Shown here: in pieces, positions 1 to 64,000 of the stretch
Layout: each line of letters opens with the position of its first letter
How positions within the stretch are numbered: the first letter of the stretch is position 1
From: Terriglobia bacterium
GTDB taxonomy: Bacteria; Acidobacteriota; Terriglobia; Terriglobales; Acidobacteriaceae
NCBI GenBank assembly: GCA_963779255.1
Contig: CAVZXU010000025.1
Location: forward strand, 67-64,066
Length of the DNA stretch: 64,000 nucleotides
Direction of reading: 5' to 3'
Program-made: the position numbers and the translations under genes
The notes under the pieces: model-generated
Databases searched by the model: none
Told to the model about the DNA's origin: nothing
The model's input: only the letters and a program-made list of their open reading frames with translations

Positions 1-2115
1 TCAGTTAAAGAGATGTTGGAGACGTACAGGCTGTTGTTGCCCGCGCCGGTAGAGGCGCCTCCCACGTTATCAATTCCACCCGCCACCCTGGTTGCAGTGG
101 GAGAAAGCAGGAACTGCGCACGTCCGGTATTGCCGTTGCGCACGTTGGGAACGTCCGTGTAAACGCTGCCGTAGTCGAACTCGCCGCGGGACCACGGTGG
201 CTGGAGGGTCGAGAACTTCACATGTTGCCACTCAAAACCCATTTTAAAGGTGTGTTTGCCGTAAATTTTGGTGAAGTCGTCTGTCACCTGGAAAGTGGAA
301 GTGACTTCATCGGAGGGCAGGAACGCATTGCTGCCCAGAGTTGACAGTCCATTGATACCGAAGGCGGGCAAGCCGCCATTCTCGTGCTCCTGCGGAATAC
401 CCTGGATGCCGAACTGGCGGGGATGTCGCTAAGATCATTGGCGGAGGGCGAAACGCGCGTAGTGTGCAAATAGTTGAGACCGGCGCGGGCCACGTTCACC
501 ATGGTCGGGGAAAATACGTGGGTCCAAGCCAATGCGCTCTGTTGAGCAAGCGCGGTCTGGTTGCCCTGCTGGAAACCCCCGCCGTCAGCCACGCCACCGA
601 AAATTCCGGGGATGAACTGGGGATCGTCCACGTAGCTGAAGCGGTAGAACAACTGGTTCTTTTCGCTGAAGTTGAGGTCAACCGGGTATCAAACGAGTTG
701 CGGTGCTCATCCAGCTAGGGAGAGTTCCCGTAATTCGAAAAGAGAGTGCCGTTGTTCGTTGGCAGGGGATAGAGATTAAACAACTTAATGGCGTTCGGAT
801 CCAGCCGGTTGAGCGGTAGCTGATTCAGGGTGCAGTTGCGCGAGACTGTATGCCGCGGTGCTGGGGCGCAGTTGGTGTTAATGGGGTCTCGGACAAAGCC
901 TGTGCTGGTCGCGACCCGGCCTGAGAGCGGATCGACCACGCCGAGCGTGACTGGCCGGGTGGTTGCAGGATCAAGAATGGTTCCTAGCGGGACTGGTCCG
1001 GCCTAATGCGTCAGTTTCGAGCTACCGTTTTGACCGGTGATCAAGTCGGAGAAATCTGCAAGCGTTGGGTCAGCGCCGAGGCCATTAATACCGTTTCGCT
1101 CCAGGACGGTGGGGACAGACCCGCTCAGAATGGTGCCTTGAAGCCGGCGCAGTCCTTCGTAGTCGCCGAAGAAAAGACTTTATTCTTGATAATCGGCCCG
1201 CCGAGGGAAACGCCGAACTGGTTCTGGCGAAGTTCGCCCTTGGGCACGTTGTGGAAATTTTCAAACCAGTCTGCAGCATCGAGCTTGTCGTTGCGGAGAT
1301 ACTCCCAGGCCGCGCCGTGGAAGCTCGTTGGTGCCCGACTTGATAGTGGCGTTGAGCACGGCGGCGCCAGAGCGGCCGAACTCGGCGCTGAAGCCGGAAG
1401 TCTGCACCTTGAACTCCTGGATCGCTTCCAGCGGGGGAAGCACCACATAGTTGGTTCCGTTCAGGAAGTCCACAGTGTCGGAATTGTTGTCAATGCCATC
1501 CAGCATGTAGTTGTTCTGTGCGGGCCGGTTGCCGTTGGCCGCGAAAGCGCCGGTGGCCGCGTTACCGCGGGTGTCCGCCTGCGGAGAGTTCACGCCGGCG
1601 GCGAGCTGGGCCAGGAAGGTGAAATTCCGGCCGTTCAGGGCCATGTTGTTGATGGTGTGGCTGTCCACAACCTGCCCGACCGAAGCGTCCTCGGTCTGCA
1701 TCAACGGGACCGTGGCGCTCACTTCAACCGTCTCACTGGTGGAACCTGGCTTCAGTTGCAGGTTCACCAACAGGCGCTGCTGCACGCTGACTTTCAGATC
1801 CTTCTGAGAAGTCGTGGAGAAGCCTGGGGCGGTGGCGGAAATACTGTAGTTTCCGATCCTGACCGGCGAGAAAGTAAATTCCCCGCTGCTGCTGGTGGCG
1901 GTTTGCAGCACCAGGCCGTTGTCTAAATTGGTCAGAGTGACCTGCGCGTTGCCCACGACCGCGCCGCTAGAATCCGTTACCAGACCGGTGACCGCCCCCT
2001 GGTCCACCTGGGCCAATCCGGGTTGCGTGGCAGTCAGCAGGAAACACACACAGGCAAGCGCGATGCAGCAAAGCGAACTGAACCAGCGCAGCAGAGGATA
2101 TTGATTGGCTCTCAT
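1..2115 (-). pseudogene. TonB-dependent receptor (CarboxypepD_reg-like N-domain, plug, beta-barrel). The 3' part runs off the window start. The frame is broken at least 5 times.
   Basis: ATG at 2115 is preceded by AGGAGA. A signal peptide MRANQYPLLRWFSSLCCIALACVCFLL is followed by GAVTGLVTDSSGAVVGNAQVTLTN and FKVQTSGFSAEFGRSGAAVLNATIKSGTNE. The protein continues in other minus frames (ORFs 1125..1448, 715..939, 284..652) and in an unlisted frame over 1..420 (GIPQEHENGGLPAFGINGLSTLGSNAF..FKMGFEWQHVKF). Confidence 0.8.
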
Positions 2116-2420
2116 GGTCGAGGTTCTCCTCTTAAACTCTTTGTTTGGTGACCTTCCAGGGCCGGATGCAAACGAACTGTGTCTTGTGCGTCCTAACATG
2201 TAAACGTGTACATTAGCGAAACGGGACAACCTTAGAACAGGTTTGGAGAACTTGTCAAGAATAAACTAGTACCTTTGTACTATCCTCCGCGTCTTGCCCA
2301 ATTCGGGGTTTCCCGGGTTGCGCGAGACCCCAAAATCTTGCTATAGCTGCCGACCCGCGAAGCTCGAATCGGTCTCTCCGTAGGGCCTCAATTCAGGGTT
2401 TCTTCGCGAACTTTGCGCGC

Positions 2421-2494
2421 CCTTTGCGCCTTTGCGGTAGTGATCTTTGATCTTGCCAGAAATAAAAAGCCTTAAACCGCAAAGAAGGCAAAGG
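2421..2494. repeat. REP-like inverted repeat built from CTTTGCG units
   Basis: cctttgcgcctttgcggt (2421-2438) faces accgcaaagaaggcaaagg (2476-2494), with a ~37 nt spacer. It lies in the intergenic region between divergent genes. Confidence 0.5.
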
Positions 2495-2614
2495 GGACAT
2501 TTTCCGGCGCCCCCCTAGTTTGGATTAACTTCGCCGCGGATGCTAACATGCGCTTCGGTGGGCCATCATGGCGGGGACACTTGAGGATGGCGCGTCACAA
2601 AGACGAAGACCACA

Positions 2615-5600
2615 TTGTTTTCACGTCGAACCTTCTTAAGAGGAATACGGTGGGCGCCTGTACTCTTTCTTCCGGCGCCCTTTCAGACAGCGCCTCTCCG
2701 GCTGCCGCTCTCCGAAACGTCCAGGGCCCGCTCCTCTTCATTCCCCTTCTCTGATTTCCGTCTGACTCCTCGCTATCCCGCGAAGTCCGCGCTCGATGAT
2801 GTTCTGCTGCAAGTTGTTCCGGGCGCGGACGAGTACCTCACCGAGAAGTACGCGTCTGAAATCATGCCACTGCTCAAGCAATGGAGCACAGAGCTCAGGA
2901 CGGCGCCACCCGCGCTCGCCGTCCTGACGAAATTCCTCGATGCCTCTATCGAGGCCGCTGCTCTCCTTCCGACTCGAGAAGTCGTGCAGCGTTCAGGCAA
3001 CGGCATCGAGGTCTTCCGCAGACGTTTCGCGAGGGATGTCATCTCCGGCCGCGAGCGATTTCTGCGCGAGATGGAAAACTATCTGGCCCCGATGTGGCGA
3101 GTGGAGACGGCGGAATTCGAAATCGTTGGGATCAGGGAAATCGCGGGCTCCTCGTCGATGTTCGATATCGACATTCGTTATGACCTGGTCGGCACTCGCA
3201 AGGACGCCGCGCGCGAGCAACGCGTGGGACAATGGCTGACTCGCTGGTCGCGCGATGAAGCTCAGGGCTGGCGCGTGTTGCGCTGGCAGGCGACCGAAGA
3301 GACCCTGGCTCGCGCCCGCGAACCGATTTTCATTGACGTCACGGCCCAGGCCCTCGGCCAGACTGCTTCATACAGAGATCAGATGCTTCGCGGTGTTGAT
3401 CACTGGCGCACCGTGCTCGACGGGGCGTCCGGGATCGACGTTTACGGCAACAATGGCCTGGCCATGGGAGATTTCGACAACGATGGATTTGACGACCTCT
3501 ACGTGTGCCAGCCCGCGGGACTTCCCAACCGCCTCTATCGCAATCGCGGGGATGGCAGCTTCGAGGATGTGACTGAAGCATCGGGAGTCGGCGTGCTCGA
3601 TGACACGGCCTGCGCTTTGTTCGCCGATTTCCGAAACAAGGGAGTTCAGGACCTTCTGGTAGTTTGCGGCGGCGGCCCGTTGCTGTTCCTGAACCAGGGG
3701 AACGGGAAATTCTCGCTTAAGCCCGACGCCTTCAAGTTTGCCCAGCCTCCGCAGGGAACGTTCACCCATGCCGCCGTCGCGGACTACGATCGCGACGGTC
3801 TTCTCGACATCTACTTCTGTCTGTACAGCTATTACGCGGGGCTGGACCAGTATCACTATCCCGTCCCTTACTTCGACGCGCGCAATGGACCGCCAAACTT
3901 TCTGCTGCACAACGAAGGTAACGCAACCTTCAGCGATCGGACTCAGGCTGCGGAACTGAACGTGGATAACGACCGCTACAGTTTCGCCTGCGCCTGGGGC
4001 GATCTCAATTCTGACGGGACACCCGACCTCTATGTGGCCAATGACTTCGGGCGCAGCAATCTCTACCGCAACAACGGAAATGGGACCTTCGCTACCATCT
4101 CGTCTGAGGCAGGCGTTGACGACGTGGGCGCCGGCATGAGCGCGTGCTGGTGCGATTTCGACAACGACGGGAACCAGGACATCTACGTGGCCAACATGTG
4201 GTCCGCTGCCGGCCACCGGGTTTCAGAACAAGAGATCTTCCATGAGAAAGATCCCGAGAACATCCGCGCCCTTTACCGCAGACACGCCCGCGGCAATTCC
4301 CTCTATCGCAATCAGGGCAACGGAAAATTTCAAAACATAAGCGAACAGGTGGGAGCCGAGATGGGCCGCTGGGCCTGGTCCTCCGACGCCTGGGATTTCG
4401 ACCACGATGGCTACCCCGACCTGTACATCGCCAACGGCTATATTTCCGGGCCCGACCCTCGCGATCTCTCCAGCTTCTTCTGGCGGCAGGTGGTGGGAAA
4501 TTCGCCGCAGAATTCGAACCCGTCGTCCAGTTACGAGCAGGGATGGAACGCGATCAACGAAATGATCCGCTCGGATTCTTCCTGGGCCGGCCCCGAGAGA
4601 AATGTTTTTTACGCCAACAACCGTGACGGCACGTTTTCTGACGTCTCCGGCGCAGTTGGTATGGACTTTCCCGACGACAGCCGCTCCTTTGTCCTTGCCG
4701 ACCTCGACCACGACGGACGATTGGAAGTCATCCTCAAGAATCGGACCGCGCCGCAACTGCGGGTGCTGCGCAACGCCATGAAAGATATTGGCCACTCCAT
4801 CGCATTCCGCTTGCGCGGACAAAAAAGCAATCGCGATGCGATCGGCAGTGCGGTCACGGTCGAAGCCGGAGCACTCCGCCAGACAAGATACCTCCAGGCA
4901 GGCTCCGGATTTTTGTCCCAGTACACCAAGGAGATCTTCTTTGGATTGGGGGAAGTCGAGGGCCCTGTCCGCGCCACGGTTCGCTGGCCCAGCGGTCTCA
5001 CGCAGACCTTTGCGAGCTTGCCGGTAAACCGCCGCATCGAAATTGAGGAAGGCTCGAATGACCTTGTGGCGAAGCCCTTTGCGGTATCGCCTCCTTCCTA
5101 TGCGCATGCTGGCGAACTCCAGAAGTTGCAACCTCTGCCATCGTCGGTTGAGACCTGGCTGATCGAGCCCTTGAGCGCACCGGACTTTTCGTTGCCTGAC
5201 CTGGAGGGTAAGACGTGGGACCTGCTGTCGTTCCGCGGCAACTTCCTCCTGCTTAGTTTTTGCTCCACCGCCTCCCGGCCATGCAGAGAACAGATGCGCC
5301 TTTTCCGCCAGGGTAGATCATCCCTTGCTTCTGGCGGCCCTCGCATCGTTGGCATCAACGTGGACGATCCCCGCGATGTGCGGACCGTGCAAACATTCGT
5401 GGCCCAGGAAGGCTTCTCCTTCCCCACACTGCTCGCCACGCAGGACATAGCAGGCGTCTATAACATTGTTTATCGCTACCTGTTCGACCGCCGCCGCGAC
5501 CTCGGCCTGCCCACATCGTTTCTCCTTAATAAGGAAGGCATGATCGTCAAGGTGTACCAGGGGCCGGTGACTGCGGAGCGGCTGCTGGCTGATGTGAAAT

Positions 5601-6424
5601 CGGTCCCGAGCAACTCAGCCGATGGGGTGCGAAGGGCCCTGCCGTTCGCCGGGACGCTTTTCCTGAGCGCGTTCCAGCGCAACGACTTTACTTACGGCGT
5701 TTCCTTTTTTCAGCACGGATATCTCAAGCAGGCGGAAGCGTCCTTCAAGCAGGTCATCGCCGCCAAGCCCGACCGTCCCGAAGCCTTTTACAACCTGGGG
5801 ACGCTGTATCTCAGGAGAAACGCCTTTCCCGACGCGCGCAAATATCTGGAACAGGCGGTAAAGCTGCGTCCGGAGTATCCCGAGGCCTGGAACAATCTCG
5901 GAATGATTGCCGCGAATGAAAATCAGGTGGACGAGGCGGTTCGCAACTTCCAGCAGTCGTTAGAACAGCGGCCAACCTACGCTATCGCGTTGCTGAACCT
6001 TGGCAACCTGTACCGGCGTCAGGGCAACCTGGCGGAAGCGGAGAAGTTTCTGAACCGCGCTCACGAAATTGAACCCGACGACCCCGAGGTCAACTACAAC
6101 CTGGGAATGCTCTACGCCCGCCAAGACCAGACCCAGAGTGCCCAGCAGTATCTCGAACGGGCCGTGAGCGTGCGCCCGGACTATCCCGACGCGCTCAACA
6201 ACCTGGGCGTGCTCTTTGTTCGTGAACAGCGTTATCCGGAAGCGGAGCAAAGATTCAAGACGTGCATTCAGGCGGCCCCCAATTTCGACCAGGCCTACAT
6301 GAATCTGGCCCGCCTTTACGTCATTTTGAATGACAAGGAAAAGGCCAGAGAAGTATTGCTCGCCCTGCTGCGCCAACAGCCGCAGCACAAGATGGCCCAG
6401 CAGGCGCTGGAAATGCTACATTGA
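2615..6424 (+). CDS. Large secreted FG-GAP/VCBS repeat + ASPIC/UnbV protein (CRTAC1-like) fused to a thioredoxin-like (TlpA/redoxin) domain and C-terminal TPR repeats
   Basis: Intact 1269 aa ORF. TTG start with a Tat-like signal MFSRRTFLRG. Repeated GDFDNDGFDDLYV / WCDFDNDGNQDIYVAN / LYRNNGNGTF motifs. UnbV_ASPIC-like block RGQKSNRDAIGSAVTVEAG..YLQAGSGFLSQ. Redoxin-like block DFSLPDLEGKTWDLLSFRGNFLLLSF. About 8 TPR units (AFYNLGTLYLRRN, AWNNLGMIAANEN, and others). Confidence 0.85.
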   Translation: MFSRRTFLRGIRWAPVLFLPAPFQTAPLRLPLSETSRARSSSFPFSDFRLTPRYPAKSALDDVLLQVVPGADEYLTEKYASEIMPLLKQWSTELRTAPPALAVLTKFLDASIEAAALLPTREVVQRSGNGIEVFRRRFARDVISGRERFLREMENYLAPMWRVETAEFEIVGIREIAGSSSMFDIDIRYDLVGTRKDAAREQRVGQWLTRWSRDEAQGWRVLRWQATEETLARAREPIFIDVTAQALGQTASYRDQMLRGVDHWRTVLDGASGIDVYGNNGLAMGDFDNDGFDDLYVCQPAGLPNRLYRNRGDGSFEDVTEASGVGVLDDTACALFADFRNKGVQDLLVVCGGGPLLFLNQGNGKFSLKPDAFKFAQPPQGTFTHAAVADYDRDGLLDIYFCLYSYYAGLDQYHYPVPYFDARNGPPNFLLHNEGNATFSDRTQAAELNVDNDRYSFACAWGDLNSDGTPDLYVANDFGRSNLYRNNGNGTFATISSEAGVDDVGAGMSACWCDFDNDGNQDIYVANMWSAAGHRVSEQEIFHEKDPENIRALYRRHARGNSLYRNQGNGKFQNISEQVGAEMGRWAWSSDAWDFDHDGYPDLYIANGYISGPDPRDLSSFFWRQVVGNSPQNSNPSSSYEQGWNAINEMIRSDSSWAGPERNVFYANNRDGTFSDVSGAVGMDFPDDSRSFVLADLDHDGRLEVILKNRTAPQLRVLRNAMKDIGHSIAFRLRGQKSNRDAIGSAVTVEAGALRQTRYLQAGSGFLSQYTKEIFFGLGEVEGPVRATVRWPSGLTQTFASLPVNRRIEIEEGSNDLVAKPFAVSPPSYAHAGELQKLQPLPSSVETWLIEPLSAPDFSLPDLEGKTWDLLSFRGNFLLLSFCSTASRPCREQMRLFRQGRSSLASGGPRIVGINVDDPRDVRTVQTFVAQEGFSFPTLLATQDIAGVYNIVYRYLFDRRRDLGLPTSFLLNKEGMIVKVYQGPVTAERLLADVKSVPSNSADGVRRALPFAGTLFLSAFQRNDFTYGVSFFQHGYLKQAEASFKQVIAAKPDRPEAFYNLGTLYLRRNAFPDARKYLEQAVKLRPEYPEAWNNLGMIAANENQVDEAVRNFQQSLEQRPTYAIALLNLGNLYRRQGNLAEAEKFLNRAHEIEPDDPEVNYNLGMLYARQDQTQSAQQYLERAVSVRPDYPDALNNLGVLFVREQRYPEAEQRFKTCIQAAPNFDQAYMNLARLYVILNDKEKAREVLLALLRQQPQHKMAQQALEMLH

Positions 6425-6445
6425 GCTTTTGGCACCTGTCTCAAA

Positions 6446-9025
6446 GTGCCCGCGGAGAAACACCGGGAGATGGTCATCGGCGCCTCATTTCAGCATTCAC
6501 GCAGCAACGCGCGCCGCAGGCCTGGACTGGGCCTCATCTTCGCGCTCGCGATCGTTTCCTTTTTTGGTGCAGGGTCGGCGGCGCAGCAATCCCCTCCCGT
6601 CCGGAGCGCCGCCCGGCCAGTTTCGAAAGCCCCATCGCCTTTCCTTGAGGCTGAGACCCTGCTGCGCCAGGGATCTGTCGCCGAAGCAAAAGTGAAAATT
6701 GAGGAGCAACTCAAGCTCAATCCCTCCAGCGTGGAAGGTTACAACTTGCTGGGAATCGCATACGGCAGCGAGAAAGACTATGACAACGCTCTGGAAGCGT
6801 TTCAGCATGCGCTGAAGCTCGATCCCGATTCCGCTCGGACTCATAACAACCTAGGGAACGTTTACGTCGCTCAGGAGAAATTTGACCTGGCGGAAAAAGA
6901 GTTTGGCCAGGTCTTGCGGGTTGATCCCGGCAACCGCGAGGCCAACTACAATCTCGGCCTGGTCCTGATGGCCCGCCGTTTGCCGGCCGAGGCCATTCCT
7001 CACTTCCAACGGGTGCGCCCGGCAGACGTGGCGACTCGTTTCAACCTTGTCCGCGCCTACTTTCAAGCCGGACATACGGCCGAAGGTCTGAGGCTGGCGC
7101 GGGAACTTTCCGCCACGAAGAGAGATGACGTTCAACTGCACTTCACTCTGGGTGTGTTGCTGGCGGGAGCAAAGCAGTACCCGGCGGCTCAACTGGAACT
7201 GGAGAAGGCCAACGCCCTGCAGCCGGAAACTTTTGAGATTCTCTATAACCTCGGGCAGGTCTATCTGCAGAGCGCCGAGTACACGAAAGCGGAACTGGTT
7301 TTGAGCCGGGCACTGAAACTGAAGCCCGATTCACCTGAAACTCTTTACCTGATGGCGCAGGTCTATTCCGAACAGACCAAAGTCAGTGGATGCCCTGGAT
7401 TTCCTGGTGCGCGCCCACAAGCTGGCGCCGGAAAATACTGATGTCATCTTTCTGCTGGCCCGGGTCAGCATGACGCAGAATTATTTTGAGGATGCGATTC
7501 CGCTCCTCGAATCCGGCGTGAAAATCGCCCCGAAGCGGGCCGATCTGCACGCCGCTCTGGGCGAGAGCTATTTCATGTCCGGGAAAGACCGAAAAGGCCA
7601 TCGACGAGTTCAAGTAGCTGATTGAACTGGACCCGTCAGCGCGCTCCTACGTCTTTATGGGACTCTCCTACCGGCATCTGGGACGCTTCGATGAAGCCAA
7701 GAAATATTTCGAGCAGGGGCTCAAACTGGATCCGCACAACCCTTCCTGCCTCTTCAACATGGGATACATCGAGGGACGGCAGGGAAACCAGGCCGCCGCG
7801 GAACGACTCTTCCAGGCTGCGCTCCGCTCGAATCCAGACTTCTCCGACGCGCTGCTGGAGTTGGCGAACCTGCGAATCGCCGATAAGAAATTTGAGGAGG
7901 CGGCGACGCTGCTGCGAAGATATGTGAAGGTCAGCCGCGATCCTGCGGCCGGATATTACAAGCTCGCCATGGTCGAGCGAAGCCTCCATCAGACGGAGGC
8001 GGCGCAGCGGGACTTGAATGTATTTCAGACCCTTTCCAAAGACGCGTCAGCGGGTCCGTATCCTTATCAGCATCTTTTCGATTATCTGGATAACCGCTCC
8101 AACCTTGCGCCTCAGGAGCGCACGCAACTGGATCTGACCGAACTGACGGCTCAGATCCAGAAGCATCCGGACCGCCCGCAAGACCTTTACCTGCTGGCGG
8201 AAGCGTATCTGAAACTGGGAAAGGTCGAGGAAGCCCGCACTACGATCGCGCAACTTGACCAGTTGAGCTCGGGCGACTATCGCACGCAGACCGGAGTAGG
8301 CGTGCTGCTCGCCCGCTTCCACTTGTACGACGACGCCATCCAGCACTTCCAGACGGCGTTGCGCGCCAATCCCGACTCCGACGACATAAAATTCGACCTG
8401 GCCGATGCTTACTTCCGAAAGGGCGCTTACGCCAGGCACTCGAAGCTGCCCAGCAAGTTTCGGCCACAGGTCAGCAGGACGACGGCCTTCCTGGCCCTAC
8501 TCGGAGACATTCACGCTCATCTGGGAGAGACTGCTCGGGCCGCCGAAATCTTCCGCGATGCGATTGCGCAGAAATCCCGACAACGATCAGAATTATCTCT
8601 CGCTCACTCTGGTCGAGCTACGTGAAAACGATGTCGGCGGCGCCAAAGCAGACGCTACAAAAAGGCATGACCCGAATTCCAGGCTCCGGCAAAATCCTCT
8701 GGGGCTTGGGAATTGTCTCGGTGCTCGAAGGCAACACTGTACAAGCCGCCGAACACTGGAACGCGCCGTTGATCTGCTGCCGGAGTGGCCGGGAAGCTAC
8801 TCCACGCTCGGCGTTTTTTACTACCAGACTGGACAAATCGACAAGGCCCGCGAAGTGCTGAACCGTTTCAAGGGCAGCAGCGCCGGCGGCCTGGATGTGA
8901 ATCGGATTGAAGAAGTGCTGTCCGGGCCCCGGCCAAGTCTTCTTCCGCGCAGGAACCCATGTCGATGGCTGCCCGGCAGCAATTACTTCAGCTGGCGCTG
9001 TCTGCTGGCTGACCGGACCCTCTAA
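6446..9025 (+). pseudogene. Secreted TPR-repeat protein broken into at least 5 frame segments
   Basis: A signal-like N-terminus is followed by TPR units (GYNLLGIAYGSEKDY, THNNLGNVYVAQEKF, ANYNLGLVLMARR). The protein continues across ORFs 6446..7441, 7386..7625, 7657..8625, 8622..8861 and 8405..9025, with sensible junctions (for example ..YSEQTKV / DALDFLVRAHKLAP). The 3' end is uncertain. Confidence 0.7.
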
Positions 9026-9148
9026 GAGCCCAGGCGGAAACCAGACGCAGACTGCGGGAGAAATCGAAAACGAGCAAGGAATCTGGTTCGGAGCTGGTGG
9101 CCGCGTAATCCTGGCGCTGATCGCGATATCGGAACGGTCTTCGCCACG

Positions 9149-10827
9149 ATGGCCTTCGCAGGCCAAGCCTCCGAAAACAGCAAGCACGACCGCGTGACCG
9201 TCCGTTACACCGACGTTCGACAAGCCGCCGGAATCACTTTCCTTCAGGATGGCACGGCACACCGACGAGAAGTATTACCTGGAAACCATGGGCACCGGCG
9301 TGGCTGGCTCGACTACGATCAGGACGGGCTGATGGATCTGTATTTCGTGCAATCGGCGGCTACCGATATCTACAAGCCACCGCAGCCGCTGCGCTCCGCG
9401 CTTTATCACAACAACGGCGACGGAACTTTTACTGACGTCACGGAAAAGGCCGGCGTGGCAGGTGAGGGACACTACGGGCAAGGGGTTGCCGTCGGCAGAT
9501 TTCGACAACGACGGCTATCCCGACCTCTACGTGACCGGCTACGGCAGCGCCATCCTTTATCACAACAACGGCAACGGAACTTTTACCGACGTCACCGCCA
9601 AGGCCGGAGTCGGCAGATAAAGGTGGATGGTCCGACCAGCGCGGGATGGTTTGACTACGACAAAGATGGATGGCTCGACCTGGTGGTCACCAACTACATC
9701 GAATGGTCGCCGAAGAACAATCTGTGGTGCGGCGAGCGCCGGCCCGGCTACCGTTCCTACTGCCATCCCGGAAACTACAAAGGACAGAGGACCAAGCTCT
9801 ACCACAACAATCATGACGGCACTTTCACCGACGTGAGCGACGCGTCCGGCGTGGGCAAGCCCGAATCCAAGGGAATGGGCGTGGTTCTGGCCGACTTCAA
9901 CAACGACGGCTGGACCGACATCGCCATCGCCAACGATACCTGGCCAAATTTTCTGTTTATCAACAAGCACAACGGAACTTTCGAGGACGTGTCGCTGATC
10001 TCCGGCATGGCAGCGAGCGAGGACGGGCGTTACGAGGCCGGAATGGGCATTGACGCCGCTGACGTTGACGGCGACGGCTGGCAGGACGTCTACGTCACCC
10101 ACCTCGATTTCGAATTGAATCGCCTCTACCACAATAACCACGACGGGACTTTCACTGACGAGACCTTCCGCTCCGGCATTGGAAACAAGGCCGTCCTGCT
10201 GAGCGGCGTGGCCGTGAAGTTTCTGGACTACGACAACGATGGTTGGCCCGACATTCTGCAATTGAACGGCGCCATGCTGGACAACATCCAGCTCTACCAC
10301 GGCGAAGTCTCCTACAAAGAGCCGCTGCTGATGTTCCGGAACCTGGGCAAAGGTAAGTTGGAAAAGGCGTCGGAGTCTTTGGGCCCCGACTTCATACGGC
10401 CCATCGCCGGACGCGGCCTGGCAACCGCCGACTTCGACAATGACGGCGACATCGACATCGCCACCAACAACCGCGGCGATTATCCCTCGCTCCTGCGCAA
10501 CGATGGCGGGAATGCCAACCACTGGCTGGAAGTACTGTTGATCGGGACGAAGTTCCAACCGCGACGGCGTCGGCGCTTCTCTGAAGCTGACCGTCCGAAG
10601 GCTTTATTCACGTGGAACAGGCCAAGGGTGGCATGAGTTACATGTCGGCCAGCGACCCGCGAATCCAGTTCGGACTGGGCAAACGCACAAAGATCGATTC
10701 GCTGGAAATTACGTGGCCGAGCGGACAGGTCGATCGGCTGACGAATGTTCCAATCGATCAGATCATCGCCGTCAAAGAAGGCACAGGAATCGTGCCGCGC
10801 AAATTCCCGAAGGTGCCGAGCAAATGA
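9149..10827 (+). pseudogene. ASPIC/UnbV FG-GAP repeat protein (CRTAC1 family), frameshifted; the 5' end is uncertain
   Basis: [35 protein letters not shown] and ADFDNDGDIDIATNN repeats are present. A frame break near 9497 (GVAVG then [32 protein letters not shown] in another frame) is restored near 9620-9640. There is a second break near 10550-10620. The C-terminus IQFGLGKRTKIDSLEITWPSGQVD is in ORF 10612..10827. Confidence 0.8.
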
Positions 10828-10831
10828 TGAA

Positions 10832-10902
10832 GTCTTCAGTCGGCGGTCGTCAGTCGTCATTGAGGCCGCTTTTCTGAAGACTGAAGACTGACGACTGACG
10901 AT
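10832..10902. repeat. Inverted pair of heptanucleotide tandem arrays (GTCTTCA/GTCGTCA x4, then TGAAGAC/TGACGAC x4)
   Basis: 10832-10859 reads GTCTTCA GTCGGCG GTCGTCA GTCGTCA. 10875-10902 reads TGAAGAC TGAAGAC TGACGAC TGACGAT. The units are reverse complements of each other. The array starts just after the stop codon at 10827 and ends 6 nt before the ATG at 10909. Confidence 0.8.
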
Positions 10903-10908
10903 GCCTTT

Positions 10909-12687
10909 ATGAATCTGCCGCGACGCCAATTCCTGGGTTCCTCCGCTCATCGTCCTCGGCAGCACGCTGCTGGACGCGCTGACTACGCCACTCTGGAAGT
11001 GGAGGAATTCCGCCTCCAGGCGAACCGCCGCCGACTCCGCCGGCTTCCCCAGTCACTTTCGTTGACGTGGCTCGCGAAGCCGGTTTGAACGCTCCCAACG
11101 TCTGGGGCGCAGTCGATCACAAACGCTACATCATCGAAGCCAAAGGCAGCGGCCTGGCCTTCTTCGATTACGACAACGACGGCTGGCTGGACATTTATCT
11201 CACCAACGGCACGCGCCTCGACGCCAACTGGCCGCCGGGCAAGGCGCCAACTTCGCATCTCTACAAAAACAATCGCGACGGCACCTTCACCGACGTCACG
11301 GAAAAATCTGGCCTGGGGCGCACCGGCTGGCAGACCGGCATCTGCGTCGGCGACTATAACAACGACGGCTGGGACGATCTGTTCTGCTGCTTCTGGGGAC
11401 ACAACATCCTGTTCCACAACAACGGCGATGGGACTTTTACCGACGTCACGCGCAAGGCGGGGGTTTACGACGAGCAATACCGCTGGGGGGCCGGCTGCAC
11501 CTGGCTCGATTACGACCGCGACGGGCGCCTCGACCTCTTCGTCTGCAACTACATCAGACTCGATCCGGCGAAAGCCCCTTCCGCCAACGATCCCCTGTGC
11601 CAGTGGAAGGGCATCCCCGTGATGTGCGGCCCCCGCGGCCTGCCCGGCGACACTAACGTGCTGTATCACAACAATGGTGACGGAACTTTCACCGACGTCT
11701 AGCGAGAAATCGGGCATTCTGAAGCCCGGCCCGCGCTATTCCATCACCGCCGTCTCTTATGATTTTGATAACGACGGCTGGCCGGACATTTACGTGGCGG
11801 TGGACTCGCAACCCAGCATGCTGTTCCGCAACAACCACGACGGCACTTTCACCGATATCGCCGTCCTCGCGGGATGCGCTTACAGCGACAATGGCCACGA
11901 GCAGGCCGGCATGGGGGTGGCAGTCGGCGACTATGACTGCGACGGCTGGTTCGACATTTTCAAAACCAACTTCGCCGACGACACTTGCAACCTTTATCAC
12001 AACAACGGCGACGGGACCTTCACCGACGTAACATTTTCATCCGGTATTGGAATCAACAACCGCTACGTCGCCTGGGGCTGCGGCTTCCTCGACTACGACA
12101 ACGATGGCTGGCCCGACCTCATGCAGATCAATGGACACGTCTACCCGGAGATTGAAGGCCACGATATCGGGCAGACGTTCAAGAACCCGCGCCTGCTGTA
12201 CAAGAATCTGGGCAATGGGCGATTCAAAGACGTCTCATCTGAATCCGGCCCGGGCATCACCGAGCTCTTCTCCAGCCGTGGCGCCGCTTTCGGCGACTAC
12301 GATAACGATGGCGACATCGACGCAGTCATTTTGAACATGAATGACTTACCGTCGCTGCTGCGCAACGACGGTGGCAACCTGCAGAATTGGATCAAGATCA
12401 AGCTGATCGGCACCAAATGCAATCGCACCGCCATCGGCGCCCGGGTGCGCGTGGTGACCGGCAACCATACCCAGATGGATGAAGTCCACAGCGGCTCCAG
12501 CGTGATGTCGCAGTGCGATCTGCGCCTTCACTTCGGCCTGGGCAAGGCCCAAACCGTGGATGTCATCGAAGTGAGGTGGCCGACGACACAGAAGATCGAA
12601 CGCTTCACTCAAGTGAAGGCCAACCAGATACTCACGATTCGTGAAGGCAGCGGCATCGTCGAGACGGTCAAACCCAAAGCCAAATAG
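10909..12687 (+). pseudogene. Second ASPIC/UnbV FG-GAP repeat protein (CRTAC1 family), frameshifted
   Basis: ATG with a Tat-like signal MNLPRRQFLGSSA, then a frame break before ORF 11067..11702 ([36 protein letters not shown]). An extra T near 11700 creates TAG and shifts into ORF 11674..12687. The latter has a UnbV_ASPIC-like tail (GTKCNRTAIGARVRVVTG..SGSSVMSQ). Confidence 0.8.
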
Positions 12688-12800
12688 CTCCGTTTACCTG
12701 GATATCGCGCCCGACTATTAGGCATGCTCCCACGGTGTACAATTTCGACCGCGGATTACACACGACCATCTGCACTAAATCACTTTCTAATGAGGTCGGA

Positions 12801-14759
12801 ATGAAATCTCTGCGGAGCACCCGTTCTCCTCTCTTCCTTCTGTTTGTGTGCGCTCTCACGGTGGCCCAGTCCTCAGGCCCGGATACGAGGACAATCACCG
12901 ACGCCAAAACAATCGTCTCGGCCTCCAATCCAAATGCCCGTCCCATTCCGATTGACGACCTCTATTTCACGCGTTCTGTCTCCAGCGCATCCTGGTCGCC
13001 CGACGGCAATGAGATCGTCTTCACCACCGACATATCCGGGCGATCAAATTTGTGGAAGGTGAAGGCTAACGGCGGATGGCCGATTCAGTTGGCGCAGTCG
13101 GACGACCGGCAATACAGCGAAACCTGGTCTCCTGACGGCAAGTGGATCCTCTTTCAGCAGGACACAGCCGGCAACGAACTCTGGGACATCTTCGCGGTTC
13201 CGAGCGAGGGCGGCGAAGTAACCAACCTTACCAACACTCCCGAGATTCGCGAAGAGAACCCGCGCTGGTCGCCCGACGGCAAAACCGTCGCCCTGAACCA
13301 CAAGCCCAAGGAAGCCACGGTTTACAACATTGCCTTGATGGATTGGGCCACGCGCAAGGTGACGCTGCTTACTCACGAAAGTACGCCGAACCACCTGTGG
13401 CAATCGGTGGCCTGGAGCCCTGACGGAAAGACGCTGTACGCCAACCGCTTGGAAGTCAGCTTCACCGATGCCGATATCTACGCCATCGATGTTGCGAGCG
13501 GAAACGTGACGAATTTGACCCCGCATCAGGGTAAGGCGCTCAACACGGCATCTTCCGTATCCAAGGATGGGCGGACGCTTTTGATCACATCCAACGCCAG
13601 GAGCGGCTACCAGAACGTCGCTCTCCTGGATATAGGAAGCAAGAAAATCACCTGGGTCACGGACACCAAATGGGAGGCCTCTGCGGGTGACTTCTCGCCC
13701 GACGGCAAGCGCTTTACCTACGCGATCAATGCCGACGGCCGCTCGGATGTATATCTCGGAGACACGGCCACGACAAAGTCTGAGAAAATTCCCATCGCGG
13801 GTGGCGTGAACGGCTTTGCCGCTTTCCCAACCTCGTTTTCGTCTTCCGGGGACCGCTTGCTGTTGTCGCACGAGAGTTCGGTCGAGCCGGCGGACTTCTG
13901 GGTTTACGACTTGGCCTCGCGGAAGCCCCGACAGCTCACCTATTCCGTCATTGCCAGCCTCAACTCCGCCCCGCGGCCGCCCTCGCAGATCGTCAGCTAC
14001 AAATCGTTCGACGGAAAAACCATCAGCGCATTGCTGTGGGTCCCGTTTAACCTCAAGCGCGACAGCTCGAACCCCGCGCTGGTCCTGCCCCACGGTGGGC
14101 CGACTGGACAGTCTCAGGATTACTGGAGCCCGCGGATCGCAGCCTACGTTTCCCGGGGATACATCTGCATTGCTCCCAACGTGCGCGGCTCGACCGGCTA
14201 CGGCATCGACTTTCAAAAAGCCAACTACCAGGACCTGGGCGGCGGCGATCTCCAGGATGAGGTTTATGCCGCCAAATTCCTCGAAGCCACCGGTTACGTC
14301 AATCCGAAAAAGATTGGAATCACCGGCGGCTCGTACGGAGGATTCATGACGCTGATGGCCATCGGCCGGTCTCCAGACGTCTGGGCTGCGAGCGTGGAGC
14401 TCTTCGGCATCATCAACTGGATGACCATGCTGCAGCATGAAGACGCGATGCTGCAGGAGTATGAGAAGAGCCTGCTGGGCGATCCCGTGAAAGATCGCGC
14501 CATCTACGATGCAGCTTCTCCCATCACTTACCTCCACCACGCGAAGGCGCCATTGCTGGTCCTGCAAGGGGAGAACGATCCCCGCGTTCCCAAGGAAGAG
14601 GCGGAACAGGTCGTCGAGCTGCTGAAGAAAGACGGCAAAACCGTGGAGGCGCACTACTACGCCAACGAAGGTCACGGCTTCGAAAAACGGGAGAATCAGA
14701 TCGATTCGATCCGGCGCTCGGTCGAGTGGTTCGATAAATATCTGAAAGGGAGCAATTAA
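12801..14759 (+). CDS. S9 family serine peptidase (prolyl oligopeptidase / acylaminoacyl-peptidase type) with an N-terminal TolB-like beta-propeller
   Basis: ATG at 12801 follows GAGG. Signal peptide MKSLRSTRSPLFLLFVCALTVAQS. WSPDG repeats occur about 6 times. The nucleophile elbow is GITGGSYGG; GENDPRV and EGHGF supply the Asp/His motifs. Confidence 0.9.
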   Translation: MKSLRSTRSPLFLLFVCALTVAQSSGPDTRTITDAKTIVSASNPNARPIPIDDLYFTRSVSSASWSPDGNEIVFTTDISGRSNLWKVKANGGWPIQLAQSDDRQYSETWSPDGKWILFQQDTAGNELWDIFAVPSEGGEVTNLTNTPEIREENPRWSPDGKTVALNHKPKEATVYNIALMDWATRKVTLLTHESTPNHLWQSVAWSPDGKTLYANRLEVSFTDADIYAIDVASGNVTNLTPHQGKALNTASSVSKDGRTLLITSNARSGYQNVALLDIGSKKITWVTDTKWEASAGDFSPDGKRFTYAINADGRSDVYLGDTATTKSEKIPIAGGVNGFAAFPTSFSSSGDRLLLSHESSVEPADFWVYDLASRKPRQLTYSVIASLNSAPRPPSQIVSYKSFDGKTISALLWVPFNLKRDSSNPALVLPHGGPTGQSQDYWSPRIAAYVSRGYICIAPNVRGSTGYGIDFQKANYQDLGGGDLQDEVYAAKFLEATGYVNPKKIGITGGSYGGFMTLMAIGRSPDVWAASVELFGIINWMTMLQHEDAMLQEYEKSLLGDPVKDRAIYDAASPITYLHHAKAPLLVLQGENDPRVPKEEAEQVVELLKKDGKTVEAHYYANEGHGFEKRENQIDSIRRSVEWFDKYLKGSN

Positions 14760-14776
14760 CTGGGGGAGCCGCGTAG

Positions 14777-14863
14777 GGGCGGGTGCCCCCACCCGCCCGG
14801 ACGGGCAAGTCCGGCTGGTTTTTCCTCGGCCGCGCAGAAGCCTGGGCGAGCCTTGGCTCGCCC
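14777..14863. repeat. Cluster of three GC-rich hairpins between convergent genes (REP-like / bidirectional terminator region)
   Basis: GGGCGGGTG-cccc-CACCCGCCC (14777-14798), CCGGAC-gggcaa-GTCCGG (14797-14814) and GGGCGAGCC-tt-GGCTCGCCC (14844-14863). Confidence 0.45.
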
Positions 14864-14933
14864 AACCGGGTCCTGAGCGAAGTCGAAGGAGGGCGTCGGG
14901 CCTACGTGGTTTCGGGGCCCCGCGCTTCGGCGG

Positions 14934-15581
14934 TCACAGTGGAATGTAGTTCTTAAGCAGCGGACTTACCAGCCCGGCAAAGGAAAGCAGCCGTCGCTCG
15001 GCTTCCGCTGGCTTTTCCCCGGGCTGTAACTCGGTGTTCATTCGAATCAGCGCATTGTCGGTCCGATTCGAACGCAGCGAGTCGAGCGCCAGGTAAACAT
15101 TCATCCAGTCTTCGCTGGCTACCCGGCGGCCGCGGGCCGAATACCAGAACAGAACGAGCTGGCGATCGTCGCCTTTGGCAATAAGGTAGCGATTGGCCGG
15201 GAAAGGGGCCTCGCCGGGAAACGCAAGCGTGGTTGTTCCTGACTCTACCGGCGACCAGCCGGAACCTTCCAGACAATCCTGCGGCAGGTGGTGGAACAGC
15301 GCGTGCTGATTCTGGAGATACGCCACGTACAGATCGACGTAACCTGTGGCGCCCGTCTCGTCCCGGTACGTTCGCTGCAGAAAATCTCCCGGGCGAAGAG
15401 TCTTCAGACTCTCGTCGTCAAGGAAAACGTCAGTCCCCACCCAGTTCTGCAATTTCACTGGAAACGAGGCCAGCTCGGTCCGGGGCAAAACAAATTCACT
15501 GCGCGCCCGGGCCTGCAGAAACAACGCGGTCCCGGCCAACAGCAAAGCGACGGTTGCGAAACGCGCGTTCCAGGAGATCAT
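14934..15581 (-). CDS. epsI: EpsI family protein (exosortase-associated)
   Basis: 215 aa with an N-terminal TM segment. It carries NWVGTD, YVDLYVAYLQNQ, LPQDCLEGSGW, LVLFWYSARGR and NALIRMNT blocks typical of EpsI. Its ATG overlaps the exosortase stop (ATGA at 15578-15581). Confidence 0.8.
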   Translation of the reverse strand: MISWNARFATVALLLAGTALFLQARARSEFVLPRTELASFPVKLQNWVGTDVFLDDESLKTLRPGDFLQRTYRDETGATGYVDLYVAYLQNQHALFHHLPQDCLEGSGWSPVESGTTTLAFPGEAPFPANRYLIAKGDDRQLVLFWYSARGRRVASEDWMNVYLALDSLRSNRTDNALIRMNTELQPGEKPAEAERRLLSFAGLVSPLLKNYIPL

Positions 15582-16510
15582 GCGTATTCCTCCCGCACTC
15601 CCGCTTTGTGCTTGCTAAGAAACAATGCCTGAGACAAACGGTGAAGCAGGAAAACAAGCGCCAGCGAGCCGGCAAAGATAAGCCATCCTGAAAGCAGGTG
15701 GAGCGTTCCTTGCGCGCCCTCAATGCCCCAGTATTCCACCACCACCCCGGTAATGGCGATCCGCAGCGCATTGGCCAGGACTGAAATTGGGACCGCGATC
15801 AAAACCAGCAGTACCCGCACGCTAATTTTCGCTTCCGCCAGATACCCGTAGATGACCGTAAGCGTAATCAGCGAGAACAGCGATCGGATTCCACTGCATG
15901 CCTCCGCCACCTCCAGCTGCGCTGTGGGAAGAAGAATGATGTTGCCCTCCCGCACCGCCGGAATTCCCACCAGCATCAGCAGGAAACTCGCGGTCTTGGA
16001 GGCAACAATCTGAAGCGGAAGGGTGATCTGCCCCAACAGTGTCGAGGAGGGGATCATCAGGATGAGAAATGCCAGCGGAAACGAAATCGCTGCCAGGTGT
16101 TTCCATCCGGCCATAAAGACAACCAGGCCAGTGATAAAAAGTAGGCACGATATGCGGTACAGAAAGAAGCCTGAATTGATCTTGCTCAGCACCAATGCCA
16201 ACAAGGCAAACAATAGAATCACCAGACCCGACCAGGCCGGCTGGCGGCGGAGCGCTGCCAATTTGGCGCGCCTCTCCCAAAGCAAGAACAGGGAGAATGC
16301 CGGAACAAAGAAACCATGAGTGTAGTTCGGGTCGTGCCACCACTGGCTTGCCAGGCCGAGCGCAAGCGGGGCGTACAGCCAGGCGGCCAAAAGAAAGAGG
16401 GTTACGCCTTGAGCGTAAACCAGGGCGCTGGTTTTCAGGAAACCGGTTTTCCGGAAAACAGGTTTCGGGAAAAAGGTTTTCAGGAGACTGGGATTGGAAA
16501 CACTAAGCAT
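15578..16510 (-). CDS. Exosortase family protein
   Basis: Polytopic membrane protein with the exosortase signatures WWHDPNYTHGFFVPAFSLFLLW, EVAEACSGIRSL (active-site Cys) and ANALRIAITG. ATG at 16510; a GTG at 16531 is also possible. Confidence 0.85.
   Translation of the reverse strand: MLSVSNPSLLKTFFPKPVFRKTGFLKTSALVYAQGVTLFLLAAWLYAPLALGLASQWWHDPNYTHGFFVPAFSLFLLWERRAKLAALRRQPAWSGLVILLFALLALVLSKINSGFFLYRISCLLFITGLVVFMAGWKHLAAISFPLAFLILMIPSSTLLGQITLPLQIVASKTASFLLMLVGIPAVREGNIILLPTAQLEVAEACSGIRSLFSLITLTVIYGYLAEAKISVRVLLVLIAVPISVLANALRIAITGVVVEYWGIEGAQGTLHLLSGWLIFAGSLALVFLLHRLSQALFLSKHKAGVREEYA
16430..16489. repeat. Four tandem ~15 nt units, each an internal palindrome (GGTTTTCNGGAAAAC)
   Basis: GGTTTTCAGGAAACC / GGTTTTCCGGAAAACA / GGTTTCGGGAAAAA / GGTTTTCAGGAGACT. 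The array lies in the 5' end of the exosortase ORF, where it encodes the pentapeptide repeat ..KTFFPKPVFRKTGFLKTS. Confidence 0.75.
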
Positions 16511-16531
16511 GGCCGACCCGAGGGTTCGCAC

Positions 16532-17542
16532 TTATCGCTTGCGCCTCGACTTTCGGGCCTTCCAGTACACTCCCACTAGCCCGGTAGAAAGCAGCAGGAT
16601 CGTGCCGGGTTCAGGAGCAACCGCCAAGGGCGTGTGGGACGAGCCGCCGGGCAAACCGAAGAACGGCAGGAAGAAAAATGGAACCATGCGCCCGCGATTG
16701 GCAGGTTGCAGTGGAGTGGCCCCTGCCGGTAGCGCCGACGCATATGCATCGGGCTGAGGCTCGACTTCGTGCGACACCATTTCGTTGGAGAAAAGGGGCT
16801 GATTGAAGTCTGAGTCTACCGGTTCCACCATCGCCGGCGGACCGAGAGGGGCCATGGCGACGCGATTTCCGCAGCGTGTGCGGGCCACAATCTTCCCGTC
16901 ACTGATAAGCGTTTCGCCGGGATGCAGCGCCACCTTCTTCCGGGTCCAGTACACTTTGTCGCCCAATCGATAGGCGACATGCATCGACTGCTTTTCCGAA
17001 ACCTGCAACAGGTGGGCCCGCTGAAAATCAAATCCCGAGAATTCCCGCGCCACCACTGGATCGTGCGCCATGGCCTGCCGCAGTTCTTCGACACTCGCTA
17101 CTCCGCCAGGAATCACCGAATACAGGTACGCCGGACGGCTCGGCCGACTCGCGATGAAAGCAGCATAGTGCTGAGTCGTCAACCCGGTCGGGCTAGTTTG
17201 GTTCACGCCAATCGAAGTGGGTTTATGAGATGAGTAAGACAAGATCGAAGTCGGCTGTTGCCGAGCAAACTGCCAGGTAATAGCTGCCGTTGCCGCAAAT
17301 AAGAGCGCCACCAGGAACTTGGTCCTGGCGTGCTTCCGGCTGTACCGCGAATGACGATGACGAACCACGCTGACGCTGGTGTCTTTCAAGTGCTCCTCAA
17401 TGGAATCTGTGATTTCAAGCTCGGGGGGAGGAAAAGCGCATTGGCGATTACCTAAAGTGCACGCCGGCTTCCAAACCGGGAACGTCATGGAATCATGCGA
17501 CCCGCCTACACTCGCCCAACCAGGGTGAAGAGATTTGCACAA
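16532..17542 (-). CDS. PEP-CTERM sorting-signal protein of unknown function; the start is uncertain
   Basis: The C-terminus VAPEPGTILLLSTGLVGVYWKARKSRRKR shows a PEP motif, a TM helix and a basic tail. An N-terminal basic stretch is followed by a TM segment (TKFLVALLFAATAAITWQFA). The stop codon abuts the exosortase ORF. Confidence 0.8.
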   Translation of the reverse strand: MCKSLHPGWASVGGSHDSMTFPVWKPACTLGNRQCAFPPPELEITDSIEEHLKDTSVSVVRHRHSRYSRKHARTKFLVALLFAATAAITWQFARQQPTSILSYSSHKPTSIGVNQTSPTGLTTQHYAAFIASRPSRPAYLYSVIPGGVASVEELRQAMAHDPVVAREFSGFDFQRAHLLQVSEKQSMHVAYRLGDKVYWTRKKVALHPGETLISDGKIVARTRCGNRVAMAPLGPPAMVEPVDSDFNQPLFSNEMVSHEVEPQPDAYASALPAGATPLQPANRGRMVPFFFLPFFGLPGGSSHTPLAVAPEPGTILLLSTGLVGVYWKARKSRRKR

Positions 17543-18163
17543 AAAGGATTGCTTATTACGCCATTTGACTCTTTCGGAACAGAATTGGGGCCGTGACGAG
17601 GCCGTCCCAGGTCACATATTGCTAAAAACATGCACTTTCAGGGAGATAGGCACCATTTCAAGGCTGGCTCACGGAACCAAAATTCGCACCTTGCGAAGGT
17701 GTTTGACACTGACTCATAGTTTGCAGAGGGGCGTTGGGATGGACAGTATGAATGGCCGAGACCCGGGGTGGGGGTGCTCAGGCCAGCCATCTCTTGAGCA
17801 GCTGTTTTACCGGCTCCAGCACCGGCAGTGTTGATCTCCCACACTTGTGGCACGCCTCCCGCCACACCGTAGTCAATCCGTAGGTAGTCAATATTTGTGC
17901 GCCGGAATGCATTCCTACCGACAAGACTTAGATGAGTTACTGACAAGCATCTCTTGTTCCAAATAAGCCTCTTGAGAACCAACGCAAAAAAGTTTTCTTG
18001 GTTTTCTCTTTTGCATTTAAGAAAGCTACACGGATAAAAGTTTGATTTCTGCGACAAAAGATCGTATGGGTGCCCCGACAGCGAACGATTACGGGCACTC
18101 CATCTGATGGGGTTCAGAAATCTCGGGAAACGTCGGGCGTGGCGCTATACTGGCGCTCTCTAC

Positions 18164-19033
18164 ATGCTAGAACACAAACCGAATTGGCAGCTGAAGCTCG
18201 ACAACGTCCTTGTCGCGACTGACTTCTCGTCCTCCTCAAAGATGGCAGTTCTGTATGCCACCTCAATTGCGCGCCGTCACGCCTCGAAGCTGTTTGTGAC
18301 CCACGTGGTTGGCTCACAGGCCGAAGCAGCCCTTATGGACGGGTGGCGCGCCGGGCAGACCGAGATGACGGATCAGTTGATTGCCCATCGCCTAGACGGT
18401 ATCCGACACGAATTACTCGTAAGATCCGGCGATATTTGGACAGTCCTGTCGCGCCTCATCATCGAGCACGGAATCGACCTCGTCGTCGTTGGCACCCGTG
18501 GCCGGACCGGAGTTCGGAAATTTGTCTTAGGGTCCGTTGCGCAGAGCATTTTCCGTCAGGCCCCATGCCCTGTACTCACCGTCGGGCCTACCATTGCAAA
18601 CCAAGACCCGGAAATGGCCCCGGAGCACATACTTACAGCAACCGGCTTTGCTCCCCACTCTCTATGGGCGGTGAGATATGCGCTAAGGCTCGCGCAAGAT
18701 CTGCATTCTTCCCTTGGCCTTCTACATGTGGTAACAGATCCCAGTGAAGTATCCGGTGACGCAAGAGAAAGGACAAGAGACGAACGTCTGAAGCGGCTTC
18801 GCACGTTGATTTCATCGGACGTACGTCTGCCATCAGCACCCGTGTTCTTCGTCGAGTTCGGTTCAGCACCTGAAAAGATCCTGCAGACTGCAGCTATATG
18901 GAAAGCGAACCTGATTGTGCTGGGGCTGCGCCATGTTGAAGAGGGTTCCAGAGGCGAGACGACTTGGGCTAAGGCCTACGAGATAGTCTGCAAGGCCAGC
19001 TGCCCCGTCTTGACCGTTCGCGGCCCAGAATGA
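18164..19033 (+). CDS. Universal stress protein with tandem UspA domains
   Basis: VLVATDFSSSSKMAVLYA .. DLVVVGTRGRTGVRKFVLGSVAQSIFRQAPCPVLTV. The second domain ends LIVLGLRH..KASCPVLTV. Confidence 0.85.
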   Translation: MLEHKPNWQLKLDNVLVATDFSSSSKMAVLYATSIARRHASKLFVTHVVGSQAEAALMDGWRAGQTEMTDQLIAHRLDGIRHELLVRSGDIWTVLSRLIIEHGIDLVVVGTRGRTGVRKFVLGSVAQSIFRQAPCPVLTVGPTIANQDPEMAPEHILTATGFAPHSLWAVRYALRLAQDLHSSLGLLHVVTDPSEVSGDARERTRDERLKRLRTLISSDVRLPSAPVFFVEFGSAPEKILQTAAIWKANLIVLGLRHVEEGSRGETTWAKAYEIVCKASCPVLTVRGPE

Positions 19034-19183
19034 ACCCACCGTGCGACGGCCCGCAATTCGGGCCGAGCGTACCCTTCGGTTCCTTCGGTTGTGAGCGGAA
19101 GGACACGGAAGATGCCCCCGGCTAGCCAAGCCGTGCCGAAAGCCAGAGAAATGGCACGATACGGCGACTAATGTGGAGTTTTG

Positions 19184-21409
19184 ATGTCTGCTCGGCAGAC
19201 AATACGCCCTCGAGTGCCGGTGTTCATCGCCACGACGGTGATGCTAAGCTTCATTTCCTTCTGGCGTGCCGCGGCAATTGTGCTTTCCGACTTGGCATCA
19301 TCTGCGTACTACGCGGGAGGAGATGCGGAAAAGGTAATTGGAAAGAGCGCGCCTTGGTTCATTCTCGCAGTCATGCTTTTCAGCTATGCCGTTCGTGCGA
19401 TCTACATAGAGGCTAGCAGCATGTTCGTGCGAGGGGGGGTGTACCGCGTCGTGAGACAAGCTATGGGGAGCACCCTCGCCAAATTGTCAGTTTCGGCCCT
19501 CCTGTTCGACTACATTCTTACCGGCCCAATCAGCGCCGTAACAGCAGGCGAATATCTGGCGGGGTTCATCGAGGAGGTGGCGCACTATCTGAAACACCCG
19601 GTTCATTTTAACGAAAACTACTTTGCAGCCGCCTTCGGGATCTTGGCGGTTCTCTATTTTTGGTGGAAGAACCGGCAGGGCATCCATGAGTCCAGCGACA
19701 AAGCCCTGTGGATCATGAAGATTACCACCGTAATGGTTGTCATCCTCATTGTCTGGTCTCTGGCCACTCTCGCCAAGATCGGCATTCACCCCCCGCCCTT
19801 CCCCAGCCTTCACAACATGAAGCTGGATCACGAGTTTCTCGGCTGGCTTACGGGAAGCTCGTTAAGCCAACTCACTTGGATAGTGCTGCTGGTGGGGATG
19901 GGGCATTCCGTACTTGCCATGAGCGGCGAGGAAACCCTAGCCCAAGTCAACCGAGAGATCCAAAGTCCAAAGCTCCTGAACTTGAAGCGGGCCGGTTTGG
20001 TGATCTTCGTCTACAGTCTGGTCTTTACCTCATTCGTTTCGTTTCTGGCAGTGATGATCATACCGGATGCGGTGCGGCCAAATTTCTTCGCCAACCTCAT
20101 CGGGGGACTGGCTATGTATCTGGTCGGCCCGACCCCGGCGAAGTTAGTGTTTCACGCGTTTGTGGTGCTGGTAGGAGTGCTGATCCTTTCTGGGGCTGCC
20201 AATACTGCGATTTTGGGCGCAAATGGTGTTCTGAACCGCCTGAGCGAAAGCCGAGTGCTCACATCCTGGTTTCAACGCCCCCACCCAAAATACGGCACGA
20301 GTTATCGGACTATCAACCTCATCGTTCTGCTGCAAATCGCAACCATCGTTGGTAGCCGCGGGAATTTCTATCTGTTAGCCGCATTGTATGCATTTGGCGT
20401 TATCTGGAGTTTCGCGTTTAACGGCCTCGCAGTTCTGGTGTTGCGCTACACGCATCCGGAGAACCGGGAGTGGAAAGTTCCCGGCAATTTCAGGATTGCC
20501 GGACGCGAAATTCCGATCGGCTTGGGACTGATCACCATGCTTCTCTTCCTCATCGCGATCGCCAACCTGCTGACGAAGCAAGAGGCAACCATTGCTGGAG
20601 TTAGCTTCAGCGGCATTTTTTATGGAATCCTCACGGTCTCCGAACGTTACGCCAGGCGTGAGCAGGCCGGAGAGGCAGAAGCTCTGGAACAGTTTCGGGT
20701 GTTCGACAATCCGGAGCTTGATTACGGCTTAGTCGGTGTTCGCCCTGGAAATATTCTTGTGACAGTCCGACATCCGAATCGACTCCATCACTTGCAGAAA
20801 GTTTTGGTCCGAACGGACACCACCCTTCAGGATATTGTTGTCCTCAGCGTCAGACTCTCCCCACGTCTCCATTCATTCAGTGGCAGCACGACTTACGAGG
20901 CCAAAGACGTTTTTGACACCTACGAACAAGAGCTTTTCTCGAGAGTTGTGACGCTGGCTGAGAAAGAAGGCAAACACGTATCTCTATTGGTTGCGCCTGG
21001 AACCAATGTTTTCGATGCCACTATGATGACCGCCCAGCGACTAGACTCTTCGCGATTGGTCTCCGGTTTGTCCACAATACTGAGTACGGATGAACAAGCG
21101 AAGCTCACAGGAGATGCATGGGAGCGACTTCCGCAGCCTAAACCACGCCTCGTGCTGGAGGTCATTAGCCCAAATGGTGTCGGGCATGAATACCCACTCG
21201 GGCCGCATGAGCCTCGACTGCGCCCCAGCGATGTTGAACTGTTACACAAGATCTGGTTAGAGATTACTTCTAACCCGGAGTACGCCGGACTTCATCACTA
21301 CCATGTTGTCGCATTAGCTCTCGAGGAACTGGAACGCGAACTGGGCTCGGAAAGGCGAGAAGAATTGCTACGAGAGCTCCGTCGCGAAATGGGACGCTCG
21401 GAGCAGTAA
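19184..21409 (+). CDS. APC-superfamily amino acid permease with a cytoplasmic C-terminal USP-like extension
   Basis: ATG at 19184 follows GGAG. About 12 hydrophobic segments are present, then a ~270 aa soluble tail (ILVTVRHPNRLHHLQKVL..VSLLVAPGTNVFDATMMTAQRLDSSRLVSGLS). Confidence 0.8.
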   Translation: MSARQTIRPRVPVFIATTVMLSFISFWRAAAIVLSDLASSAYYAGGDAEKVIGKSAPWFILAVMLFSYAVRAIYIEASSMFVRGGVYRVVRQAMGSTLAKLSVSALLFDYILTGPISAVTAGEYLAGFIEEVAHYLKHPVHFNENYFAAAFGILAVLYFWWKNRQGIHESSDKALWIMKITTVMVVILIVWSLATLAKIGIHPPPFPSLHNMKLDHEFLGWLTGSSLSQLTWIVLLVGMGHSVLAMSGEETLAQVNREIQSPKLLNLKRAGLVIFVYSLVFTSFVSFLAVMIIPDAVRPNFFANLIGGLAMYLVGPTPAKLVFHAFVVLVGVLILSGAANTAILGANGVLNRLSESRVLTSWFQRPHPKYGTSYRTINLIVLLQIATIVGSRGNFYLLAALYAFGVIWSFAFNGLAVLVLRYTHPENREWKVPGNFRIAGREIPIGLGLITMLLFLIAIANLLTKQEATIAGVSFSGIFYGILTVSERYARREQAGEAEALEQFRVFDNPELDYGLVGVRPGNILVTVRHPNRLHHLQKVLVRTDTTLQDIVVLSVRLSPRLHSFSGSTTYEAKDVFDTYEQELFSRVVTLAEKEGKHVSLLVAPGTNVFDATMMTAQRLDSSRLVSGLSTILSTDEQAKLTGDAWERLPQPKPRLVLEVISPNGVGHEYPLGPHEPRLRPSDVELLHKIWLEITSNPEYAGLHHYHVVALALEELERELGSERREELLRELRREMGRSEQ

Positions 21410-21517
21410 CTGTTGATAACAGATGGGATGAGAAGGTCGATCCCCGATCACGGATGGCGTTAAGCTAGCGGTGATCAACGCACTCAACGTGCAATCACAT
21501 GAAAAAGGAGATCGACC

Positions 21518-21966
21518 TTGAAGAAGCATAGCAAGTCTTCGCAGCGGAGTGAACCAACCATGAAGCGGACGAAAGCGCGAGGTCCGGTGCAGCGAGATGC
21601 GAAAGAAGTACTCGCGGAAGTCCTGGGGAAGTTGACGGGAAAGCTGGATGGGCCGGCGGTGTCGACGAGCGCAAAAGAAAATCGTAGGGGAAACACAGTT
21701 GGCCCCAATCGAGATCGTCTGACGGTGGGAGTGGATCTGGGAGACCGCAGGAGTCAGTACTGCATTCTTGGTTTGGAGGGAGAAACGCTGGCCGAAGGAC
21801 AGTTGCGGACGACGCAGGAAGATGTCGGGGAGTTCTTCCGGGGGTTCACGAGGGCGCGGGTAGTCATCGAAGTAGGAACTCACTCGGCCTGGGTACAGGA
21901 CGTGATCACCGAGTTGGGGCACGAGGTGCTGGTAGCCAACCCGCGGTTAATGGAGGGGTCGAAGCG
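21518..21966 (+). mobile_element. IS110-family transposase, N-terminal (DEDD) fragment only
   Basis: LTVGVDLGDRRSQYCILGLEGETLAEGQLRTTQEDVGEFF..RVVIEVGTHSAWVQDVITELGHEVLVANPRLM. The homology stops at ..GSKRR, and the C-terminal half of the transposase is absent. Confidence 0.7.
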
Positions 21967-21995
21967 CCGCAGTGGCCTTCTCACTTCCAATCCAT

Positions 21996-22028
21996 AGGTC
22001 CCAGGTTCAAATCCTGGAGGACCCACCA
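21996..22028 (+). other. Orphan tRNA (or tmRNA) 3'-end fragment: T-arm, acceptor 3' strand and CCA
   Basis: aggtc CCAGG TTCAAAT CCTGG AGGACCC A CCA. No matching D-arm, anticodon arm or 5' acceptor strand lies upstream. Confidence 0.6.
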
Positions 22029-22076
22029 TCTTAAGCTTCGACGCTCCCACCCTGGCAAAGAGAGCAGACCATCGCG

Positions 22077-25000
22077 TTAGAAGTTGAACTTCACCGCCAA
22101 CTGCATCTCGCGCGGTCCAACCGATGTGTACGGTGATCTTCCCGAAGTTTTCATCGTCCACCGAAGTATCCGGCGTGCCAAACACGGGATGGTTGAACGC
22201 ATTTTGCGCCTCGATGCGAAACTCAAGGTTCATCTCCTCGCGAATCGAGAACTGCTTTCCCAAAGACAGATTGGCTGGTGAACGACCACGGGACTGCGGA
22301 GGCTTCCCAAGCGCGCGCGGAGCATTGCCCAGCGTGAAATCGGCCGGACGCTGGAAAACGTTGTTATCCACAAAGTAGTGGTCCACCCAATCCGTCCCAT
22401 GATTGCGCTTGGGCGTCCCCACGATGTTGGGTCGCTGCTGCCATAGGTCGGCAGAGAATTACCGTCTGCAACGGTGAAGGTCAGCGGCCGTCCATCGGCG
22501 ATGCGCCAGATGCCGTTCGTCTTCCATCCGCCAACGATCAGTCCGACCCAGCGCGGCATGTTGCCGAGCAAGGCCCGACCGCGCCCAAACGGCAGATCGT
22601 AGCTGTAGCTGAACTGAACGACATGCGGAATGTCGAAAGTGGAGAGGCTGCGCTCCAGCCGCGGCTTATTGGGATCCTGCAGACTGGAGAAGCTGCCCAG
22701 CCAAGTCACGTTGTCATCGGCCTGGGACGAGTCGTCAATCGATTTCGACCAAGTGTAGGTCACCAGGAACTGCAAGCCGTTCGAGTACCGCTTCTCGGCC
22801 AGCAACTGCAGCCCGTGATAAATGGAATTGGCAACGAGAAAAGGTTCCGTAGCAACCCCAGTGAACTGCGGATAGGGAAGCAACAACTGCGAGTACTGAA
22901 CTTGCGGGCTGGACAGAGTGCTGTTTGGGTCGGTGATGATTCGCAGCGAAGGGATTGATCTACGAAGCTATTGAGGCAAGTCGATAGTGATGATTTGGCA
23001 GGCTGGTTCGTGTCGGATCAGGACCCGTGATCGGCAGACTCTCCACCCACGGCCCCAGGTGGTTGAGCTGGTTGTAGCCGCTGAATGGAAGATGCGTTCC
23101 TTTCTTTCCGATGTATTCGGCGTTGATCACGATATTGCCGGGCAGTTCGCGCTCGAACCCGAGGCTCCAGCTCTGCTCGTTGGGAGTCCGGTTCGCCGCA
23201 GCGGTGCGCAGCGGGCCATTTGCGCCGAATCCCACATCGTTCATCAGGCCGAGCGAATTCCCCGCGGGTTGAATCAATCCGTTGGGGAACGGATTGCTCA
23301 AGTGCAAGTAAGGTGTGGCGCCATCGTTCTGATAGGTGGTGATCACGTTGGTGTATTGGTTGAATCCCCGGGACCCATAGGGAACGACGCCCGTGACGCC
23401 CGACCGCGACTGCCCGTAGTAAATCCCGTATCCTCCCCGCAGCACCGTATTCGGAACAAATTGGTAGGCAAAGCCCGAAGCGTGGTTGGAAATTGCTCCA
23501 GTCCGTCACGTAGTTTGTGCGTTGGCTTGGAGATGACAAAAACTTCGCCGCCATTCAGTGGAACAGTTACCGGCTGGTCGGTGACAGGATCAGTGTAGGT
23601 GAGGTTGCCGCCATTCAAGGGGCTCGTGCACGTTCGGATCAAACCAGTTCTGCCGGTTGTAGCGATCGGTGCGCGGCAAAGTAACGTCATAGCGCAAGCC
23701 CAGATTCAAAGTCAGTTTGGGATTGACCTTCCAGTTGTCCTGCGCGAAGAAGCCGTATTGGTAGTTTGTGGTGGCGGGCCGGGACTGGATTTCATAAGTA
23801 CGAGCCACAATTATTTCCGCCACAGTCCTGGGTAAGCTGGCCCATCATGAAACTGGCCATGGAGTCGCCGCCGCAGCGCGTCCGAATCCCTGCCGGGGCA
23901 GGCATCGGAACCGTCTGCATTGAAGGTGAAGAAGCCAACGGGGGCGTTGGTCTGGATGTAGTTGATCTGGTGGATCCGGCCGTCAAATCCAAACTTGATC
24001 TCGTGCGTGCCGTGCACCTTGTCGAGCGTGGTCGAAAGTTGTCCGGTGTCCTGGCCCAGCCGGTAGTTTCCGTAAGGATCGGTGCCGATGTTGGCATAAC
24101 CAGCACTCGGGTACTGATCGATAAAGATCGCTGGCACCCCCTTGAATCCGTTGCTCTGCAAGTACGAGGGGAATCCCAGATGTGCCGAGCGGATCGGTAA
24201 CGCCGTGAGGGTTGTAGGCGTCGATGTGCCATACCCCGCGGGTAAACCCGAGGGTTACGTTCAGCAACAGGCTTGGACTAAACGTGTGAGTGTCATTGAT
24301 GGCAAACAGGTGGGCATTGGTCCAACCGGGACCGCCCTGACAGGGATCGGTGAAGTTCTTGAAACAGTCAAGGCCCATGCCGTGGCTGTATTGATACGAG
24401 AACTTCACGCTCATCAGGTTCTTTTCGTTGAAGCGATGGTCGACCTTGATATCGAACTGGTCGTTGTAACTGTGGTTTGAGCCGGAGCCAAAAAGTTCTG
24501 GTAGATGTCTCTCCAGAAAAATTGGGCTCGGGAAACAGGCCCATCATCTTCTGCGCCACGGGATCGATCAGATTGCCTGGGACACCGGGAGCGGGTTGCA
24601 GACTCGCAGGAAGATTCGGACTGCCCGGGACTGGTGTAGTTCGCGATGTTGTTAAAGGGAATGAATGTGCTGCGCACGGCCCCGCCAGCGCCGGCGTCAT
24701 AAGTGGCCCGAGTACGGATCCCAGATCTGGCCGGCGGCCACGCTGCAAAGGCCAGTGCTGTCGAACGTTCCTCCCTGCGCCGCACATACCTCGCCGAAAT
24801 CACCCGCCCGCATGAGGTCTGTAGGAACTGCCCCGGACGCCGTGCTCAACCTCGAAGAGCGCAAGCCGTCATAGTCAAGAAGAAGAAGGTTTTGTTCTTG
24901 ATGATCGGGCCGCCGATGGTGACGCCGTAATTGTTGCGGCGCAGCGGCGGAATGGGCTGCGCCGGCCCGATTGGTGAACCAGTTGTTCGCATCGAGGCTG

Positions 25001-25805
25001 TCATCGCGGAAGAAGTCGTACACGCTGCCATGAAACTTGTTCGTGCCCGAGCGCGTGATCATGTTGACCACTGACGCTCCGGAAAATCCATATTCGGCGC
25101 TGAAGTTCGTCTGCTCCACCTTGAATTCTTCGATCGCTTCCGGCGACGGAACATAGGTCGCCGCCGTGATGCCGCCGTTGGGCTCAGAGTTCGTGACCGA
25201 AGCGCCATCGGTCAGAATGTCGGACGGTCGATCCGCGGCTGCCGTTGGAAACAAAATTCGTGCCCGTGCAGGTAGCGTCGCATTGGTCATCCATTTCGGT
25301 GACGCCGGGCGCCAGCGACGGTCAGCAGCGATCACGTTCGGTCAATCAACGGCAGGTCGTTGATGAACCTGCGATTGACCGACTGACCCGTCTCGGCATC
25401 CTCGGTCTGAATGGCCTGGGCTTGCGCCTCCACCTCGACGGTCTGGCTGGTGCCAGCGACCTTCAGGCTCAGGTTCGCCGTGACGTTCTGATTGATGTCG
25501 ACTTTGAACGCTGGCGCTGTGCCGCCTTGTCGAAACCTTTCGCTTCCGCTGAAATCGTATACACTCCCGGCGGGATCGAGCGAAACAGATATCGTCCGCT
25601 ACTATCGGAGGTCGTGTTAAACGAGAATCCTTTTTGCTGATCGGTACAGGACGACGCTGGCACCCTGCACCACGGCCCCGGTGGCATCCGTCAATTCGCC
25701 GCTGACTGTTCCGAAGTAGGCTTGGCCGAAAAGCAGGGCCGGCAGCCCGAGCGCCAGGCAAATCAGAACCACCAAGCACGATGACGACGCGGAAGGTTTA
25801 CGCAT
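22077..25805 (-). pseudogene. TonB-dependent receptor (CarboxypepD_reg + plug + barrel), heavily frameshifted (at least 10 frame changes)
   Basis: Signal peptide MRKPSASSSCLVVLICLALGLPALLFGQA and GTVSGELTDATGAVVQGASV. A plug region (EEFKVEQTNFSAEYGFSGASVVNMITRSGTNKFHGSVYDFFRDDSLDANNWF) and barrel segments are spread over ORFs 24697..25335, 23983..24414, 23811..24161, 22960..23445, 22230..22886 and 21880..22422. The C-terminus SVGPREMQLAVKFNF-stop is recoverable at 22077. Confidence 0.85.
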
Positions 25806-26395
25806 GACGGCCTCCAATGATCACTTCATTCGGGCCGGGTCAAGGGCCCGTGCGAGCACGGCAAAAGAAGCCTTATTAAACCGTTTCATTATCCATTCCG
25901 CGGGGCCGACGTCAAGTAACTTTTTCTACTATGCCGACACGTAGGCCCGTACTCTGAGAGTCGATGGTGGAACAGCGGCACTGCGGCAAGCCGTTGAGAA
26001 CGCCGCAGGCGCAACTCGTCGCGCAAAAAGGCGAAGGCTGCGTCCGGTATGATTTCATGAACCCGGCTAAAAACGGCACGTACGAGCACAAAGTTACCTA
26101 CGCCAAGAAGGTCAGCGACACGATGTTTGCCGCAAGCGGGACCTACCTGGTCCACGAGTAATCGGAGTCCTAGCCCCCCAGCGCTCTTTGGAGGTAACTC
26201 TTGCCGTGTGTGAGGATTTGCGCGTGCGGGTAGGGGCTCCTGTGCTTTCACGCCTTTCCTGTACGCAATTCCTCAAACTCGCCAGGAATTACCTCACGGC
26301 GGCTGGGATGCAATCGGAGTGAGAGTTAAAGCGGTAAAGAGCATTCGAGGGAACATGGCTCCCCAAAATGTTGTCGAATCGTTCCCTCGGGCGGT

Positions 26396-26896
26396 CTAGC
26401 CTGTCAAAAGGCCTCGGTAGATGTCAGCGGTCGCGGCATCAAAGCAAGCAAAGATCACCCGTTCAATTCCTCCGGTATGGCCCAGTATTTCGCCCACGGC
26501 AATCTTGGCCGCACGATGCGGAGGGAAACGGTAGATGCCAGTGCTGATAGCTGGGAATGCGATGCTTTTGACGTTTAGCTCAGTGGCGACTTCCAGAGAC
26601 CTGCGGTAACAGGAAGCCAGCAAGTCATCCTCACCGGCATTTCCGCCTCGCCATACAGGTCCAACGGTGTGAACGACGTACCACGCCGTTAGCTTGTAGC
26701 CTTTGGTCGCTTTAGCATCGCCAGTTCTGCAGCCACCCAGCAGACGACACTCCTCAAGGAGGTCAGGTCCAGCCGCCCGGTGAATCGCGCCGTCCACGCC
26801 GCCTCCCCCCAGCAGAGAGCTATTCGCCGCGTTGACGATTGCGTCCACCCGTAATTTTGTAATGTCGCCTGTGAATACTTCGATTTTCCTGTCCAT
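26396..26896 (-). CDS. Macro domain protein (O-acetyl-ADP-ribose deacetylase / YmdB-like)
   Basis: [35 protein letters not shown] .. [15 protein letters not shown]. The ATG at 26896 is chosen; a GTG at 26908 is possible. Confidence 0.85.
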
Positions 26897-27129
26897 GTCC
26901 GCTGCCACGCCCGATCCCTAAGTCTATCTCTCCACGTCGAACATCACACCGCAAAGCCATCGGCCGAAATATCCCGTCAGGTGTCGAAAGCCCACGGTGG
27001 ATGCCCGTTAGGCTTTTCCCGCATGAACCCGTCACCGTGTTGCCGTAGGGCCTGCACTTTTTATCGTCTTTACGTCACCCAAACATTCCGCTAGACTCCT
27101 GCCGCATCAATTCACGGAGGTGAATCGGT

Positions 27130-27573
27130 ATGAAACAGCCTATTCAGTTCGCCGTTGCGGCACTCTGTCTCTCCTTGATGTCGGTCGCCTCGGCAGTCGC
27201 ACAAGACCAATACACTGAGGGAGGAGTCACTCGTGTCACCTTGGTCCAGATATTGCCCGGACATTTCAACGCGTTCATGGACGACCTGAAAACTAACATC
27301 AAGCCGATCTGGGAGGCGCAAAAGAAGGCGGGGCTGATTGAAAGCTACAACATCTTCCTCAACACAACGAAGGCGAACGCGGATGACTGGGATATTGGCT
27401 TCAGCCTCGGTTATAAGAACTTCGCAGCCCTCGACGGCCTAGCACAAAAAGTTCTTGATCTCCGTATGAAGCAGTATGGCGACAAGGGCAAGGAGCAACA
27501 GGTAATCGACAAGCGCGTGCAAAATGCACGTGTCATAACCAGTGTCCTCACACGTGAAATCACACTAAAGTAG
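27130..27573 (+). CDS. Secreted hypothetical protein
   Basis: GGAGG lies 8 nt upstream of the ATG. Signal peptide MKQPIQFAVAALCLSLMSVASAVAQ. I recognise no family. Confidence 0.6.
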   Translation: MKQPIQFAVAALCLSLMSVASAVAQDQYTEGGVTRVTLVQILPGHFNAFMDDLKTNIKPIWEAQKKAGLIESYNIFLNTTKANADDWDIGFSLGYKNFAALDGLAQKVLDLRMKQYGDKGKEQQVIDKRVQNARVITSVLTREITLK

Positions 27574-27693
27574 CTGACGGGCAGATCGTGGGTGTTTCGC
27601 AAGAACTCAGGCAGAACGTCGCTCGGAGTAGGCGCTGCTCGCCTTGAGTTCTGTGGGGCCTTGTACTGACACATCAACAACTTAAGAAAGGGG

Positions 27694-28203
27694 ATGGTCT
27701 CGATGGCTAACACGATTGAAGCGATTCCGGAGAAAATGAGGTGGGAGATTGCAACGAAAGGATTGACCGGGGCATACATTGCAATTTCTGACGCCTTAAA
27801 GCAGGCTGTAGGACAGAAGAAATTTGAGGAGTTCAATGGGCCGCTCTGGTATGAAGCAGGAAAGGGAGCGAAGGAATTTGCCGATACCCTCGGATTACCC
27901 ACTGAGAGCGCCAGTGATGTCGAGGGGATTACACATCTCCTTGCTCAAAGTTCAATGGGGCCGGAGTTTGTGTTCGAAATTGTTGAATCTACCAAAGACA
28001 GATGTGTGGGAAAGACTACTCAGTGTCCTTGGCACAAGAGATGGAAGGAGCAAGGCGTCGACTTTGATACTTGCGGCGCAGGGCATCAAGCATGGGGTGC
28101 TGGAGCTGTCGGAAGTTTAAACCCAAATTTTACTTTCAGACTTACCAAGAATATGGTCCGTGGCGACTCGCATTGCGAGTGGGTAGTAGAGCGGAAGAAG
28201 TAG
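27694..28203 (+). CDS. Hypothetical protein, possibly of the L-2-amino-thiazoline-4-carboxylic acid hydrolase-like family
   Basis: ATG follows AAAGGGG. The Cys-rich C-terminal block QCPWHKRW..DTCGAGHQAWGAGA..GDSHCEWVVERK resembles that family. The assignment is from memory only. Confidence 0.5.
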   Translation: MVSMANTIEAIPEKMRWEIATKGLTGAYIAISDALKQAVGQKKFEEFNGPLWYEAGKGAKEFADTLGLPTESASDVEGITHLLAQSSMGPEFVFEIVESTKDRCVGKTTQCPWHKRWKEQGVDFDTCGAGHQAWGAGAVGSLNPNFTFRLTKNMVRGDSHCEWVVERKK

Positions 28204-28236
28204 AGGCCAAAAGGAACGATTACGGTTTGTAGGTGC

Positions 28237-28270
28237 AAGGGCGATCTCTCGGGGTCGCCCTTTGCGTTTC
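28237..28270 (+). terminator. Candidate rho-independent terminator
   Basis: AAGGGCGA-tctctcgggg-TCGCCCTT, followed by TGCGTTTC, 34 nt after the stop at 28203. Confidence 0.5.
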
Positions 28271-28910
28271 TAAGCCGGGCTACGGTGCACTGGTGCACTA
28301 TGCTGCAACCCCCGCCTTTCGCTTGATCTCGGGCTTCCACACTAAGGTGGCGACTTGCACTGGTTTCCCGATGTTGTGGTTCCGGAATGCGGAGGGTCAG
28401 AATCTCCGGAACTCGCAGATGTGAATCAAGGCCGATTTTCATCTGACCGCGCACGATGATTGACGAAATCAGGCGTTTACACCAACAATCCCGCTTGGGC
28501 GGGATCGGCCCGAGGGGTTGTGAGTGTAATCGCGATGTTAAGTTTTCCACAGACTAATACAAAAAATATGCGAATTGTGATCCCCGTCACTGCAATCCCG
28601 AACCGGGAGGAATAGTCTGCAAACTGTCGACGGCTGAAAAGGTTGGTTTAAGTAAGATTGGACTGATCTGAAGTAGGCCGGGTGATCCGCTTGGCGAGGC
28701 AACTTGTCAAGCCACCAAACCCGAAAAAACCGACTGACTCTGTGAGGAGCAGCTGGGGTTTGGAACCGCGAAAGCGGTGATTACATCAGGGGCTGCGGTG
28801 GTGCACGCATCCACGTTGTCGGCTCTCTCGCAAGAGCTGATGGCTAGAGCGTAACCCATGCCGCAGCTTTTCTCTTTTCCCTAACCCCGATGGCGGCGTG
28901 GATAAGGTAA

Positions 28911-29153
28911 TTGACTCCATTCTTTCACCGGGCATATGTTCCATCCGAAAGGAGTCTCCCCATAAATCCAGATCACCCTAAGAAATCGCCAGCCACCGTG
29001 ACCAAAGAACCGCAGGAGCTCGAAGTGCAGATTCGCTTACGCGCCTACGAACTGTATGAGTCACGCGGCCGGGAAGACGGCCACGATCTCGACGACTGGC
29101 TCCAAGCAGAAACAGAACTCACGGAAAAGAAGGTCCGCTTCATCGCCGCCTAA
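28911..29153 (+). CDS. DUF2934-like small protein; the start is uncertain
   Basis: IRLRAYELYESRGREDGHDLDDWLQAETEL is the characteristic DUF2934 core. Confidence 0.6.
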   Translation: MTPFFHRAYVPSERSLPINPDHPKKSPATVTKEPQELEVQIRLRAYELYESRGREDGHDLDDWLQAETELTEKKVRFIAA

Positions 29154-29257
29154 TACTACCTGTGCCCAAAGCAACCTGGCCCCGTCCTCCTCGGGGACTT
29201 TTTTATGCGAGTGAGGCAGGCCCCGGACACGCTCCGGGGCATTTTGCATGTACGGGC

Positions 29258-29473
29258 CTACCCCTGGCTCTCGTCGGCGTCACCTTCTGATCCGCCAAAA
29301 AAAGCCATGGCCGCATCATTTTGAATATCCTGCGGGCGATCTACGACGGTAACAACTTCGCGACTGGTACAAATGGCCTCGCCCGCGAGGATGTGCCGAG
29401 CGGTCTCTTCCAAGTCACTCTCCGCCGGATTCCCATCACACCAGATCTCCAACCGAACCTTGAAATACGTCAT
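29258..29473 (-). CDS. Small acidic hypothetical protein (71 aa)
   Basis: ATG at 29473 has a strong GGAAGGAGGGG upstream. The gene is last in an apparent three-gene minus-strand operon. Confidence 0.55.
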   Translation of the reverse strand: MTYFKVRLEIWCDGNPAESDLEETARHILAGEAICTSREVVTVVDRPQDIQNDAAMAFFGGSEGDADESQG

Positions 29474-29528
29474 AACCCCTCCTTCCGGCAATAGTAATAG
29501 TAAGTGGAGTCCTGCGACTCCCTTATTC

Positions 29529-30014
29529 TTATCGTTTGTACCCAATCTTCCGGAGAAACTCTTTCCGCGCGCTGATCTCCGCCGGACCTTCGATCCCCTT
29601 CGGCGAGCTGCCGTCAATGACGCCCATTACACCGCGTCCCTGTTCCGTTCTCGCAACGATCACTTCCACCGGGTTGGCGGTCGCGCAAAAAATTGAACAG
29701 ACCTCGGGGATGTTCTGCACCACATTCAGCAGGTTTATGGGATACGCGTTACGCAGGATGAGAACGAATACGTGCCCGGCGCCCACAGCCAGGGCGTTGG
29801 CAATGGCGGCGTTCCGCAGCTCATCATCATTGCCCTCTGCTCGGGTCAGGCATGGGCCGGAGGCCTCGTTGAACGCCAGCCCAAACTTGGCTTGTGGCAC
29901 GGTATTCACCACCGCCTCGTACATGTCCTCCGCAGTCTTGATGAAGTGTGTCTGACCGACAATGATGTTGGTGTCTTCGGGAAATTTCATCCGGACAGAT
30001 TCAAGCTCGATCAT
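29529..30014 (-). CDS. Adenosine-specific kinase family (PF04008/DUF355-like) protein
   Basis: ATG at 30014 follows GGAGA. IIVGQTHFIKTAEDMYEAVV..KFGLAFNEASGPCLTRAEGNDDEL..VFVLILRNAYPINLLN..CSIFCATANPVEVIV..GRGVMGVIDG. Confidence 0.65.
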   Translation of the reverse strand: MIELESVRMKFPEDTNIIVGQTHFIKTAEDMYEAVVNTVPQAKFGLAFNEASGPCLTRAEGNDDELRNAAIANALAVGAGHVFVLILRNAYPINLLNVVQNIPEVCSIFCATANPVEVIVARTEQGRGVMGVIDGSSPKGIEGPAEISARKEFLRKIGYKR

Positions 30015-30057
30015 AGAAGTCTCCAGCGCGGCGAAATGCCTGCCATCATAGCGCGGT

Positions 30058-30414
30058 TCACTGTAGCGGGCGAGCAAACGACAACTCGTGGCCATCCGGA
30101 TCTGGCATGTGGAAATACCGCTCGCCCCATGACGCATCTCGCGGACTCTCTGGATTAAATCCTTTTCCCCGCAGGTACTCCCAGAACGCATCCACGTCCG
30201 CCACGTAGAAAATCATCCGGCCCCAACCAGGAACCGAATGACCTTGCTCTAGATTAAGGATAGGGGCGCTGCCGTCCTTGGCGCGAAGCGAAGAGAAAAA
30301 CGCATCTTCCCCTCCGAAAACAATCTCCATGCCCAAGACACCTCCATAGAACTGCACGGAAGCCTTCATATTCAAAACCCGAAAAGTCACAGCAGAAATC
30401 CTTTCAATCCACAT
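30058..30414 (-). CDS. VOC/glyoxalase-family protein
   Basis: ATG at 30414 follows GGAGG. ISAVTFRVLNMKASVQFYGGVLGMEIVF .. RYFHMPDPDGHELSF. Confidence 0.8.
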   Translation of the reverse strand: MWIERISAVTFRVLNMKASVQFYGGVLGMEIVFGGEDAFFSSLRAKDGSAPILNLEQGHSVPGWGRMIFYVADVDAFWEYLRGKGFNPESPRDASWGERYFHMPDPDGHELSFARPLQ

Positions 30415-30558
30415 CGTGCCTCCAAAGAAACGCGACAGCGCCGTCGGGACACGCGCCGCCATTTTCGACCCGGTTACTTCCGTCACCCGCTTTGAACCTT
30501 CCTCCCTCAATCTAGTCGCCGCTCACGCTACGATCAAGATTCCTTAGCAGGAGGTATC

Positions 30559-31212
30559 GTGCATCGGCATCTGGTGATATTCGCTTCATTGTTCCTATTT
30601 CTGTGGGCCGCCATCTCGACCGGCTGCTCCAGCAAACCGGCAGAGGAAAGCTCAGACTCGAGCACTCCTCCCAGCAAATCAGCCAGTTTCTTCGGCCCCA
30701 AAGAAGTGACGCTCCCGGCAGGTACCGTCATCACCGTGCGGCTCGGAAGCACCGTGGGGTCGAAGGCGAGCAACACCGGCGACCATTTCAATGCAACGAT
30801 TGCAACGCCAGTTGAGTCAGGCGGCAAAGTCGTGCTTCCCAAGGGAGCTGAGGCACTAGGCAGAGTCGTTGAAGCCGTGCCGCAGGGCCGCTTTAAAGGC
30901 GCCGCCGTACTACGGCTAGTCCTGGAGACCGTCACGCTAAACAAAGACAGCTACGACGTCCAAACAAGTTCAGTCAGCCGCTCCCTCAAGGGCAAGGGCA
31001 AACGTACCGCGACCTTTATCGGTGGCGGCGCTGGGGGTGGGGCCCTCATCGGCGGTCTAGCCGGTGGCGGCAAAGGCGCCCTCATCGGTGCAGCATTGGG
31101 TGCAGGTGCAGGAACCGCGGGAGCGGCCTACACCGGAGAGAAGGAGATTGTCCTACCTGCCGAGTCCACCCTCAGCTTCAAACTCACCGAACCCCTCACC
31201 ATCAAGCTCTAG
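30559..31212 (+). CDS. Lipoprotein with a C-terminal glycine-zipper region
   Basis: Lipobox LWAAISTGC. GGGAGGGALIGGLAGGGKGALIGAALGAGAGTAGAAY. Confidence 0.75.
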   Translation: MHRHLVIFASLFLFLWAAISTGCSSKPAEESSDSSTPPSKSASFFGPKEVTLPAGTVITVRLGSTVGSKASNTGDHFNATIATPVESGGKVVLPKGAEALGRVVEAVPQGRFKGAAVLRLVLETVTLNKDSYDVQTSSVSRSLKGKGKRTATFIGGGAGGGALIGGLAGGGKGALIGAALGAGAGTAGAAYTGEKEIVLPAESTLSFKLTEPLTIKL

Positions 31213-31299
31213 CAGTTAGTCTCACGACCAACCCACGGCGAAAAGAAAAGCCGCCCACCTGGGCGGCTCTCCCCTCGCAGAAGTATCAAGAAACAAAAA

Positions 31300-31326
31300 C
31301 AGCCCCCCGCCAGGGGACTGTTTTTT
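31300..31326 (+). terminator. Rho-independent terminator
   Basis: CAGCCCC-ccgcca-GGGGACTG followed by TTTTTT. Confidence 0.7.
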
Positions 31327-31793
31327 CGTAAGCTGGCAGTCTGGTGCGACGTTGGAATCTTTTTGAGAACGCCGACTTCCTTCCGTTACTCACTTATTCG
31401 CCCTTACACGACGTAGGTATTGGGTCGAGAAAAAGACTCCGAATACGATGGCAGGAAAAAGAATCGCGACAATAGGAGGGGAGGAGGGAGTTAGAAATCA
31501 GGCCAAAGGCAGGTGTCGCTTCTATATATAGAAGCATTACCGAAAACCCATCTCCCGTCCACGCACAACCCACGACCCAATCTCGCAGAATCCGCGTCCC
31601 GCGCGCATTGCACGAAGAACAGGCACTTTCGTGCCATTGCCTACCCCTCTCTGCGGGCGGAGAATGCCTGCGCGAAAGAGTCCTGAGGGGCGTCGCGGTC
31701 AACCAGCTCGACGGTACCCCTCCAACATCAACGCCACTTCACACGCGGCCGAGCTATATCGGCCGCCTTCTTATTTGCCCAGGCTCCGCCCAA

Positions 31794-31858
31794 ACTCCCA
31801 GCTCCTAACTCCCAGCTCCCAACTCAACTCCCAGCTCCCCAACAACTCCCAACTCAAG
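31794..31858. repeat. Heptanucleotide tandem array (CTCCCAG/CTCCCAA type, ~9 units, slightly irregular)
   Basis: CTCCCAG CTCCTAA CTCCCAG CTCCCAA CTCAA CTCCCAG CTCCCCA ACAA CTCCCAA CTCAAGA. Confidence 0.75.
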
Positions 31859-31976
31859 ATTCCGCATCCCCAAGCCAAAACCCCGCCACGCGACCACGCA
31901 GAATTCGAGACGTCCATCTCATGAGAGATCTGCGTCCTGGTATTTCTAACACGCACCGAAACTGCCCGAAACCGCC

Positions 31977-32550
31977 ATGCCCAGCAAAACCGCAGAACCA
32001 GTTCAGATTTACCAGCTCAAGGTCATCCTTCGCGGCGCACACAAACCCATCTGGCGTCAGTTACAGGTAAAAAGCGACATCACCCTCGCCAAACTCCACC
32101 GCATTCTGCAAACCGTCATGGGTTGGACGAACACCCACCTCCACCGGTTCCTCATCCGGGGCGCGCAATACGAGATGCCCGATGAGGGCGACGTGGTTCT
32201 GCGCAAGATGATCGACGGGCGCAAACAACAGGCTCAGCGATGTCGTCTCGGGTCAAGCCTCGCGGTTTATTTACGAGTACGATTTCGGCGACGGGTGGCA
32301 GCACGAGCTCCTCGTCGAAGACATTCTTTCCCCGGAGGCAGGGTGCGGTATCCGGTTTGCCTTGCGGGCGCCCGCGCTTGTCCACCCGAAGACGTAGGCG
32401 GAGCACTCGGTTACCAGAGCTTGCTGGAGGCGATCCATAACCTAAATCATCCGCAGCATGACGAATACCTGGAATGGATCGGGGACGGTTTTCGACCCCG
32501 AGGCGTTCCACGTGGACGAGGTCAATCGGAAACTGCGCCAGCTGAAGTAA
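31977..32550 (+). pseudogene. pRiA4b ORF-3-like (PF07929) protein, at least 3 frameshifts
   Basis: IYQLKVILRGAHKPIWRQLQV..TLAKLHRILQTVMGWTNTHLHRF. The expected YEYDFGDGWQHELLVEDIL lies in another frame (ORF 32240..32440 region), followed by YPVCLAGARACPPEDVGGALGY. The tail DPEAFHVDEVNRKLRQLK-stop ends at 32550. Confidence 0.7.
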
Positions 32551-32805
32551 TTAGAGCCAATCGCCCGAACCCACTAAGGCCGCTCACCCCGGTCCTTTTT
32601 TGAAAAGCGTTTTTTGAAAAGCGTCTTGACGCGCGACGAGTCTCAGGCGTACGATTTTGTCGCCCTGGGTAAGCACGAAGGGAATAGCGGGTTCGAGGAT
32701 GAAAGGCCCGCAGCGTACCTGTGCTTCGGCACGTTAATCGCGCCTCATTGTGCTACCCAGGTTTTTTTGTTTCGGGCTGAGGAACTCCCACGACTGTTTC
32801 CAGAC

Positions 32806-32990
32806 AAAAAGCCCGACCACATCGGGCTTTTTGGCAACACCATCACGCAAAATCCGCGACCCAGACCTCACGAAAAACTCGCGACCCAATCACACAAAAT
32901 TCGATACCCATCTCCTCGCCTTCTTCCCAGGGTAGCCAGCACCCCACCCGCTCAAGGTCCGTATTTCCCAAAGCCCGCCTACGGCGGGCT
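32806..32990. repeat. Copy A of a ~180 bp repeat unit containing a bidirectional terminator hairpin
   Basis: AAAAAGCCCGAccacaTCGGGCTTTTT at 32806-32832. Two CGCAAAATCCGCGACCC-type motifs lie at 32846-32862 and 32871-32887. A 48 nt block at 32912-32959 matches 34037-34084 at 46 of 48 positions. Confidence 0.75.
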
Positions 32991-33116
32991 ACTTTATTGT
33001 TTCTGCCTCCGGCGCTCCACCTTGACCCGGCGGGGAACCCCGCTCGTTCCCCTGAAGTGTGGCGAGTCGCCAGCCCGACCCCACGGCTAAACACTAAGGC
33101 TGGGTTTATTAACTCT

Positions 33117-33287
33117 ATGTCAAACCTTCCGAAGTATTACTTCCAGGACATTCCGGCCTACCTGATGGACGAAATCATTGCCGGAATGATCGAGGGCAAA
33201 ACCGAGCCAACACCCGAAGAAATGGAGGAGTGGCTTGCCTCCGACCTGGAACGCGAGGCCGAAATGCTCCTTGCACAGTATTCTTGA
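33117..33287 (+). CDS. Possible small acidic protein (56 aa)
   Basis: The ORF begins MSNLPKYYFQDIPAYLMDEIIAGMIEGK.. and has no convincing RBS. Confidence 0.3.
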   Translation: MSNLPKYYFQDIPAYLMDEIIAGMIEGKTEPTPEEMEEWLASDLEREAEMLLAQYS

Positions 33288-33388
33288 TTACCAGAGAGCG
33301 GGACAAGGTCCCGCTCTCTTTCTTTTTGCTCGTCGAACGTCACCCCCAAGCGACTTGGCACCGGGCTCAAACTGTGCGACAAGAGCTC

Positions 33389-33841
33389 ATGCGGGCTCGA
33401 CGCCTTTCCCAGTTCGTCATCCTCTTCTTGTCTGGCCTGCCGCTTCTCGCAAACGCGCAACAGAGATCCGCCGACACCAACAAAGTCGTCGCGCTTGAAA
33501 AGAAATGGACGGAGGCATACAAACAGCGCGACGTAGGCATCTTGTCCTCGCTTCTTGCGGAGGAGTTCGTCATCACGGTCGAGGACGGCAGTACCTACGG
33601 CAAGTTGGGGTATATCAGCCACAGCGCTGACGCTTCGGTGCGCGTGGAAGTGGCCGAGCTATCGGACCTCAGGGTCCGGGTCCATGGAAACGTGGCTGTC
33701 GTGACCGGTGCTTATCACGAGAGTGGGACCTCGAAGGGCAAGCCGTATGAGTATCGTGATCGCCTGACGGACGTCTGGGTTAAATCACCGGCTGGGTGGC
33801 AGGTCATTGCCTCCCATTACAGTGTTCCACTAACCCCCTGA
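33389..33841 (+). CDS. Secreted SnoaL-like / DUF4440 (NTF2-fold) protein
   Basis: Signal peptide MRARRLSQFVILFLSGLPLLANAQ. LEKKWTEAYKQRDVGILSSLLAEEFV..VAVVTGAY..DVWVKSPAGWQVIASHYS. Confidence 0.7.
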   Translation: MRARRLSQFVILFLSGLPLLANAQQRSADTNKVVALEKKWTEAYKQRDVGILSSLLAEEFVITVEDGSTYGKLGYISHSADASVRVEVAELSDLRVRVHGNVAVVTGAYHESGTSKGKPYEYRDRLTDVWVKSPAGWQVIASHYSVPLTP

Positions 33842-33932
33842 CCAGAGACCAGCTCAGTACTCGGCGCGTCCGCAATCCAATACCGCCAACCGAATGGCGT
33901 GCTTCGCCCTCTTCTCCTTCACCCTCTCCGCC

Positions 33933-34110
33933 AAAAAGCCCGCCCACATCGGGCTTTTCGGCAACCGAGTCATGCAAAACCGCGACCCGCATCTCCCGAT
34001 AAGTCCGCGACCTAACCCGGAAAATCCATGACCTCTCTCCTCGCCTTCTTCTCAGTGTAGCCAGCACCCCACCCGCTCAAGGTCTCCATTTTCCTAAAGC
34101 CCGCTCCAGG
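33933..34110. repeat. Copy B of the ~180 bp repeat unit
   Basis: AAAAAGCCCGcccacatCGGGCTTTT at 33933-33958. Motifs TGCAAAACCGCGACCC (33973-33988) and CGATAAGTCCGCGACCT (33997-34013). The conserved 48 nt block lies at 34037-34084. Confidence 0.75.
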
Positions 34111-34119
34111 AGGAGAGGA

Positions 34120-34891
34120 GCGACGTCTCATCACTGGTTCGCAATTCGGATGGGGCCTGGCCTGGACCCCGGACGGCCGCAATATTGTCTTCGGAAGGGC
34201 TGGTTGGTTGGCGACGTCAGGTTGGCTTTGGAAGATCTCCCGGCATGGGGGCGAGCCCGAACGGTTGCAATTCGGTCAGGAGGGCACCGAACCTTCGATT
34301 CGCGGGAATCGATTGGTGTACGCGCGCCAGGTTACAAATCTCAATATCTGGAAGCGAAAACTCGGCTCATTGCCTTCATTGGTTCCCGCCGAGCGGTTCC
34401 TGTCTTCCACGACAATCGAAAGCGGTCCTCAGTTCTCGCCAGACGGGAGCAGGATTGTCTTCGAGTCCACCCGCAGTGGTGCTTATGAAGTGTGGGAGTG
34501 CCGAAGCGAAGGAAGCAACCTCGTTCAACTGACGCACCTCAACTCTGTGACGGGAACTCCACGCTGGTCGCCCGACGGACAGCAGATTGCCTTCGATTCT
34601 CGCGCTCCTGGCAATGCAGACATCTTCGCCATGGATTCTCGGGGTGGCTCGCTTCGTAACCTAACCAATGAGGCGTCGACCGACGTCGTGCCCAGCTGGT
34701 CGCGAGACGGGCGCTGGATCTATTTCGCATCAGATCGCAGCGGCGAGTGGCAAGTATGGAAGATGCCGTCGGCAGGCGGGCCTGCCAACGACCCAGATGC
34801 GGCTCCAAATGACACCTGCCAAGGAGGGCCTAATGCACCGGAGGCGGCAGGACAAAGTCTGACTACTACACGTCCTTACCCGATCAGTTGA
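34120..34891 (+). pseudogene. C-terminal TolB-like beta-propeller fragment (5'-truncated, with an internal frame break near 34200)
   Basis: GLAWTPDGRNIVF.. then WKISRHGGEPERLQFGQEG, PQFSPDGSRIVFES, PRWSPDGQQIAFDS, VPSWSRDGRWIYFASDRSGEWQVWKMP. No N-terminal domain or start codon is present. The fragment begins at the edge of repeat copy B. Confidence 0.65.
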
Positions 34892-37109
34892 TTGCGACCA
34901 CGTCGTACACATCCAGCTCCGGCAGAACGAACTCGACACGGGTTCCGTGCACCGAGGCGACCTCGATATTCGCTGCCTCCCCGTCCGGCGAGAAAAGCTG
35001 AATCCGCTTACTGTCGATCTGCCTGACCACCCCGTCCAGGTTCACACTCACCCGGACATCCTTGATCGGGGTGTGGTAATTGACGAAATGCAATATGACC
35101 CGCTCACTATCCGTTTTCTTGACCACGTTGGCGGCAACGTAATTGGTTCCGGGAATCGTAATCACCTGCTCGCCGGACAGTTCGTTGATTTTGGCCAGCA
35201 GTTCCTGGCGGCTTGGCTCATTCTGTGCGTCGTCCAGTATCGATGCCGGTGATTGCACATCAGCCAGTCCCCGCAGTTCCCGATTACTTCCGATGGTGTA
35301 GATCTTCCCACCGTTCTTCTTGTATGTACGGATAGCCGCGATCTGGTCGGTATCCATATACGGGATGTTGGGAATGACGATCGCCTTGTAAGGCGAAAGC
35401 AGTTCGGGCGTTAAGCGGTGCAAGAGAACAACGTCGTACATCACGTTCGTCTCAGCCAGCGCGTTGTAGAGATTGTCGCGTTTCAGCGAGACCTCGAAGC
35501 TCGGAATGTGCGGCGGGGAGACCACCGCGATCTTGCTGACGCAAGCGACGCCCGTGTAGAGATCCTGGTGGTCTGACAGGAAGCTGAAGTAACGGCTGAT
35601 GTCTGCCCATGTCTGAACCGCGATCGGGTTGTCGTGCATGATCCAGCCGTGAAGCATTTTCTCGCCGGCTTCGGCGATTGCGAAATGGGACTGAAACGCC
35701 GACGCCTCGGCGATCGGCTTTCTCCACCCGACCTTCATCCCATCGCGCACATCGTGTGCGCCGGGATTGGGAACACCTGGGTCGGCCCCCTCGTATTTGC
35801 TCTCGTATGACTTCACACCGTAACCGGAGGCGTAATAGAACCTGGCTTGGGCGATGTTGTGTACCCATTTGCCGTCCCAGACTCCTGCTTCACTAGTGCC
35901 TTCGCTCTTAATCAGGTCCGCAACCTCATCCACCAGGATGTTGCCTTTGCAGTTGCCAAAGATCGAAATATTCTTTCCCTTGCTTGCAGCAAGTTGACGA
36001 ACTTCGTCCAAAAAGTGAATGACGTCGCCGGTCCCCCCGATGGACCAGTCGTAATAGAGTTCATCGACCCCGGCGTCTATTGCGACCCCGGCTTGTTGTA
36101 ACGCGTTGCGCCGGTAGTCCTCATTCTGCAAGTCGGCGGAGAAGCTGTTATCCGGCGCGCGCCATCTCAGGTTGCCGTATTCATCCCGGCTGATCCAACT
36201 TCGTTTTTCGGGGTGCATCAGCACATCGCGAACGCCGAGCCCTCCCAGGGAATTGAACGCCGTCACGCGGATATTGTTGGCGTGGCAGCGGTCGATGAAG
36301 GCCTTCACGCGACGATATTCTTCGCTTGACGTGTCGCTGGGCACGTGGGTCGCGACCAAATTAATGTGCGCTTCTTTGAACATCTCGAACATGCGGTCAA
36401 GATGGCCCCAATCGATTCCCGCCCGATAGAAATTTACCTTTCCGCGACGCGCCCATGCCGGGATGCCTTCGAGCGAACGCTTCTTTTCACTTCTGTAGTT
36501 GAAAATAAAGTCGAAGTCGCGAATCGTGGCGGACCTTCCTCTGCCCAGAAGGTGATAGGTCTGGCCGATCAGCGTGGGGACAGTCTGGGGGACGGATTCC
36601 AAGCGCAGGTCGATCACCTCGTACCCACCAGCATCGGGGCTCTTGAAGAACTCGATTTCATTGATACCGGCTTGCAGGTGGGCGGGACTGAGAGGTATCA
36701 CGATCTTACCTGTAATGTCGTCTCCACTCGTAAAGGAATACCAACCTTCTTTGCCGGGCTGATTCTTTCCAGTGTCCCGGGCCGGTCCAGTCGTCTCTCC
36801 CATCTGGCCGGGAAGATCGTACTTGTGACCGTTGACGGTCGCATAACCTTCCCCCGGCGCAAGGCCACTGACGAGAATCACCAATCCCGGCGAGGTCAGC
36901 CGCTCTGGCGCATCGAGCCTAACGACATAGCCCTTGACCCGGTCTTTTCGGCCAGACAGTTCGTACTCATACGAGGGCGCAACGACGTAAGCCTGGTAGA
37001 GGGCGTTGTCCGATTTAGCCGCCTCCTGAGCGTGACAAACACCGATATGGTTGAGGAGCACGAAAACCACGGCCCCCAGAAGCATGCGAACGAATCCTCT
37101 TGTCTCCAT
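34884..37109 (-). CDS. Secreted protein resembling a glycoside-hydrolase-like TIM barrel with a C-terminal GH42-type trimerisation-like domain; function uncertain
   Basis: Intact ORF. ATG at 37109 follows GGAGGA. Signal METRGFVRMLLGAVVFVLLNHIGVCHA. INLVATHVP..AFIDRCHANNIRVTAFNS and YKAIVIPNIPYMDTDQIAAIRTYKKNGGKIYTIG. Confidence 0.6.
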   Translation of the reverse strand: METRGFVRMLLGAVVFVLLNHIGVCHAQEAAKSDNALYQAYVVAPSYEYELSGRKDRVKGYVVRLDAPERLTSPGLVILVSGLAPGEGYATVNGHKYDLPGQMGETTGPARDTGKNQPGKEGWYSFTSGDDITGKIVIPLSPAHLQAGINEIEFFKSPDAGGYEVIDLRLESVPQTVPTLIGQTYHLLGRGRSATIRDFDFIFNYRSEKKRSLEGIPAWARRGKVNFYRAGIDWGHLDRMFEMFKEAHINLVATHVPSDTSSEEYRRVKAFIDRCHANNIRVTAFNSLGGLGVRDVLMHPEKRSWISRDEYGNLRWRAPDNSFSADLQNEDYRRNALQQAGVAIDAGVDELYYDWSIGGTGDVIHFLDEVRQLAASKGKNISIFGNCKGNILVDEVADLIKSEGTSEAGVWDGKWVHNIAQARFYYASGYGVKSYESKYEGADPGVPNPGAHDVRDGMKVGWRKPIAEASAFQSHFAIAEAGEKMLHGWIMHDNPIAVQTWADISRYFSFLSDHQDLYTGVACVSKIAVVSPPHIPSFEVSLKRDNLYNALAETNVMYDVVLLHRLTPELLSPYKAIVIPNIPYMDTDQIAAIRTYKKNGGKIYTIGSNRELRGLADVQSPASILDDAQNEPSRQELLAKINELSGEQVITIPGTNYVAANVVKKTDSERVILHFVNYHTPIKDVRVSVNLDGVVRQIDSKRIQLFSPDGEAANIEVASVHGTRVEFVLPELDVYDVVAIN

Positions 37110-37524
37110 GTCATCCTCCACGCGCATCACTTCTTGGGCCAAAGTTTGGAATAGGCCGGAGTGTCCCCCTGACGGCGCAATTGTAGCTGTGAGAGGCGGT
37201 CTTGTCAGTTGGCGAAAACAGGCGTTTACACTTTTACACTCACAACCCCTCACTGAGCGAAATTTGGGTTTCTGGCTCGCTTTTTTTCAATTTTTTCCAA
37301 GTCGAAGAGACGGAAATCGGTCATTGCGTTTGGCGGACCCCTGAGGGTTGGACAACCTTAATCGTACCCAGCGTCAGCTTCCGCAGAATGTCCAATTTTG
37401 GACGACTCGAATCGGAAGGGCTGCATGCCATGGCGGGAAGGGGGGAACCGGAAGGACTGTGTACCATTTTGTGTACCACCGTACCCGCGAAGGACCGTTA
37501 GCCGATGCCATCACCCTTTCCAGG

Positions 37525-37553
37525 CAAAAACAAAACCCGCTGATTTAGCGGGT
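37525..37553 (-). terminator. Rho-independent terminator immediately downstream of the partial tRNA-Glu copy (the original tRNA terminator)
   Basis: On the minus strand, ACCCGCT-aaatc-AGCGGGT is followed by TTTTGTTTTTG, 17 nt after the end of the tRNA fragment. Confidence 0.65.
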
Positions 37554-37569
37554 CTTAGCGGATGATAGC

Positions 37570-37617
37570 TGGTAGCGCTAACGGGAATCGAACCCGTGTT
37601 TGAAGATTGAGAATCTT
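37570..37617 (-). repeat. Distal att repeat: a 48 nt copy of the 3' two-thirds of tRNA-Glu(CUC)
   Basis: Identical to 41150-41197 (tggtagcgctaacgggaatcgaacccgtgtttgaagattgagaatctt). The flanking bases differ on both sides. Confidence 0.9.
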
Positions 37618-38058
37618 TAGTTGGCATTCGGCAACGTTGTTGAAATGAAAGACTTAACCTAATTTCGCCCGCACGGAAGGCTCGACAGCCAACGTTGATA
37701 GAGTTGGCACTTAGCAGTAGCGGTTGAAACTCTACGTCACAATCACGTCACAAAAAAACAGCGCCGCAGAAAAGAACATAAGCCTGTGTTTCGGGGGTCT
37801 GCGGGCGTCTGGGCGATTCGATATTCCCTGGTAGGGCGCTTCAGTAAATCGGACTCAACAGAGACTCTACCCGTTGTGGCCTCGCAGCCTGTGCCTGTTG
37901 CCAGGTTTCAGCTCCGGGTCTTTCCCCACGGCATGCATCGTCGCTTCGGTCCACAGATAGCGCAGCAGCGAGTTGCCTTCCTTGGTCTGTTGGGACTCCA
38001 CGCGGATCGTGTCGGGAAAGGTGAACCCTTTTAATCCACAGGGTACATGTACTAAAAT

Positions 38059-38086
38059 ATTGACAGAGCAAGCTTAAAGGGTATCA
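38059..38086 (+). promoter_or_regulatory. Candidate sigma70-type promoter for the small ORF / Fic pair
   Basis: TTGACA (38059-38064), a 16 nt spacer, then TATCAT (38081-38086), about 58 nt upstream of the ATG at 38144. Confidence 0.45.
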
Positions 38087-38143
38087 TGCCTATCCGAGCC
38101 CATTCGGAAAACCAGCCGAACAAAAGGTGAAAAGGGGAACGTT

Positions 38144-38353
38144 ATGGCAGACAGGAAACAGTTCTTTGGCGACATCAAACCCGATCCCGAACTCGTAGAA
38201 CTTTTGAAAGCGGCGGCTCAAACCACAGTGACTGAGGAGGACCTGCACGAACAGCGGATCAGCTTCGCTTTTGGCAATGCCCCAGCCGACGCTAAGAATA
38301 TAACCAAGGACAGTGTGCGGCATACATCTGAGCACATACGGTTGCGGTCGTAA
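38144..38353 (+). CDS. Small protein (69 aa) immediately upstream of the Fic gene
   Basis: ATG follows GGGGA. The protein contains ..EEDLHEQRISFAFGNAP.. Its position and size are those of class I Fic antitoxins, but the motif is not canonical. Confidence 0.5.
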   Translation: MADRKQFFGDIKPDPELVELLKAAAQTTVTEEDLHEQRISFAFGNAPADAKNITKDSVRHTSEHIRLRS

Positions 38354-38401
38354 ACATTTTTTGCATGGCCCGCCCACGACGCGGGCCACATCTCCTCTGC
38401 C

Positions 38402-38996
38402 ATGTCCGTTCGAGAAAAAGATAATCCTGCCCTGTATACGAGGATTCAAGAACAAAATCTACTGCGGCAATACGACCTGCTCTCGAATTGCGTCGAGATC
38501 GCGCTAGAAAAAGGCATCGAATCCTTCAACAAATACACATTATGGGCCTTAAACTATGCAGCCGTCGCCAATATAGCTCAGTTCGGGGAAGATACCGTGA
38601 GGAGCCGATTCTCGTTGGGCGCCACATTCCTCCGCATTTCAAGAATGTCCCGGATTTGATGGATCGGTCCTTTTCGCTCATTCACGAAAACTGGACGTTG
38701 GTTGACCATCCGACCTGGCTGGCGGCTTACGCTCTGTGGAGATTGAACTGGATTCATCCATTCGTCGAGGGCAACGGAAGAACAGCCAGGGCGGCGTGCT
38801 ACTACTTGATCTGCATGAAACATGGCAAATTGCTTCCGGGTAGGAAAATAGTTCCCGAACGCATTCGCGAGGACCGAGCGCCTTATATGCTGCACTGCGT
38901 AGCGCCGATCAAGCTTGGGATGAGGGCAAACTCGACGTTTCCCAACTGGCAAAGTATCTCGAAGAACTGCTAAAGGGCCAGCTCGCCAACAAGTGA
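38402..38996 (+). pseudogene. Fic/DOC family protein with two frameshifts
   Basis: The Fic motif HPFVEGNGRTAR lies in ORF 38488..38973. The N-terminal part is in ORF 38402..38659 (break near 38590). The C-terminal tail ..AWDEGKLDVSQLAKYLEELLKGQLANK-stop is in a third frame (break near 38885). Confidence 0.8.
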
Positions 38997-39564
38997 TGCC
39001 GCCACCCGGTGGCTTCTTTCTACGCGCTGATGGGCTTTATTGCGAACGCGTAATTCAGCCACCGCGGCCCCTCAACCAAAGTGACTTTGCGTGCCGTGCA
39101 AAGTCATGTTAGTAGTGACTACCTAGGCTGGAGCTCGATGGCGTTTGTCGGACTGAAGTGAGGAACGGATGGGACGAACTTAACTGTGACGAGAGTTTCT
39201 TTCTCGGTCATCCCGACCTTCCTACAAGCCGTTCTGGAGTGGCTAAGAATCGCGCCCTCAGCTTTGTTCGAAACGGCGGTCGCGGTTCCACATTCGACGA
39301 GCGCGGCTGTGGGCTTTGCGGCCACGAGCCACGAGGCGACGAACCCACTGATTGACAGGGCGCCCGTCCTCGTCGACTAGGCCGTTTTCCAGGCCAACAA
39401 AAAGGAGCGCTTGCTCCCACGTCAGCTCCGACGCTGCGTCTTCGAACCGGCGCAGGACGTCCTCATCGGTGATGGTGATAGTGCTTAACAGCCTGTGGTG
39501 CAAGTCTCGATTCCTTGACGAAAAAGATTTCGTGATCCACAGCGATCGTTCGTAGAATGCGCGC

Positions 39565-39729
39565 ATGGCAATGGGCACACGCAAGCAGCGGGAGCGGCAA
39601 GAAGATTTCTGGGTCGCGCATACGGAAATCGCTTCGGCTCCGAGTCATCCTTTCTATCGGCGGCTGAACCAGCTGCTGGAGAGGGAAAAGTTCAGTCTGG
39701 GTTTGAGGGCTTCCGATTTTGGTTGCTAG
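39565..39729 (+). mobile_element. N-terminal remnant (54 codons) of an IS5/IS1182-type transposase
   Basis: MAMGTRKQRERQEDFWVAHTEIASAPSHPFYRRLNQLLEREKF.. matches the conserved N-terminus of that family (..SPGHPFYxxLNxLL..). The homology then ends. Confidence 0.6.
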
Positions 39730-40275
39730 CCTATTAGGACACCCGCATAAACACTGATTAAGACGCACTTCCACATCTGAGTGAGTCTCCGAAGTGTTTC
39801 CACAGAAAAGAACTCAATCTTCTCTTAGTCTCCGAGTGCTAGCTTGTTTCTGGAGACCAAGAGAGGCCGCACCGCCGGATATCCGGCTCCCAATCTGCCG
39901 CGTGGCGGAAGCGAGGGATCACCACGCAAAGGTGGACGTGGAGCAACGGGCCGGCGGGCAAGCCACGAGGGTAAGCGGACCGCCTGGGATGTGTTAGCCA
40001 GGTGCACGCTGAGAGTGTGGCAGGGGATCGGCTCGGTGTCTCCATTTACACCGCCACCAGAGCCATTCCCAGGCGATTCCCGAACTCTGGACATGTAGAC
40101 CACCCAATCGGTCCCAGGGCAGTTCTGGACGAATTCCTTGTTTCACAAACTGATGATTGCGTCCGAGCACGCCCCCTTCCCCGAAGAACCATCATGCGAT
40201 TTCCGAGCACATCCTGACGGTGCGCGTCAGCATCGAAGATAGAACTAGAGTCCGCCGGTAATTTCCCGCTCTCCC

Positions 40276-41148
40276 TTGCTGAGTGATTTTGCGCCCCGCT
40301 TTCTGGCGTGGCTTGAATCCAGCCACCTTACGCACGGAACCCGGCGCTACTACCGAGTCGGTTGGGGCATGATTCGCCGCACCCGGCTCATACATATGAA
40401 GGTCAACCGCATCACTTCCGACGAAGCCTGGGCGGCAAACTTTCCCGGATCACCTTCCGCCGTCAACAATGCGCTCCGCACGCTCCATCGGATGCTGAGC
40501 AAGGCTGTGGAATGGAAAGTCATCACCCGGACTCCCAAGATTCATCTGGCAAAGGAAGTGGGACGTTCCCAGCTCATGAACCCTGAAACCGAAGCCAAAC
40601 TGCTTTCGGTTGCCGATCAGCCGCTGCGGGATGTGATCATGATCATGCAGGACGGAGGAATGCGACCCGCCGAGGTGTTCAGAATGTCTATTGAGCACAT
40701 CGACTGGCAGCGAAACACCATCTTTGTCCCCTTTGGCAAAACCAGAAACTCGCGCCGTTTCGTTCCCATGAGCGAGCGGGTGATGAAAGCTCTGATGGTG
40801 CGAGTCGCAGATCGTTCGGAGGGCTGGGTATTCCCGTCCAAGCGTTCACGATCCGGCCACATCGAGACGGTTGAAAAGCTGTTCCTGGATGCACGCGGCA
40901 AGGCTGGATTGGGTGACGATGTGGTCCTGTACTCCGCCCGTCACACTTTCTGCACCTACGCGCTTGAAGAAACCGGAAACCTGGCAGCCTTGATGAAGGT
41001 GGCGGGTCATGCCGACGTCAAGACGGCCATGAAGTATCAACACCCAGAGACGAATTCCATTCGAGAAGCTATCGAGAGACGGAATCGGAATCAATGTCAC
41101 AATTCACGTCACAGCCCGGCGGAGAACGACGGCAAGTGGTCGAATTGA
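40276..41148 (+). CDS. Tyrosine recombinase / phage-type integrase
   Basis: MRPAEVFRM..W..IFVPFGKTRNSRRFVPMS.. and LYSARHTFCTYALEETGNLAALMKVAGHADVKTAMKYQH carry the R..HxxR..Y signature. The start is TTG; the N-terminal domain looks short. Confidence 0.85.
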   Translation: MLSDFAPRFLAWLESSHLTHGTRRYYRVGWGMIRRTRLIHMKVNRITSDEAWAANFPGSPSAVNNALRTLHRMLSKAVEWKVITRTPKIHLAKEVGRSQLMNPETEAKLLSVADQPLRDVIMIMQDGGMRPAEVFRMSIEHIDWQRNTIFVPFGKTRNSRRFVPMSERVMKALMVRVADRSEGWVFPSKRSRSGHIETVEKLFLDARGKAGLGDDVVLYSARHTFCTYALEETGNLAALMKVAGHADVKTAMKYQHPETNSIREAIERRNRNQCHNSRHSPAENDGKWSN

Positions 41149-41149
41149 T

Positions 41150-41224
41150 TGGTAGCGCTAACGGGAATCGAACCCGTGTTTGAAGATTGAGAATCTTCCG
41201 TCCTAACCCCTAGACGATAGCGCC
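41150..41224 (-). tRNA. tRNA-Glu (anticodon CUC)
   Basis: GGCGCUA UC GUCU AGGGGUUA GGAC G GAAGA UUCUCAA UCUUC AAAC ACGGG UUCGAUU CCCGU UAGCGCU A CCA. It folds by hand into a full cloverleaf, with a G1-U72 wobble and an encoded CCA. Confidence 0.9.
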
Positions 41225-41237
41225 GCCGGAGGCAGTC

Positions 41238-41246
41238 ATTATAACA
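41238..41246 (-). promoter_or_regulatory. Candidate extended -10 promoter element for tRNA-Glu
   Basis: The minus strand reads TGTTATAAT, ending 14 nt upstream of the mature tRNA 5' end. There is no good -35. Confidence 0.4.
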
Positions 41247-41488
41247 AAGCAAAACAGGCAAGGCCGTCCTGGGTAGCGCCGGCCTCTGGCCGGCCCGATG
41301 GGCGGGCGGGGACGTCAGCCAGAAAGCCGGCGGGGCGGCGGCGCTACGTTGTCGCCTGCCAGGCAATCACCTTATCTCTTGACAATATTCCCCTCCTGGA
41401 GCTAATTTCGTTTAGAGAATAAAAAGCGAAAGTGCGATTTGCAGCCTCGGCCAGCCGCCCCGGCGTTTCCCTGAAATTGAGGTCCTTA

Positions 41489-42424
41489 ATGTCCTCCCCA
41501 CTCTTTTACGCCCCGGCGGGCGGCGCGGTTGTCTTTACTGCAAAGAAGGAACCGACGCTGGTTTTACAACGGCTGGCGGCAATGCCCAAGCTGGCGGGGG
41601 TGACGGCGGCATCGCGGCTGGAGGTACGGCCTACGCCGGAGATGGTCTCCAGCGGAATTCGCGAGCTTGATGAGCTTGCCGGCGGGCTTCCACGGGGATG
41701 TTTGAGCGAGATTTGTGGACCAGCCTCTTCCGGACGCACCAGCGTGTTGCTGGCTGCCCTGGCAGCAGCTACCCGGCGCCAGGAAGTCTGTGCCCTGGTG
41801 GACACCACGGACGCGCTCGATGCGGTCTCGGCTGCAGCAGCGGGAGTTGAGCTGGAAAGATTGCTGTGGATACGCTGCGGGCGGGCGCCGGGCGCCGGAC
41901 CTCAGACCTCGGGCGTCAGCCCTCAGACCCCAGGAACGAAATTCGAAGTGCGGAACCCCAGGTCCGAGGCCCGAAGTCCGATGTCTGAAGTCCGACGTCC
42001 GACGCCCGAGGTCCGGTCTCTCGAGCAGGCGCTGCGAGTTACTGATCTGCTTTTGCAAAGTGGGGGCTTTGGCCTGGTGGCCATTGATCTCGGCGATGTG
42101 CCGGACGCGGCCGCGCGGCGGATTCCACTGGCTTCCTGGTTTCGCTTTCAGCGTGCCGTCGAACCCACTGCCACGGTGCTATTGGTGGTGGCCCAGGCGC
42201 CCTGCGCTCTGACTTGCGCTTCTCTGCTGATCAGGCTGCGGACCGGGAAACAGCTTTCAGCTATCAGCTCTCAGCTTTCAGTTAAAAGCGAACTTTCGCT
42301 GGCCCACGTGCAACTTCTGGATGGATTGCGCGTTGAAGGAGAGCTGCTGCGTTCGCGCATGCAGAGAAAACCGACACAATCCGTCACCGCGGTTTTCGCC
42401 ACAAAAGCGGTGCGGATTGCGTAG
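41489..42424 (+). CDS. imuA: ImuA-like (RecA/SulA-fold) translesion-synthesis accessory protein carrying repeat-derived insertions
   Basis: SSGIRELDELAGGLPRGCLSEICGPASSGRTSVLLAALAAA..VCALVDTTDALD..GVELERLLWIRCG. ATG at 41489 follows GAGG; a GTG at 41432 is possible. Confidence 0.7.
   Translation: MSSPLFYAPAGGAVVFTAKKEPTLVLQRLAAMPKLAGVTAASRLEVRPTPEMVSSGIRELDELAGGLPRGCLSEICGPASSGRTSVLLAALAAATRRQEVCALVDTTDALDAVSAAAAGVELERLLWIRCGRAPGAGPQTSGVSPQTPGTKFEVRNPRSEARSPMSEVRRPTPEVRSLEQALRVTDLLLQSGGFGLVAIDLGDVPDAAARRIPLASWFRFQRAVEPTATVLLVVAQAPCALTCASLLIRLRTGKQLSAISSQLSVKSELSLAHVQLLDGLRVEGELLRSRMQRKPTQSVTAVFATKAVRIA
41896..42014. repeat. Inverted pair of heptanucleotide arrays (CNGACCT type, then GANGTCC type), in frame inside imuA
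   Basis: 41896-41937 reads CGGACCT CAGACCT CGGGCGT CAGCCCT CAGACCC CAGGAAC. 41966-42014 reads GAGGCCC GAAGTCC GATGTCT GAAGTCC GACGTCC GACGCCC GAGGTCC. The outer ends are complementary (ccggacctc..gaggtccgg). Confidence 0.8.
42251..42285. repeat. Heptanucleotide array CAGCTNT x4-5, in frame inside imuA
   Basis: CAGCTTT CAGCTAT CAGCTCT CAGCTTT CAGTTAA, encoding ..QLSAISSQLSVK.. Confidence 0.75.
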
Positions 42425-42560
42425 TCCCACGGCAGCACCTTCGATTGCGCTCGGACAGGCGTTGCCGGTTGCATCTTGCTTTTTGCTGCGAGGGCGAGAC
42501 GCCCCTCGTGACAGCCGGCGGGACGCCGGCGCTACAAGCTGAGTGCTGATAGCTTTTCTC

Positions 42561-42588
42561 TGACGACCGACGACTGATGACTGATGAC
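42561..42588. repeat. Heptanucleotide array TGACGAC/TGATGAC x4, containing the imuB start codon
   Basis: TGACGAC CGACGAC TGATGAC TGATGAC. The ATG at 42584 lies inside the last unit. Confidence 0.75.
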
Positions 42589-44188
42589 TGCTTTCGCCTG
42601 CATCTACGTTCCTGACTTTCCGGTCGAGGCCCTGCTGCGCACCGAACCTGGCTTGCGCTCACAAGCTTTGGCCGTGCTTGAAGGCAAAGCGCCGCTGCAA
42701 ACGATTTTTGCTTTGAACGAAAAGGCGCGCCACGCCAGCGTTTCGCCGGGAATGACGAAACTTCAGGTGGAAGCCTGCTCTGATCTTGTACTGCGTCCAC
42801 GATCTTTATTACAGGAAGCCGCCGCCCACGCGGCCTTGCTCGACTGTGCCCAGTCATTTTCGCCGCGTGTGGAAGATGCGGGTTGTGACACCGTCCTTCT
42901 CGATCTCGCCGGCCTGGAGCCGCTTTTCGGTTCGCTGCCAAAAATCGCGCGGGATGTAGCGCGCCGTGCTTCCGATCTTGGCCTCGAAGCCAATGTTGCC
43001 GTGGCTTCCAACCCGGACACGGCCGTACTCGCGGCTCTCGGCTCTTCCGGTGTGATCGTGATTCCTGAAGGAAGAGAGGCCGAGCAGTTGGGCAATCTTC
43101 CCCTGGAAGTGTTGTTTACCGGAGGACACGATCTCCAAGCCCTGGACGTACTTGAGCGCTGGGGCATCCGAAATCTTCGCGCTCTGGCCGCGCTGCCTGA
43201 AGTCGCGCTGAGCGAGCGTCTGGGCCAGGAAGGCATTCGCCTGCAACAATTGGCGCGTGGCTGCAGTTCCCGATCGCTGGTTCCAGTCGAGCCGCCGCTG
43301 GTTTTCGAAGAGGCGATCGAACTGGAATATCCACTGGTGCTGCTCGAACCGCTGGCGTTTCTGCTGAGTCGTTTGCTGGAACAGCTGTGCGTCCGCCTGG
43401 GCGCGCGGGCATTAGCCACTCAGGAGTTAAACCTGGACCTGACCCTGGAATGCAGCACCCGAGAACACGTGGGGACGGGCGCCCCCGCCCGTCCGGGTCA
43501 AGCGCAAGCTCGACAAAGTTTCCACCGCGCCCTGCGCCTGCCTGTTCCCCTGCTGGACCCCAAAGTTTTCCTCAAGCTGCTGCAGCTTGATTTGAATGCA
43601 CACCCGCCCGGCGCTCCCATCGTGAAGATCCATTTATCGGCGGAGCCGGTGCGGCCGCGGGCAGCGCAGAGTGGTTTGTTCCTGCCTCCTTCTCCGGAGC
43701 CGGAAAAACTCGAACTCACATTGGCGAGGATTGCGGGAATTGTTGGTCAAAATAAAGTGGGGTCACTGCAACTGCTGGACACACACCGTCCAGAAGCATT
43801 CCGGATACAACATTTTGCCCCGGATCAGAGGCCGGAGCAGACGGCTCACAATCCCAAGGCATCCCGGAATGACAAATTCGGGGAATCTCAAAAACAAAAT
43901 GAAGTCGCGGTGACCGCGATGCGTATCTTCCGCCCACCCTTGCACGCCACCGTGACCCTGCAGGAAGGCAGGCCTGCGCGCATGGCTTGTCCCAGGCGCA
44001 AGGAGATTTGTGGGGAAATCCTCTGGGCCGCCGGTCCCTGGCGCACCTCTGGAGACTGGTGGGAGCAGGAAGGATGGGCCCGCGACGAGTGGGACATCGC
44101 GTTACAGGAAGCAACCGGCATCACGCTCTATCGCCTGGTCCGCGATTTGCTCAGCGGACAGTGGCAGGTGGAGGGAAGCTATGACTGA
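42584..44188 (+). CDS. imuB: ImuB (Y-family DNA polymerase-like, translesion synthesis cassette)
   Basis: MTAFACIYVPDFPVEALLR..LAVLEGKAPLQTIFALNEKARHASVSPGM..LLDLAGLEPLFG. It is 534 aa and lies directly downstream of imuA. Confidence 0.8.
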   Translation: MTAFACIYVPDFPVEALLRTEPGLRSQALAVLEGKAPLQTIFALNEKARHASVSPGMTKLQVEACSDLVLRPRSLLQEAAAHAALLDCAQSFSPRVEDAGCDTVLLDLAGLEPLFGSLPKIARDVARRASDLGLEANVAVASNPDTAVLAALGSSGVIVIPEGREAEQLGNLPLEVLFTGGHDLQALDVLERWGIRNLRALAALPEVALSERLGQEGIRLQQLARGCSSRSLVPVEPPLVFEEAIELEYPLVLLEPLAFLLSRLLEQLCVRLGARALATQELNLDLTLECSTREHVGTGAPARPGQAQARQSFHRALRLPVPLLDPKVFLKLLQLDLNAHPPGAPIVKIHLSAEPVRPRAAQSGLFLPPSPEPEKLELTLARIAGIVGQNKVGSLQLLDTHRPEAFRIQHFAPDQRPEQTAHNPKASRNDKFGESQKQNEVAVTAMRIFRPPLHATVTLQEGRPARMACPRRKEICGEILWAAGPWRTSGDWWEQEGWARDEWDIALQEATGITLYRLVRDLLSGQWQVEGSYD

Positions 44189-44193
44189 GGGCC

Positions 44194-44249
44194 CGGACGT
44201 CGGGCCTCGGACCTCGGACCTCGGATGTTGGACCCCGGACGGTGGACCT
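44194..44249. repeat. Heptanucleotide array CGGACCT type x8
   Basis: CGGACGT CGGGCCT CGGACCT CGGACCT CGGATGT TGGACCC CGGACGG TGGACCT. It starts 6 nt after the imuB stop and is the reverse complement of the GAGGTCC-type array at 41966-42014. Confidence 0.8.
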
Positions 44250-44254
44250 TAAAG

Positions 44255-44560
44255 ACCCGTGGCTATTCTGAGCCTGCTCAAGGTAGTGACTGTGATGCAG
44301 TCTTATCCAGCCTACCGGTGCACCATTGGCGGCCACACCGACGGCAAAGGCGGCAAGGAATATAACCAGAGGCTTTCCGAACGGCTCGCGCCACTTCCGT
44401 GAAGGCGTGGCTGGTGGCACGTGGCGCGTCAAATTAGATAAATACGCAGGGCTTTGGCGACACCAAACCCGTGGCTCCGAACACCAAGCCCGACGGCAGC
44501 GACGATCCAGACGGAAGGCAGAAAAACCGGCGGGTCGAAATCACCCTCAAAAAGCAGTGA
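44255..44560 (+). pseudogene. OmpA_C-like (peptidoglycan-binding) domain remnant, 5'-truncated and frameshifted
   Basis: ..VMQSYPAYRCTIGGHTDGKGGKEYNQRLSER.. is followed in other frames by ..GFGDTKPVAPNTKPDGSDDPDGRQKNRRVEITLKKQ-stop. Confidence 0.65.
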
Positions 44561-44687
44561 AAGCACGCGCGACAGCCAAGGCACTCGACCCTGCAACGCG
44601 GGAGCGAAACTACAGGGTCTATAGGGTTTTCACTGTATTCTGGGGCCCGTTAACTGTGCATATCCTGTTCAAACTGTGTTATCCCGG

Positions 44688-45212
44688 CTATTTCGTGATT
44701 ACGCCGCAGGCAATGCGGTCACCCGCGTTTCCGGCCGGGTCGGACTTCATGTCATCCGCCTTGGCATGAATCACCAGCGCCGTGCCGCCGTTGCCGAACA
44801 GGGAGTGGCTGTCGTCGCCCAGAGTTACGTCCTTGTTCACCACTTTGTACTTGGCTTTGCCCTTGGCGTTTACGGTGAAGTTGTTCATGTCCCCGGCGTG
44901 GTGGCCTTCGGGATTCTCCAGGCCATGCTTCTTTCCCTCGGGATTAAAGTGCGGGCCGGCCGATTTGAAATCCGGCGCGTCGCATTGCGCCTTCTGGTGA
45001 AAGTGCAAAGCGTGCACCCCGGGCGGAAGGTCGTGCAGTTTGAGCTCTATGGACACGCCCGACGATGCTCCCTTGCTCCATAGCACCGCCGTTCCCACGC
45101 TCTTGCCCTGCGCGTCTTTCAGTTCGACCGTAGTCTTGGCAGCTGCTGCGATCGACAGGGCGAAGAACGAACACAATCCGATGGCAAGTAAGAATGGCTT
45201 GGCGATTTTCAT
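44688..45212 (-). CDS. sodC: Periplasmic Cu/Zn superoxide dismutase
   Basis: Signal MKIAKPFLLAIGLCSFFALSIAAA. HALHFHQKAQC..GPHFNP..HHAGDMNNF..ALVIHAKADD..AGNAGDRIACGVI. Confidence 0.9.
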   Translation of the reverse strand: MKIAKPFLLAIGLCSFFALSIAAAAKTTVELKDAQGKSVGTAVLWSKGASSGVSIELKLHDLPPGVHALHFHQKAQCDAPDFKSAGPHFNPEGKKHGLENPEGHHAGDMNNFTVNAKGKAKYKVVNKDVTLGDDSHSLFGNGGTALVIHAKADDMKSDPAGNAGDRIACGVITK

Positions 45213-45430
45213 AGCTTGGCAATTATAAACGCTACAGCCTCTGCAAGTCGCCCCGTGCACTTCTACGCGCGGGCACAGTTTGAAATCTGCGCCGGCGTCA
45301 TCCTGAACGGCCTTTAGGCCATGAAGGATCTGGCACGCAGCAGTACAATTCCGGCCAACGTAATATCTGCTACACGCCAGATGCTTCGCAAGCTCAGCAT
45401 GACGCTGTCGCCGAGCGAGGCTGGGTATCG

Positions 45431-47147
45431 CTACCGCATGGAGACATAGAAGGCATTGTTCCCCGACCGCAGGTCTTTGCCATAGGAAAAGGCAACTCCG
45501 ACGCCAAACACGCGCACCGTGGCCTGAGGCCCCAGGTCCCACAACCATTTCTGCGAACCCAATCCGGCGGAGGCGTCGGTAATTTTGCCCGTGTCCAGAA
45601 ATGGCCCCAGCTTTACGGTAAAGATGCCGTTGCGATACACGTTCTTGTCGGCTTCCCAATTGGACAGGGAAATAATTCCGCCCCATCGGAGCGCTGCCCT
45701 TCCGGCCGTCGCGGGTCCCGATATGCCCTCGCATCTCAAGATCGTTATCGCGCTCGAGGCCAAGCATAAAGAGCTCGTCGAATGGAACCTCCCCGAACGT
45801 TTTGCCGGCCCTGATTCGGTGCTGTATCTCGTAGTCGTCGCCTTGCGATTGCGGAAGCCAGTGAAACCGCAATGAGCCTTGCAGCTTCTCGAATGAGTGC
45901 GAGGGTTGCGACCAGATACGCCCTGCCTGTGAGGACACGCCACCCTCCAGGGTCACTCGTCGTTCCGGCACACGCCAAAGCCCGGCGCTTAATTGCGTGA
46001 TTTGCTTGAGCTGGTATCCCTTGGTCAGCAGGCTCGGAGTAGACGCCGTTCCCGCAATCACGCTGCGGAAGTCGCGATGCGAAATTTCGGCTCCGGCAGA
46101 CCACTGCCAGCGCCCGCTTTCGAAAGAAGCGAAATCCACCCCCACCGCTTCTCGCCGCATGTTGAAGCTTCCCAACACGGGCGCCGGACCCTGAAACGAA
46201 TTCCTGATGTCCCAATTTTCACTGCGCAAGTCGGCGGTCAGTCCGTAGCGAAATTTTGGATTGGCCTTGAACGGACTCGACAGCCGCGCCAGCAGCCGCC
46301 GCTTGTCCGCATCCCAGCGATACATGGAGACGAAGTTGATGGCCAGGTGGCGCAGGTTGTAAACCTCCGGAGTAACGCTTTGAAAGGGCAAGCCCCGAAA
46401 CAGCAGAAACAGCTTTTCCAGCTTGCCCTGGCCCCATCCGTCGCGCTCGCGGTTGCGGAGAAGAATGTCAAACTTGCCCTCGTCGCGGGCCTGCAGATCA
46501 AATTGGTAGCGGGAGAAAATTTCCAGTCCGCGGAGGCGGACCTCGGTAGGCAGCAGATCGGGCAGGCGCAGGACGCTGGCCGGCGCGAAAGCCATCGCAC
46601 GATCGAGCAATGCCGCATTCAGTCGGGGCGGAGGCTGGCTTCGTATCTCCACAATTTGTGGCTTGCCCACGCGGTTCCAATACTTCAGGGCGGCTGCGAT
46701 ATTTCCCTGCAGAAAATAGACGGTGCCAAGAAAATCGTTGCCGTAGGAATCAGTGGGATCAAGACGCAAGGACCGCCGCAGGTGGCGCGCCGCGACTGGG
46801 TACCGCTTCTGCTTGAATGCCACTCCCGCCAGTTCCAGTGGAAATCGCTTGTCACCGTGCTGGAGCTGGGCTCCGGCCGCAGACGCCCGCTGCGCATCGT
46901 CCCAGCGTCCTAGTTGCGCGAGTGCCGTGCCGTAGTAGAAATCGAGTTCAGCCGAAGGGCGCTGTGAGGATTCGGCAAGGCCGACCACTTCCTGCCATGG
47001 CTGTTGGGCAGACAACTGCCGGGCGCGCTCGGCCAATGGGCCATCCGAGATTTGGGCAGCAGTCAGGGCCGCAAAGCTGAAGAAGAATACGAAGACAATA
47101 CTCGGGATCAGCGAGATTGGGTGTGAGGCAGTGCCAGCAGCGTCCAT
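45431..47147 (-). pseudogene. TPR + outer-membrane beta-barrel protein with a single frameshift (possibly a sequencing error)
   Basis: ATG at 47147 with a hydrophobic N-terminus. TPR-like units (DFYYGTALAQLGRWDDA, NDFLGTVYFLQGNIAAALKYW). Alternating beta-strand patterns. The frame changes at a C-run near 45667-45670 (..APMGRNYF / LSNWEADKNVY..). The C-terminus is ..GVAFSYGKDLRSGNNAFYVSMR. Confidence 0.6.
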
Positions 47148-47656
47148 TTTCCGGCTGCACTCCATTCCCGTTCGAAGCTCGGCCGGTCCTGTTGCAGAAG
47201 CTTGCGCTGCGCGGGATCGTTGACCATCACCATTTCCGGTCCCAGCCCACTCACAACCACATAGTGCAGAGCGCCGCCGCCCGCTGGTTTCAGGGCAACG
47301 ATCAAAGGGCGTCCCTGGGCGAGATGCTGTTGGAGGTCTTCCCACCCTCCGCGAATTGTAAACGTGCGGAACCCCTGCTCCTGAAAGTAGCGCTCCATAT
47401 CGGAAGCATAGATGCCGTGGGCTTTGGACGAATACAGTGTGCGCTGGATCCGGGTTGCGTCGGAAGCGTCGTTCGGCGGCTGACACCGCTGGGCCTGCCA
47501 GTATTGCATCACCATGGCAATGCTGGCCGCTCCGCAGCCGTCCTTTTCCTGCTTTACGAAAGGGACATCCAGCCAGACGCCGGGGAGGTCCGCAGCCAGC
47601 AGCATGCCGCAGACTCCGAACAGCAGGACCACGATCCTGACCATCCGACCAAACAT
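47108..47656 (-). CDS. C39-like cysteine peptidase domain protein (secreted)
   Basis: LDVPFVKQEKDGCGAASIAMVMQYW (catalytic Cys context), then ..ALHYVVVSGL..VMVNDP (His/Asp). A signal-anchor is present. The gene overlaps the next gene by 40 nt. Confidence 0.75.
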   Translation of the reverse strand: MFGRMVRIVVLLFGVCGMLLAADLPGVWLDVPFVKQEKDGCGAASIAMVMQYWQAQRCQPPNDASDATRIQRTLYSSKAHGIYASDMERYFQEQGFRTFTIRGGWEDLQQHLAQGRPLIVALKPAGGGALHYVVVSGLGPEMVMVNDPAQRKLLQQDRPSFEREWSAAGKWTLLALPHTQSR

Positions 47657-47666
47657 CTTGGAGGAC

Positions 47667-48077
47667 CTATCGGACCGCAACAATGATCAGAATGAGCACG
47701 GCAACAGCCACGAGAATGATGATCAGGTCGCGATCACTAAGCGTGCCGGCGGCGAAGTCAGCCTGCGCCTTTTGCGTTCGTTGAGCCAGCCGCGCCAGCT
47801 CAGGGTCGTCCAGCGTGGAAATGGCGTTCTTCACCTGCTCCGGGTTCATGTGCGCGGAGCGCAATGCTTTTTCGGCCTGCTCGGACGAGAAAAATTGTCT
47901 GACCTGTTCCACATTCTGCTGCCGCAGGTTAGAGGCTTGCACCGCGGCTCGCTGCAGGTCAGCGGGGCTCACTACGTGCGCCGCCCCTTCCGCCGCCAGG
48001 TTCTGGGGAAGGGCGAAAACCGCGGCCAGGACAAAAGCCGTTGCCACCCGGGATAGCTGCTTCATATCGAAAGGCAT
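47667..48077 (-). CDS. Small secreted protein with a C-terminal TM anchor, possibly PA2779-like
   Basis: GGAGG lies 10 nt upstream. Signal MPFDMKQLSRVATAFVLAAVFALPQNLAAEG. A helical middle is followed by a C-terminal LIIILVAVAVLILIIVAV. The family name is recalled from memory, not searched. Confidence 0.6.
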   Translation of the reverse strand: MPFDMKQLSRVATAFVLAAVFALPQNLAAEGAAHVVSPADLQRAAVQASNLRQQNVEQVRQFFSSEQAEKALRSAHMNPEQVKNAISTLDDPELARLAQRTQKAQADFAAGTLSDRDLIIILVAVAVLILIIVAVR

Positions 48078-48264
48078 TGTCTTGCGACCTCCGCTGAAAT
48101 TCTTATTGGGGGCCCGACTGCGCGAGACTGGCTCCGTTCAGGCCGAGCGCCTGCAAAAATAGTACACGCACACACTCCATGATGCGGAGCCCATTCAGCA
48201 GGCTTGTCCGCAAGGTAACAAGATCAATAAACAAGGCGAGCGATCGCTTTGGACAGCTCTGCGC

Positions 48265-50784
48265 CTACAAGTTTCCCACCGCCTTCTGCAGTTCGGCGGC
48301 AATCCACTCCGGAGCGCTGTTCTGCGGGAATCGCACCGGCGCCCCGATCCTCACTTGTATCTTTCCCGGCCGCGCCAACCTCTTCCCGGCTTTCTTCAAC
48401 TCATAGAGTCCGTCAATCCGCATGGGCACGACCGGTATGGCCAGATTGTTAGCCAGCAGTCCCACGCCCGCGCGAAAAGGACGCATCTTGCCATCCGTGG
48501 TGTGGTGTCCTTCGGGAAAAACCAGAATGCTGGAACCACGGTCCACGGATTCTCCCGCATAGGCGAAGCTCTCGCGGAAGCCAGCTTCGCGCGGCAAGGG
48601 AAACAGGTTGAGCAGCGAGACTCCCAAGTTCCACCGTACGCGGTCATAAACTCGGCCCAGCAGACTTCGTCCGCTTGGCGGGGTTCGCAGTGCTTCCAGC
48701 GCTTCTCCCCCAGTGGCCGTCGCCAGCCGGTGCCGGAAGCGCGCCGGAAGTGCGGTCTGCACAAAACCCACATCCACATCAGCAATGTGATTGCACACCA
48801 CCAATACCGGCCCGCGAAGTCCTCGCAGATTTTCCCGCCCGGCAATGCGCGGCCATCCCAACAGAAATACCGCCGGACGCAAAAGCAGATAGTGAGTGAT
48901 CAGCCGCACCCAGGTTGTGGGCCAACGCTGCACCCATGCCGGATAGTGATAAGGCGCCCGCGGCGGAAGTTTGCCCTGCAGCATGCGCTCCAAGTCGCCG
49001 ACCGTCTTGACCGCGGCGAACCGGGTCTCGCTTAAATCCACCTGATACCGGTCTTCGAGAGCACCCAGCAATTCCACACGATCGAGCGAACTCAGGTTCA
49101 AATCCGCTTCCAGGTTGGAGCCCTGACCCAACTCCCCTGCGGCCTTCCCTTTGATCCGCGCAATCAACTCGGCCAACGGACTCAATCCGGATTGCCCAAC
49201 CGGCGTCGCTCCCAATCGCGCCTGTACCACTTGCTGGATGGCGCTGGTTCGCGGCTTCTGCGTGGAGGTCCGCGGGAAGTCGTCCTCCGGCCACAGAAAC
49301 CAGTTCCGCATGCGCTGGTATTCAGCCAGAGTTTCGTTGGCGCGCCTCACCACAGGTTCAGGATCACATTTGCCATCGCGCATGATCATTACCGCACACG
49401 GCTCCGCGTTCCCATCTCGTGGCAGCGCGATCACCACGCAGTCTTTCACCTCGGGTTGGCGGCGCAGCGCAGCCTCGAGGTCCTCCGGATAAATATTCAT
49501 CCCGGCAGGAGTAACGATCACATCTTTCTTGCGGCCTTTGAAATACAGATTGCCTTCGGCATCGAGCGCGCCGATGTCTCCAGTTCCGTACCAGCCTTCT
49601 TCGGCTGTCATGGGCTGCAGTTGGTGCCCGGTCCAGTACCCGGCAGCCACGCCGCTGCCGCGGACCAGGATTTCGCCGTCCGGCGCCAGTTTGACCTCGC
49701 GCCCCGCCAGTACTTTCCCAAGCGACCCTTTGCCCAGCCGAAAAGGATGATTCACGCTGACGATGGACGTGGTCTCCGTGAGCCCATAGCCCTGGATGGC
49801 GGCGTATCCGAGGCGTCCCCAGAACTCTTCGGTCACGCGGTCGAGGGCAGCTCCGCCGGAAATGAACGCCCAGAACTTCCATCCGAACTGGCGATGCACG
49901 CGCCGGAAAATCCACCAGCGATGCAGGAAATGCTTCCCTTCCGCCGCTTGAAACCGCCGCCGGAACTTTTCCAGCCGGCCTGCATCCTCCAGATCGCGCT
50001 CGATTTTTTCCTTAAGCGATTGCAGCATACGCGGTACTGCAACCAGCACCGACACGCGCTCCCGCCGTATGGTGTGAATGACTTCCCCCGGCTTGAGCGC
50101 ATCCTGAAAAATCACCGTGCCTCCTAACAGCTGAGGCAGAAATATTCCCAGGAATTGACCAAAGACATGGCTCAAGGGCAGCAGGTTCAGGAAGCGAATG
50201 GGATGGACCCAGCGTTCGTACTTCAGGTATCTCTGGATTTCTATTTCGAGGGGCGCGATATTGTCCAGCACATTGCCGTGGGTGATCACCACGCCCTTTG
50301 GTTCGGCAGTAGTCCCGGAAGTAAAAACGATTTCCAGGACATCCGCAGGCACGATCGCCGCCGCGTCGTATGGTGCCGCTGAGTGAACCGACAGTGTATT
50401 CTGCGAGTCTTCAAGAATTAGGACTGGAATCGAAGGCGGGACATGCTCACGCGAACACACCAGCAGCCTTCCGTCCACCTGCTGATAAACGCGCTGGGTG
50501 AAGTCGGCAGCGCCAGCCTCATCGATGGGAACAACAATCACACCCCGCAGCGCGCAACCAAAAAAGGCCGTTACCCACTCAGCCGAGTTCGGCCCCCACA
50601 GCAGGACGCGCTCGCCTTTACCGATTCCGCGTTCTTCCAATTCGCGGGCAAAGCGGAAGGCAGCCTCCGCCACTTGCTGGTAGCTCCACCGCACAGTGCG
50701 GTATCCGCGATGCTGAACGTACGCGCACTCGCGCCCTCGTTGTAGAAAGCTGTTCAGGTATTCGACAACGGAGTGGCGCTCCAT
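48265..50784 (-). CDS. Tri-domain fusion: AMP-dependent acyl ligase, then a carrier-protein-like domain, then a PlsC-type lysophospholipid acyltransferase
   Basis: IVFTSGTTAEPKGVVITHGN and YGLTETT..GTGDIG..FKGRKKDVIV (adenylation). LNLSSLDRVELLGALEDRY (phosphopantetheine Ser context). CNHIADVDVGF and ILVFPEGHHTTDG (HxxxxD and FPEG acyltransferase motifs). Confidence 0.85.
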   Translation of the reverse strand: MERHSVVEYLNSFLQRGRECAYVQHRGYRTVRWSYQQVAEAAFRFARELEERGIGKGERVLLWGPNSAEWVTAFFGCALRGVIVVPIDEAGAADFTQRVYQQVDGRLLVCSREHVPPSIPVLILEDSQNTLSVHSAAPYDAAAIVPADVLEIVFTSGTTAEPKGVVITHGNVLDNIAPLEIEIQRYLKYERWVHPIRFLNLLPLSHVFGQFLGIFLPQLLGGTVIFQDALKPGEVIHTIRRERVSVLVAVPRMLQSLKEKIERDLEDAGRLEKFRRRFQAAEGKHFLHRWWIFRRVHRQFGWKFWAFISGGAALDRVTEEFWGRLGYAAIQGYGLTETTSIVSVNHPFRLGKGSLGKVLAGREVKLAPDGEILVRGSGVAAGYWTGHQLQPMTAEEGWYGTGDIGALDAEGNLYFKGRKKDVIVTPAGMNIYPEDLEAALRRQPEVKDCVVIALPRDGNAEPCAVMIMRDGKCDPEPVVRRANETLAEYQRMRNWFLWPEDDFPRTSTQKPRTSAIQQVVQARLGATPVGQSGLSPLAELIARIKGKAAGELGQGSNLEADLNLSSLDRVELLGALEDRYQVDLSETRFAAVKTVGDLERMLQGKLPPRAPYHYPAWVQRWPTTWVRLITHYLLLRPAVFLLGWPRIAGRENLRGLRGPVLVVCNHIADVDVGFVQTALPARFRHRLATATGGEALEALRTPPSGRSLLGRVYDRVRWNLGVSLLNLFPLPREAGFRESFAYAGESVDRGSSILVFPEGHHTTDGKMRPFRAGVGLLANNLAIPVVPMRIDGLYELKKAGKRLARPGKIQVRIGAPVRFPQNSAPEWIAAELQKAVGNL

Positions 50785-50840
50785 GCCTAGGATGGTATCG
50801 CTTTGGAGGCTGACCAGCATCCAACGTTGGGGTATTTCGA

Positions 50841-51779
50841 TTACGCTGACATGCGTCGCGCATTTTTCGGGCAGAAGTTGGACAACAGGTTCAGGAACTC
50901 CGTCAGGAAGGGCGCTGCGGGTTGATTGCGCAGGGTCACGGCGTACCATTGCCGCCGAAATCCGCGACCGCTCATGGGTCGGATGGCAACTTTGCCGGTT
51001 TCCACAGCCGGCGCCACTGCCCAGCGGGCCAGAAAGCCGATGCCCGTCCCTGCGCCGGCTAACTCAACGATGGCTTCAGTCAGCGGCACTTCGATGACCC
51101 GCTGCGCCTCTACTCCGGCCGGCTTCAGCAGCTTGTTAATCAGCGTGCTCTCTTCCCGGGGCGGGTAGATCAGAATAGTTTCCGTCTCCAGGTCCCTGGG
51201 CCGCACCAGGCTCGCAGAGGCAAGGCGATGCTTGGGGGACATCACCAGGACCAGTTCATCTTCAAACATGGGCGTCACTCGGAGGCTTTTGTTGCGCGGC
51301 GGACAACTGATGATCGCGACGTCCAGTTTGCCTTCAAGCAATGCCGCCGCCGGATTCGACGTCGCGCTGGCGACGATGTTCACTTCCACCTTCGAAAACT
51401 TGCCGTGAAACCTTTGCAGCACCGGCGGCAGCCAGTGATAGCAGGTATAGCATTCAGTGCTCAGCCGGATCTCACCTCGGGCCCCGCCGTTAAGTCCCTC
51501 GATCTGCACCTCGGTATCGCTGAGTTCGTTGAGCACCCGGCGCGCGCATGCAATCAGCCGCTCGCCGGCCGGCGTCAGTACCATCTTTCTTCCCAGCCGC
51601 AGGAATAGCGCCGTGCCCAGCCTTTCTTCCGCGTCCCGCAACTGGTGACTCAGCGCCGATTGCGTAAGGTGCAGGCGCTTTCCGGCCTCGGTGACGCTGC
51701 CTTCTTCGGCCACAGTCACCAGCAATTTGAGGTGGCGGACTTCCAGTTTCGGGCTCATCTCGCCATGAGTGTAGTTCAT
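50841..51779 (-). CDS. LysR-family transcriptional regulator
   Basis: LEVRHLKLLVTVAEEGSVTEAGKRLHLTQSALSHQLRDAEERLGTALFLR, followed by a substrate-binding domain. The start is at 51779 or 51758. Confidence 0.85.
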   Translation of the reverse strand: MNYTHGEMSPKLEVRHLKLLVTVAEEGSVTEAGKRLHLTQSALSHQLRDAEERLGTALFLRLGRKMVLTPAGERLIACARRVLNELSDTEVQIEGLNGGARGEIRLSTECYTCYHWLPPVLQRFHGKFSKVEVNIVASATSNPAAALLEGKLDVAIISCPPRNKSLRVTPMFEDELVLVMSPKHRLASASLVRPRDLETETILIYPPREESTLINKLLKPAGVEAQRVIEVPLTEAIVELAGAGTGIGFLARWAVAPAVETGKVAIRPMSGRGFRRQWYAVTLRNQPAAPFLTEFLNLLSNFCPKNARRMSA

Positions 51780-51975
51780 AGATCGGATGAAAACAAACAA
51801 TAAATCTCATATGTATTGCATCACGTCCAATTCCCCAGAGCGCCGAAAACGGTTTGACGGCAAGAAGCGGATAGCAAGTGCACCAGGGTTCGCCGCAGAC
51901 TCGGTTCTTGACCGTCAACGAATCCGCAACAGCAGCAGCTGAACGAAAGCAACACACAAACAAGAGGAGAGTGTT

Positions 51976-52404
51976 ATGAAAAACTTGGTTGGACGCGTCC
52001 TTACTTCACTTCTTCTGAGCATGCTGACGATGGGCTCCATCGCCCAGGGGCAACGCGCCGAGCAGATCATCAAGGCGAACATTCCATTCGATTTCGCGGT
52101 GGGCGACCGATATTTTCCCGCGGGGCGCTACTCACTGGTCCGCAGTGAGCCCTGGCACCTTGAATTGCGCGACTCCAAAGGCCGCGCATTGGTCAATGTG
52201 TTGACCCAATCGGTTGAGACCTCTGTTAGTCCCGTCCGGCCCACGCTGCAGTTCGAGAGCGAGGGCGGCCGCAACGTGCTGACCCAGGTCTGGCCAGAGA
52301 ATGAATCCATCGGCCAGCAAATTTTGCAGCCAAAGTGGGGCACTGATGCTGTCCGGAAGCGCTCCGGTCACGTCCAAACTGCCAAGGTCGGCAATCCGCG
52401 CTAG
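51976..52404 (+). CDS. Small secreted protein (an acidobacterial paralog family carrying an IPFDFAVGDRYFPAGRYSL-type motif)
   Basis: Signal MKNLVGRVLTSLLLSMLTMGSIAQG. The motif ANIPFDFAVGDRYFPAGRYSLV is present. Confidence 0.65.
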   Translation: MKNLVGRVLTSLLLSMLTMGSIAQGQRAEQIIKANIPFDFAVGDRYFPAGRYSLVRSEPWHLELRDSKGRALVNVLTQSVETSVSPVRPTLQFESEGGRNVLTQVWPENESIGQQILQPKWGTDAVRKRSGHVQTAKVGNPR

Positions 52405-52435
52405 ACACTTAACAACCGCGTCACGGGAGGACCCA

Positions 52436-52966
52436 ATGGAAACCAGCAGGAATGGAAGCAACGGGCAATCGCAAGTGGCTGACCCCCATGTTCAGGAAGT
52501 CATCCGCTCCGCGGAACGGGAGCTTCACGAGTTGCTTGAGCGACGGGCAGAACTCATGAAGCGCATCGGCACCATCAAGCAAACCCTGGCCGGGTTGGCG
52601 AATATTTTCGGCGACGGCGTGCTCAGCGACCAGCTCCTCAGCCTTCTCGATCGCAAATCGGCCAGCCGGCAGCCGGGTTTCACGCGCGCCTGTCGAGTGG
52701 TCCTCATGGACGCAAAAAAACCGCTCGGCGCCCGGTTGGTCTGCCAGGCGCTCCAGCAGAGATTTCCCGACATACTCGAGCGCCATAAGGATCCCATCGC
52801 GTCGGTGACGACGGTGTTGAACCGGCTGGCGGATTACGGTGAAGCGCGATGTTCTCTGGACGCCAGCGGGCGTCGGGTCTGGAAGTGGATCGCGGAGCCC
52901 GGCGACAGTGCGGATCTGCTACTGGCCGGAGATGACCAGTTTTTCCAGCAGCAAGCAGGGAAGTGA
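52436..52966 (+). CDS. Hypothetical protein (coiled-coil N-terminus, possible winged-helix C-terminus)
   Basis: ATG at 52436 follows GGGAGG, 32 nt after the previous stop codon. Confidence 0.55.
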   Translation: METSRNGSNGQSQVADPHVQEVIRSAERELHELLERRAELMKRIGTIKQTLAGLANIFGDGVLSDQLLSLLDRKSASRQPGFTRACRVVLMDAKKPLGARLVCQALQQRFPDILERHKDPIASVTTVLNRLADYGEARCSLDASGRRVWKWIAEPGDSADLLLAGDDQFFQQQAGK

Positions 52967-53104
52967 CAATAAAAGAACGTGTGGGACCGGGTCTCTGACC
53001 CGGTCAGGCCCAGCGCAGCTCGGCTAGCCCGCCGGCGACCAAAGATCACCGCACACACCGAGCCGAGGTTCGCTCGGCCTAGCCGGGTCGAGAGCCCCGC
53101 AGTC

Positions 53105-53671
53105 TTACTCTCGTCCTACTCCCAGCGCGTCCGCTACGCGGTTGATGTAGTTGAACCAGGAGGCAATCAACGTTATCTGCAGAATCGCCTTATCGTCGAA
53201 GCCGGCGGAGCGCAGACGTTCGTGGTCGTCTTTCCAGATCTTGGTCGCGTCTTTTGTGATCTTTACCACGTAGTCGAGCATGACCCTCTCCGGCGGAGTG
53301 ATGGGAGCGGTGGTGTAGTCCTTTTCCAGCGCATCAACCAGAGCCGTATCCAACGTGACTCGACGCAGAAACTCTGCGTGTGAGTCGATTCAATAAACGC
53401 ACCGGTTGGTGACTGAAACCACGGTGGTGATCATCTCGTGCTGGCGCCGGGAGAGCGGCAGGTCGGGAGACATCAGCACGCCGAAAGTGGCGAAGGCGTG
53501 GTAGAGAGCCTCAGGAATGAGGCTGTGGGACTCGGTGATCATCGCACCCCCACCTTCCGTGGGATGCACCGGGGTTGCGTACTCCTTTGGATAGAGAGAC
53601 TTCTGGCCTTCCATTGCCTGGCGCAGCTTTTCGTCGCCTTGGGAGACTGGAATGGTGCGGATCCAGGTCAT
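53105..53671 (-). CDS. CMD/AhpD-like 'peroxidase-related enzyme' with an in-frame UGA at 53390..53392; a candidate selenoprotein (CxxU)
   Basis: ORFs 53390..53671 and 53105..53353 are in the same frame, separated only by one TGA. Read-through gives ..[21 protein letters not shown].., where the family motif is N-x-C-x-Y-C-x-x-x-H. A hairpin follows the TGA. Confidence 0.6.
53357..53386 (-). promoter_or_regulatory. Candidate bacterial SECIS hairpin
   Basis: The minus strand reads UGA AUC GACUC AC ACGCAGA GUU UCUGCGU C GAGUC: 12 bp of stem with one small asymmetric bulge. The G/U-containing apical loop lies about 17 nt after the UGA. Confidence 0.5.
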
Positions 53672-53995
53672 AAAAAGGGCTTGCCTTTCATGGGTGTTCC
53701 CGCCGTAAAATGCCGCGGTCGGAATTGAGGCTATACCGAAGGCGCCAGGAGTGCCAATACTAGAATTCCGTTATTCGAGGCTTGGCCGACAGATTCGTTC
53801 GCGGGTTCTACCGCGGGAAGGATCGCTCCATGAGCATCATGGTATTGCAGGTTCTCCGGAAGCTGCCCAAACCCTTGATCCTGTTGTTGTCGTTGTTCCT
53901 GCTGGCAGCCATCGCGCGGGCCTGAACTGGCTCCTGATTCAAAGCGTGTCGTCCAGCACGCCATAGCTCAGTTTCAGTCCTGCCTTATCCAAGGC

Positions 53996-54101
53996 GTCAT
54001 GCTGAGCTTGCGAAGCATCGGGCGTGAAGCGTATACGCGGCTAGCCTACAGTGGCGCAGATGCGCGCCAGATCCTTCGGGACTGAAGTCCCTCAGGATGA
54101 C
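53996..54101. repeat. REP-like composite palindromic element
   Basis: Outer arms GTCATGCTGAG (53996-54006) and CTCAGGATGAC (54091-54101). Inner hairpins GGCGCAgaTGCGCGCC (54053-54068) and GGGAC-tgaa-GTCCC (54078-54091). Confidence 0.45.
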
Positions 54102-54193
54102 TCAGGATTTGGGAATTCTTCAAGCCGAGCTGCTAGCTGTCATGCGCTCCGAAGTGCGTCCCTCCACGCAGGAGCAACACAGAACTCATCTGG

Positions 54194-54565
54194 TCAGATC
54201 AGTCCGTCTTTCACCCTGCGAAGAAAGTCTTCCGCATCGGCCTGAGCCTTTTTGGCGGCGTTGGGATCATTGCGGTTCTCGAAAGTGATTTCCTGCAACG
54301 TAATCTGGGCCGCGTCTTTGGGTTTGAAGCCTCGGGTGACCAGCTTTCTGGCCCGCGCCGCAAAACTCTCAGAGTCAACCAGCGCTGCTGGCTCGCCGTG
54401 CACCGTGCAATCGTGGTCCTGGAACTTGCTTGCGGCCAACCGGTCGTAGGCACTCTTGGCTTCCGTATCGGTCAGCATTGCCGGCACCGGAAAAGTCCAG
54501 CCGCACTGGGAACACGCCCAGCCAGTCAGGCGTTGGTGCGATACCCATGTAAGCCATCTGCCCAT
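54194..54565 (-). CDS. Hypothetical protein (123 aa)
   Basis: The ORF has a Cys/Trp-rich N-terminus WACSQCGWTF. I recognise no family. Confidence 0.45.
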   Translation of the reverse strand: MGRWLTWVSHQRLTGWACSQCGWTFPVPAMLTDTEAKSAYDRLAASKFQDHDCTVHGEPAALVDSESFAARARKLVTRGFKPKDAAQITLQEITFENRNDPNAAKKAQADAEDFLRRVKDGLI

Positions 54566-54569
54566 GGTT

Positions 54570-55067
54570 CTCCCTCATTTGCCGCAGGGGGTAAAGAATG
54601 CCTGGGCCCGAGTCACGTTCTTTACTTCCTTGGTAGGAATGCGGCGAATGTACGAAGCGAGGTTCTCCCCAACCCAGCGTGCCCCCCCCGGGACGCTGAA
54701 TGTTGCCGGAAATAATCTTACAAGAACAAGCCCGCCAGCAGTAGTGACGGCTTAGGGAACCGGCGATCCGGTCATGGAGGACGGGCGTCCTCTCCCGTCG
54801 CCATTGCAGATGGTTCATGCGGCATCTGTTACTCCCGTATTCCGCCACAACCAACGGCGTCAGCGCCATGTGCACGTGATCAGGCATCACCACCACGGCG
54901 TGCATTGCGAACTTTCTACCGTTCCCCGCAAGGCATGTATCAATCACGATATGAAGCACCGATTCCGGGAGGATCCAGCGGTGGTGCGTGGAGAAAGTGA
55001 TGAAGAAGGCTTTGAAATCCGGCTGATAGTGGGGCAGCTTACGGCGGTACTCATACTTGCGCTGCAT
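54570..55067 (-). pseudogene. REP-associated tyrosine transposase (RAYT, IS200/Y1-like) remnant
   Basis: The N-terminus YRRKLPHYQPDFKAFFITFSTHHRWILP..FAMHAVVVMPDHVHMALTP is the Y1 transposase HUH region. The rest is out of frame and degenerate (..ENLASYIRRIP.. lies in another frame). Confidence 0.65.
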
Positions 55068-55214
55068 CCTGGATCAATAACACCACGGACCGAAACGAGG
55101 TAGCGTACTTTTAGGTGTTTCTTGGATGGATTCCCGAATCGGCGTTCTTCGGGTGCAGAGTTCGATCTAGCATACTCGTGAGGCTGCGCGGCCTTGGACT
55201 CACGGTTCATTCCC

Positions 55215-55241
55215 GACGGGCGAGACGCCCGTCCTCCATGA
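55215..55241. repeat. REP-like hairpin plus a conserved 17-mer
   Basis: GACGGGCG-aga-CGCCCGTC (55215-55233). The 17-mer ACGCCCGTCCTCCATGA (55225-55241) recurs in inverted orientation at 54772-54788. Confidence 0.6.
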
Positions 55242-55474
55242 TCTGCTTCCAGTTAGGAGTGGTTCCGGACGTAACTCGGTCGTACACTCCCTTTCGGTAA
55301 CCCTTAGTAACCATACGATTCTTGGTAACCCGTCTTACAATGACCCTTGTCCGAAAGACCATCCCTCGTATGATCGGCAGACATGGCCGGTCGGATGGCC
55401 AACCCGTCGGTGAACCTTCTCACGGAAGATGTTTTCTGGCGGGAAATAAACCGGGAGCTGGAGTCAGCAATCTT

Positions 55475-58435
55475 ATGGCGTTCGGTTTTGGCTTCAACAA
55501 ACAGAAAGCTCTCAGCGCTGCGGAGAAGTTCGTCCAGCAGGGTAAGCTGCAAAATGCCATTGCTGAGTACGAAAAAGTTCTCAAAGCTGACCCCAAGGAA
55601 CTCACCGTCTCCAACACCATTGGGGACCTCTACGCCCGTCTCGGTCAAAGTGACAAGGCCGTCGAATCCTTCAAGAGCGTGGGCGATGCCTACGCCGCTC
55701 AGGGCTTCACCGTCAAAGCTATCGCCATGTACAAGAAGCTCACCAAGCTGAAACCCACCTTGGAGAGCGTGCTTCGACTGGCTGAGCTCTATACCCAACA
55801 GGGACTGTTTAATGATGCTCGGGCGCAATACCTGCAGGTAGCGGAAGAATTTCTACGCTCCGGCGAACTGGAACAGGCGGTACGGATTTTCCAGAAGACC
55901 CTGGAAATGGATCCGGAAAACATCGCCATGCGCACCCGGCTAGCCGAGGTTTACATCCGGCTCAACAAGAAAACAGAAGCCTGGCAACTCTTCGCCGCCG
56001 CCGCTGACAGCCTGCGCGGGCGCGGCCAACTGGGGCCGGCCGAAGAAATCCTGAACCGCATGCTCACCCTGGATCCCAGCAACAGTCAGGCGCTGTTGCT
56101 GCGGGGCCGCAACGCCTTCGATTCCGGCGACATGCCCGTGGCCATCAAGAATCTGGAGAAAGTGGCCGACCTCGACAGCCACCCCGACGGACTGCGCGCG
56201 CTTATGCAGGCCTACCTGCAGAGCGGACGTCTGCCAGACGCGGGCACCCTGGCGGCCAAATTGTGCACCGTCCACAACGACACTGGAGCGATCACCGGCT
56301 ACGCCGACGCGCTCATGGCCGCGGGGCAGTTTCCCGAAGTTCTGAAGGTCTACCAACAATATTGTGATCGTCTGGTGGCCACGGACTCAGGCAAAGTGCT
56401 GGAGAGTCTGCATTCGCTGATCGGGCATATGCGGGAAAATGCGCCTGCCCTGGAAGTGCTCCTCGATCTCTCGCAGAGGGCCGGCGACACTACCCACATT
56501 ACCGAACTTTACGAGTTGCTGGCGCACGCCTCGGTGCAGTCCGGAAACCTGGAGAAAGCTCGCGACTATTATCTGAAGCTGACCCAGCTGGAGCCCCAGA
56601 ATCAGCTGCACACGCGCAATTATGAGCAGGTGCTGGCCAAACAGGGTGGAGGGCCGTCAGGCTCACGGCTCATCACTCCCGAAGAGGGTGCGGTTCTGGT
56701 GGAGGAACTCGAAGCCACAGCGCCGTTTATCGACCAGCGCTATGCCGACGACATCGCCCTGGCCGTGCGGGCTGCGTTGACCGATGCCGAATTATTCGTT
56801 TCGTACAATATGCCGGCCAAGGCACTGGGACCTTTGATGTCCGCTCTGCCCAAGGCCCCTCGTGATCTGCGCCTCAACCAGCGTCTGGCCGCGTTGCACA
56901 CCCGCGCTGGCCGCTTCAGTGAAGCCGCGGTCTGTTGCCGCAATCTGGAACAGCTCTACCACGATGCCGGACATCCGGACGAAGCCAGCCGCTATCGCGA
57001 CCTGGCGGGCAAGTATGAAGAGCGCGCTTCCGCCAAGTCACATAGAGATAGCGAGACGGCTGTGGCGGCGACAACGCCGTTTGCGCCTGCCACCATTGCT
57101 CCGCCCGCTTTCGATCAGTTTGGCTCTAGCGATGAGGCCGACGCTCCCGCCTTTTCCGCTCCCGAGCCTTCAGCCTCTGGGCTCTTTTTTCACCAGGCGA
57201 CCTCGGGTACGGCGCCCGCATCGAGCGAATTTGAGGTCCGTTCTGAACCGTCTGCCCCGGAAAGTGAAATTGACATTTCCGCTGAGTGGGAGGGCGAAGT
57301 CTCCGATGAACCGAAGCCCTCTGCCTTCGCCGAAAAAGCGGAAGCTTCTGACGCGGATGCCGACCATACCCGGACCGAGACCATCAAGGAAACGATTGAA
57401 GAGCTGCGTTTTTACCTTGCGCACGCCATGGTGGAACAGGCCCGCCTGGTCTTCGCCAAACTGGAAAGGTTGAAGCCGGGCGCAGACAAACTGGCGGCTG
57501 TGCGGCAGGAAATTGAGACCGCCGAGGCTCAAGCCAGCTCGAAACAGCGCGAAGTCGTAGAAGAGTTTTCCGTAGAGGAAGCCGATGAGGTTGCGGCCGC
57601 GCAAGATGAAGAATTCAAGATGCCGGCCCGTCCGATTGCGCCCACACCTGCACCGGCCATGACGGAGTATGCCAAGGCCAGCCCGCAAGCGGAGGCCGCC
57701 GGCGTATTAGGCGAATTCGTCTCTGACCTGGAAACCTCTTTGGGTGACGGGTTCCTGCCGCCTCCGCCCGCACCGCCGATGCCACCAGAGCAACCTCGAG
57801 CGGGACACGAGTCGAGGGCGGCAACTCCCGGCCAGGCGGCTGCCGCCGCGGCGCCGGCTCCGGCCATGGAAGCCCCGGGTCCGGCTCAGGCTCAGGCTCC
57901 GGCTCCGACTTTCACCTATCAGCCGACCAAGAAGCGGACTCTCGCTCCCGAAGTCGCGCCGGCAACCCCTCAAGCGGCTGCCGCCAGCGTGGACTTGGCC
58001 GACATGTTCGGCGAGCTGAAGCACGAACTCGAAGATGACTCCGCCAGTGCCCAGGAAGATCCCGAGACTCATTACAACCTCGGCGTCGCCTTCCGCGAAA
58101 TGGGACTGCTGGATGAGGCCATCGGTGAACTGCAGAAAGTGTGCCAGGCGGTGGATCGCGGTCACAGCTTCCCGCAACTGATGCAGACTTATACCTGGCT
58201 GGCCCAGTGCTTCCTCGACAAAGGCGTGGCCGAGGCGGCGATCCGCTGGTATGAACGTGCCCTCAAGCTGCCCAACCTTGACGAAGAGACCCGCACGGCC
58301 CTGAACTATGAATTGGCCTCCTCCTACGAAGCTGCCGGTAACAAGACCGCAGCCCTGAACTATTTCACGGAGGTTTACGGCACCAATATCGACTATCGCG
58401 ATGTAGCCGAGCGCATCAAAGCTCTGAAGTCGTAG
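55475..58435 (+). CDS. Large TPR-repeat protein with a low-complexity Ala/Pro/Glu-rich linker and a C-terminal TPR module
   Basis: ATG at 55475. N-terminal TPRs (AIAEYEKVLKADP, AIAMYKKLTKLKP), an acidic/proline-rich region over 57000-58000, and a C-terminal THYNLGVAFREMGLLDEAIGELQKV..AIRWYERALKL. Confidence 0.8.
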   Translation: MAFGFGFNKQKALSAAEKFVQQGKLQNAIAEYEKVLKADPKELTVSNTIGDLYARLGQSDKAVESFKSVGDAYAAQGFTVKAIAMYKKLTKLKPTLESVLRLAELYTQQGLFNDARAQYLQVAEEFLRSGELEQAVRIFQKTLEMDPENIAMRTRLAEVYIRLNKKTEAWQLFAAAADSLRGRGQLGPAEEILNRMLTLDPSNSQALLLRGRNAFDSGDMPVAIKNLEKVADLDSHPDGLRALMQAYLQSGRLPDAGTLAAKLCTVHNDTGAITGYADALMAAGQFPEVLKVYQQYCDRLVATDSGKVLESLHSLIGHMRENAPALEVLLDLSQRAGDTTHITELYELLAHASVQSGNLEKARDYYLKLTQLEPQNQLHTRNYEQVLAKQGGGPSGSRLITPEEGAVLVEELEATAPFIDQRYADDIALAVRAALTDAELFVSYNMPAKALGPLMSALPKAPRDLRLNQRLAALHTRAGRFSEAAVCCRNLEQLYHDAGHPDEASRYRDLAGKYEERASAKSHRDSETAVAATTPFAPATIAPPAFDQFGSSDEADAPAFSAPEPSASGLFFHQATSGTAPASSEFEVRSEPSAPESEIDISAEWEGEVSDEPKPSAFAEKAEASDADADHTRTETIKETIEELRFYLAHAMVEQARLVFAKLERLKPGADKLAAVRQEIETAEAQASSKQREVVEEFSVEEADEVAAAQDEEFKMPARPIAPTPAPAMTEYAKASPQAEAAGVLGEFVSDLETSLGDGFLPPPPAPPMPPEQPRAGHESRAATPGQAAAAAAPAPAMEAPGPAQAQAPAPTFTYQPTKKRTLAPEVAPATPQAAAASVDLADMFGELKHELEDDSASAQEDPETHYNLGVAFREMGLLDEAIGELQKVCQAVDRGHSFPQLMQTYTWLAQCFLDKGVAEAAIRWYERALKLPNLDEETRTALNYELASSYEAAGNKTAALNYFTEVYGTNIDYRDVAERIKALKS

Positions 58436-58458
58436 AATGAGAGAATGGGTTTCTTTCT

Positions 58459-58933
58459 ATGCTTGGGAGCGGACGCGGGAGAGCACCAGCCGGTCGCATT
58501 CCCGATCCATGGGAGCGCGATGTGACCGCAAGTCCGGATTCTTCCATCGACAAAGTTCCTTCTGAGTCCCTGCCCGGGAAGTTGCCCAATGAAGAGCTTC
58601 GCGGAAGCGGCCTGCAAGGCCCGCCCCGCAATGGTGCCGACCTTCACCGGACCGGCTTTCAACTCTGGCTACACCGCGTTCTGGTGCTGCTGTTCGTTTT
58701 CTTCTGTGCCACCGTGGGCGTACTGTTGGTCATCCTGCCCTGGAGGCCGGAATGGACAGACAACTACTTCCTGCTGGCTTCTCCCGGCTCTGCGGACTTT
58801 CGTTTCCAACGGATTTGTCCGCGGCCTGTGCAGCGGCCTGGGACTGCTCGATATCTGGATCGGATTTTGGGAGGCAGTTCACTTCCACGACGACAAACCC
58901 TGCCACCTGACAGAAAGATCAAGCTCAACATGA
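58459..58933 (+). pseudogene. Small membrane protein with one frameshift (near 58785); the start is uncertain
   Basis: ..LWLHRVLVLLFVFFCATVGVLLVILPWRPEWTDNYFLLA continues in the +1 frame as ..LRTFVSNGFVRGLCSGLGLLDIWIGFWEAV. The stop overlaps the next ATG (ATGA at 58930-58933). Confidence 0.5.
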
Positions 58934-59794
58934 GTGACGGCAAGCTCAAGCCCGCGCCCCTGGCGTATGAAAACGAAGCCTTTGTCAATAGCCCGGACGG
59001 GCGCATCCTGCGTATCCTCTCCGAGTACATGGAGCCGCTGTCACGCTTCCGGCGTGAGCAGATCCAGGACACGGTCGTATTCTTCGGCTCAGCACGCTTT
59101 CACAGCCGCGCAGACGCCGATCGGAATCTGACCGAACTCGGAAATGGAGTCGAAGTACAGCACCCAGAACGGAAAAAGCGCGCTGGCTTCGGTGGACATG
59201 GCCCGCTATTACGAGGACGCGCGCCGGCTTGCTTTCCTGCTGACGCAATGGTCAGCCCAGATTCCAGCCCGCAGGCGGCGCTTCGTCGTGACCACGGGAG
59301 GCGGGCCCGGCATCATGGAAGCCGCCAACCTGGGAGCTCAGGAAGCTGGCGGAAAAACCATTGGCCTGAACATCAATCTGCCGTTTGAGCAAAACCCGAA
59401 TCCGTACATCACGCCCTCGCTCAATTTCGAGTTCCACTACTTCTTCATGCGCAAGTTCTGGTTCGCGTATCTGGCCAAGGCCCTGGTGATCTTTCCCGGC
59501 GGCTTCGGGACTCTGGACGAACTTTTTGAAATCCTGACCCTGGCTCAGACCCAGAAGTTGGCCAAGAAGATCCTGGTTGTCATTTATGGCAGCGAGTACT
59601 GGAAGCGCCTGATCAGCTTTGACGCCATGATCGATGCCGGCACCATCTCCGCCGCTGATCTGGATTTGTTCCGCATGGTAGATTCGCCGGAGGAGGGCTT
59701 TGAGTTTCTTCGCGACGGCCTGGTCAAATATCATCTTGGACCCCAACCGAAGGCGCCTGAAGCCATGCCGGAGATTGCGAAAACCAATCCGTAA
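58930..59794 (+). pseudogene. LOG-family (TIGR00730, lysine-decarboxylase-like / nucleotide phosphoribohydrolase) protein with one frameshift near 59140
   Basis: The N-terminal part MSDGKLKPAPLAYENEAFVNSPDGRILRILSEYMEP..VVFFGSARF is in one frame. The rest is in ORF 59144..59794, with TTGGGPGIMEAANLGA and the PGGFGTLDELFE motif. Confidence 0.8.
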
Positions 59795-59795
59795 G

Positions 59796-59851
59796 CAGTC
59801 GTCAGTTGCCGATCCTCAGTCGTCAGGGCGGTGACCGACGACGACGACCGA
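59796..59851. repeat. Degenerate heptanucleotide array (CAGTCGT type, then GACGACG type)
   Basis: CAGTCGT CAGTTGC CGATCCT CAGTCGT CAGGGCG GTGACCG ACGACGA CGACCGA. It starts 2 nt after the LOG stop codon and covers the annotated 5' end of thiE. Confidence 0.65.
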
Positions 59852-60549
59852 ACTTGCTCCTCTACTACATCACCGACCGTTCTCAGTTCCCGGGTGACGA
59901 AGATTCCCGCCGCTCTCAGTTGCTCGCAACCGTCTCCCAGGCGGCTCGCTGCGGCGTGGACTACATCCAACTGCGCGAAAAAGACCTCTCCATCCACGAC
60001 CTCGAAACCCTGGCCCACGAAGTCGTCCAACTGAGAACAGAGAGCAACAAACTGAATACTGGTGTTCTGATAAACACCCGCACGGACGTTGCCCTCGCCT
60101 GCGGAGCCAACGGTGTGCATCTGCGCTCCGATGACATTTCTCCGGCCGAAGCAAGAACGATCTGGTCACAATCTGGCGCGGTTACCCGCGCGACGATTGG
60201 CGCCTCGTGTCACACCCGGGCCGAGGTCGCCCGAGCGGCAGAAGAAGGCGCCGAATTTGCGGTTTTCGGGCCAGTCTTTGAAAAGGTCACGGGGAAGTCG
60301 CGCACTTGTCCCACGGGTCTCGAAGCCCTCCACGCAGCTTGTCAGGAAAAAATTCCAGTGATCGCGCTGGGCGGCGTCACACTAGAAAATGCGGAGGCGT
60401 GCATCCGCGCGGGTGCGACCGGAATCGCGGGAATCCGGCTGTTCCAGGAAAATGAAATGGACAAAGTCGTCGGGGCACTGAGACGACTGAAGGTCAGCGC
60501 CGGTCCTCAGCCCGAGGCGTCAGCTAATCACAAGAATGCTGAAGACTGA
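59806..60549 (+). CDS. thiE: Thiamine-phosphate synthase (ThiE-like); the start is uncertain (TTG at 59806 or 59854)
   Basis: LLYYITDR..GVDYIQLREKDLS..INTRTDVALACGANGVHL..IGASCHT..GAEFAVFGPVF..IPVIALGGV. Confidence 0.75.
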   Translation: MPILSRQGGDRRRRPNLLLYYITDRSQFPGDEDSRRSQLLATVSQAARCGVDYIQLREKDLSIHDLETLAHEVVQLRTESNKLNTGVLINTRTDVALACGANGVHLRSDDISPAEARTIWSQSGAVTRATIGASCHTRAEVARAAEEGAEFAVFGPVFEKVTGKSRTCPTGLEALHAACQEKIPVIALGGVTLENAEACIRAGATGIAGIRLFQENEMDKVVGALRRLKVSAGPQPEASANHKNAED

Positions 60550-60560
60550 AGACCGACGAC
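60540..60560. repeat. Heptanucleotide array TGAAGAC x2 + CGACGAC, containing the thiE stop codon
   Basis: TGAAGAC TGAAGAC CGACGAC. The TGA at 60547-60549 lies inside the second unit. The reverse complement CAGTCGTCGGT matches CAGTCGTCAGT at 59796. Confidence 0.7.
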
Positions 60561-60565
60561 TGCCT

Positions 60566-61921
60566 CTAGCTTTTCATCGTCTTCGACCCCTCGTCCCAGG
60601 TCACCGCGCTCTTGCGGAAGTACGATTGGTTTGCCATGTGGCAAGCCAGCGCCGCGTGATGGCCAAACACGGCATCCTCCACCACCGGCTTGCGCGTGCG
60701 CACCGCCTGGAAAAAATTCCACAGGTGCGGCTTGAGGTCATCCCACGATGCGCTGCGATAGCTCACGCCCTCCAGGGCTGGTTCCTTGCCCGGCACGGCA
60801 TCGTGCTCCTGGTGCCATTTCTTGAAGTATTCATCCCGCATCGCCTTGGGAAAGCCCGATGCGTAATAGCTGGGTCCGGTATCCACGCCCGCCTGCGGCG
60901 TGTAGGTAAGGTTAAACTCGGTCAGTTCCAGGATGCCCTTCGAACCCTGGAAGCGATAAGTCTCAGGCATCTCCGTTCCCAGACTGAGCCGCAGGTAAAC
61001 CGGAACTTCGCCGTACTTAAACAGCGTGCAGTGCACGTCCGGCATGTTGCGGCCATCCTTCCAGCGGAGGATCCCGCCCATGGCCATAGCCTGCGTGGGC
61101 GCTTCGATTGATACCCAGGACGTACTGCATTCCGCTTACCAGGTGGACCAGCAGATCGCCGGCCACGCCGGTCCCGTATTCCTTCCAGCAACGCCAGCGG
61201 GCAAAGATCAGGGGATCGAACTGCCGCTTGGGCACGGTTCCCTGCCAGGTATCCCAGTCCAGAGTTTGAGGGGAGAGATCGGTGGGCGGCGGATACTCCC
61301 ATGCTCCGGTGGGATCGTTGCGGCCGAGCGAGCCTTCCACCAGCATCAGGTCGCCGAGCGCTCCCTGCGACACGAGTTCCTTGGCCTTGGCGCAGATCAC
61401 GGAACTCACACGCTGCGAGCCTACCTGCACGATGCGCCCGGTCTTTTTTGCTGCGGCCACCATCTCTACCCCTTCTTCTGCGGTGTGCGACATGGGCTTT
61501 TCGAATGTAGATGTCTTTGCCGGCGTTCACCGCGTCCACCACAACCTGCTTGTGCCAATGGTCGGGAACGGCGGCCACAATGCAATCGATTTCCTTGTTC
61601 TCCAGCAATTCGTGATAACGCCGCGTGGTGGGCAAGTTCGGACGGACAATTTCCCTGGCCAGAGTGTGGCGGCCGTCATAAAGATCGCAGGCCGCTACGC
61701 ATTCCACTCCCGGCAAGCTCGATCGAACTGCTCAGCAGTCCCGACCCCTGCATGCCGATTCCGATCATGCCGAACCGCACCCGATCACTGGCGGCTATGG
61801 TTTGGGGCAGGGCCCAGAGCGGGTCCGGATCGAGCACGATGGTTTTCAGCCCCAGCGATGCGCCGGCCGCGGCCGCGCTCAGTCCAATGAATTCACGACG
61901 CGAGAAACGGTTCCTGATCAT
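60566..61921 (-). pseudogene. Tat-secreted Gfo/Idh/MocA-family oxidoreductase, at least 3 frameshifts
   Basis: ATG at 61921 follows GGAGG. Tat signal MIRNRFSRREFIGLSAAAAGA. RFGMIGIGMQG (Rossmann). The protein continues through ORFs 60922..61716, 61017..61493 and 60566..61087 (..AVPDHWHKQVVVDAVNAGKDIY, SHTAEEGVEMVAAAKKTGRIVQVGSQR). Confidence 0.8.
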
Positions 61922-61945
61922 CAAGCCTCCATCACCAATCAACCG

Positions 61946-62623
61946 CTATTTCTTCAACATCTTGACCGCGACTTCCTTGAAGAACACGACATCATTGTCG
62001 CTGTGATTCTGCAGCCCGAAGTAACCTTCCTGGGGACGCGGACCACGTTGCGGTTCGAAGTCAAATTTCCTGGCGGGCACGGGATCGCCTTCGGTGAACT
62101 CGGTCACTTTCACGCCGTTCACTATGACGTTCGTATGCGGACCATCCAGCGTGATTTCCATGGTGTTCCACTCCGGCCCGGGTTTGCCGGGACTTGGCCA
62201 GCGGCTTGGTCAGCGAGTACAGCGTGCCGGTTGACGTGATAGTCGTCTTCGTTGGATTTTTCCGGCTCGTTATCGATCTGCACTTCGTATCCGTAGTGCA
62301 CCGGCATCCAGGCCTCCCGCGGCTCGATCGGAATGCGGATGAAGACGCCGGAGTTGTCGTTGTGATCGCGCATCTTGAACACGACGCGGATAACGCAATC
62401 GCCCAGCTTTCCGCCAGTCCAATAGAGCAGGCCCATGCCGCCATGGGTACGGATCAGCCCATCCTCGACCGTCATTTCACCGGGGCCGACGTGCTTCCAT
62501 CCCACCAGGTCTTTGCCATCAAACAGCTGCTTCCATTCTCCCGACTGCCCTTGTGCCGGCGGACCCGACGCTAGCCATGAGCGCGGCCGTAACCACAATG
62601 ATCAATGCCAGATGAAATCGCAT
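61946..62623 (-). pseudogene. DUF1080 (3-keto-disaccharide hydrolase-like) secreted protein, at least 2 frameshifts
   Basis: ATG at 62623 with signal MRFHLALIIVVTAALMA. WKQLFDGKDLVGWKHVG..GMGLLYW..FKMRDHNDNSGVFIRIP..YEVQIDN is in ORF 62122..62598. The tail MEITLDGPHTNVIVNGVKV..GYFGLQNHSDNDVVFFKEV is in ORF 61946..62161. Confidence 0.8.
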
Positions 62624-62863
62624 TATCCCCGCCTTTCGAGCCGGGAGAAATATACACCATACAGGTGTGCTGGAGGTACGAGGTAAGTCCTTTTGAGTGA
62701 ATGCCTGCGGAGAGTGAGGACGGCGCGAGGCCAGAATCGCTCTAGCCGGTTACTGAAGGTCATTTTTGCTCGAAGCAAAGTGCAGTAATCCGGCATCAAA
62801 GCAGATATAATATTTCGGTTAGCGTGCAGGGTGTAATTTCTCTTCCAAAGAAGATTAAATCCG

Positions 62864-64000
62864 ATGTCCATGAAGACTAAGGCCGCAATAGTAGTTTCTT
62901 CCGCCGCTGTTCTGCTGTTCATGTACGTGGGCGGATTGGACGGCGTTCGCGCCTCCAACAACGATGGCTCTTACCGGCAATTGCAGGTTTACAGCGAAGT
63001 GCTTTCGCGGGTGCGCAGCGAGTACGTGGAAGAGCCCAACATCCCGCTCGTGACCGACGGAGCGCTGCACGGCTTGCTCGAGTCCCTGGACCCCAACTCC
63101 AGCTATCTGACCGCCTCCGAGTTCAAAGAGTACAAGGCCAATCAGACCGAGGCGAAAGGTGAGATCGGGGCAGCGGTGTCCAAACGCTTTGGCTATGCTG
63201 CGGTCATCTCGGTAATTCCTGGCGGTCCGGCGGACAAGGCCGGCATCCAGGCCAGCGATATCTTCGAGGCCATCGAGGGTAAGAGCACGCGCGAGATGTC
63301 ACTCGCCGAAATCCACAATCTGCTGATGGGGCAACCTGGTTCAAACCTAAACGTTTCCGTGGTTCGGGCCCGTCGCGCTGAGCCCACCAAAACGGTCATC
63401 ACTCGCGATATCGTCACCGTGCCCCCGGTAACCGACAAGATGGTCGAGGATGGTATCGGCTACATCCGGGTGGACGCTTTCAACAAAGGCAAGGGGCAGG
63501 AAGTCGCGGCCAAAGTTCGCGCGCTGCAGAAGTCCGGAACCAAGAAGCTGATCCTCGACTTGCGCAATTGCGCCGAGGGCGAGGAATCGGAAGGCATCGC
63601 CGCTGCCAATCTGTTCCTCAACCACGGCACCATCACTTACCTGCAGGGCCAGAAGTATCCTCGCGAGGCTTTCAATGCAGACGCTTCTAAGGCCATCACC
63701 AACCTGCCCCTGGTCGTCCTGGTAAACAAGGGCACGGCCGGACCGGCCGAAGTCGTGGCCGCCGCGGTGCTTGAAAACGCCCGCGGAGATGTTGTAGGCG
63801 ACAAGACTTTCGGCGATGGCTCGATCCAGAAGACGATTCCGCTGCCCGATGGCTCTGCCCTGATCCTGTCAGTTGCCAAGTATTACTCGCCCAGCGGTAA
63901 AGCCATCCAGGACAGCGCAGTCACCCCGAACATTGTGATCGCAGATAGTGACGATGACACCGCGCTTCCAGATGATGAGGACAACGCCGCTCCGGCTGAG
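62864..64000 (+). CDS. S41 (C-terminal processing peptidase, Ctp/Prc-like) homolog with a PDZ domain; partial, running off the window end; catalytic residues substituted
   Basis: Hand translation from ATG 62864 is open to the window end. MSMKTKAAIVVSSAAVLLFMYVGG.., PDZ-like GYAAVISVIPGGPADKAGIQASDIFEAIEG, then ILDLRNCAEGEE.. and VLVNKGTAGPAEVVAAAV..GDKTFGDGSIQ. This ORF is not in the supplied track. Confidence 0.8.
   Translation, partial: MSMKTKAAIVVSSAAVLLFMYVGGLDGVRASNNDGSYRQLQVYSEVLSRVRSEYVEEPNIPLVTDGALHGLLESLDPNSSYLTASEFKEYKANQTEAKGEIGAAVSKRFGYAAVISVIPGGPADKAGIQASDIFEAIEGKSTREMSLAEIHNLLMGQPGSNLNVSVVRARRAEPTKTVITRDIVTVPPVTDKMVEDGIGYIRVDAFNKGKGQEVAAKVRALQKSGTKKLILDLRNCAEGEESEGIAAANLFLNHGTITYLQGQKYPREAFNADASKAITNLPLVVLVNKGTAGPAEVVAAAVLENARGDVVGDKTFGDGSIQKTIPLPDGSALILSVAKYYSPSGKAIQDSAVTPNIVIADSDDDTALPDDEDNAAPAE

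Follow-up and report, generated by a model that had tools for sequence, protein, structure and literature searches.

Why would a bacterial chromosome carry a tandem heptamer array together with its own reverse complement immediately ahead of a gene, and what produces such arrays? The inverted pair that raises the question lies in the window, the whole 64,000-nucleotide stretch of DNA analyzed here (all features are given on its + strand), and starts 4 nt past a stop codon at 10825-10827. Its left arm (10831-10859; GTCTTCA/GTCGNCN/GTCGTCA x4; 4.1 copies in Tandem Repeats Finder, TRF) is the reverse complement of a unit type that we call family A. The right arm (10874-10901; CTGAAGA CTGAAGA CTGACGA CTGACGA; TRF 3.6 copies, 94% matches) carries family A in the sense orientation and ends 7 nt 5' of the ATG at 10909 of an entry in the ORF list (MNLPRRQF...). 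The two arms form a hairpin (10826-10906; dG -34.1, z -3.2) with 1x1 mismatches each 7 nt. Heptamer microsatellites have been noted in bacteria for decades, and we know of no role for them. We think it reasonably probable that the arrays are microsatellites generated by slippage and template switching and persisting at sites that tolerate them, a reading that includes a probable cis-regulatory effect on expression.

Heptamer arrays in the window and their known relatives

The window was scanned for period-7 arrays with TRF (minimum score, 30), and 50 dinucleotide shuffles of the window served as the enrichment control. There were 11 period-7 rows versus 1.18 expected from the shuffles, 6 rows versus 0.34 at period 14, and 2 versus 0 at period 21, while counts at the adjoining periods were close to the shuffle expectation. 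The period-7 loci are 10831-10859, 10874-10898, 31793-31839, 41898-41933, 41962-42015, 42251-42281, 42560-42590, 44194-44249, and 60539-60562. All are imperfect microsatellites: 3 to 9 units follow one another without a long perfect tract, in each unit six bases are conserved and one is free, and units of an array differ at one or two positions. The unit families are A, TGA(A/C)GAC; B, CGGACCT (CGGACNT); C, CAGCTNT; and D, A(A/G)CTCCC. A preliminary description of this DNA had listed eight heptamer loci with these same unit types, which match the TRF output; the listed loci were borne out, with 59796-59851 weak and below the TRF threshold. Its statement that the arrays often form inverted pairs is true of 10826-10906 and 41879-42019 (z -3.6) and weakly of 59792-59856 (z -2.0), but those at 31794, 42251, 42561, 44194, and 60540 are single arrays without a significant fold. 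Assembly artifacts are ruled out, because independent assemblies, from short and from long reads, carry arrays at the orthologous positions.

Three of these loci illustrate the range of positions outside the operon discussed below. A single C-rich family D array of about 9 intergenic units (31793-31858; AACTCCC/AGCTCCC; TRF periods 7, 14, and 19, the latter two reaching 31855) is unfolded (z +0.2) and lies 3' of a GC hairpin and T-run, 119 nt 5' of a PRiA4_ORF3-family gene (31977-32603; Pfam). The degenerate inverted pair at 59796-59853 (CAGTCGT CAGTTGC ... / CCGACGA CGACGA CCGA), recognized by eye, folds weakly through degenerate TCGTCAG and CCGACGA units, with the stop codon of a LOG-family gene (59792-59794) on one side and, on the other, a TTG at 59854 that probably starts thiE; in the long ORF, the Pfam TMP-TENI domain sets in at residue 19, 2 residues past that TTG. 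At 60539-60562, a family A array (CTGAAGA CTGAAGA CCGACGA CTG; TRF 3.4 copies) supplies the thiE stop codon with its second TGA (60547-60549), and a convergent gene ends 4 nt on, at 60566; no significant fold of this array with the downstream sequence was found (z +0.2). At gathering thresholds, the sole Rfam match was a tRNA-Glu, and no Rfam family matched the arrays.

How do the arrays relate to repeats known from other bacteria? Their anatomy excludes CRISPRs, as the preliminary description had held, since 7-nt units joined head to tail contrast with repeats of 23 to 50 nt separated by unique spacers. The short tandemly repeated repetitive (STRR) sequences of heterocystous cyanobacteria (Calothrix, Anabaena, Nostoc) are heptamers with units such as CCCCAGT, TTGGTCA, or CAACAGT. 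The window shares with them tandem 7-nt units, several families per genome, and short arrays that lie mostly outside genes. However, none of the Terriglobia units (TGAMGAC, CGGACNT, CAGCTNT, ARCTCCC) is an STRR unit, the phylum is another one, and the Terriglobia arrays are imperfect in the 6+1 manner, a quarter of them inverted, many translated in frame, and concentrated in one operon. The kind, for which the preliminary description had invoked a precedent in cyanobacteria, is specific neither to cyanobacteria nor to Acidobacteria, since heptamer repeats are also known from Xanthomonas, Beggiatoaceae, and Bacteroidetes (PMC4692102, PMC4679880) and at least 120 metagenome contigs, of GC contents from 0.35 to 0.71, contain perfect (CTGACGA)3. 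Heptameric simple-sequence repeats are generally over-represented in bacteria according to a passage of PMC4692102 that cites Mrazek 2007, and like heptameric long simple-sequence repeats, the arrays studied here are over-represented and change copy number by whole units.

The TAACTGA repeats of Beggiatoaceae, cyanobacteria, and Bacteroidetes (PMC4679880) share only the CTGA core with family A (CTGACGA/CTGAAGA/CTGATGA). The likeness lies in their arrangement: family A is forward oriented, a few nucleotides from start codons that lack a Shine-Dalgarno (SD) motif, and reverse or related TAACTGA units are translated into peptides of the LSxIS(Y/S)Q type (PMC4679880), as family C is here into QLSAISSQLS. 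The Terriglobia units differ in being richer in GC, heterogeneous, and accompanied by inverted partners, and they lie mostly in a mutagenesis operon, whereas TAACTGA repeats are spread over about 170 genes (PMC4679880). The GGGAATC and GGGGA(C/T)T repeats of Xanthomonas and Nostoc, for which an origin by polymerase slippage has been proposed (PMC4692102), are likewise intergenic heptamers in which some unit positions are conserved and others variable, which differ in length at conserved sites between close relatives, and which occasionally form inverted pairs (PMC4692102); in-frame coding arrays and an operon hotspot are not described in that paper. We rejected an assignment to G-quadruplex heptamers of this type, because GGG occurs only sporadically in the Terriglobia units, on either strand, and units without G-runs have no G-quadruplex potential. 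REP/BIME elements, in which a GC-rich imperfect palindrome of 20 to 40 nt is repeated as the unit (PMC3733652), were also rejected on anatomy; the preliminary description had rightly kept the tandem 7-mers apart from the GC-rich REP-like hairpins, which are separate structures beside the arrays at 42487-42535.

The imuA-imuB cassette as a hotspot of arrays

Four of the eight listed loci lie in the operon imuA-imuB. These genes encode accessory proteins of the mutasome and, with dnaE2, constitute an error-prone DNA-repair operon. The imuA-like RecA-fold gene (41489-42424; Pfam RecA, residues 70 to 145 only) contains three arrays translated in frame, which the preliminary description had overlooked: its loci 41896-42014 and 42251-42285 are within the imuA reading frame. 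The first two are the arms of a hairpin in the imuA linker, with the family B left arm (41882-41933; CGGGCGC/GGACCTC/AGACCTC...; TRF) translated as ...GAGPQTSGVSPQTPG and the right arm, (GANGTCC)n (41962-42015; TRF 7.7 copies), as ...RSEARSPMSEVRRPTPEVR; the region 41879-42019 folds with a dG of -72.8. The third is the family C array in the C-terminal part of imuA (42251-42281; CAGCTTT CAGCTAT CAGCTCT CAGCTTT CAG; TRF 4.4 copies). Its reverse-complement partner AAGCTGAGTGCTGATAGCTTTT lies in the imuA-imuB spacer (42536-42557) and can pair with 42254-42281. It is followed by a family A leader array (42558-42590; CT CTGACGA CCGACGA CTGATGA CTGATGA CTG; TRF), the last unit of which supplies the imuB start codon (ATG 42584-42586), with no SD motif. 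The imuB gene (42584-44188; Pfam IMS, residues 7 to 150) encodes a catalytically inactive Y-family polymerase homologue. From 6 nt past its stop, a single family B array (44194-44249; CGGACNT, about 8 units; TRF periods 7 and 14) extends without a fold (z +0.6) to just 5' of a small ORF, called as a 99-amino-acid OmpA-family gene in the syntenic contig L087.

The nearest relatives of this DNA are Terriglobales metagenome-assembled genomes (ImuA 97% identical; one contig with 98.7% DNA identity), and close homologues and related loci were all from Terriglobia/Acidobacteriota, in agreement with the acidobacterial source proposed earlier. We compared the window with 80 related Terriglobia loci (81 in all), including 1.14 Mb of flanks. 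In the 80 relatives, arrays with 7- or 8-nt units are 30 to 200 times denser in the cassette (1 to 6 per kb) than in the flanks (about 0.03 per kb, 2 to 3 times the shuffle expectation), where the 80 loci are mutually orthologous and the cassette arrays are therefore non-independent samples. Over the 1.44 Mb of the relatives, period 7 was found 334 times versus about 32 expected and period 8 145 times versus about 31. Cassette enrichment was limited to periods 7, 8, and, in the spacer, 11, none of them a multiple of three, and was absent for periods 6, 9, and 10. The arrays thus do not form a family spread evenly over the genome. Both 7- and 8-nt units occur inside the ORFs of imuA, imuB, and dnaE2, and in-frame arrays are almost absent from about 1,000 flanking genes. 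Sorting into inside and outside ORFs was the only use made of a custom gene caller, whose calls covered 77% of the DNA with mis-set starts.

Arrays within genes take in-frame, stop-free forms only and are confined to loops and linkers, where they encode low-complexity peptides in the imuA linker, the imuA C-terminal part, and three lineage-specific DnaE2 insertions. The gene imuB follows imuA in 81/81 loci, with dnaE2 next in 36, and ImuA homologues range from 292 to 349 amino acids, with the length differences falling exactly at the array. Array sites are kept across deep divergence (ImuA identities of 55 to 97%) with altered unit sequence: the imuA linker holds (GGACNTC)n/(GANGTCC)n in one group and (CACAGAGN)3 in another, and the DnaE2 arrays at one shared offset, in insertions missing from Granulicella and Burkholderia DnaE2, are built from GGTCGTT, AGCAGTC, or AGTTTCG depending on the lineage. 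In this clade, fixed sites of the cassette have been occupied by arrays since before the sampled genomes split, while unit sequence and even length (7 or 8) turned over. No such arrays were found in the imuA-imuB-type cassettes of Burkholderia, Sinorhizobium, Ralstonia, Acetobacter, Gemmatirosa, and a Granulicella plasmid. These array-free cassettes belong to Proteobacteria, Gemmatimonadota, and that one Granulicella plasmid.

What is unexpected is the location, inside and between the genes of an SOS-type mutagenesis cassette. In other bacteria, this cassette drives damage-induced mutation and the evolution of drug resistance. Heptamer simple-sequence repeats themselves were already known; their association with the mutasome operon appears to be new, and our literature search found no paper describing arrays of this type in Acidobacteria, as the preliminary description had supposed. 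SOS control of the Terriglobia cassette is an assumption that we take over from other bacteria: a search for the LexA box GTTC-N7-GTTC with one mismatch allowed gave 59 matches versus 59.9 expected, none of them in the interval from the tRNA gene to the imuA start. A neutral model of slippage and tolerance does not predict that one operon should have arrays at 30 to 200 times the flank density, and array structure that persists at given sites over ImuA identities from 55 to 97% argues for some selection or continual regeneration. About 80 species can be compared at the same sites, where the site, the repetitiveness, the inverted symmetry, and the position at the start codon are conserved, and the unit sequence, the unit length, and the peptide are not.

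Unit turnover, hairpin symmetry, and the origin of the arrays

Copy-number change in steps of 7 nt, a check proposed in the preliminary description, was seen between near-identical genomes. The window and the contig 98.7% identical to it over 9.35 kb differ by 7 indels in total, and each of the three longest lies within an array: two of 7 nt (at 42537 and 44205) fall in non-coding arrays, and one of 9 nt falls in a coding array and is in frame. The array at 44194-44249 differs by a 7-nt indel from L087, the spacer partner (42536-42557) by a 7-nt unit from L087/L088, and the leader array (42558-42590) by 14 nt from L001. Whole 7-nt units are gained and lost, as slipped-strand mispairing predicts, and we propose that such mispairing would account for this turnover. 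Arrays are local hotspots of both indels and substitutions, the substitutions versus the 98.7% contig being clustered in a hairpin arm and not in imuB. We rejected hypermutation of the whole cassette, since few segments are less diverged between close relatives than imuB.

The sequence pattern tracks the 7-nt unit and not the codon. In 28 orthologues of the family C array, column entropy peaks at each 7th base (21, 28, 35, and 42) independently of codon position, with the free base moving through codon positions 1, 2, and 3 in succession; synonymous sites within this array are less variable than surrounding ones, and the array has about 4 units in nearly all loci. The imuA frame is single through the array region in 79/81 loci, as read from consensus assemblies, in which minority alleles would be invisible; in one locus, L032, the imuA array contains a stop codon. 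Frame breaks in the surveyed loci are few, some of them in dnaE2 near arrays, and their concentration in loci with several breaks across cassette genes suggests consensus errors or decay.

Among 408 arrays in the window and the 80 related loci, 106 (about a quarter) are accompanied by an inverted partner at a distance of up to 120 nt, and 2 by a direct one. The imuA hairpin is symmetric, with one mismatch each seventh base, and its arms are orthologous in 36 loci. Its orthologues have a median z of -5.3 (below -2 in 33/38), and the apex is always central, at 0.41 to 0.58 of the region at lengths of 78 to 189 nt; in a distant group, the site holds a single octamer array and no hairpin. We hypothesize that template switching within one strand, across a hairpin as it forms, gives rise to inverted partners and would also hold the two arms at equal length. 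On the sense strand, the imuA hairpin has 172 G.U versus 235 A.C pairs and hence no G.U excess, which fits an origin at the DNA level better than selection for mRNA pairing. The duplex between the family C array and its spacer partner (-33.3 kcal/mol and z -4.6 in the window) reaches 31 bp and -56 kcal/mol at its maximum, and z is below -3 in 24/56 loci. Its 3' end lies 1 to 40 nt ahead of the imuB ATG and it is present in both subclades; more than half of the loci have no such pairing or only a short one, and the G.U:A.C ratio of 20:10, drawn from loci related to one another, is suggestive only.

These data bear on whether the arrays instead are selected RNA structures that keep production of the mutagenic polymerase in check or coordinate it, with the imuA and dnaE2 hairpins attenuating translation or marking the mRNA for RNase cleavage and the family C helix hiding the imuB initiation region until a ribosome passes through imuA. 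The strongly non-random imuA hairpins, the 106 to 2 preponderance of inverted partners, the placement and wobble ratio of the family C duplex, and the unusually conserved synonymous sites of its array would fit such selection, which we nevertheless consider rather doubtful given the missing G.U excess and the hairpin-free distant group at imuA, the loci (more than half) that lack a convincing family C partner, and the lack of an Rfam match. The encoded heptapeptides (GPRTSDL, SEVRGPT, and QLSAISS) might be functional linkers or interaction motifs of ImuA and DnaE2, with the DNA periodicity as a by-product, since the inserts, which fall in loops and linkers separating conserved domains, are retained throughout the clade. 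Conservation that follows the 7-nt unit through all codon positions, wholly different peptides at one site in different lineages, and identical units in non-coding spacers make this improbable; an AlphaFold model of ImuA from a 23-sequence alignment had a pLDDT of 31, too low for linker structure. It is equally improbable that the mutasome itself makes the arrays, slippage-prone synthesis by ImuA-ImuB-DnaE2 near its own induced operon leaving duplications and template-switch inversions. The hotspot consists of exactly the genes of the error-prone polymerase complex and the arrays are local mutation hotspots, but the cassettes of Burkholderia and the others named above are free of arrays, the low divergence of imuB shows that the operon is not hypermutated overall, and our literature search found no published tandem-duplication signature for DnaE2.

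Could a change of one unit (7 or 8 nt) instead flip the frame of imuA or dnaE2 and so toggle damage-induced mutagenesis within populations? In Salmonella, mutL is switched by repeat number. In Haemophilus influenzae, 7-bp repeats upstream of hmw1A tune or switch expression (PMC8262952, PMC12721329). A changed unit number near a start or in a mutation-rate gene could similarly alter output; however, the hmw1A and mutL repeats are perfect and demonstrably hypervariable, whereas the Terriglobia units are imperfect. The restriction of cassette enrichment to 7, 8, and 11 and not 6 or 9, the unit-step indels, the L032 stop codon, and the dnaE2 frame breaks near array sites agree with such contingency loci, as do units within ORFs that are not multiples of 3. 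Against them, we found neither a long perfect tract nor out-of-frame alleles; imperfect units that usually differ from their neighbors imply that slippage is suppressed, the sole coding indel between close relatives and the 79 intact loci preserve the imuA frame, the family C array is nearly constant in length, and most frame breaks can be attributed as above. We regard this alternative as very unlikely. Least likely of all, in our estimate, is that the inverted arrays are a miniature mobile palindromic element inserting in genes and spacers. Rickettsia palindromic elements (RPE), reportedly described by Ogata et al. in 2000, are inserted in frame in protein genes. They resemble our arrays as hairpin-forming DNA in ORFs that keeps the frame and is translated (in RPE into surface segments), and shared unit families at several sites inside and outside the cassette would suit an element of this or the MITE type. 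RPEs, however, are homologous copies of a defined element, and we rejected the identity since the Terriglobia arrays have no conserved core or defined termini, their loops share no sequence relationship, the arms form a continuous range of lengths in unit steps, many arrays are single, and one site holds different unit families across lineages.

Leader arrays and the expression of imuB

If slippage and template switching made the arrays, do these affect the genes that tolerate them? A TGA-bearing array is directly 5' of the imuB ATG in most of 79 loci, and an SD-like motif was found in 3/79, a count with no genome-wide SD baseline for the clade to set beside it. Stop codons in all three forward frames characterize the TAACTGA repeats (PMC4679880); here, the last 30 nt ahead of imuB contain stops in all three frames in 28/79 loci and in two frames in most others; perfect (CTGACGA)3 has stop codons in three forward frames by sequence. 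Window starts adjoining arrays are 10909, 42584 (imuB), and 59854, and TGA-bearing sense arrays appear to occupy the SD position at imuB and at least three other window starts. TAACTGA repeats, too, are found immediately 5' of SD-less start codons (PMC4679880).

By analogy, a cis-regulatory effect of the arrays on translation is probable: leader arrays would set translation initiation, which changes of units could tune, and pairing of the family C array in imuA with its partner 5' of imuB would couple the translation of imuB to that of imuA. Since unit number is changeable, lineages could tune or toggle their capacity for damage-induced mutagenesis; the fuller proposal that helices and SD-less leaders made of slippage-prone units set the dose of the error-prone polymerase, and that lineages use unit changes in this way, we regard as unlikely. 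Should the arrays modulate the cassette, a dominant soil phylum would have its mutation rate governed by hypermutable DNA; otherwise, the operon is a striking natural example of proteins that tolerate translated microsatellite hairpins and would be a good system in which to study the origin of inverted repeat arrays. Among 82 metagenome (CTGACGA)n arrays, an ORF of at least 100 amino acids starts with ATG within -10 to +30 nt in 15 cases in the sense orientation versus 3 in the antisense orientation.

Heptamer arrays and the mutasome cassette

The period-7 arrays belong mainly to the imuA-imuB(-dnaE2) mutasome cassette and are not spread evenly as a genome-wide family. Seven of the eight loci listed in the preliminary description were borne out by reading the sequence and by Tandem Repeats Finder (TRF); the eighth (59796-59851) is visible as a degenerate remnant but falls below the TRF threshold. 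Compared with 50 dinucleotide shuffles, the window gave 11 TRF rows of period 7 (1.18 expected), 6 of period 14 (0.34 expected) and 2 of period 21 (0 expected). The unit types were those already described, TGA(A/C)GAC (family A), CGGACNT (B), CAGCTNT (C) and A(A/G)CTCCC (D), and all families combine six near-fixed bases with one free base.

A single operon, imuA-imuB, holds four of the eight loci. Domain searches identified an imuA-like gene for a RecA-fold protein (41489-42424) and imuB, of the Y-family IMS group (42584-44188). Two of these loci are read through in the imuA frame: a family B inverted pair, whose arms (41882-41933 and 41962-42015) yield GAGPQTSGVSPQTPG...SEARSPMSEVRRPTPEVRS, and a family C array (42251-42281) encoding the peptide QLSAISSQLS. 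A reverse-complement family C array (42536-42557) occupies the 3' part of the imuA-imuB spacer, a family A array (42558-42590) ends the spacer with a final unit that gives the imuB ATG, and a family B array (44194-44249) begins 6 nt past the imuB stop. Just downstream of the latter is an ORF (44253 to about 44550) equivalent to a 99-aa OmpA-family gene called directly after imuB in the syntenic contig L087 (4970-5269). The loci outside imuA-imuB are intergenic or overlap gene ends: an inverted pair (10831-10901) between a stop codon and an ATG at 10909, an intergenic array (31793-31858), a degenerate pair (59796-59853) ending at the probable thiE start (TTG, 59854), and an array (60539-60562) containing the thiE stop codon. 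The first of these lies in a CRTAC1/ASPIC-UnbV and FG-GAP type region (9149-11702) with overlapping ORFs (9149-10636, 10612-10827, 10909-11088 and 11067-11702); the broken CRTAC1/ASPIC-UnbV ORFs suggest that frameshifts or pseudogenes may flank the hairpin on both sides.

ImuA homologues of 292-349 aa (75-97% identity) all came from Terriglobales or Terriglobia metagenome-assembled genomes (MAGs), and their length differences fall exactly at the array, where they carry 7-residue peptide repeats. A scan of species-representative genomes yielded 80 related loci, all from Terriglobia or Acidobacteriota MAGs. In the relatives' DNA (1.44 Mb), TRF reported 334 rows of period 7 (about 32 in shuffles) and 145 of period 8 (about 31). 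When this DNA was divided into compartments by tblastn-defined gene spans, the densities of period 7 (period 8) per kb were 1.73 (0.24) in imuA, 5.9 (1.8) in the imuA-imuB spacer, 0.02 (0.21) in imuB, 6.0 (2.3) in the imuB-dnaE2 spacer, 0.52 (0.43) in dnaE2, 1.5 (0) in the 200 nt downstream of the cassette and 0.03 (0.01) in 1.14 Mb of flanks. Periods 6, 9 and 10 showed no enrichment in the cassette by the same analysis. Period-11 arrays were seen in the imuA-imuB spacer of 12 relatives' loci (1.45 per kb versus 0.01 in flanks).

Because the 80 loci are orthologous, the cassette arrays represent inherited sites that did not arise independently. Nonetheless, some ten array sites within 6.5 kb lie far above the background of 0.03 per kb. 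The flanks held 35 period-7 arrays (12-18 in shuffles), and 29 arrays of at least 24 nt (5-10 in shuffles), which shows a low genome-wide excess; it is made up of intergenic arrays much like that at 10831-10901. The third cassette gene encodes DnaE2 (PHP, pol III alpha, finger, HhH and OB domains), and its arrays sit in three insertions that Granulicella and Burkholderia DnaE2 do not have. No such arrays were found in plasmid cassettes of Burkholderia, Sinorhizobium, Ralstonia, Acetobacter, Gemmatirosa and Granulicella tundricola.

Turnover of array units

Over 9.35 kb, the syntenic contig L087 (MAG GCA_054312135.1 at NCBI) shares 98.7% identity with the window. Only seven indels separate the two, and the three longest all lie within arrays: an in-frame one of 9 nt in the left arm of the imuA pair and two of 7 nt, one in the reverse-complement family C array and one in the family B array 3' of imuB. 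The two 7-nt indels are copy-number changes by whole units between near-identical genomes. Substitutions are clustered in the hairpin arm, and imuB is among the least diverged segments. The family A leader differs by 14 nt between the window and L001, another related locus. In L087, separate genes (5397-7854) correspond to a 932-aa ORF of the window (44688-47486, minus strand) that joins TPR repeats and a Cu/Zn superoxide dismutase domain; the fused and the split version differ by two 1-nt indels (45667 and 45950).

At deeper divergence, array sites are kept and their units replaced. The imuA linker is (GGACNTC)n followed by (GANGTCC)n in the window's group, a single octamer array (CACAGAGN)3 with the peptide SPQRHRDTEK in a distant group, and unrelated sequence in L040 and L050, while one DnaE2 site carries GGTCGTT, AGCAGTC or AGTTTCG, depending on the lineage. 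An origin of the arrays by slippage is well supported, and they are real, active microsatellites. In the more distant group (L041-L079), (CACAGAGN)3 and its reverse complement (CTCTGTGN)3 are dispersed in frame over imuA, imuB, dnaE2 and the spacers, and a single operon carries the octamer at several places, in either orientation (for example, L048 10413-10436, 12643-12665, 12745-12767 and 15513-15535; L051 4093-4116 and 4160-4182).

Reading frame, hairpins and the imuB start

The pattern within coding arrays tracks the nucleic acid and not the protein. When family C arrays from 28 orthologues are aligned, entropy has its maxima at columns 21, 28, 35 and 42, which are codon positions 3, 1, 2 and 3, and third codon positions other than the free base vary less than surrounding ones. 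One frame is kept throughout the imuA arrays in 79 of 81 loci. In a separate comparison of the array region across loci, lengths come out as multiples of three by construction, since the two anchor motifs had to share a frame. In L032 (about 10391-10525) an in-frame stop lies inside the imuA hairpin array (..RTQV*RPTF..), which may reflect a pseudogene, an allele in the off state or an error in the consensus.

The arrangement as inverted pairs noted previously holds for part of the arrays: 106 of 408 have an inverted partner within 120 nt, and 2 have a direct one. In the imuA pair, the free base forms a 1x1 mismatch between successive 6-bp segments. This hairpin has a dG of -72.8 and a fold z-score of -3.6 in the window, and orthologues reach z < -2 in 33 of 38 cases (median -5.3). 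Its apex stays at 0.41-0.58 of the region for lengths of 78 to 189 nt, so the arms lengthen and shorten together. On the sense strand, G.U pairs are not in excess over A.C mismatches (172 versus 235), which gives no sign that base pairing in the mRNA maintains the hairpin. We infer an origin of the inverted arms in DNA, for example by template switching or arm-to-arm conversion, which fits the imuA hairpin better than pairing in mRNA. The GC-rich REP-like hairpins are distinct from the heptamer arrays, as described before, yet consistently adjoin them. Two adjoining ones, GCGAGGGCGAGACGCCCCTCG and GCCGGCGGGACGCCGGCGCTAC (42487-42535, imuA-imuB spacer), are kept in many relatives, and a comparable GC-rich block is present 5' of imuA (about 41270-41348); both recur at the same positions in L001-L040.

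In most of 79 loci listed, the imuB ATG directly follows a sense-strand, TGA-bearing array with units CTGACGA, AGCTGAN or the 8-mers TGAGTCAA/TGAATCAA, and a Shine-Dalgarno-like motif precedes it in 3 of 79. The window starts at 10909 and 59854 show this layout too. Perfect (CTGACGA)3 occurs in at least 120 metagenome contigs (GC 0.35-0.71). Of these, 82 had sufficient flanking sequence, and an ATG-ORF of 100 aa or more begins within -10 to +30 nt in 15 cases in sense and 3 in antisense orientation.

The family C array in imuA is complementary to the reverse-complement array just 5' of imuB (-33.3 kcal/mol, z -4.6 in the window). For 24 of 56 loci the duplex has z < -3, and in both subclades it extends to as much as 31 bp and -56 kcal/mol, but over half of the loci have only a short helix or none; G.U outnumbers A.C 20 to 10, in few, related loci. 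One arm belongs to the imuA coding sequence, so ribosomes moving along imuA would unwind the helix, which is the classical layout for translational coupling. We hypothesize from this sequence arrangement that the helix couples imuB translation to imuA translation; any regulatory role of the arrays is one that we infer. A sigma-70-like promoter candidate (TTGACA, 18 nt, TAATTT) lies at 41370-41430, about 75-105 nt 5' of the imuA ATG, and no LexA-type box (GTTC-N7-GTTC) was found near it.

Known repeats and other features of the window

Heptameric simple-sequence repeats are over-represented in many bacteria, and heterogeneous intergenic heptamer arrays whose length varies among close relatives, with occasional inverted pairs, have been described (PMC4692102). 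Our literature search found no report of comparable repeats from Acidobacteria or from imuA, imuB or dnaE2. The closest named families are the cyanobacterial STRR and the TAACTGA repeats. The units in the window differ from STRR units and from TAACTGA, and we therefore file the arrays under neither family; the earlier STRR analogy is fair as a resemblance but overlooked the main feature. Heptamer repeats themselves are already known, and what appears new here is the hotspot in one operon, the translation of arrays in frame and the symmetric hairpins built from units.

Directly 5' of imuA, a tyrosine recombinase gene (40276-41148, plus strand) adjoins tRNA-Glu(CTC) (41150-41224, minus strand), and between about 22 and 40 kb the ORFs are short and the coding scores low, as expected of an integrated element. 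TRF also reported a 15-mer repeated 3.7 times (16430-16485), a 14-mer (TTTTTTGAAAAGCG) 2.1 times (32596-32629), a 25-mer 3 times (32842-32910) and CCGGCT 5.5 times within a TPR-protein ORF (57875-57907).

Follow-up and report, generated by a model that had tools for sequence, protein, structure and literature searches.

The minus-strand gene at 53671..53105 of the window (the whole 64-kb stretch of DNA analysed here) very probably encodes one 188-residue AhpD-like selenoprotein, in which the UGA at codon 94 would be read as selenocysteine (Sec) by means of a downstream hairpin. On the strength of profile scores and conserved residues, the product is with high probability a member of the 'peroxidase-related enzyme' family (TIGR01926 / COG2128) that works as an AhpD-like thiol/selenol oxidoreductase, and the active site would in all likelihood consist of Glu79 ... 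Cys91-Val-Tyr93-Sec94-x-x-x-His98. Features of the gene and of the hairpin are as follows.

53105..53671, minus strand: full-length AhpD-like (TIGR01926 / CMD-family) predicted selenoprotein gene, according to frame, coordinates and profile scores.
53435..53437, minus strand: Glu79 codon GAG, 12 residues before Cys91; E79 is invariant among Cys homologs.
53399..53401, minus strand: Cys91 codon TGC, first and resolving Cys of C-x-Y-U; invariant among Cys homologs.
53390..53392, minus strand: in-frame UGA, codon 94, predicted Sec at the second-Cys position of CxxC (CxxU).
53378..53380, minus strand: His98 codon CAC, conserved His of C-x-x-C-x-x-x-H and also the 5' edge of the SECIS core.
53363..53379, minus strand: conserved 17-nt candidate SECIS core ACGCAGA-GUU-UCUGCGU, with 7-bp upper stem and 3-nt loop, according to 133 sequences.
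53357..53386, minus strand: whole 30-nt hairpin, composed of the lower stem GACUC/GAGUC, an internal loop and the core, according to fold energy.

The gene comprises 188 codons including the one UGA, and runs on the minus strand from ATG at 53671 to TAA at 53107..53105. Two minus-strand ORFs (53390..53671 and 53105..53353) had been described in the sequence-only reading as sharing a frame and being separated by one TGA; this is confirmed from sequence and coordinates, the single TGA being located at 53392..53390 (codon 94). A possible TTG start is present at 53353, 12 codons after the TGA. The read-through product contains ...TNRCVY-[TGA]-IDSHAEFL..., corresponding to the motif C91-V-Y93-[UGA94]-I-D-S-H98.

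Protein family, active site and fold

Profile searches were performed with the read-through product carrying Cys at codon 94. TIGR01926 ('peroxidase-related enzyme') was matched over residues 51-185 with 114.9 bits (cut-off 81.8), and PF02627 (Pfam CMD) with 38.9 bits (cut-off 23). The selenoprotein models NF041238 and NF053654 were matched as well, far under their cut-offs, and membership in these models was rejected. The sequence-only reading had assigned the UGA to the second Cys of C-x-Y-C-x-x-x-H, to be verified by alignment to TIGR01926 and PF02627 homologs. This assignment was borne out: the UGA column holds Cys in homologs and U in catalogued AhpD-like selenoproteins, and both profile cut-offs are passed.

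The nearest solved structures are D. radiodurans AhpD (6k40) and four structural-genomics entries described as 'uncharacterized peroxidase-related' AhpD-like proteins (2pfx, 3c1l, 2prr and 2oyo); the CxxC of these proteins falls on C91 and codon 94 in the alignment. The fold was modelled by AlphaFold for P0065, a Cys homolog 76% identical to the window protein (mean pLDDT 80; >90 across most of residues 71-170), and the model superposes on 2pfx and 6k40 with a TM of 0.78. In this model the motif forms the turn joining helices 75-89 and 92-105. The alignment of 35 Cys homologs shows no variation at E79, C91, Y93, C94, H98 and Glu100. A five-residue proton relay has been described for AhpD-like proteins, composed of Glu36/Cys48/Tyr50/Cys51/His55 in PA0269 and Glu118/Cys130/His132/Cys133/His137 in M. 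tuberculosis AhpD (PMC3141380); the spacing of E79, C91, Y93, codon 94 and H98 is that of this relay, with Glu79 equivalent by spacing to Glu36 and Glu118, respectively (according to PMC3141380). The predicted fold, taken over from the P0065 model, is the all-helical AhpD-like fold, with the proton-relay residues in place.

For catalysis, Sec94 would act as the attacking selenolate, Cys91 would resolve it into a selenenylsulfide, and activation of the centre would come from the Glu-Tyr-His relay, in the manner of those AhpD-type proteins that act on peroxiredoxins as reductants or have a weak peroxide-reducing activity.

Codon 94 and the hairpin among relatives

Related loci were collected in two scans. 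A genome scan with one genome per species gave at least 80 loci (protein identity 74-98%), almost all of them assigned to Terriglobia, Terriglobales, Acidobacteriaceae or Candidatus Sulfotelmatobacter; a scan of metagenomes, for which a Cys homolog served as the seed, gave at least 80 more. The closed chromosome OY970199.1 is among the close relatives and has an ortholog at 82% identity, other such relatives being CAWDFW01 (MFD05942.bin.2.32) and CAVWVN01. The tblastn matches listed comprise 163 related gene copies, drawn from soil metagenomes and Terriglobia MAGs; codon 94 is TGA in 149 of them and TGC in 14. In the best 120 database proteins the corresponding column is C in 39 and W in 76, the latter because JGI gene calls translated TGA as Trp. 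Codon 94 is, as predicted from these copies, the site of a Sec/Cys pair.

The hairpin, GACUC-AC-ACGCAGA-GUU-UCUGCGU-C-GAGUC at 53386..53357 (minus strand), starts 3 nt after the UGA; the distance from the UGA to the core is 10 nt, and the apical loop, GUU, occupies 53372..53370 (minus strand), with the loop G 17 nt after the UGA. Fold energies are -14.8 kcal/mol for the 30-nt hairpin alone, -8.2 kcal/mol for the 17-nt core and -20.5 kcal/mol for the surrounding 61-nt stretch (z = -2.5; as stable in 2 of 200 shuffles). The window contains a single instance of TGA followed by the 18-nt core, and 100 shuffles contain none.

Conservation of the pairs was followed in 133 distinct orthologous sequences among the matches listed. 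Of the seven upper-stem pairs, five never vary and the other two persist in >90%; the loop G is invariant, and one further pair outside the upper stem is conserved. Pairs of the lower stem are unpaired in 15%, 29%, 64% (pair 13-42) and 79% (pair 15-40) of the 133 distinct sequences, and the lower 5-bp stem is largely specific to the window sequence. The 12-bp hairpin of the sequence-only reading is thereby present as described in the window, but only its upper 7 bp are conserved among orthologs.

The hairpin core overlaps codons +4 to +9 after the UGA (His-Ala-Glu-Phe-Leu-Arg), which are CAC GCA GAG TTT CTG CGT in 99-112 of 112 distinct TGA forms each, among the matches listed. Adjacent codons in the TGA forms are free, Ser being encoded by all four TCN and the next Arg by all six synonyms. 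The 13 Cys forms encode the same amino acids with mixed codons (TTC in 9/13, CGC in 9/13, CGT in 0/13), so that synonymous sites of the six core codons are fixed only in TGA forms; dS is 0.62 in codons 95-106 versus ~1.5 elsewhere. Constraint on the candidate SECIS accompanies the UGA and is relaxed in genes with a Cys codon (112 TGA versus 13 TGC forms). The pattern anticipated for orthologs at this codon in a Sec gene was accordingly found, with TGA in 149 copies that keep the hairpin core and TGC forms that lack such conservation.

Base-pair covariation was not found in the upper stem among the 133 distinct sequences, in which five of seven pairs never vary, because every unconstrained wobble position of the stem faces a first or second codon position that the amino acids fix, and a compensatory substitution would change the protein; structural support therefore rests on synonymous-site conservation and not on compensatory changes. 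A search of Rfam gave no match for the hairpin (window at gathering thresholds; 53250..53500 at E <=10); Rfam may hold no bacterial SECIS model. The core was compared with the published bacterial model (bSECISearch consensus), with criteria as restated in PMC13188914.

Apical loop: 3-9 nt in the model; 3 nt here.
Upper stem: 4-16 bp in the model; 7 bp here.
G at loop position 1 or 2, usually with G or U next to it on the 3' side: required in the model; G then U here.
Distance from UGA to loop: 16-37 nt in the model; 17 nt here.
MFE: -7.5 kcal/mol or lower in the model; -8.2 kcal/mol here.

The conserved core agrees with the published bacterial SECIS model in every one of these features and is a predicted SECIS. 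The G/U apical loop and its SECIS geometry, put at about 17 nt downstream by the sequence-only reading, are both upheld by the loop GUU at 17 nt. The element shares with the bSECISearch consensus its position directly after the UGA inside the coding sequence, with loop, stem, distance and MFE in range; it differs in lying at the small end (a triloop, with spacing one over the minimum) and in that neither a lower stem nor a bulge is conserved. In its 17-nt size and its spacer of 10-11 nt it resembles the minimal fdhF SECIS of E. coli. Following the established bacterial mechanism, the stem-loop with its GU-containing apical loop would be bound at UGA94 by SelB carrying Sec-tRNA(Sec), and SelB would deliver selenocysteine in place of termination by release factor 2.

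Other readings of the UGA

A nonsense mutation had been offered in the sequence-only reading as the lesser alternative to Sec. TGC to TGA at the catalytic Cys codon is one transition-type step, the hairpin would then be fortuitous, other broken genes had been noted in the window by the same reading, and neighbour genes are fragmented differently among sister contigs. A pseudogene is nevertheless at odds with the recurrence of the same TGA in the 149 listed copies (protein identity of the genome loci as given above; dS ~1.5), with a hairpin core fixed at synonymous sites only in TGA forms, and with the frame downstream, which is open for at least 93 codons past the TGA in all 147 full-length TGA forms among the matches listed, with no second stop or frameshift. 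Purifying selection is stronger downstream of the TGA (dN/dS 0.10) than upstream (0.19). The ranking of the nonsense mutation below Sec is consequently sustained, the open frame and the downstream dN/dS excluding it, and we regard it as highly improbable. The uneven fragmentation among sister contigs, together with names of related MAGs that suggest long-read assemblies, could also be taken to indicate a sequencing or assembly error in this contig; against this, the same codon recurs across assemblies made independently, in many projects and with many sequencing platforms, and the exact 93-aa N-terminal product is found on 164 contigs, which leaves an error with next to no probability. Two small proteins of 93 and 82 aa, with the hairpin serving termination-reinitiation coupling or mRNA stability, would fit the separate ORFs of public annotation and the TTG start at 53353. 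Constraint in the gene is, however, highest in the 12 codons between the TGA and this first possible restart (dN 0.05, dN/dS 0.08), where His98 and Glu100, both invariant, are encoded; each Cys homolog is one continuous chain of 188 aa; and the model shows a single domain that would be interrupted at the active-site turn between two helices. Such a pair of proteins is just as improbable as a pseudogene.

Decoding of the UGA as something other than Sec was considered in three forms, namely as Cys (by a tRNA-Sec-like tRNA(Cys) with a SelB paralog), by an allo-tRNA suppressor, or under a reassigned code (Trp/Gly). Acidobacteria carry 8/4 and 9/3 'allo-tRNAs', possible nonsense suppressors, and a selC* tRNA(Cys) together with SelB* is known from other phyla (PMC5389517); the W in the codon-94 column of the 76 JGI proteins may likewise be counted in favour. 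Components of the Sec machinery were not seen in the window and ~0.9 Mb of related loci: ARAGORN found no tRNA-Sec in the 64-kb window, where the sole tRNA gene is tRNA-Glu, and none in 0.9 Mb of related loci (167 sequences); a crude motif scan in six frames of the window and ~0.9 Mb of related loci found neither SelD (GxGCGCK) nor SelB/EF-Tu (GHVDHGKT); and no sel genes are present within 10 kb either side of the gene in six sister contigs. On the other side, of the 26 ORFs in the window with 300 codons or more, 14 terminate in TGA, and the code is therefore standard; homologs have Cys and never Trp or Gly at the column, the JGI W representing TGA; selC* is recorded in Firmicutes, Thermodesulfobacteria, Nitrospirae and Proteobacteria but not in Acidobacteria (PMC5389517); and the hairpin fits the SelB-type SECIS model. 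Acidobacteriota are moreover documented Sec users with an AhpD-like selenoprotein: Acidobacteria were listed with three selenoprotein families in 2006 (PMC1794560), and Occallatibacter riparius DSM 25168 (Acidobacteriota) has served as a Sec-utilising test organism, with three known selenoproteins including an 'AhpD-like protein' with NRCPYULDSH (PMC12013277, deep-Sep Data S1). Decoding as a residue other than Sec is thus rated very unlikely. In a related reading, the UGA and hairpin in Terriglobia would be decoded, at least partly, by allo-tRNAs or a SelB-like factor (as Cys or another residue), or would form a selenium-sensing switch between the 93-aa product and the full enzyme; it fits because no Sec machinery is seen in the sequence available and the hairpin is unusually rigid and sequence-invariant, and we hold it to be similarly unlikely. 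From the open frame, the dN/dS values, the recurrence of the codon and the normal TGA stops, it follows that a nonsense mutation, a sequencing error, a reassigned code and two small proteins are excluded; insertion of Sec at UGA94 is the preferred reading.

Annotation, genomic setting and known relatives

In public records the exact N-terminal 93 aa are a 'hypothetical protein' (HLO07969.1, MBZ5651034.1, MGZ4733660.1), and the C-terminal 82 aa are a 'carboxymuconolactone decarboxylase family protein' or 'peroxidase'; a selenoprotein label is absent from the public records examined for the window gene. The sequence-only reading had supposed that ORF callers split the gene, and the separate listing of the 93-aa and 82-aa pieces agrees with this: public annotation wrongly splits the gene in two. 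The result is chiefly an annotation fix, for a gene recorded as split pieces or with the UGA translated as Trp, and leaves knowledge of selenocysteine decoding or of AhpD-like enzymes unchanged. The predicted selenoprotein gene is very common in Acidobacteriota of acidic soil and peat and adds to the selenoproteome of Terriglobia; the invariant 18-nt predicted SECIS core, with the UGA 9 nt upstream, may be a simple marker of Sec use in uncultured lineages.

The gene looks like a stand-alone unit. Analysis of conserved neighbours in the related loci revealed no conserved redox partner beside it; the neighbours that recur, in ~35-50 loci, are on the upstream side a divergent TPR protein and on the downstream side an AMP-binding / PP-binding / acyltransferase gene. 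In the window lineage the gene is separated from these neighbours by a LysR regulator and two small ORFs. Neither a sigma-70 promoter pattern nor an intrinsic terminator pattern was found around the gene. A short upstream ORF (TGA overlapping ATG) was dropped, being conserved only among the closest relatives. A noisy scan for other in-frame TGAs with open flanking frames returned 115 candidates in the window, with a redox motif only in that of codon 94. Sister contigs are ~10% divergent from the window, in a comparison aimed at homopolymer indels behind the other gene breaks.

AhpD-like selenoproteins had been stated in the sequence-only reading to be already described in bacteria, which is correct (PMC2398784, PMC13188914). 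CxxU AhpD-like selenoproteins have been known since 2005 from Sargasso Sea and GOS analyses, as AhpD-like 1 (COG2128) and AhpD-like 2 (PF02627), 'AhpD-like 1' being that of Zhang and Gladyshev 2008 (PMC2398784); a 2026 review has the entry 'AhpD-like protein, TIGR01926, CxxU, MCB9421940.1' (PMC13188914). With MCB9421940.1 (CHYU) the window protein shares 40% identity over the full length, the HMM family, the length class, the N-terminal M-x-W-I layout and U at the same column of N-x-C-x-Y-U-I-x-x-H; 60% of residues differ, and the window protein belongs to a different ortholog group. Common to the window gene and the AhpD-like selenoprotein family (COG2128 / TIGR01926) is the SECIS, predicted here, directly after the UGA within the coding region.

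The AhpD-like selenoprotein (CPYU) of O. riparius DSM 25168, a cultured isolate from the same phylum, is 42% identical over the catalytic and C-terminal 115 residues, with U at the same column and the motif NRCPYULDSHAYFLR for NRCVY-[UGA]-IDSHAEFL here. Its N-terminal 70 residues do not align with those of the window protein, and it is therefore a protein of a paralogous subfamily and not an ortholog. O. riparius belongs to the same order as the source of the window.

Among Cys proteins (2pfx, 3c1l, 2prr, 2oyo, 6k40, PA0269 and M. tuberculosis AhpD), the all-helical AhpD-like fold is shared, as judged from the Cys homolog model, along with the two-helix active-site hairpin and Glu ... Cys-x-Tyr/His-Cys-x-x-x-His. 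The Cys AhpD-like structures differ in having Cys where the window gene has UGA, at an identity of 25-32%, and M. tuberculosis AhpD in that its motif lies elsewhere along the polypeptide (PMC3141380). Because of the 40% and 42% identities, and of the U on the same column in both selenoprotein relatives, the predicted protein is assigned to a selenoprotein family already catalogued, in which it represents an ortholog group of its own; compared with the catalogued family, this group is specific to Terriglobia and soil metagenomes, and its 18-nt candidate SECIS core is almost invariant.

Translation of the UGA codon in database proteins

Tryptophan stands at the UGA column in 76 of the 120 best database homologs (P0001–P0050 and others, orthologs of window 53105..53671), so that the TGA has been translated as Trp; the homologs concerned are nearly all JGI gene calls from short contigs. 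Such calls conceal the selenoprotein and create a spurious CVYW motif. From the ENA protein P0087 (168 aa), exactly those 20 residues that surround the UGA are missing.

Active-site variants and a divergent taxonomic label

Both forms of the gene are carried in tandem by one soil contig, L087 (Ga0190271_10021926), and are a natural Sec/Cys paralog pair; the two copies lie at ~1500–2060 and ~2090–2650.

Sec form (TGA, CFY*LESH)
Cys form (TGC, CLYCRESH)

Cys-type relatives at the metagenome loci L083–L086, L088–L090, L093, and L095 have threonine in place of the first Cys of the motif (N-R-T-Y-Y-C-T-V-S-H) and represent a TxxC active-site variant.

Among the 80 genome loci, one label is a clear exception to Terriglobia/Acidobacteriota names: L067 (DASPVZ010000025.1), binned as Candidatus Cybelea sp., has a TGA form that is 80% identical and an identical SECIS core. 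Candidatus Cybelea belongs to the Eremiobacterota; this TGA form would thus have been acquired horizontally, or else the contig would be mis-binned.

Gene breaks near the selenoprotein gene

Six sister contigs (L161–L166) were compared over 10 kb on each side of the selenoprotein gene, the TGA of which is unchanged in all six. The neighboring genes for a TPR protein (982 aa), an AMP-binding protein (853 aa), and a GFO/IDH/MocA oxidoreductase are whole in some of these contigs and in two to four pieces in others, an uneven splitting that fits indel errors in the assemblies. Two ORFs are listed for the region of a Y1-like sequence.

54375..55067, minus strand, ORF opening with Y1 (IS200/REP-type) transposase-like sequence
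54194..54565, minus strand, conserved 123-aa gene

The Y1-like ORF (54375..55067) is probably frameshifted, since it continues into low-complexity sequence and overlaps the conserved 123-aa gene directly upstream of the selenoprotein gene; in the sister contigs it is called at 242–259 aa or is absent from the calls, and the Pfam Y1_Tnp match falls on the counterpart gene of L161 and L162.

44688..47486, minus strand, 932-aa ORF with a TPR region and, at its C-terminal end, a Cu/Zn superoxide dismutase domain

The counterpart of this single ORF in L165 is two overlapping genes in different frames (577 aa and 236 aa), which points to a probable indel in one of the two assemblies.

Other genes of the window

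2615..6424, plus strand, 1269-aa protein with FG-GAP repeats, ASPIC/UnbV domain, AhpC/TSA (peroxiredoxin-like) domain, and C-terminal TPR repeats
41432..42424, plus strand, RecA-like ORF (partial RecA match)
42584..44188, plus strand, impB/mucB/samB (IMS) family polymerase-like ORF, following the RecA-like ORF

The domain make-up of the 1269-aa protein is unusual for a thiol peroxidase domain. The RecA-like and polymerase-like ORFs form a pair that resembles the imuA-imuB mutagenesis genes.
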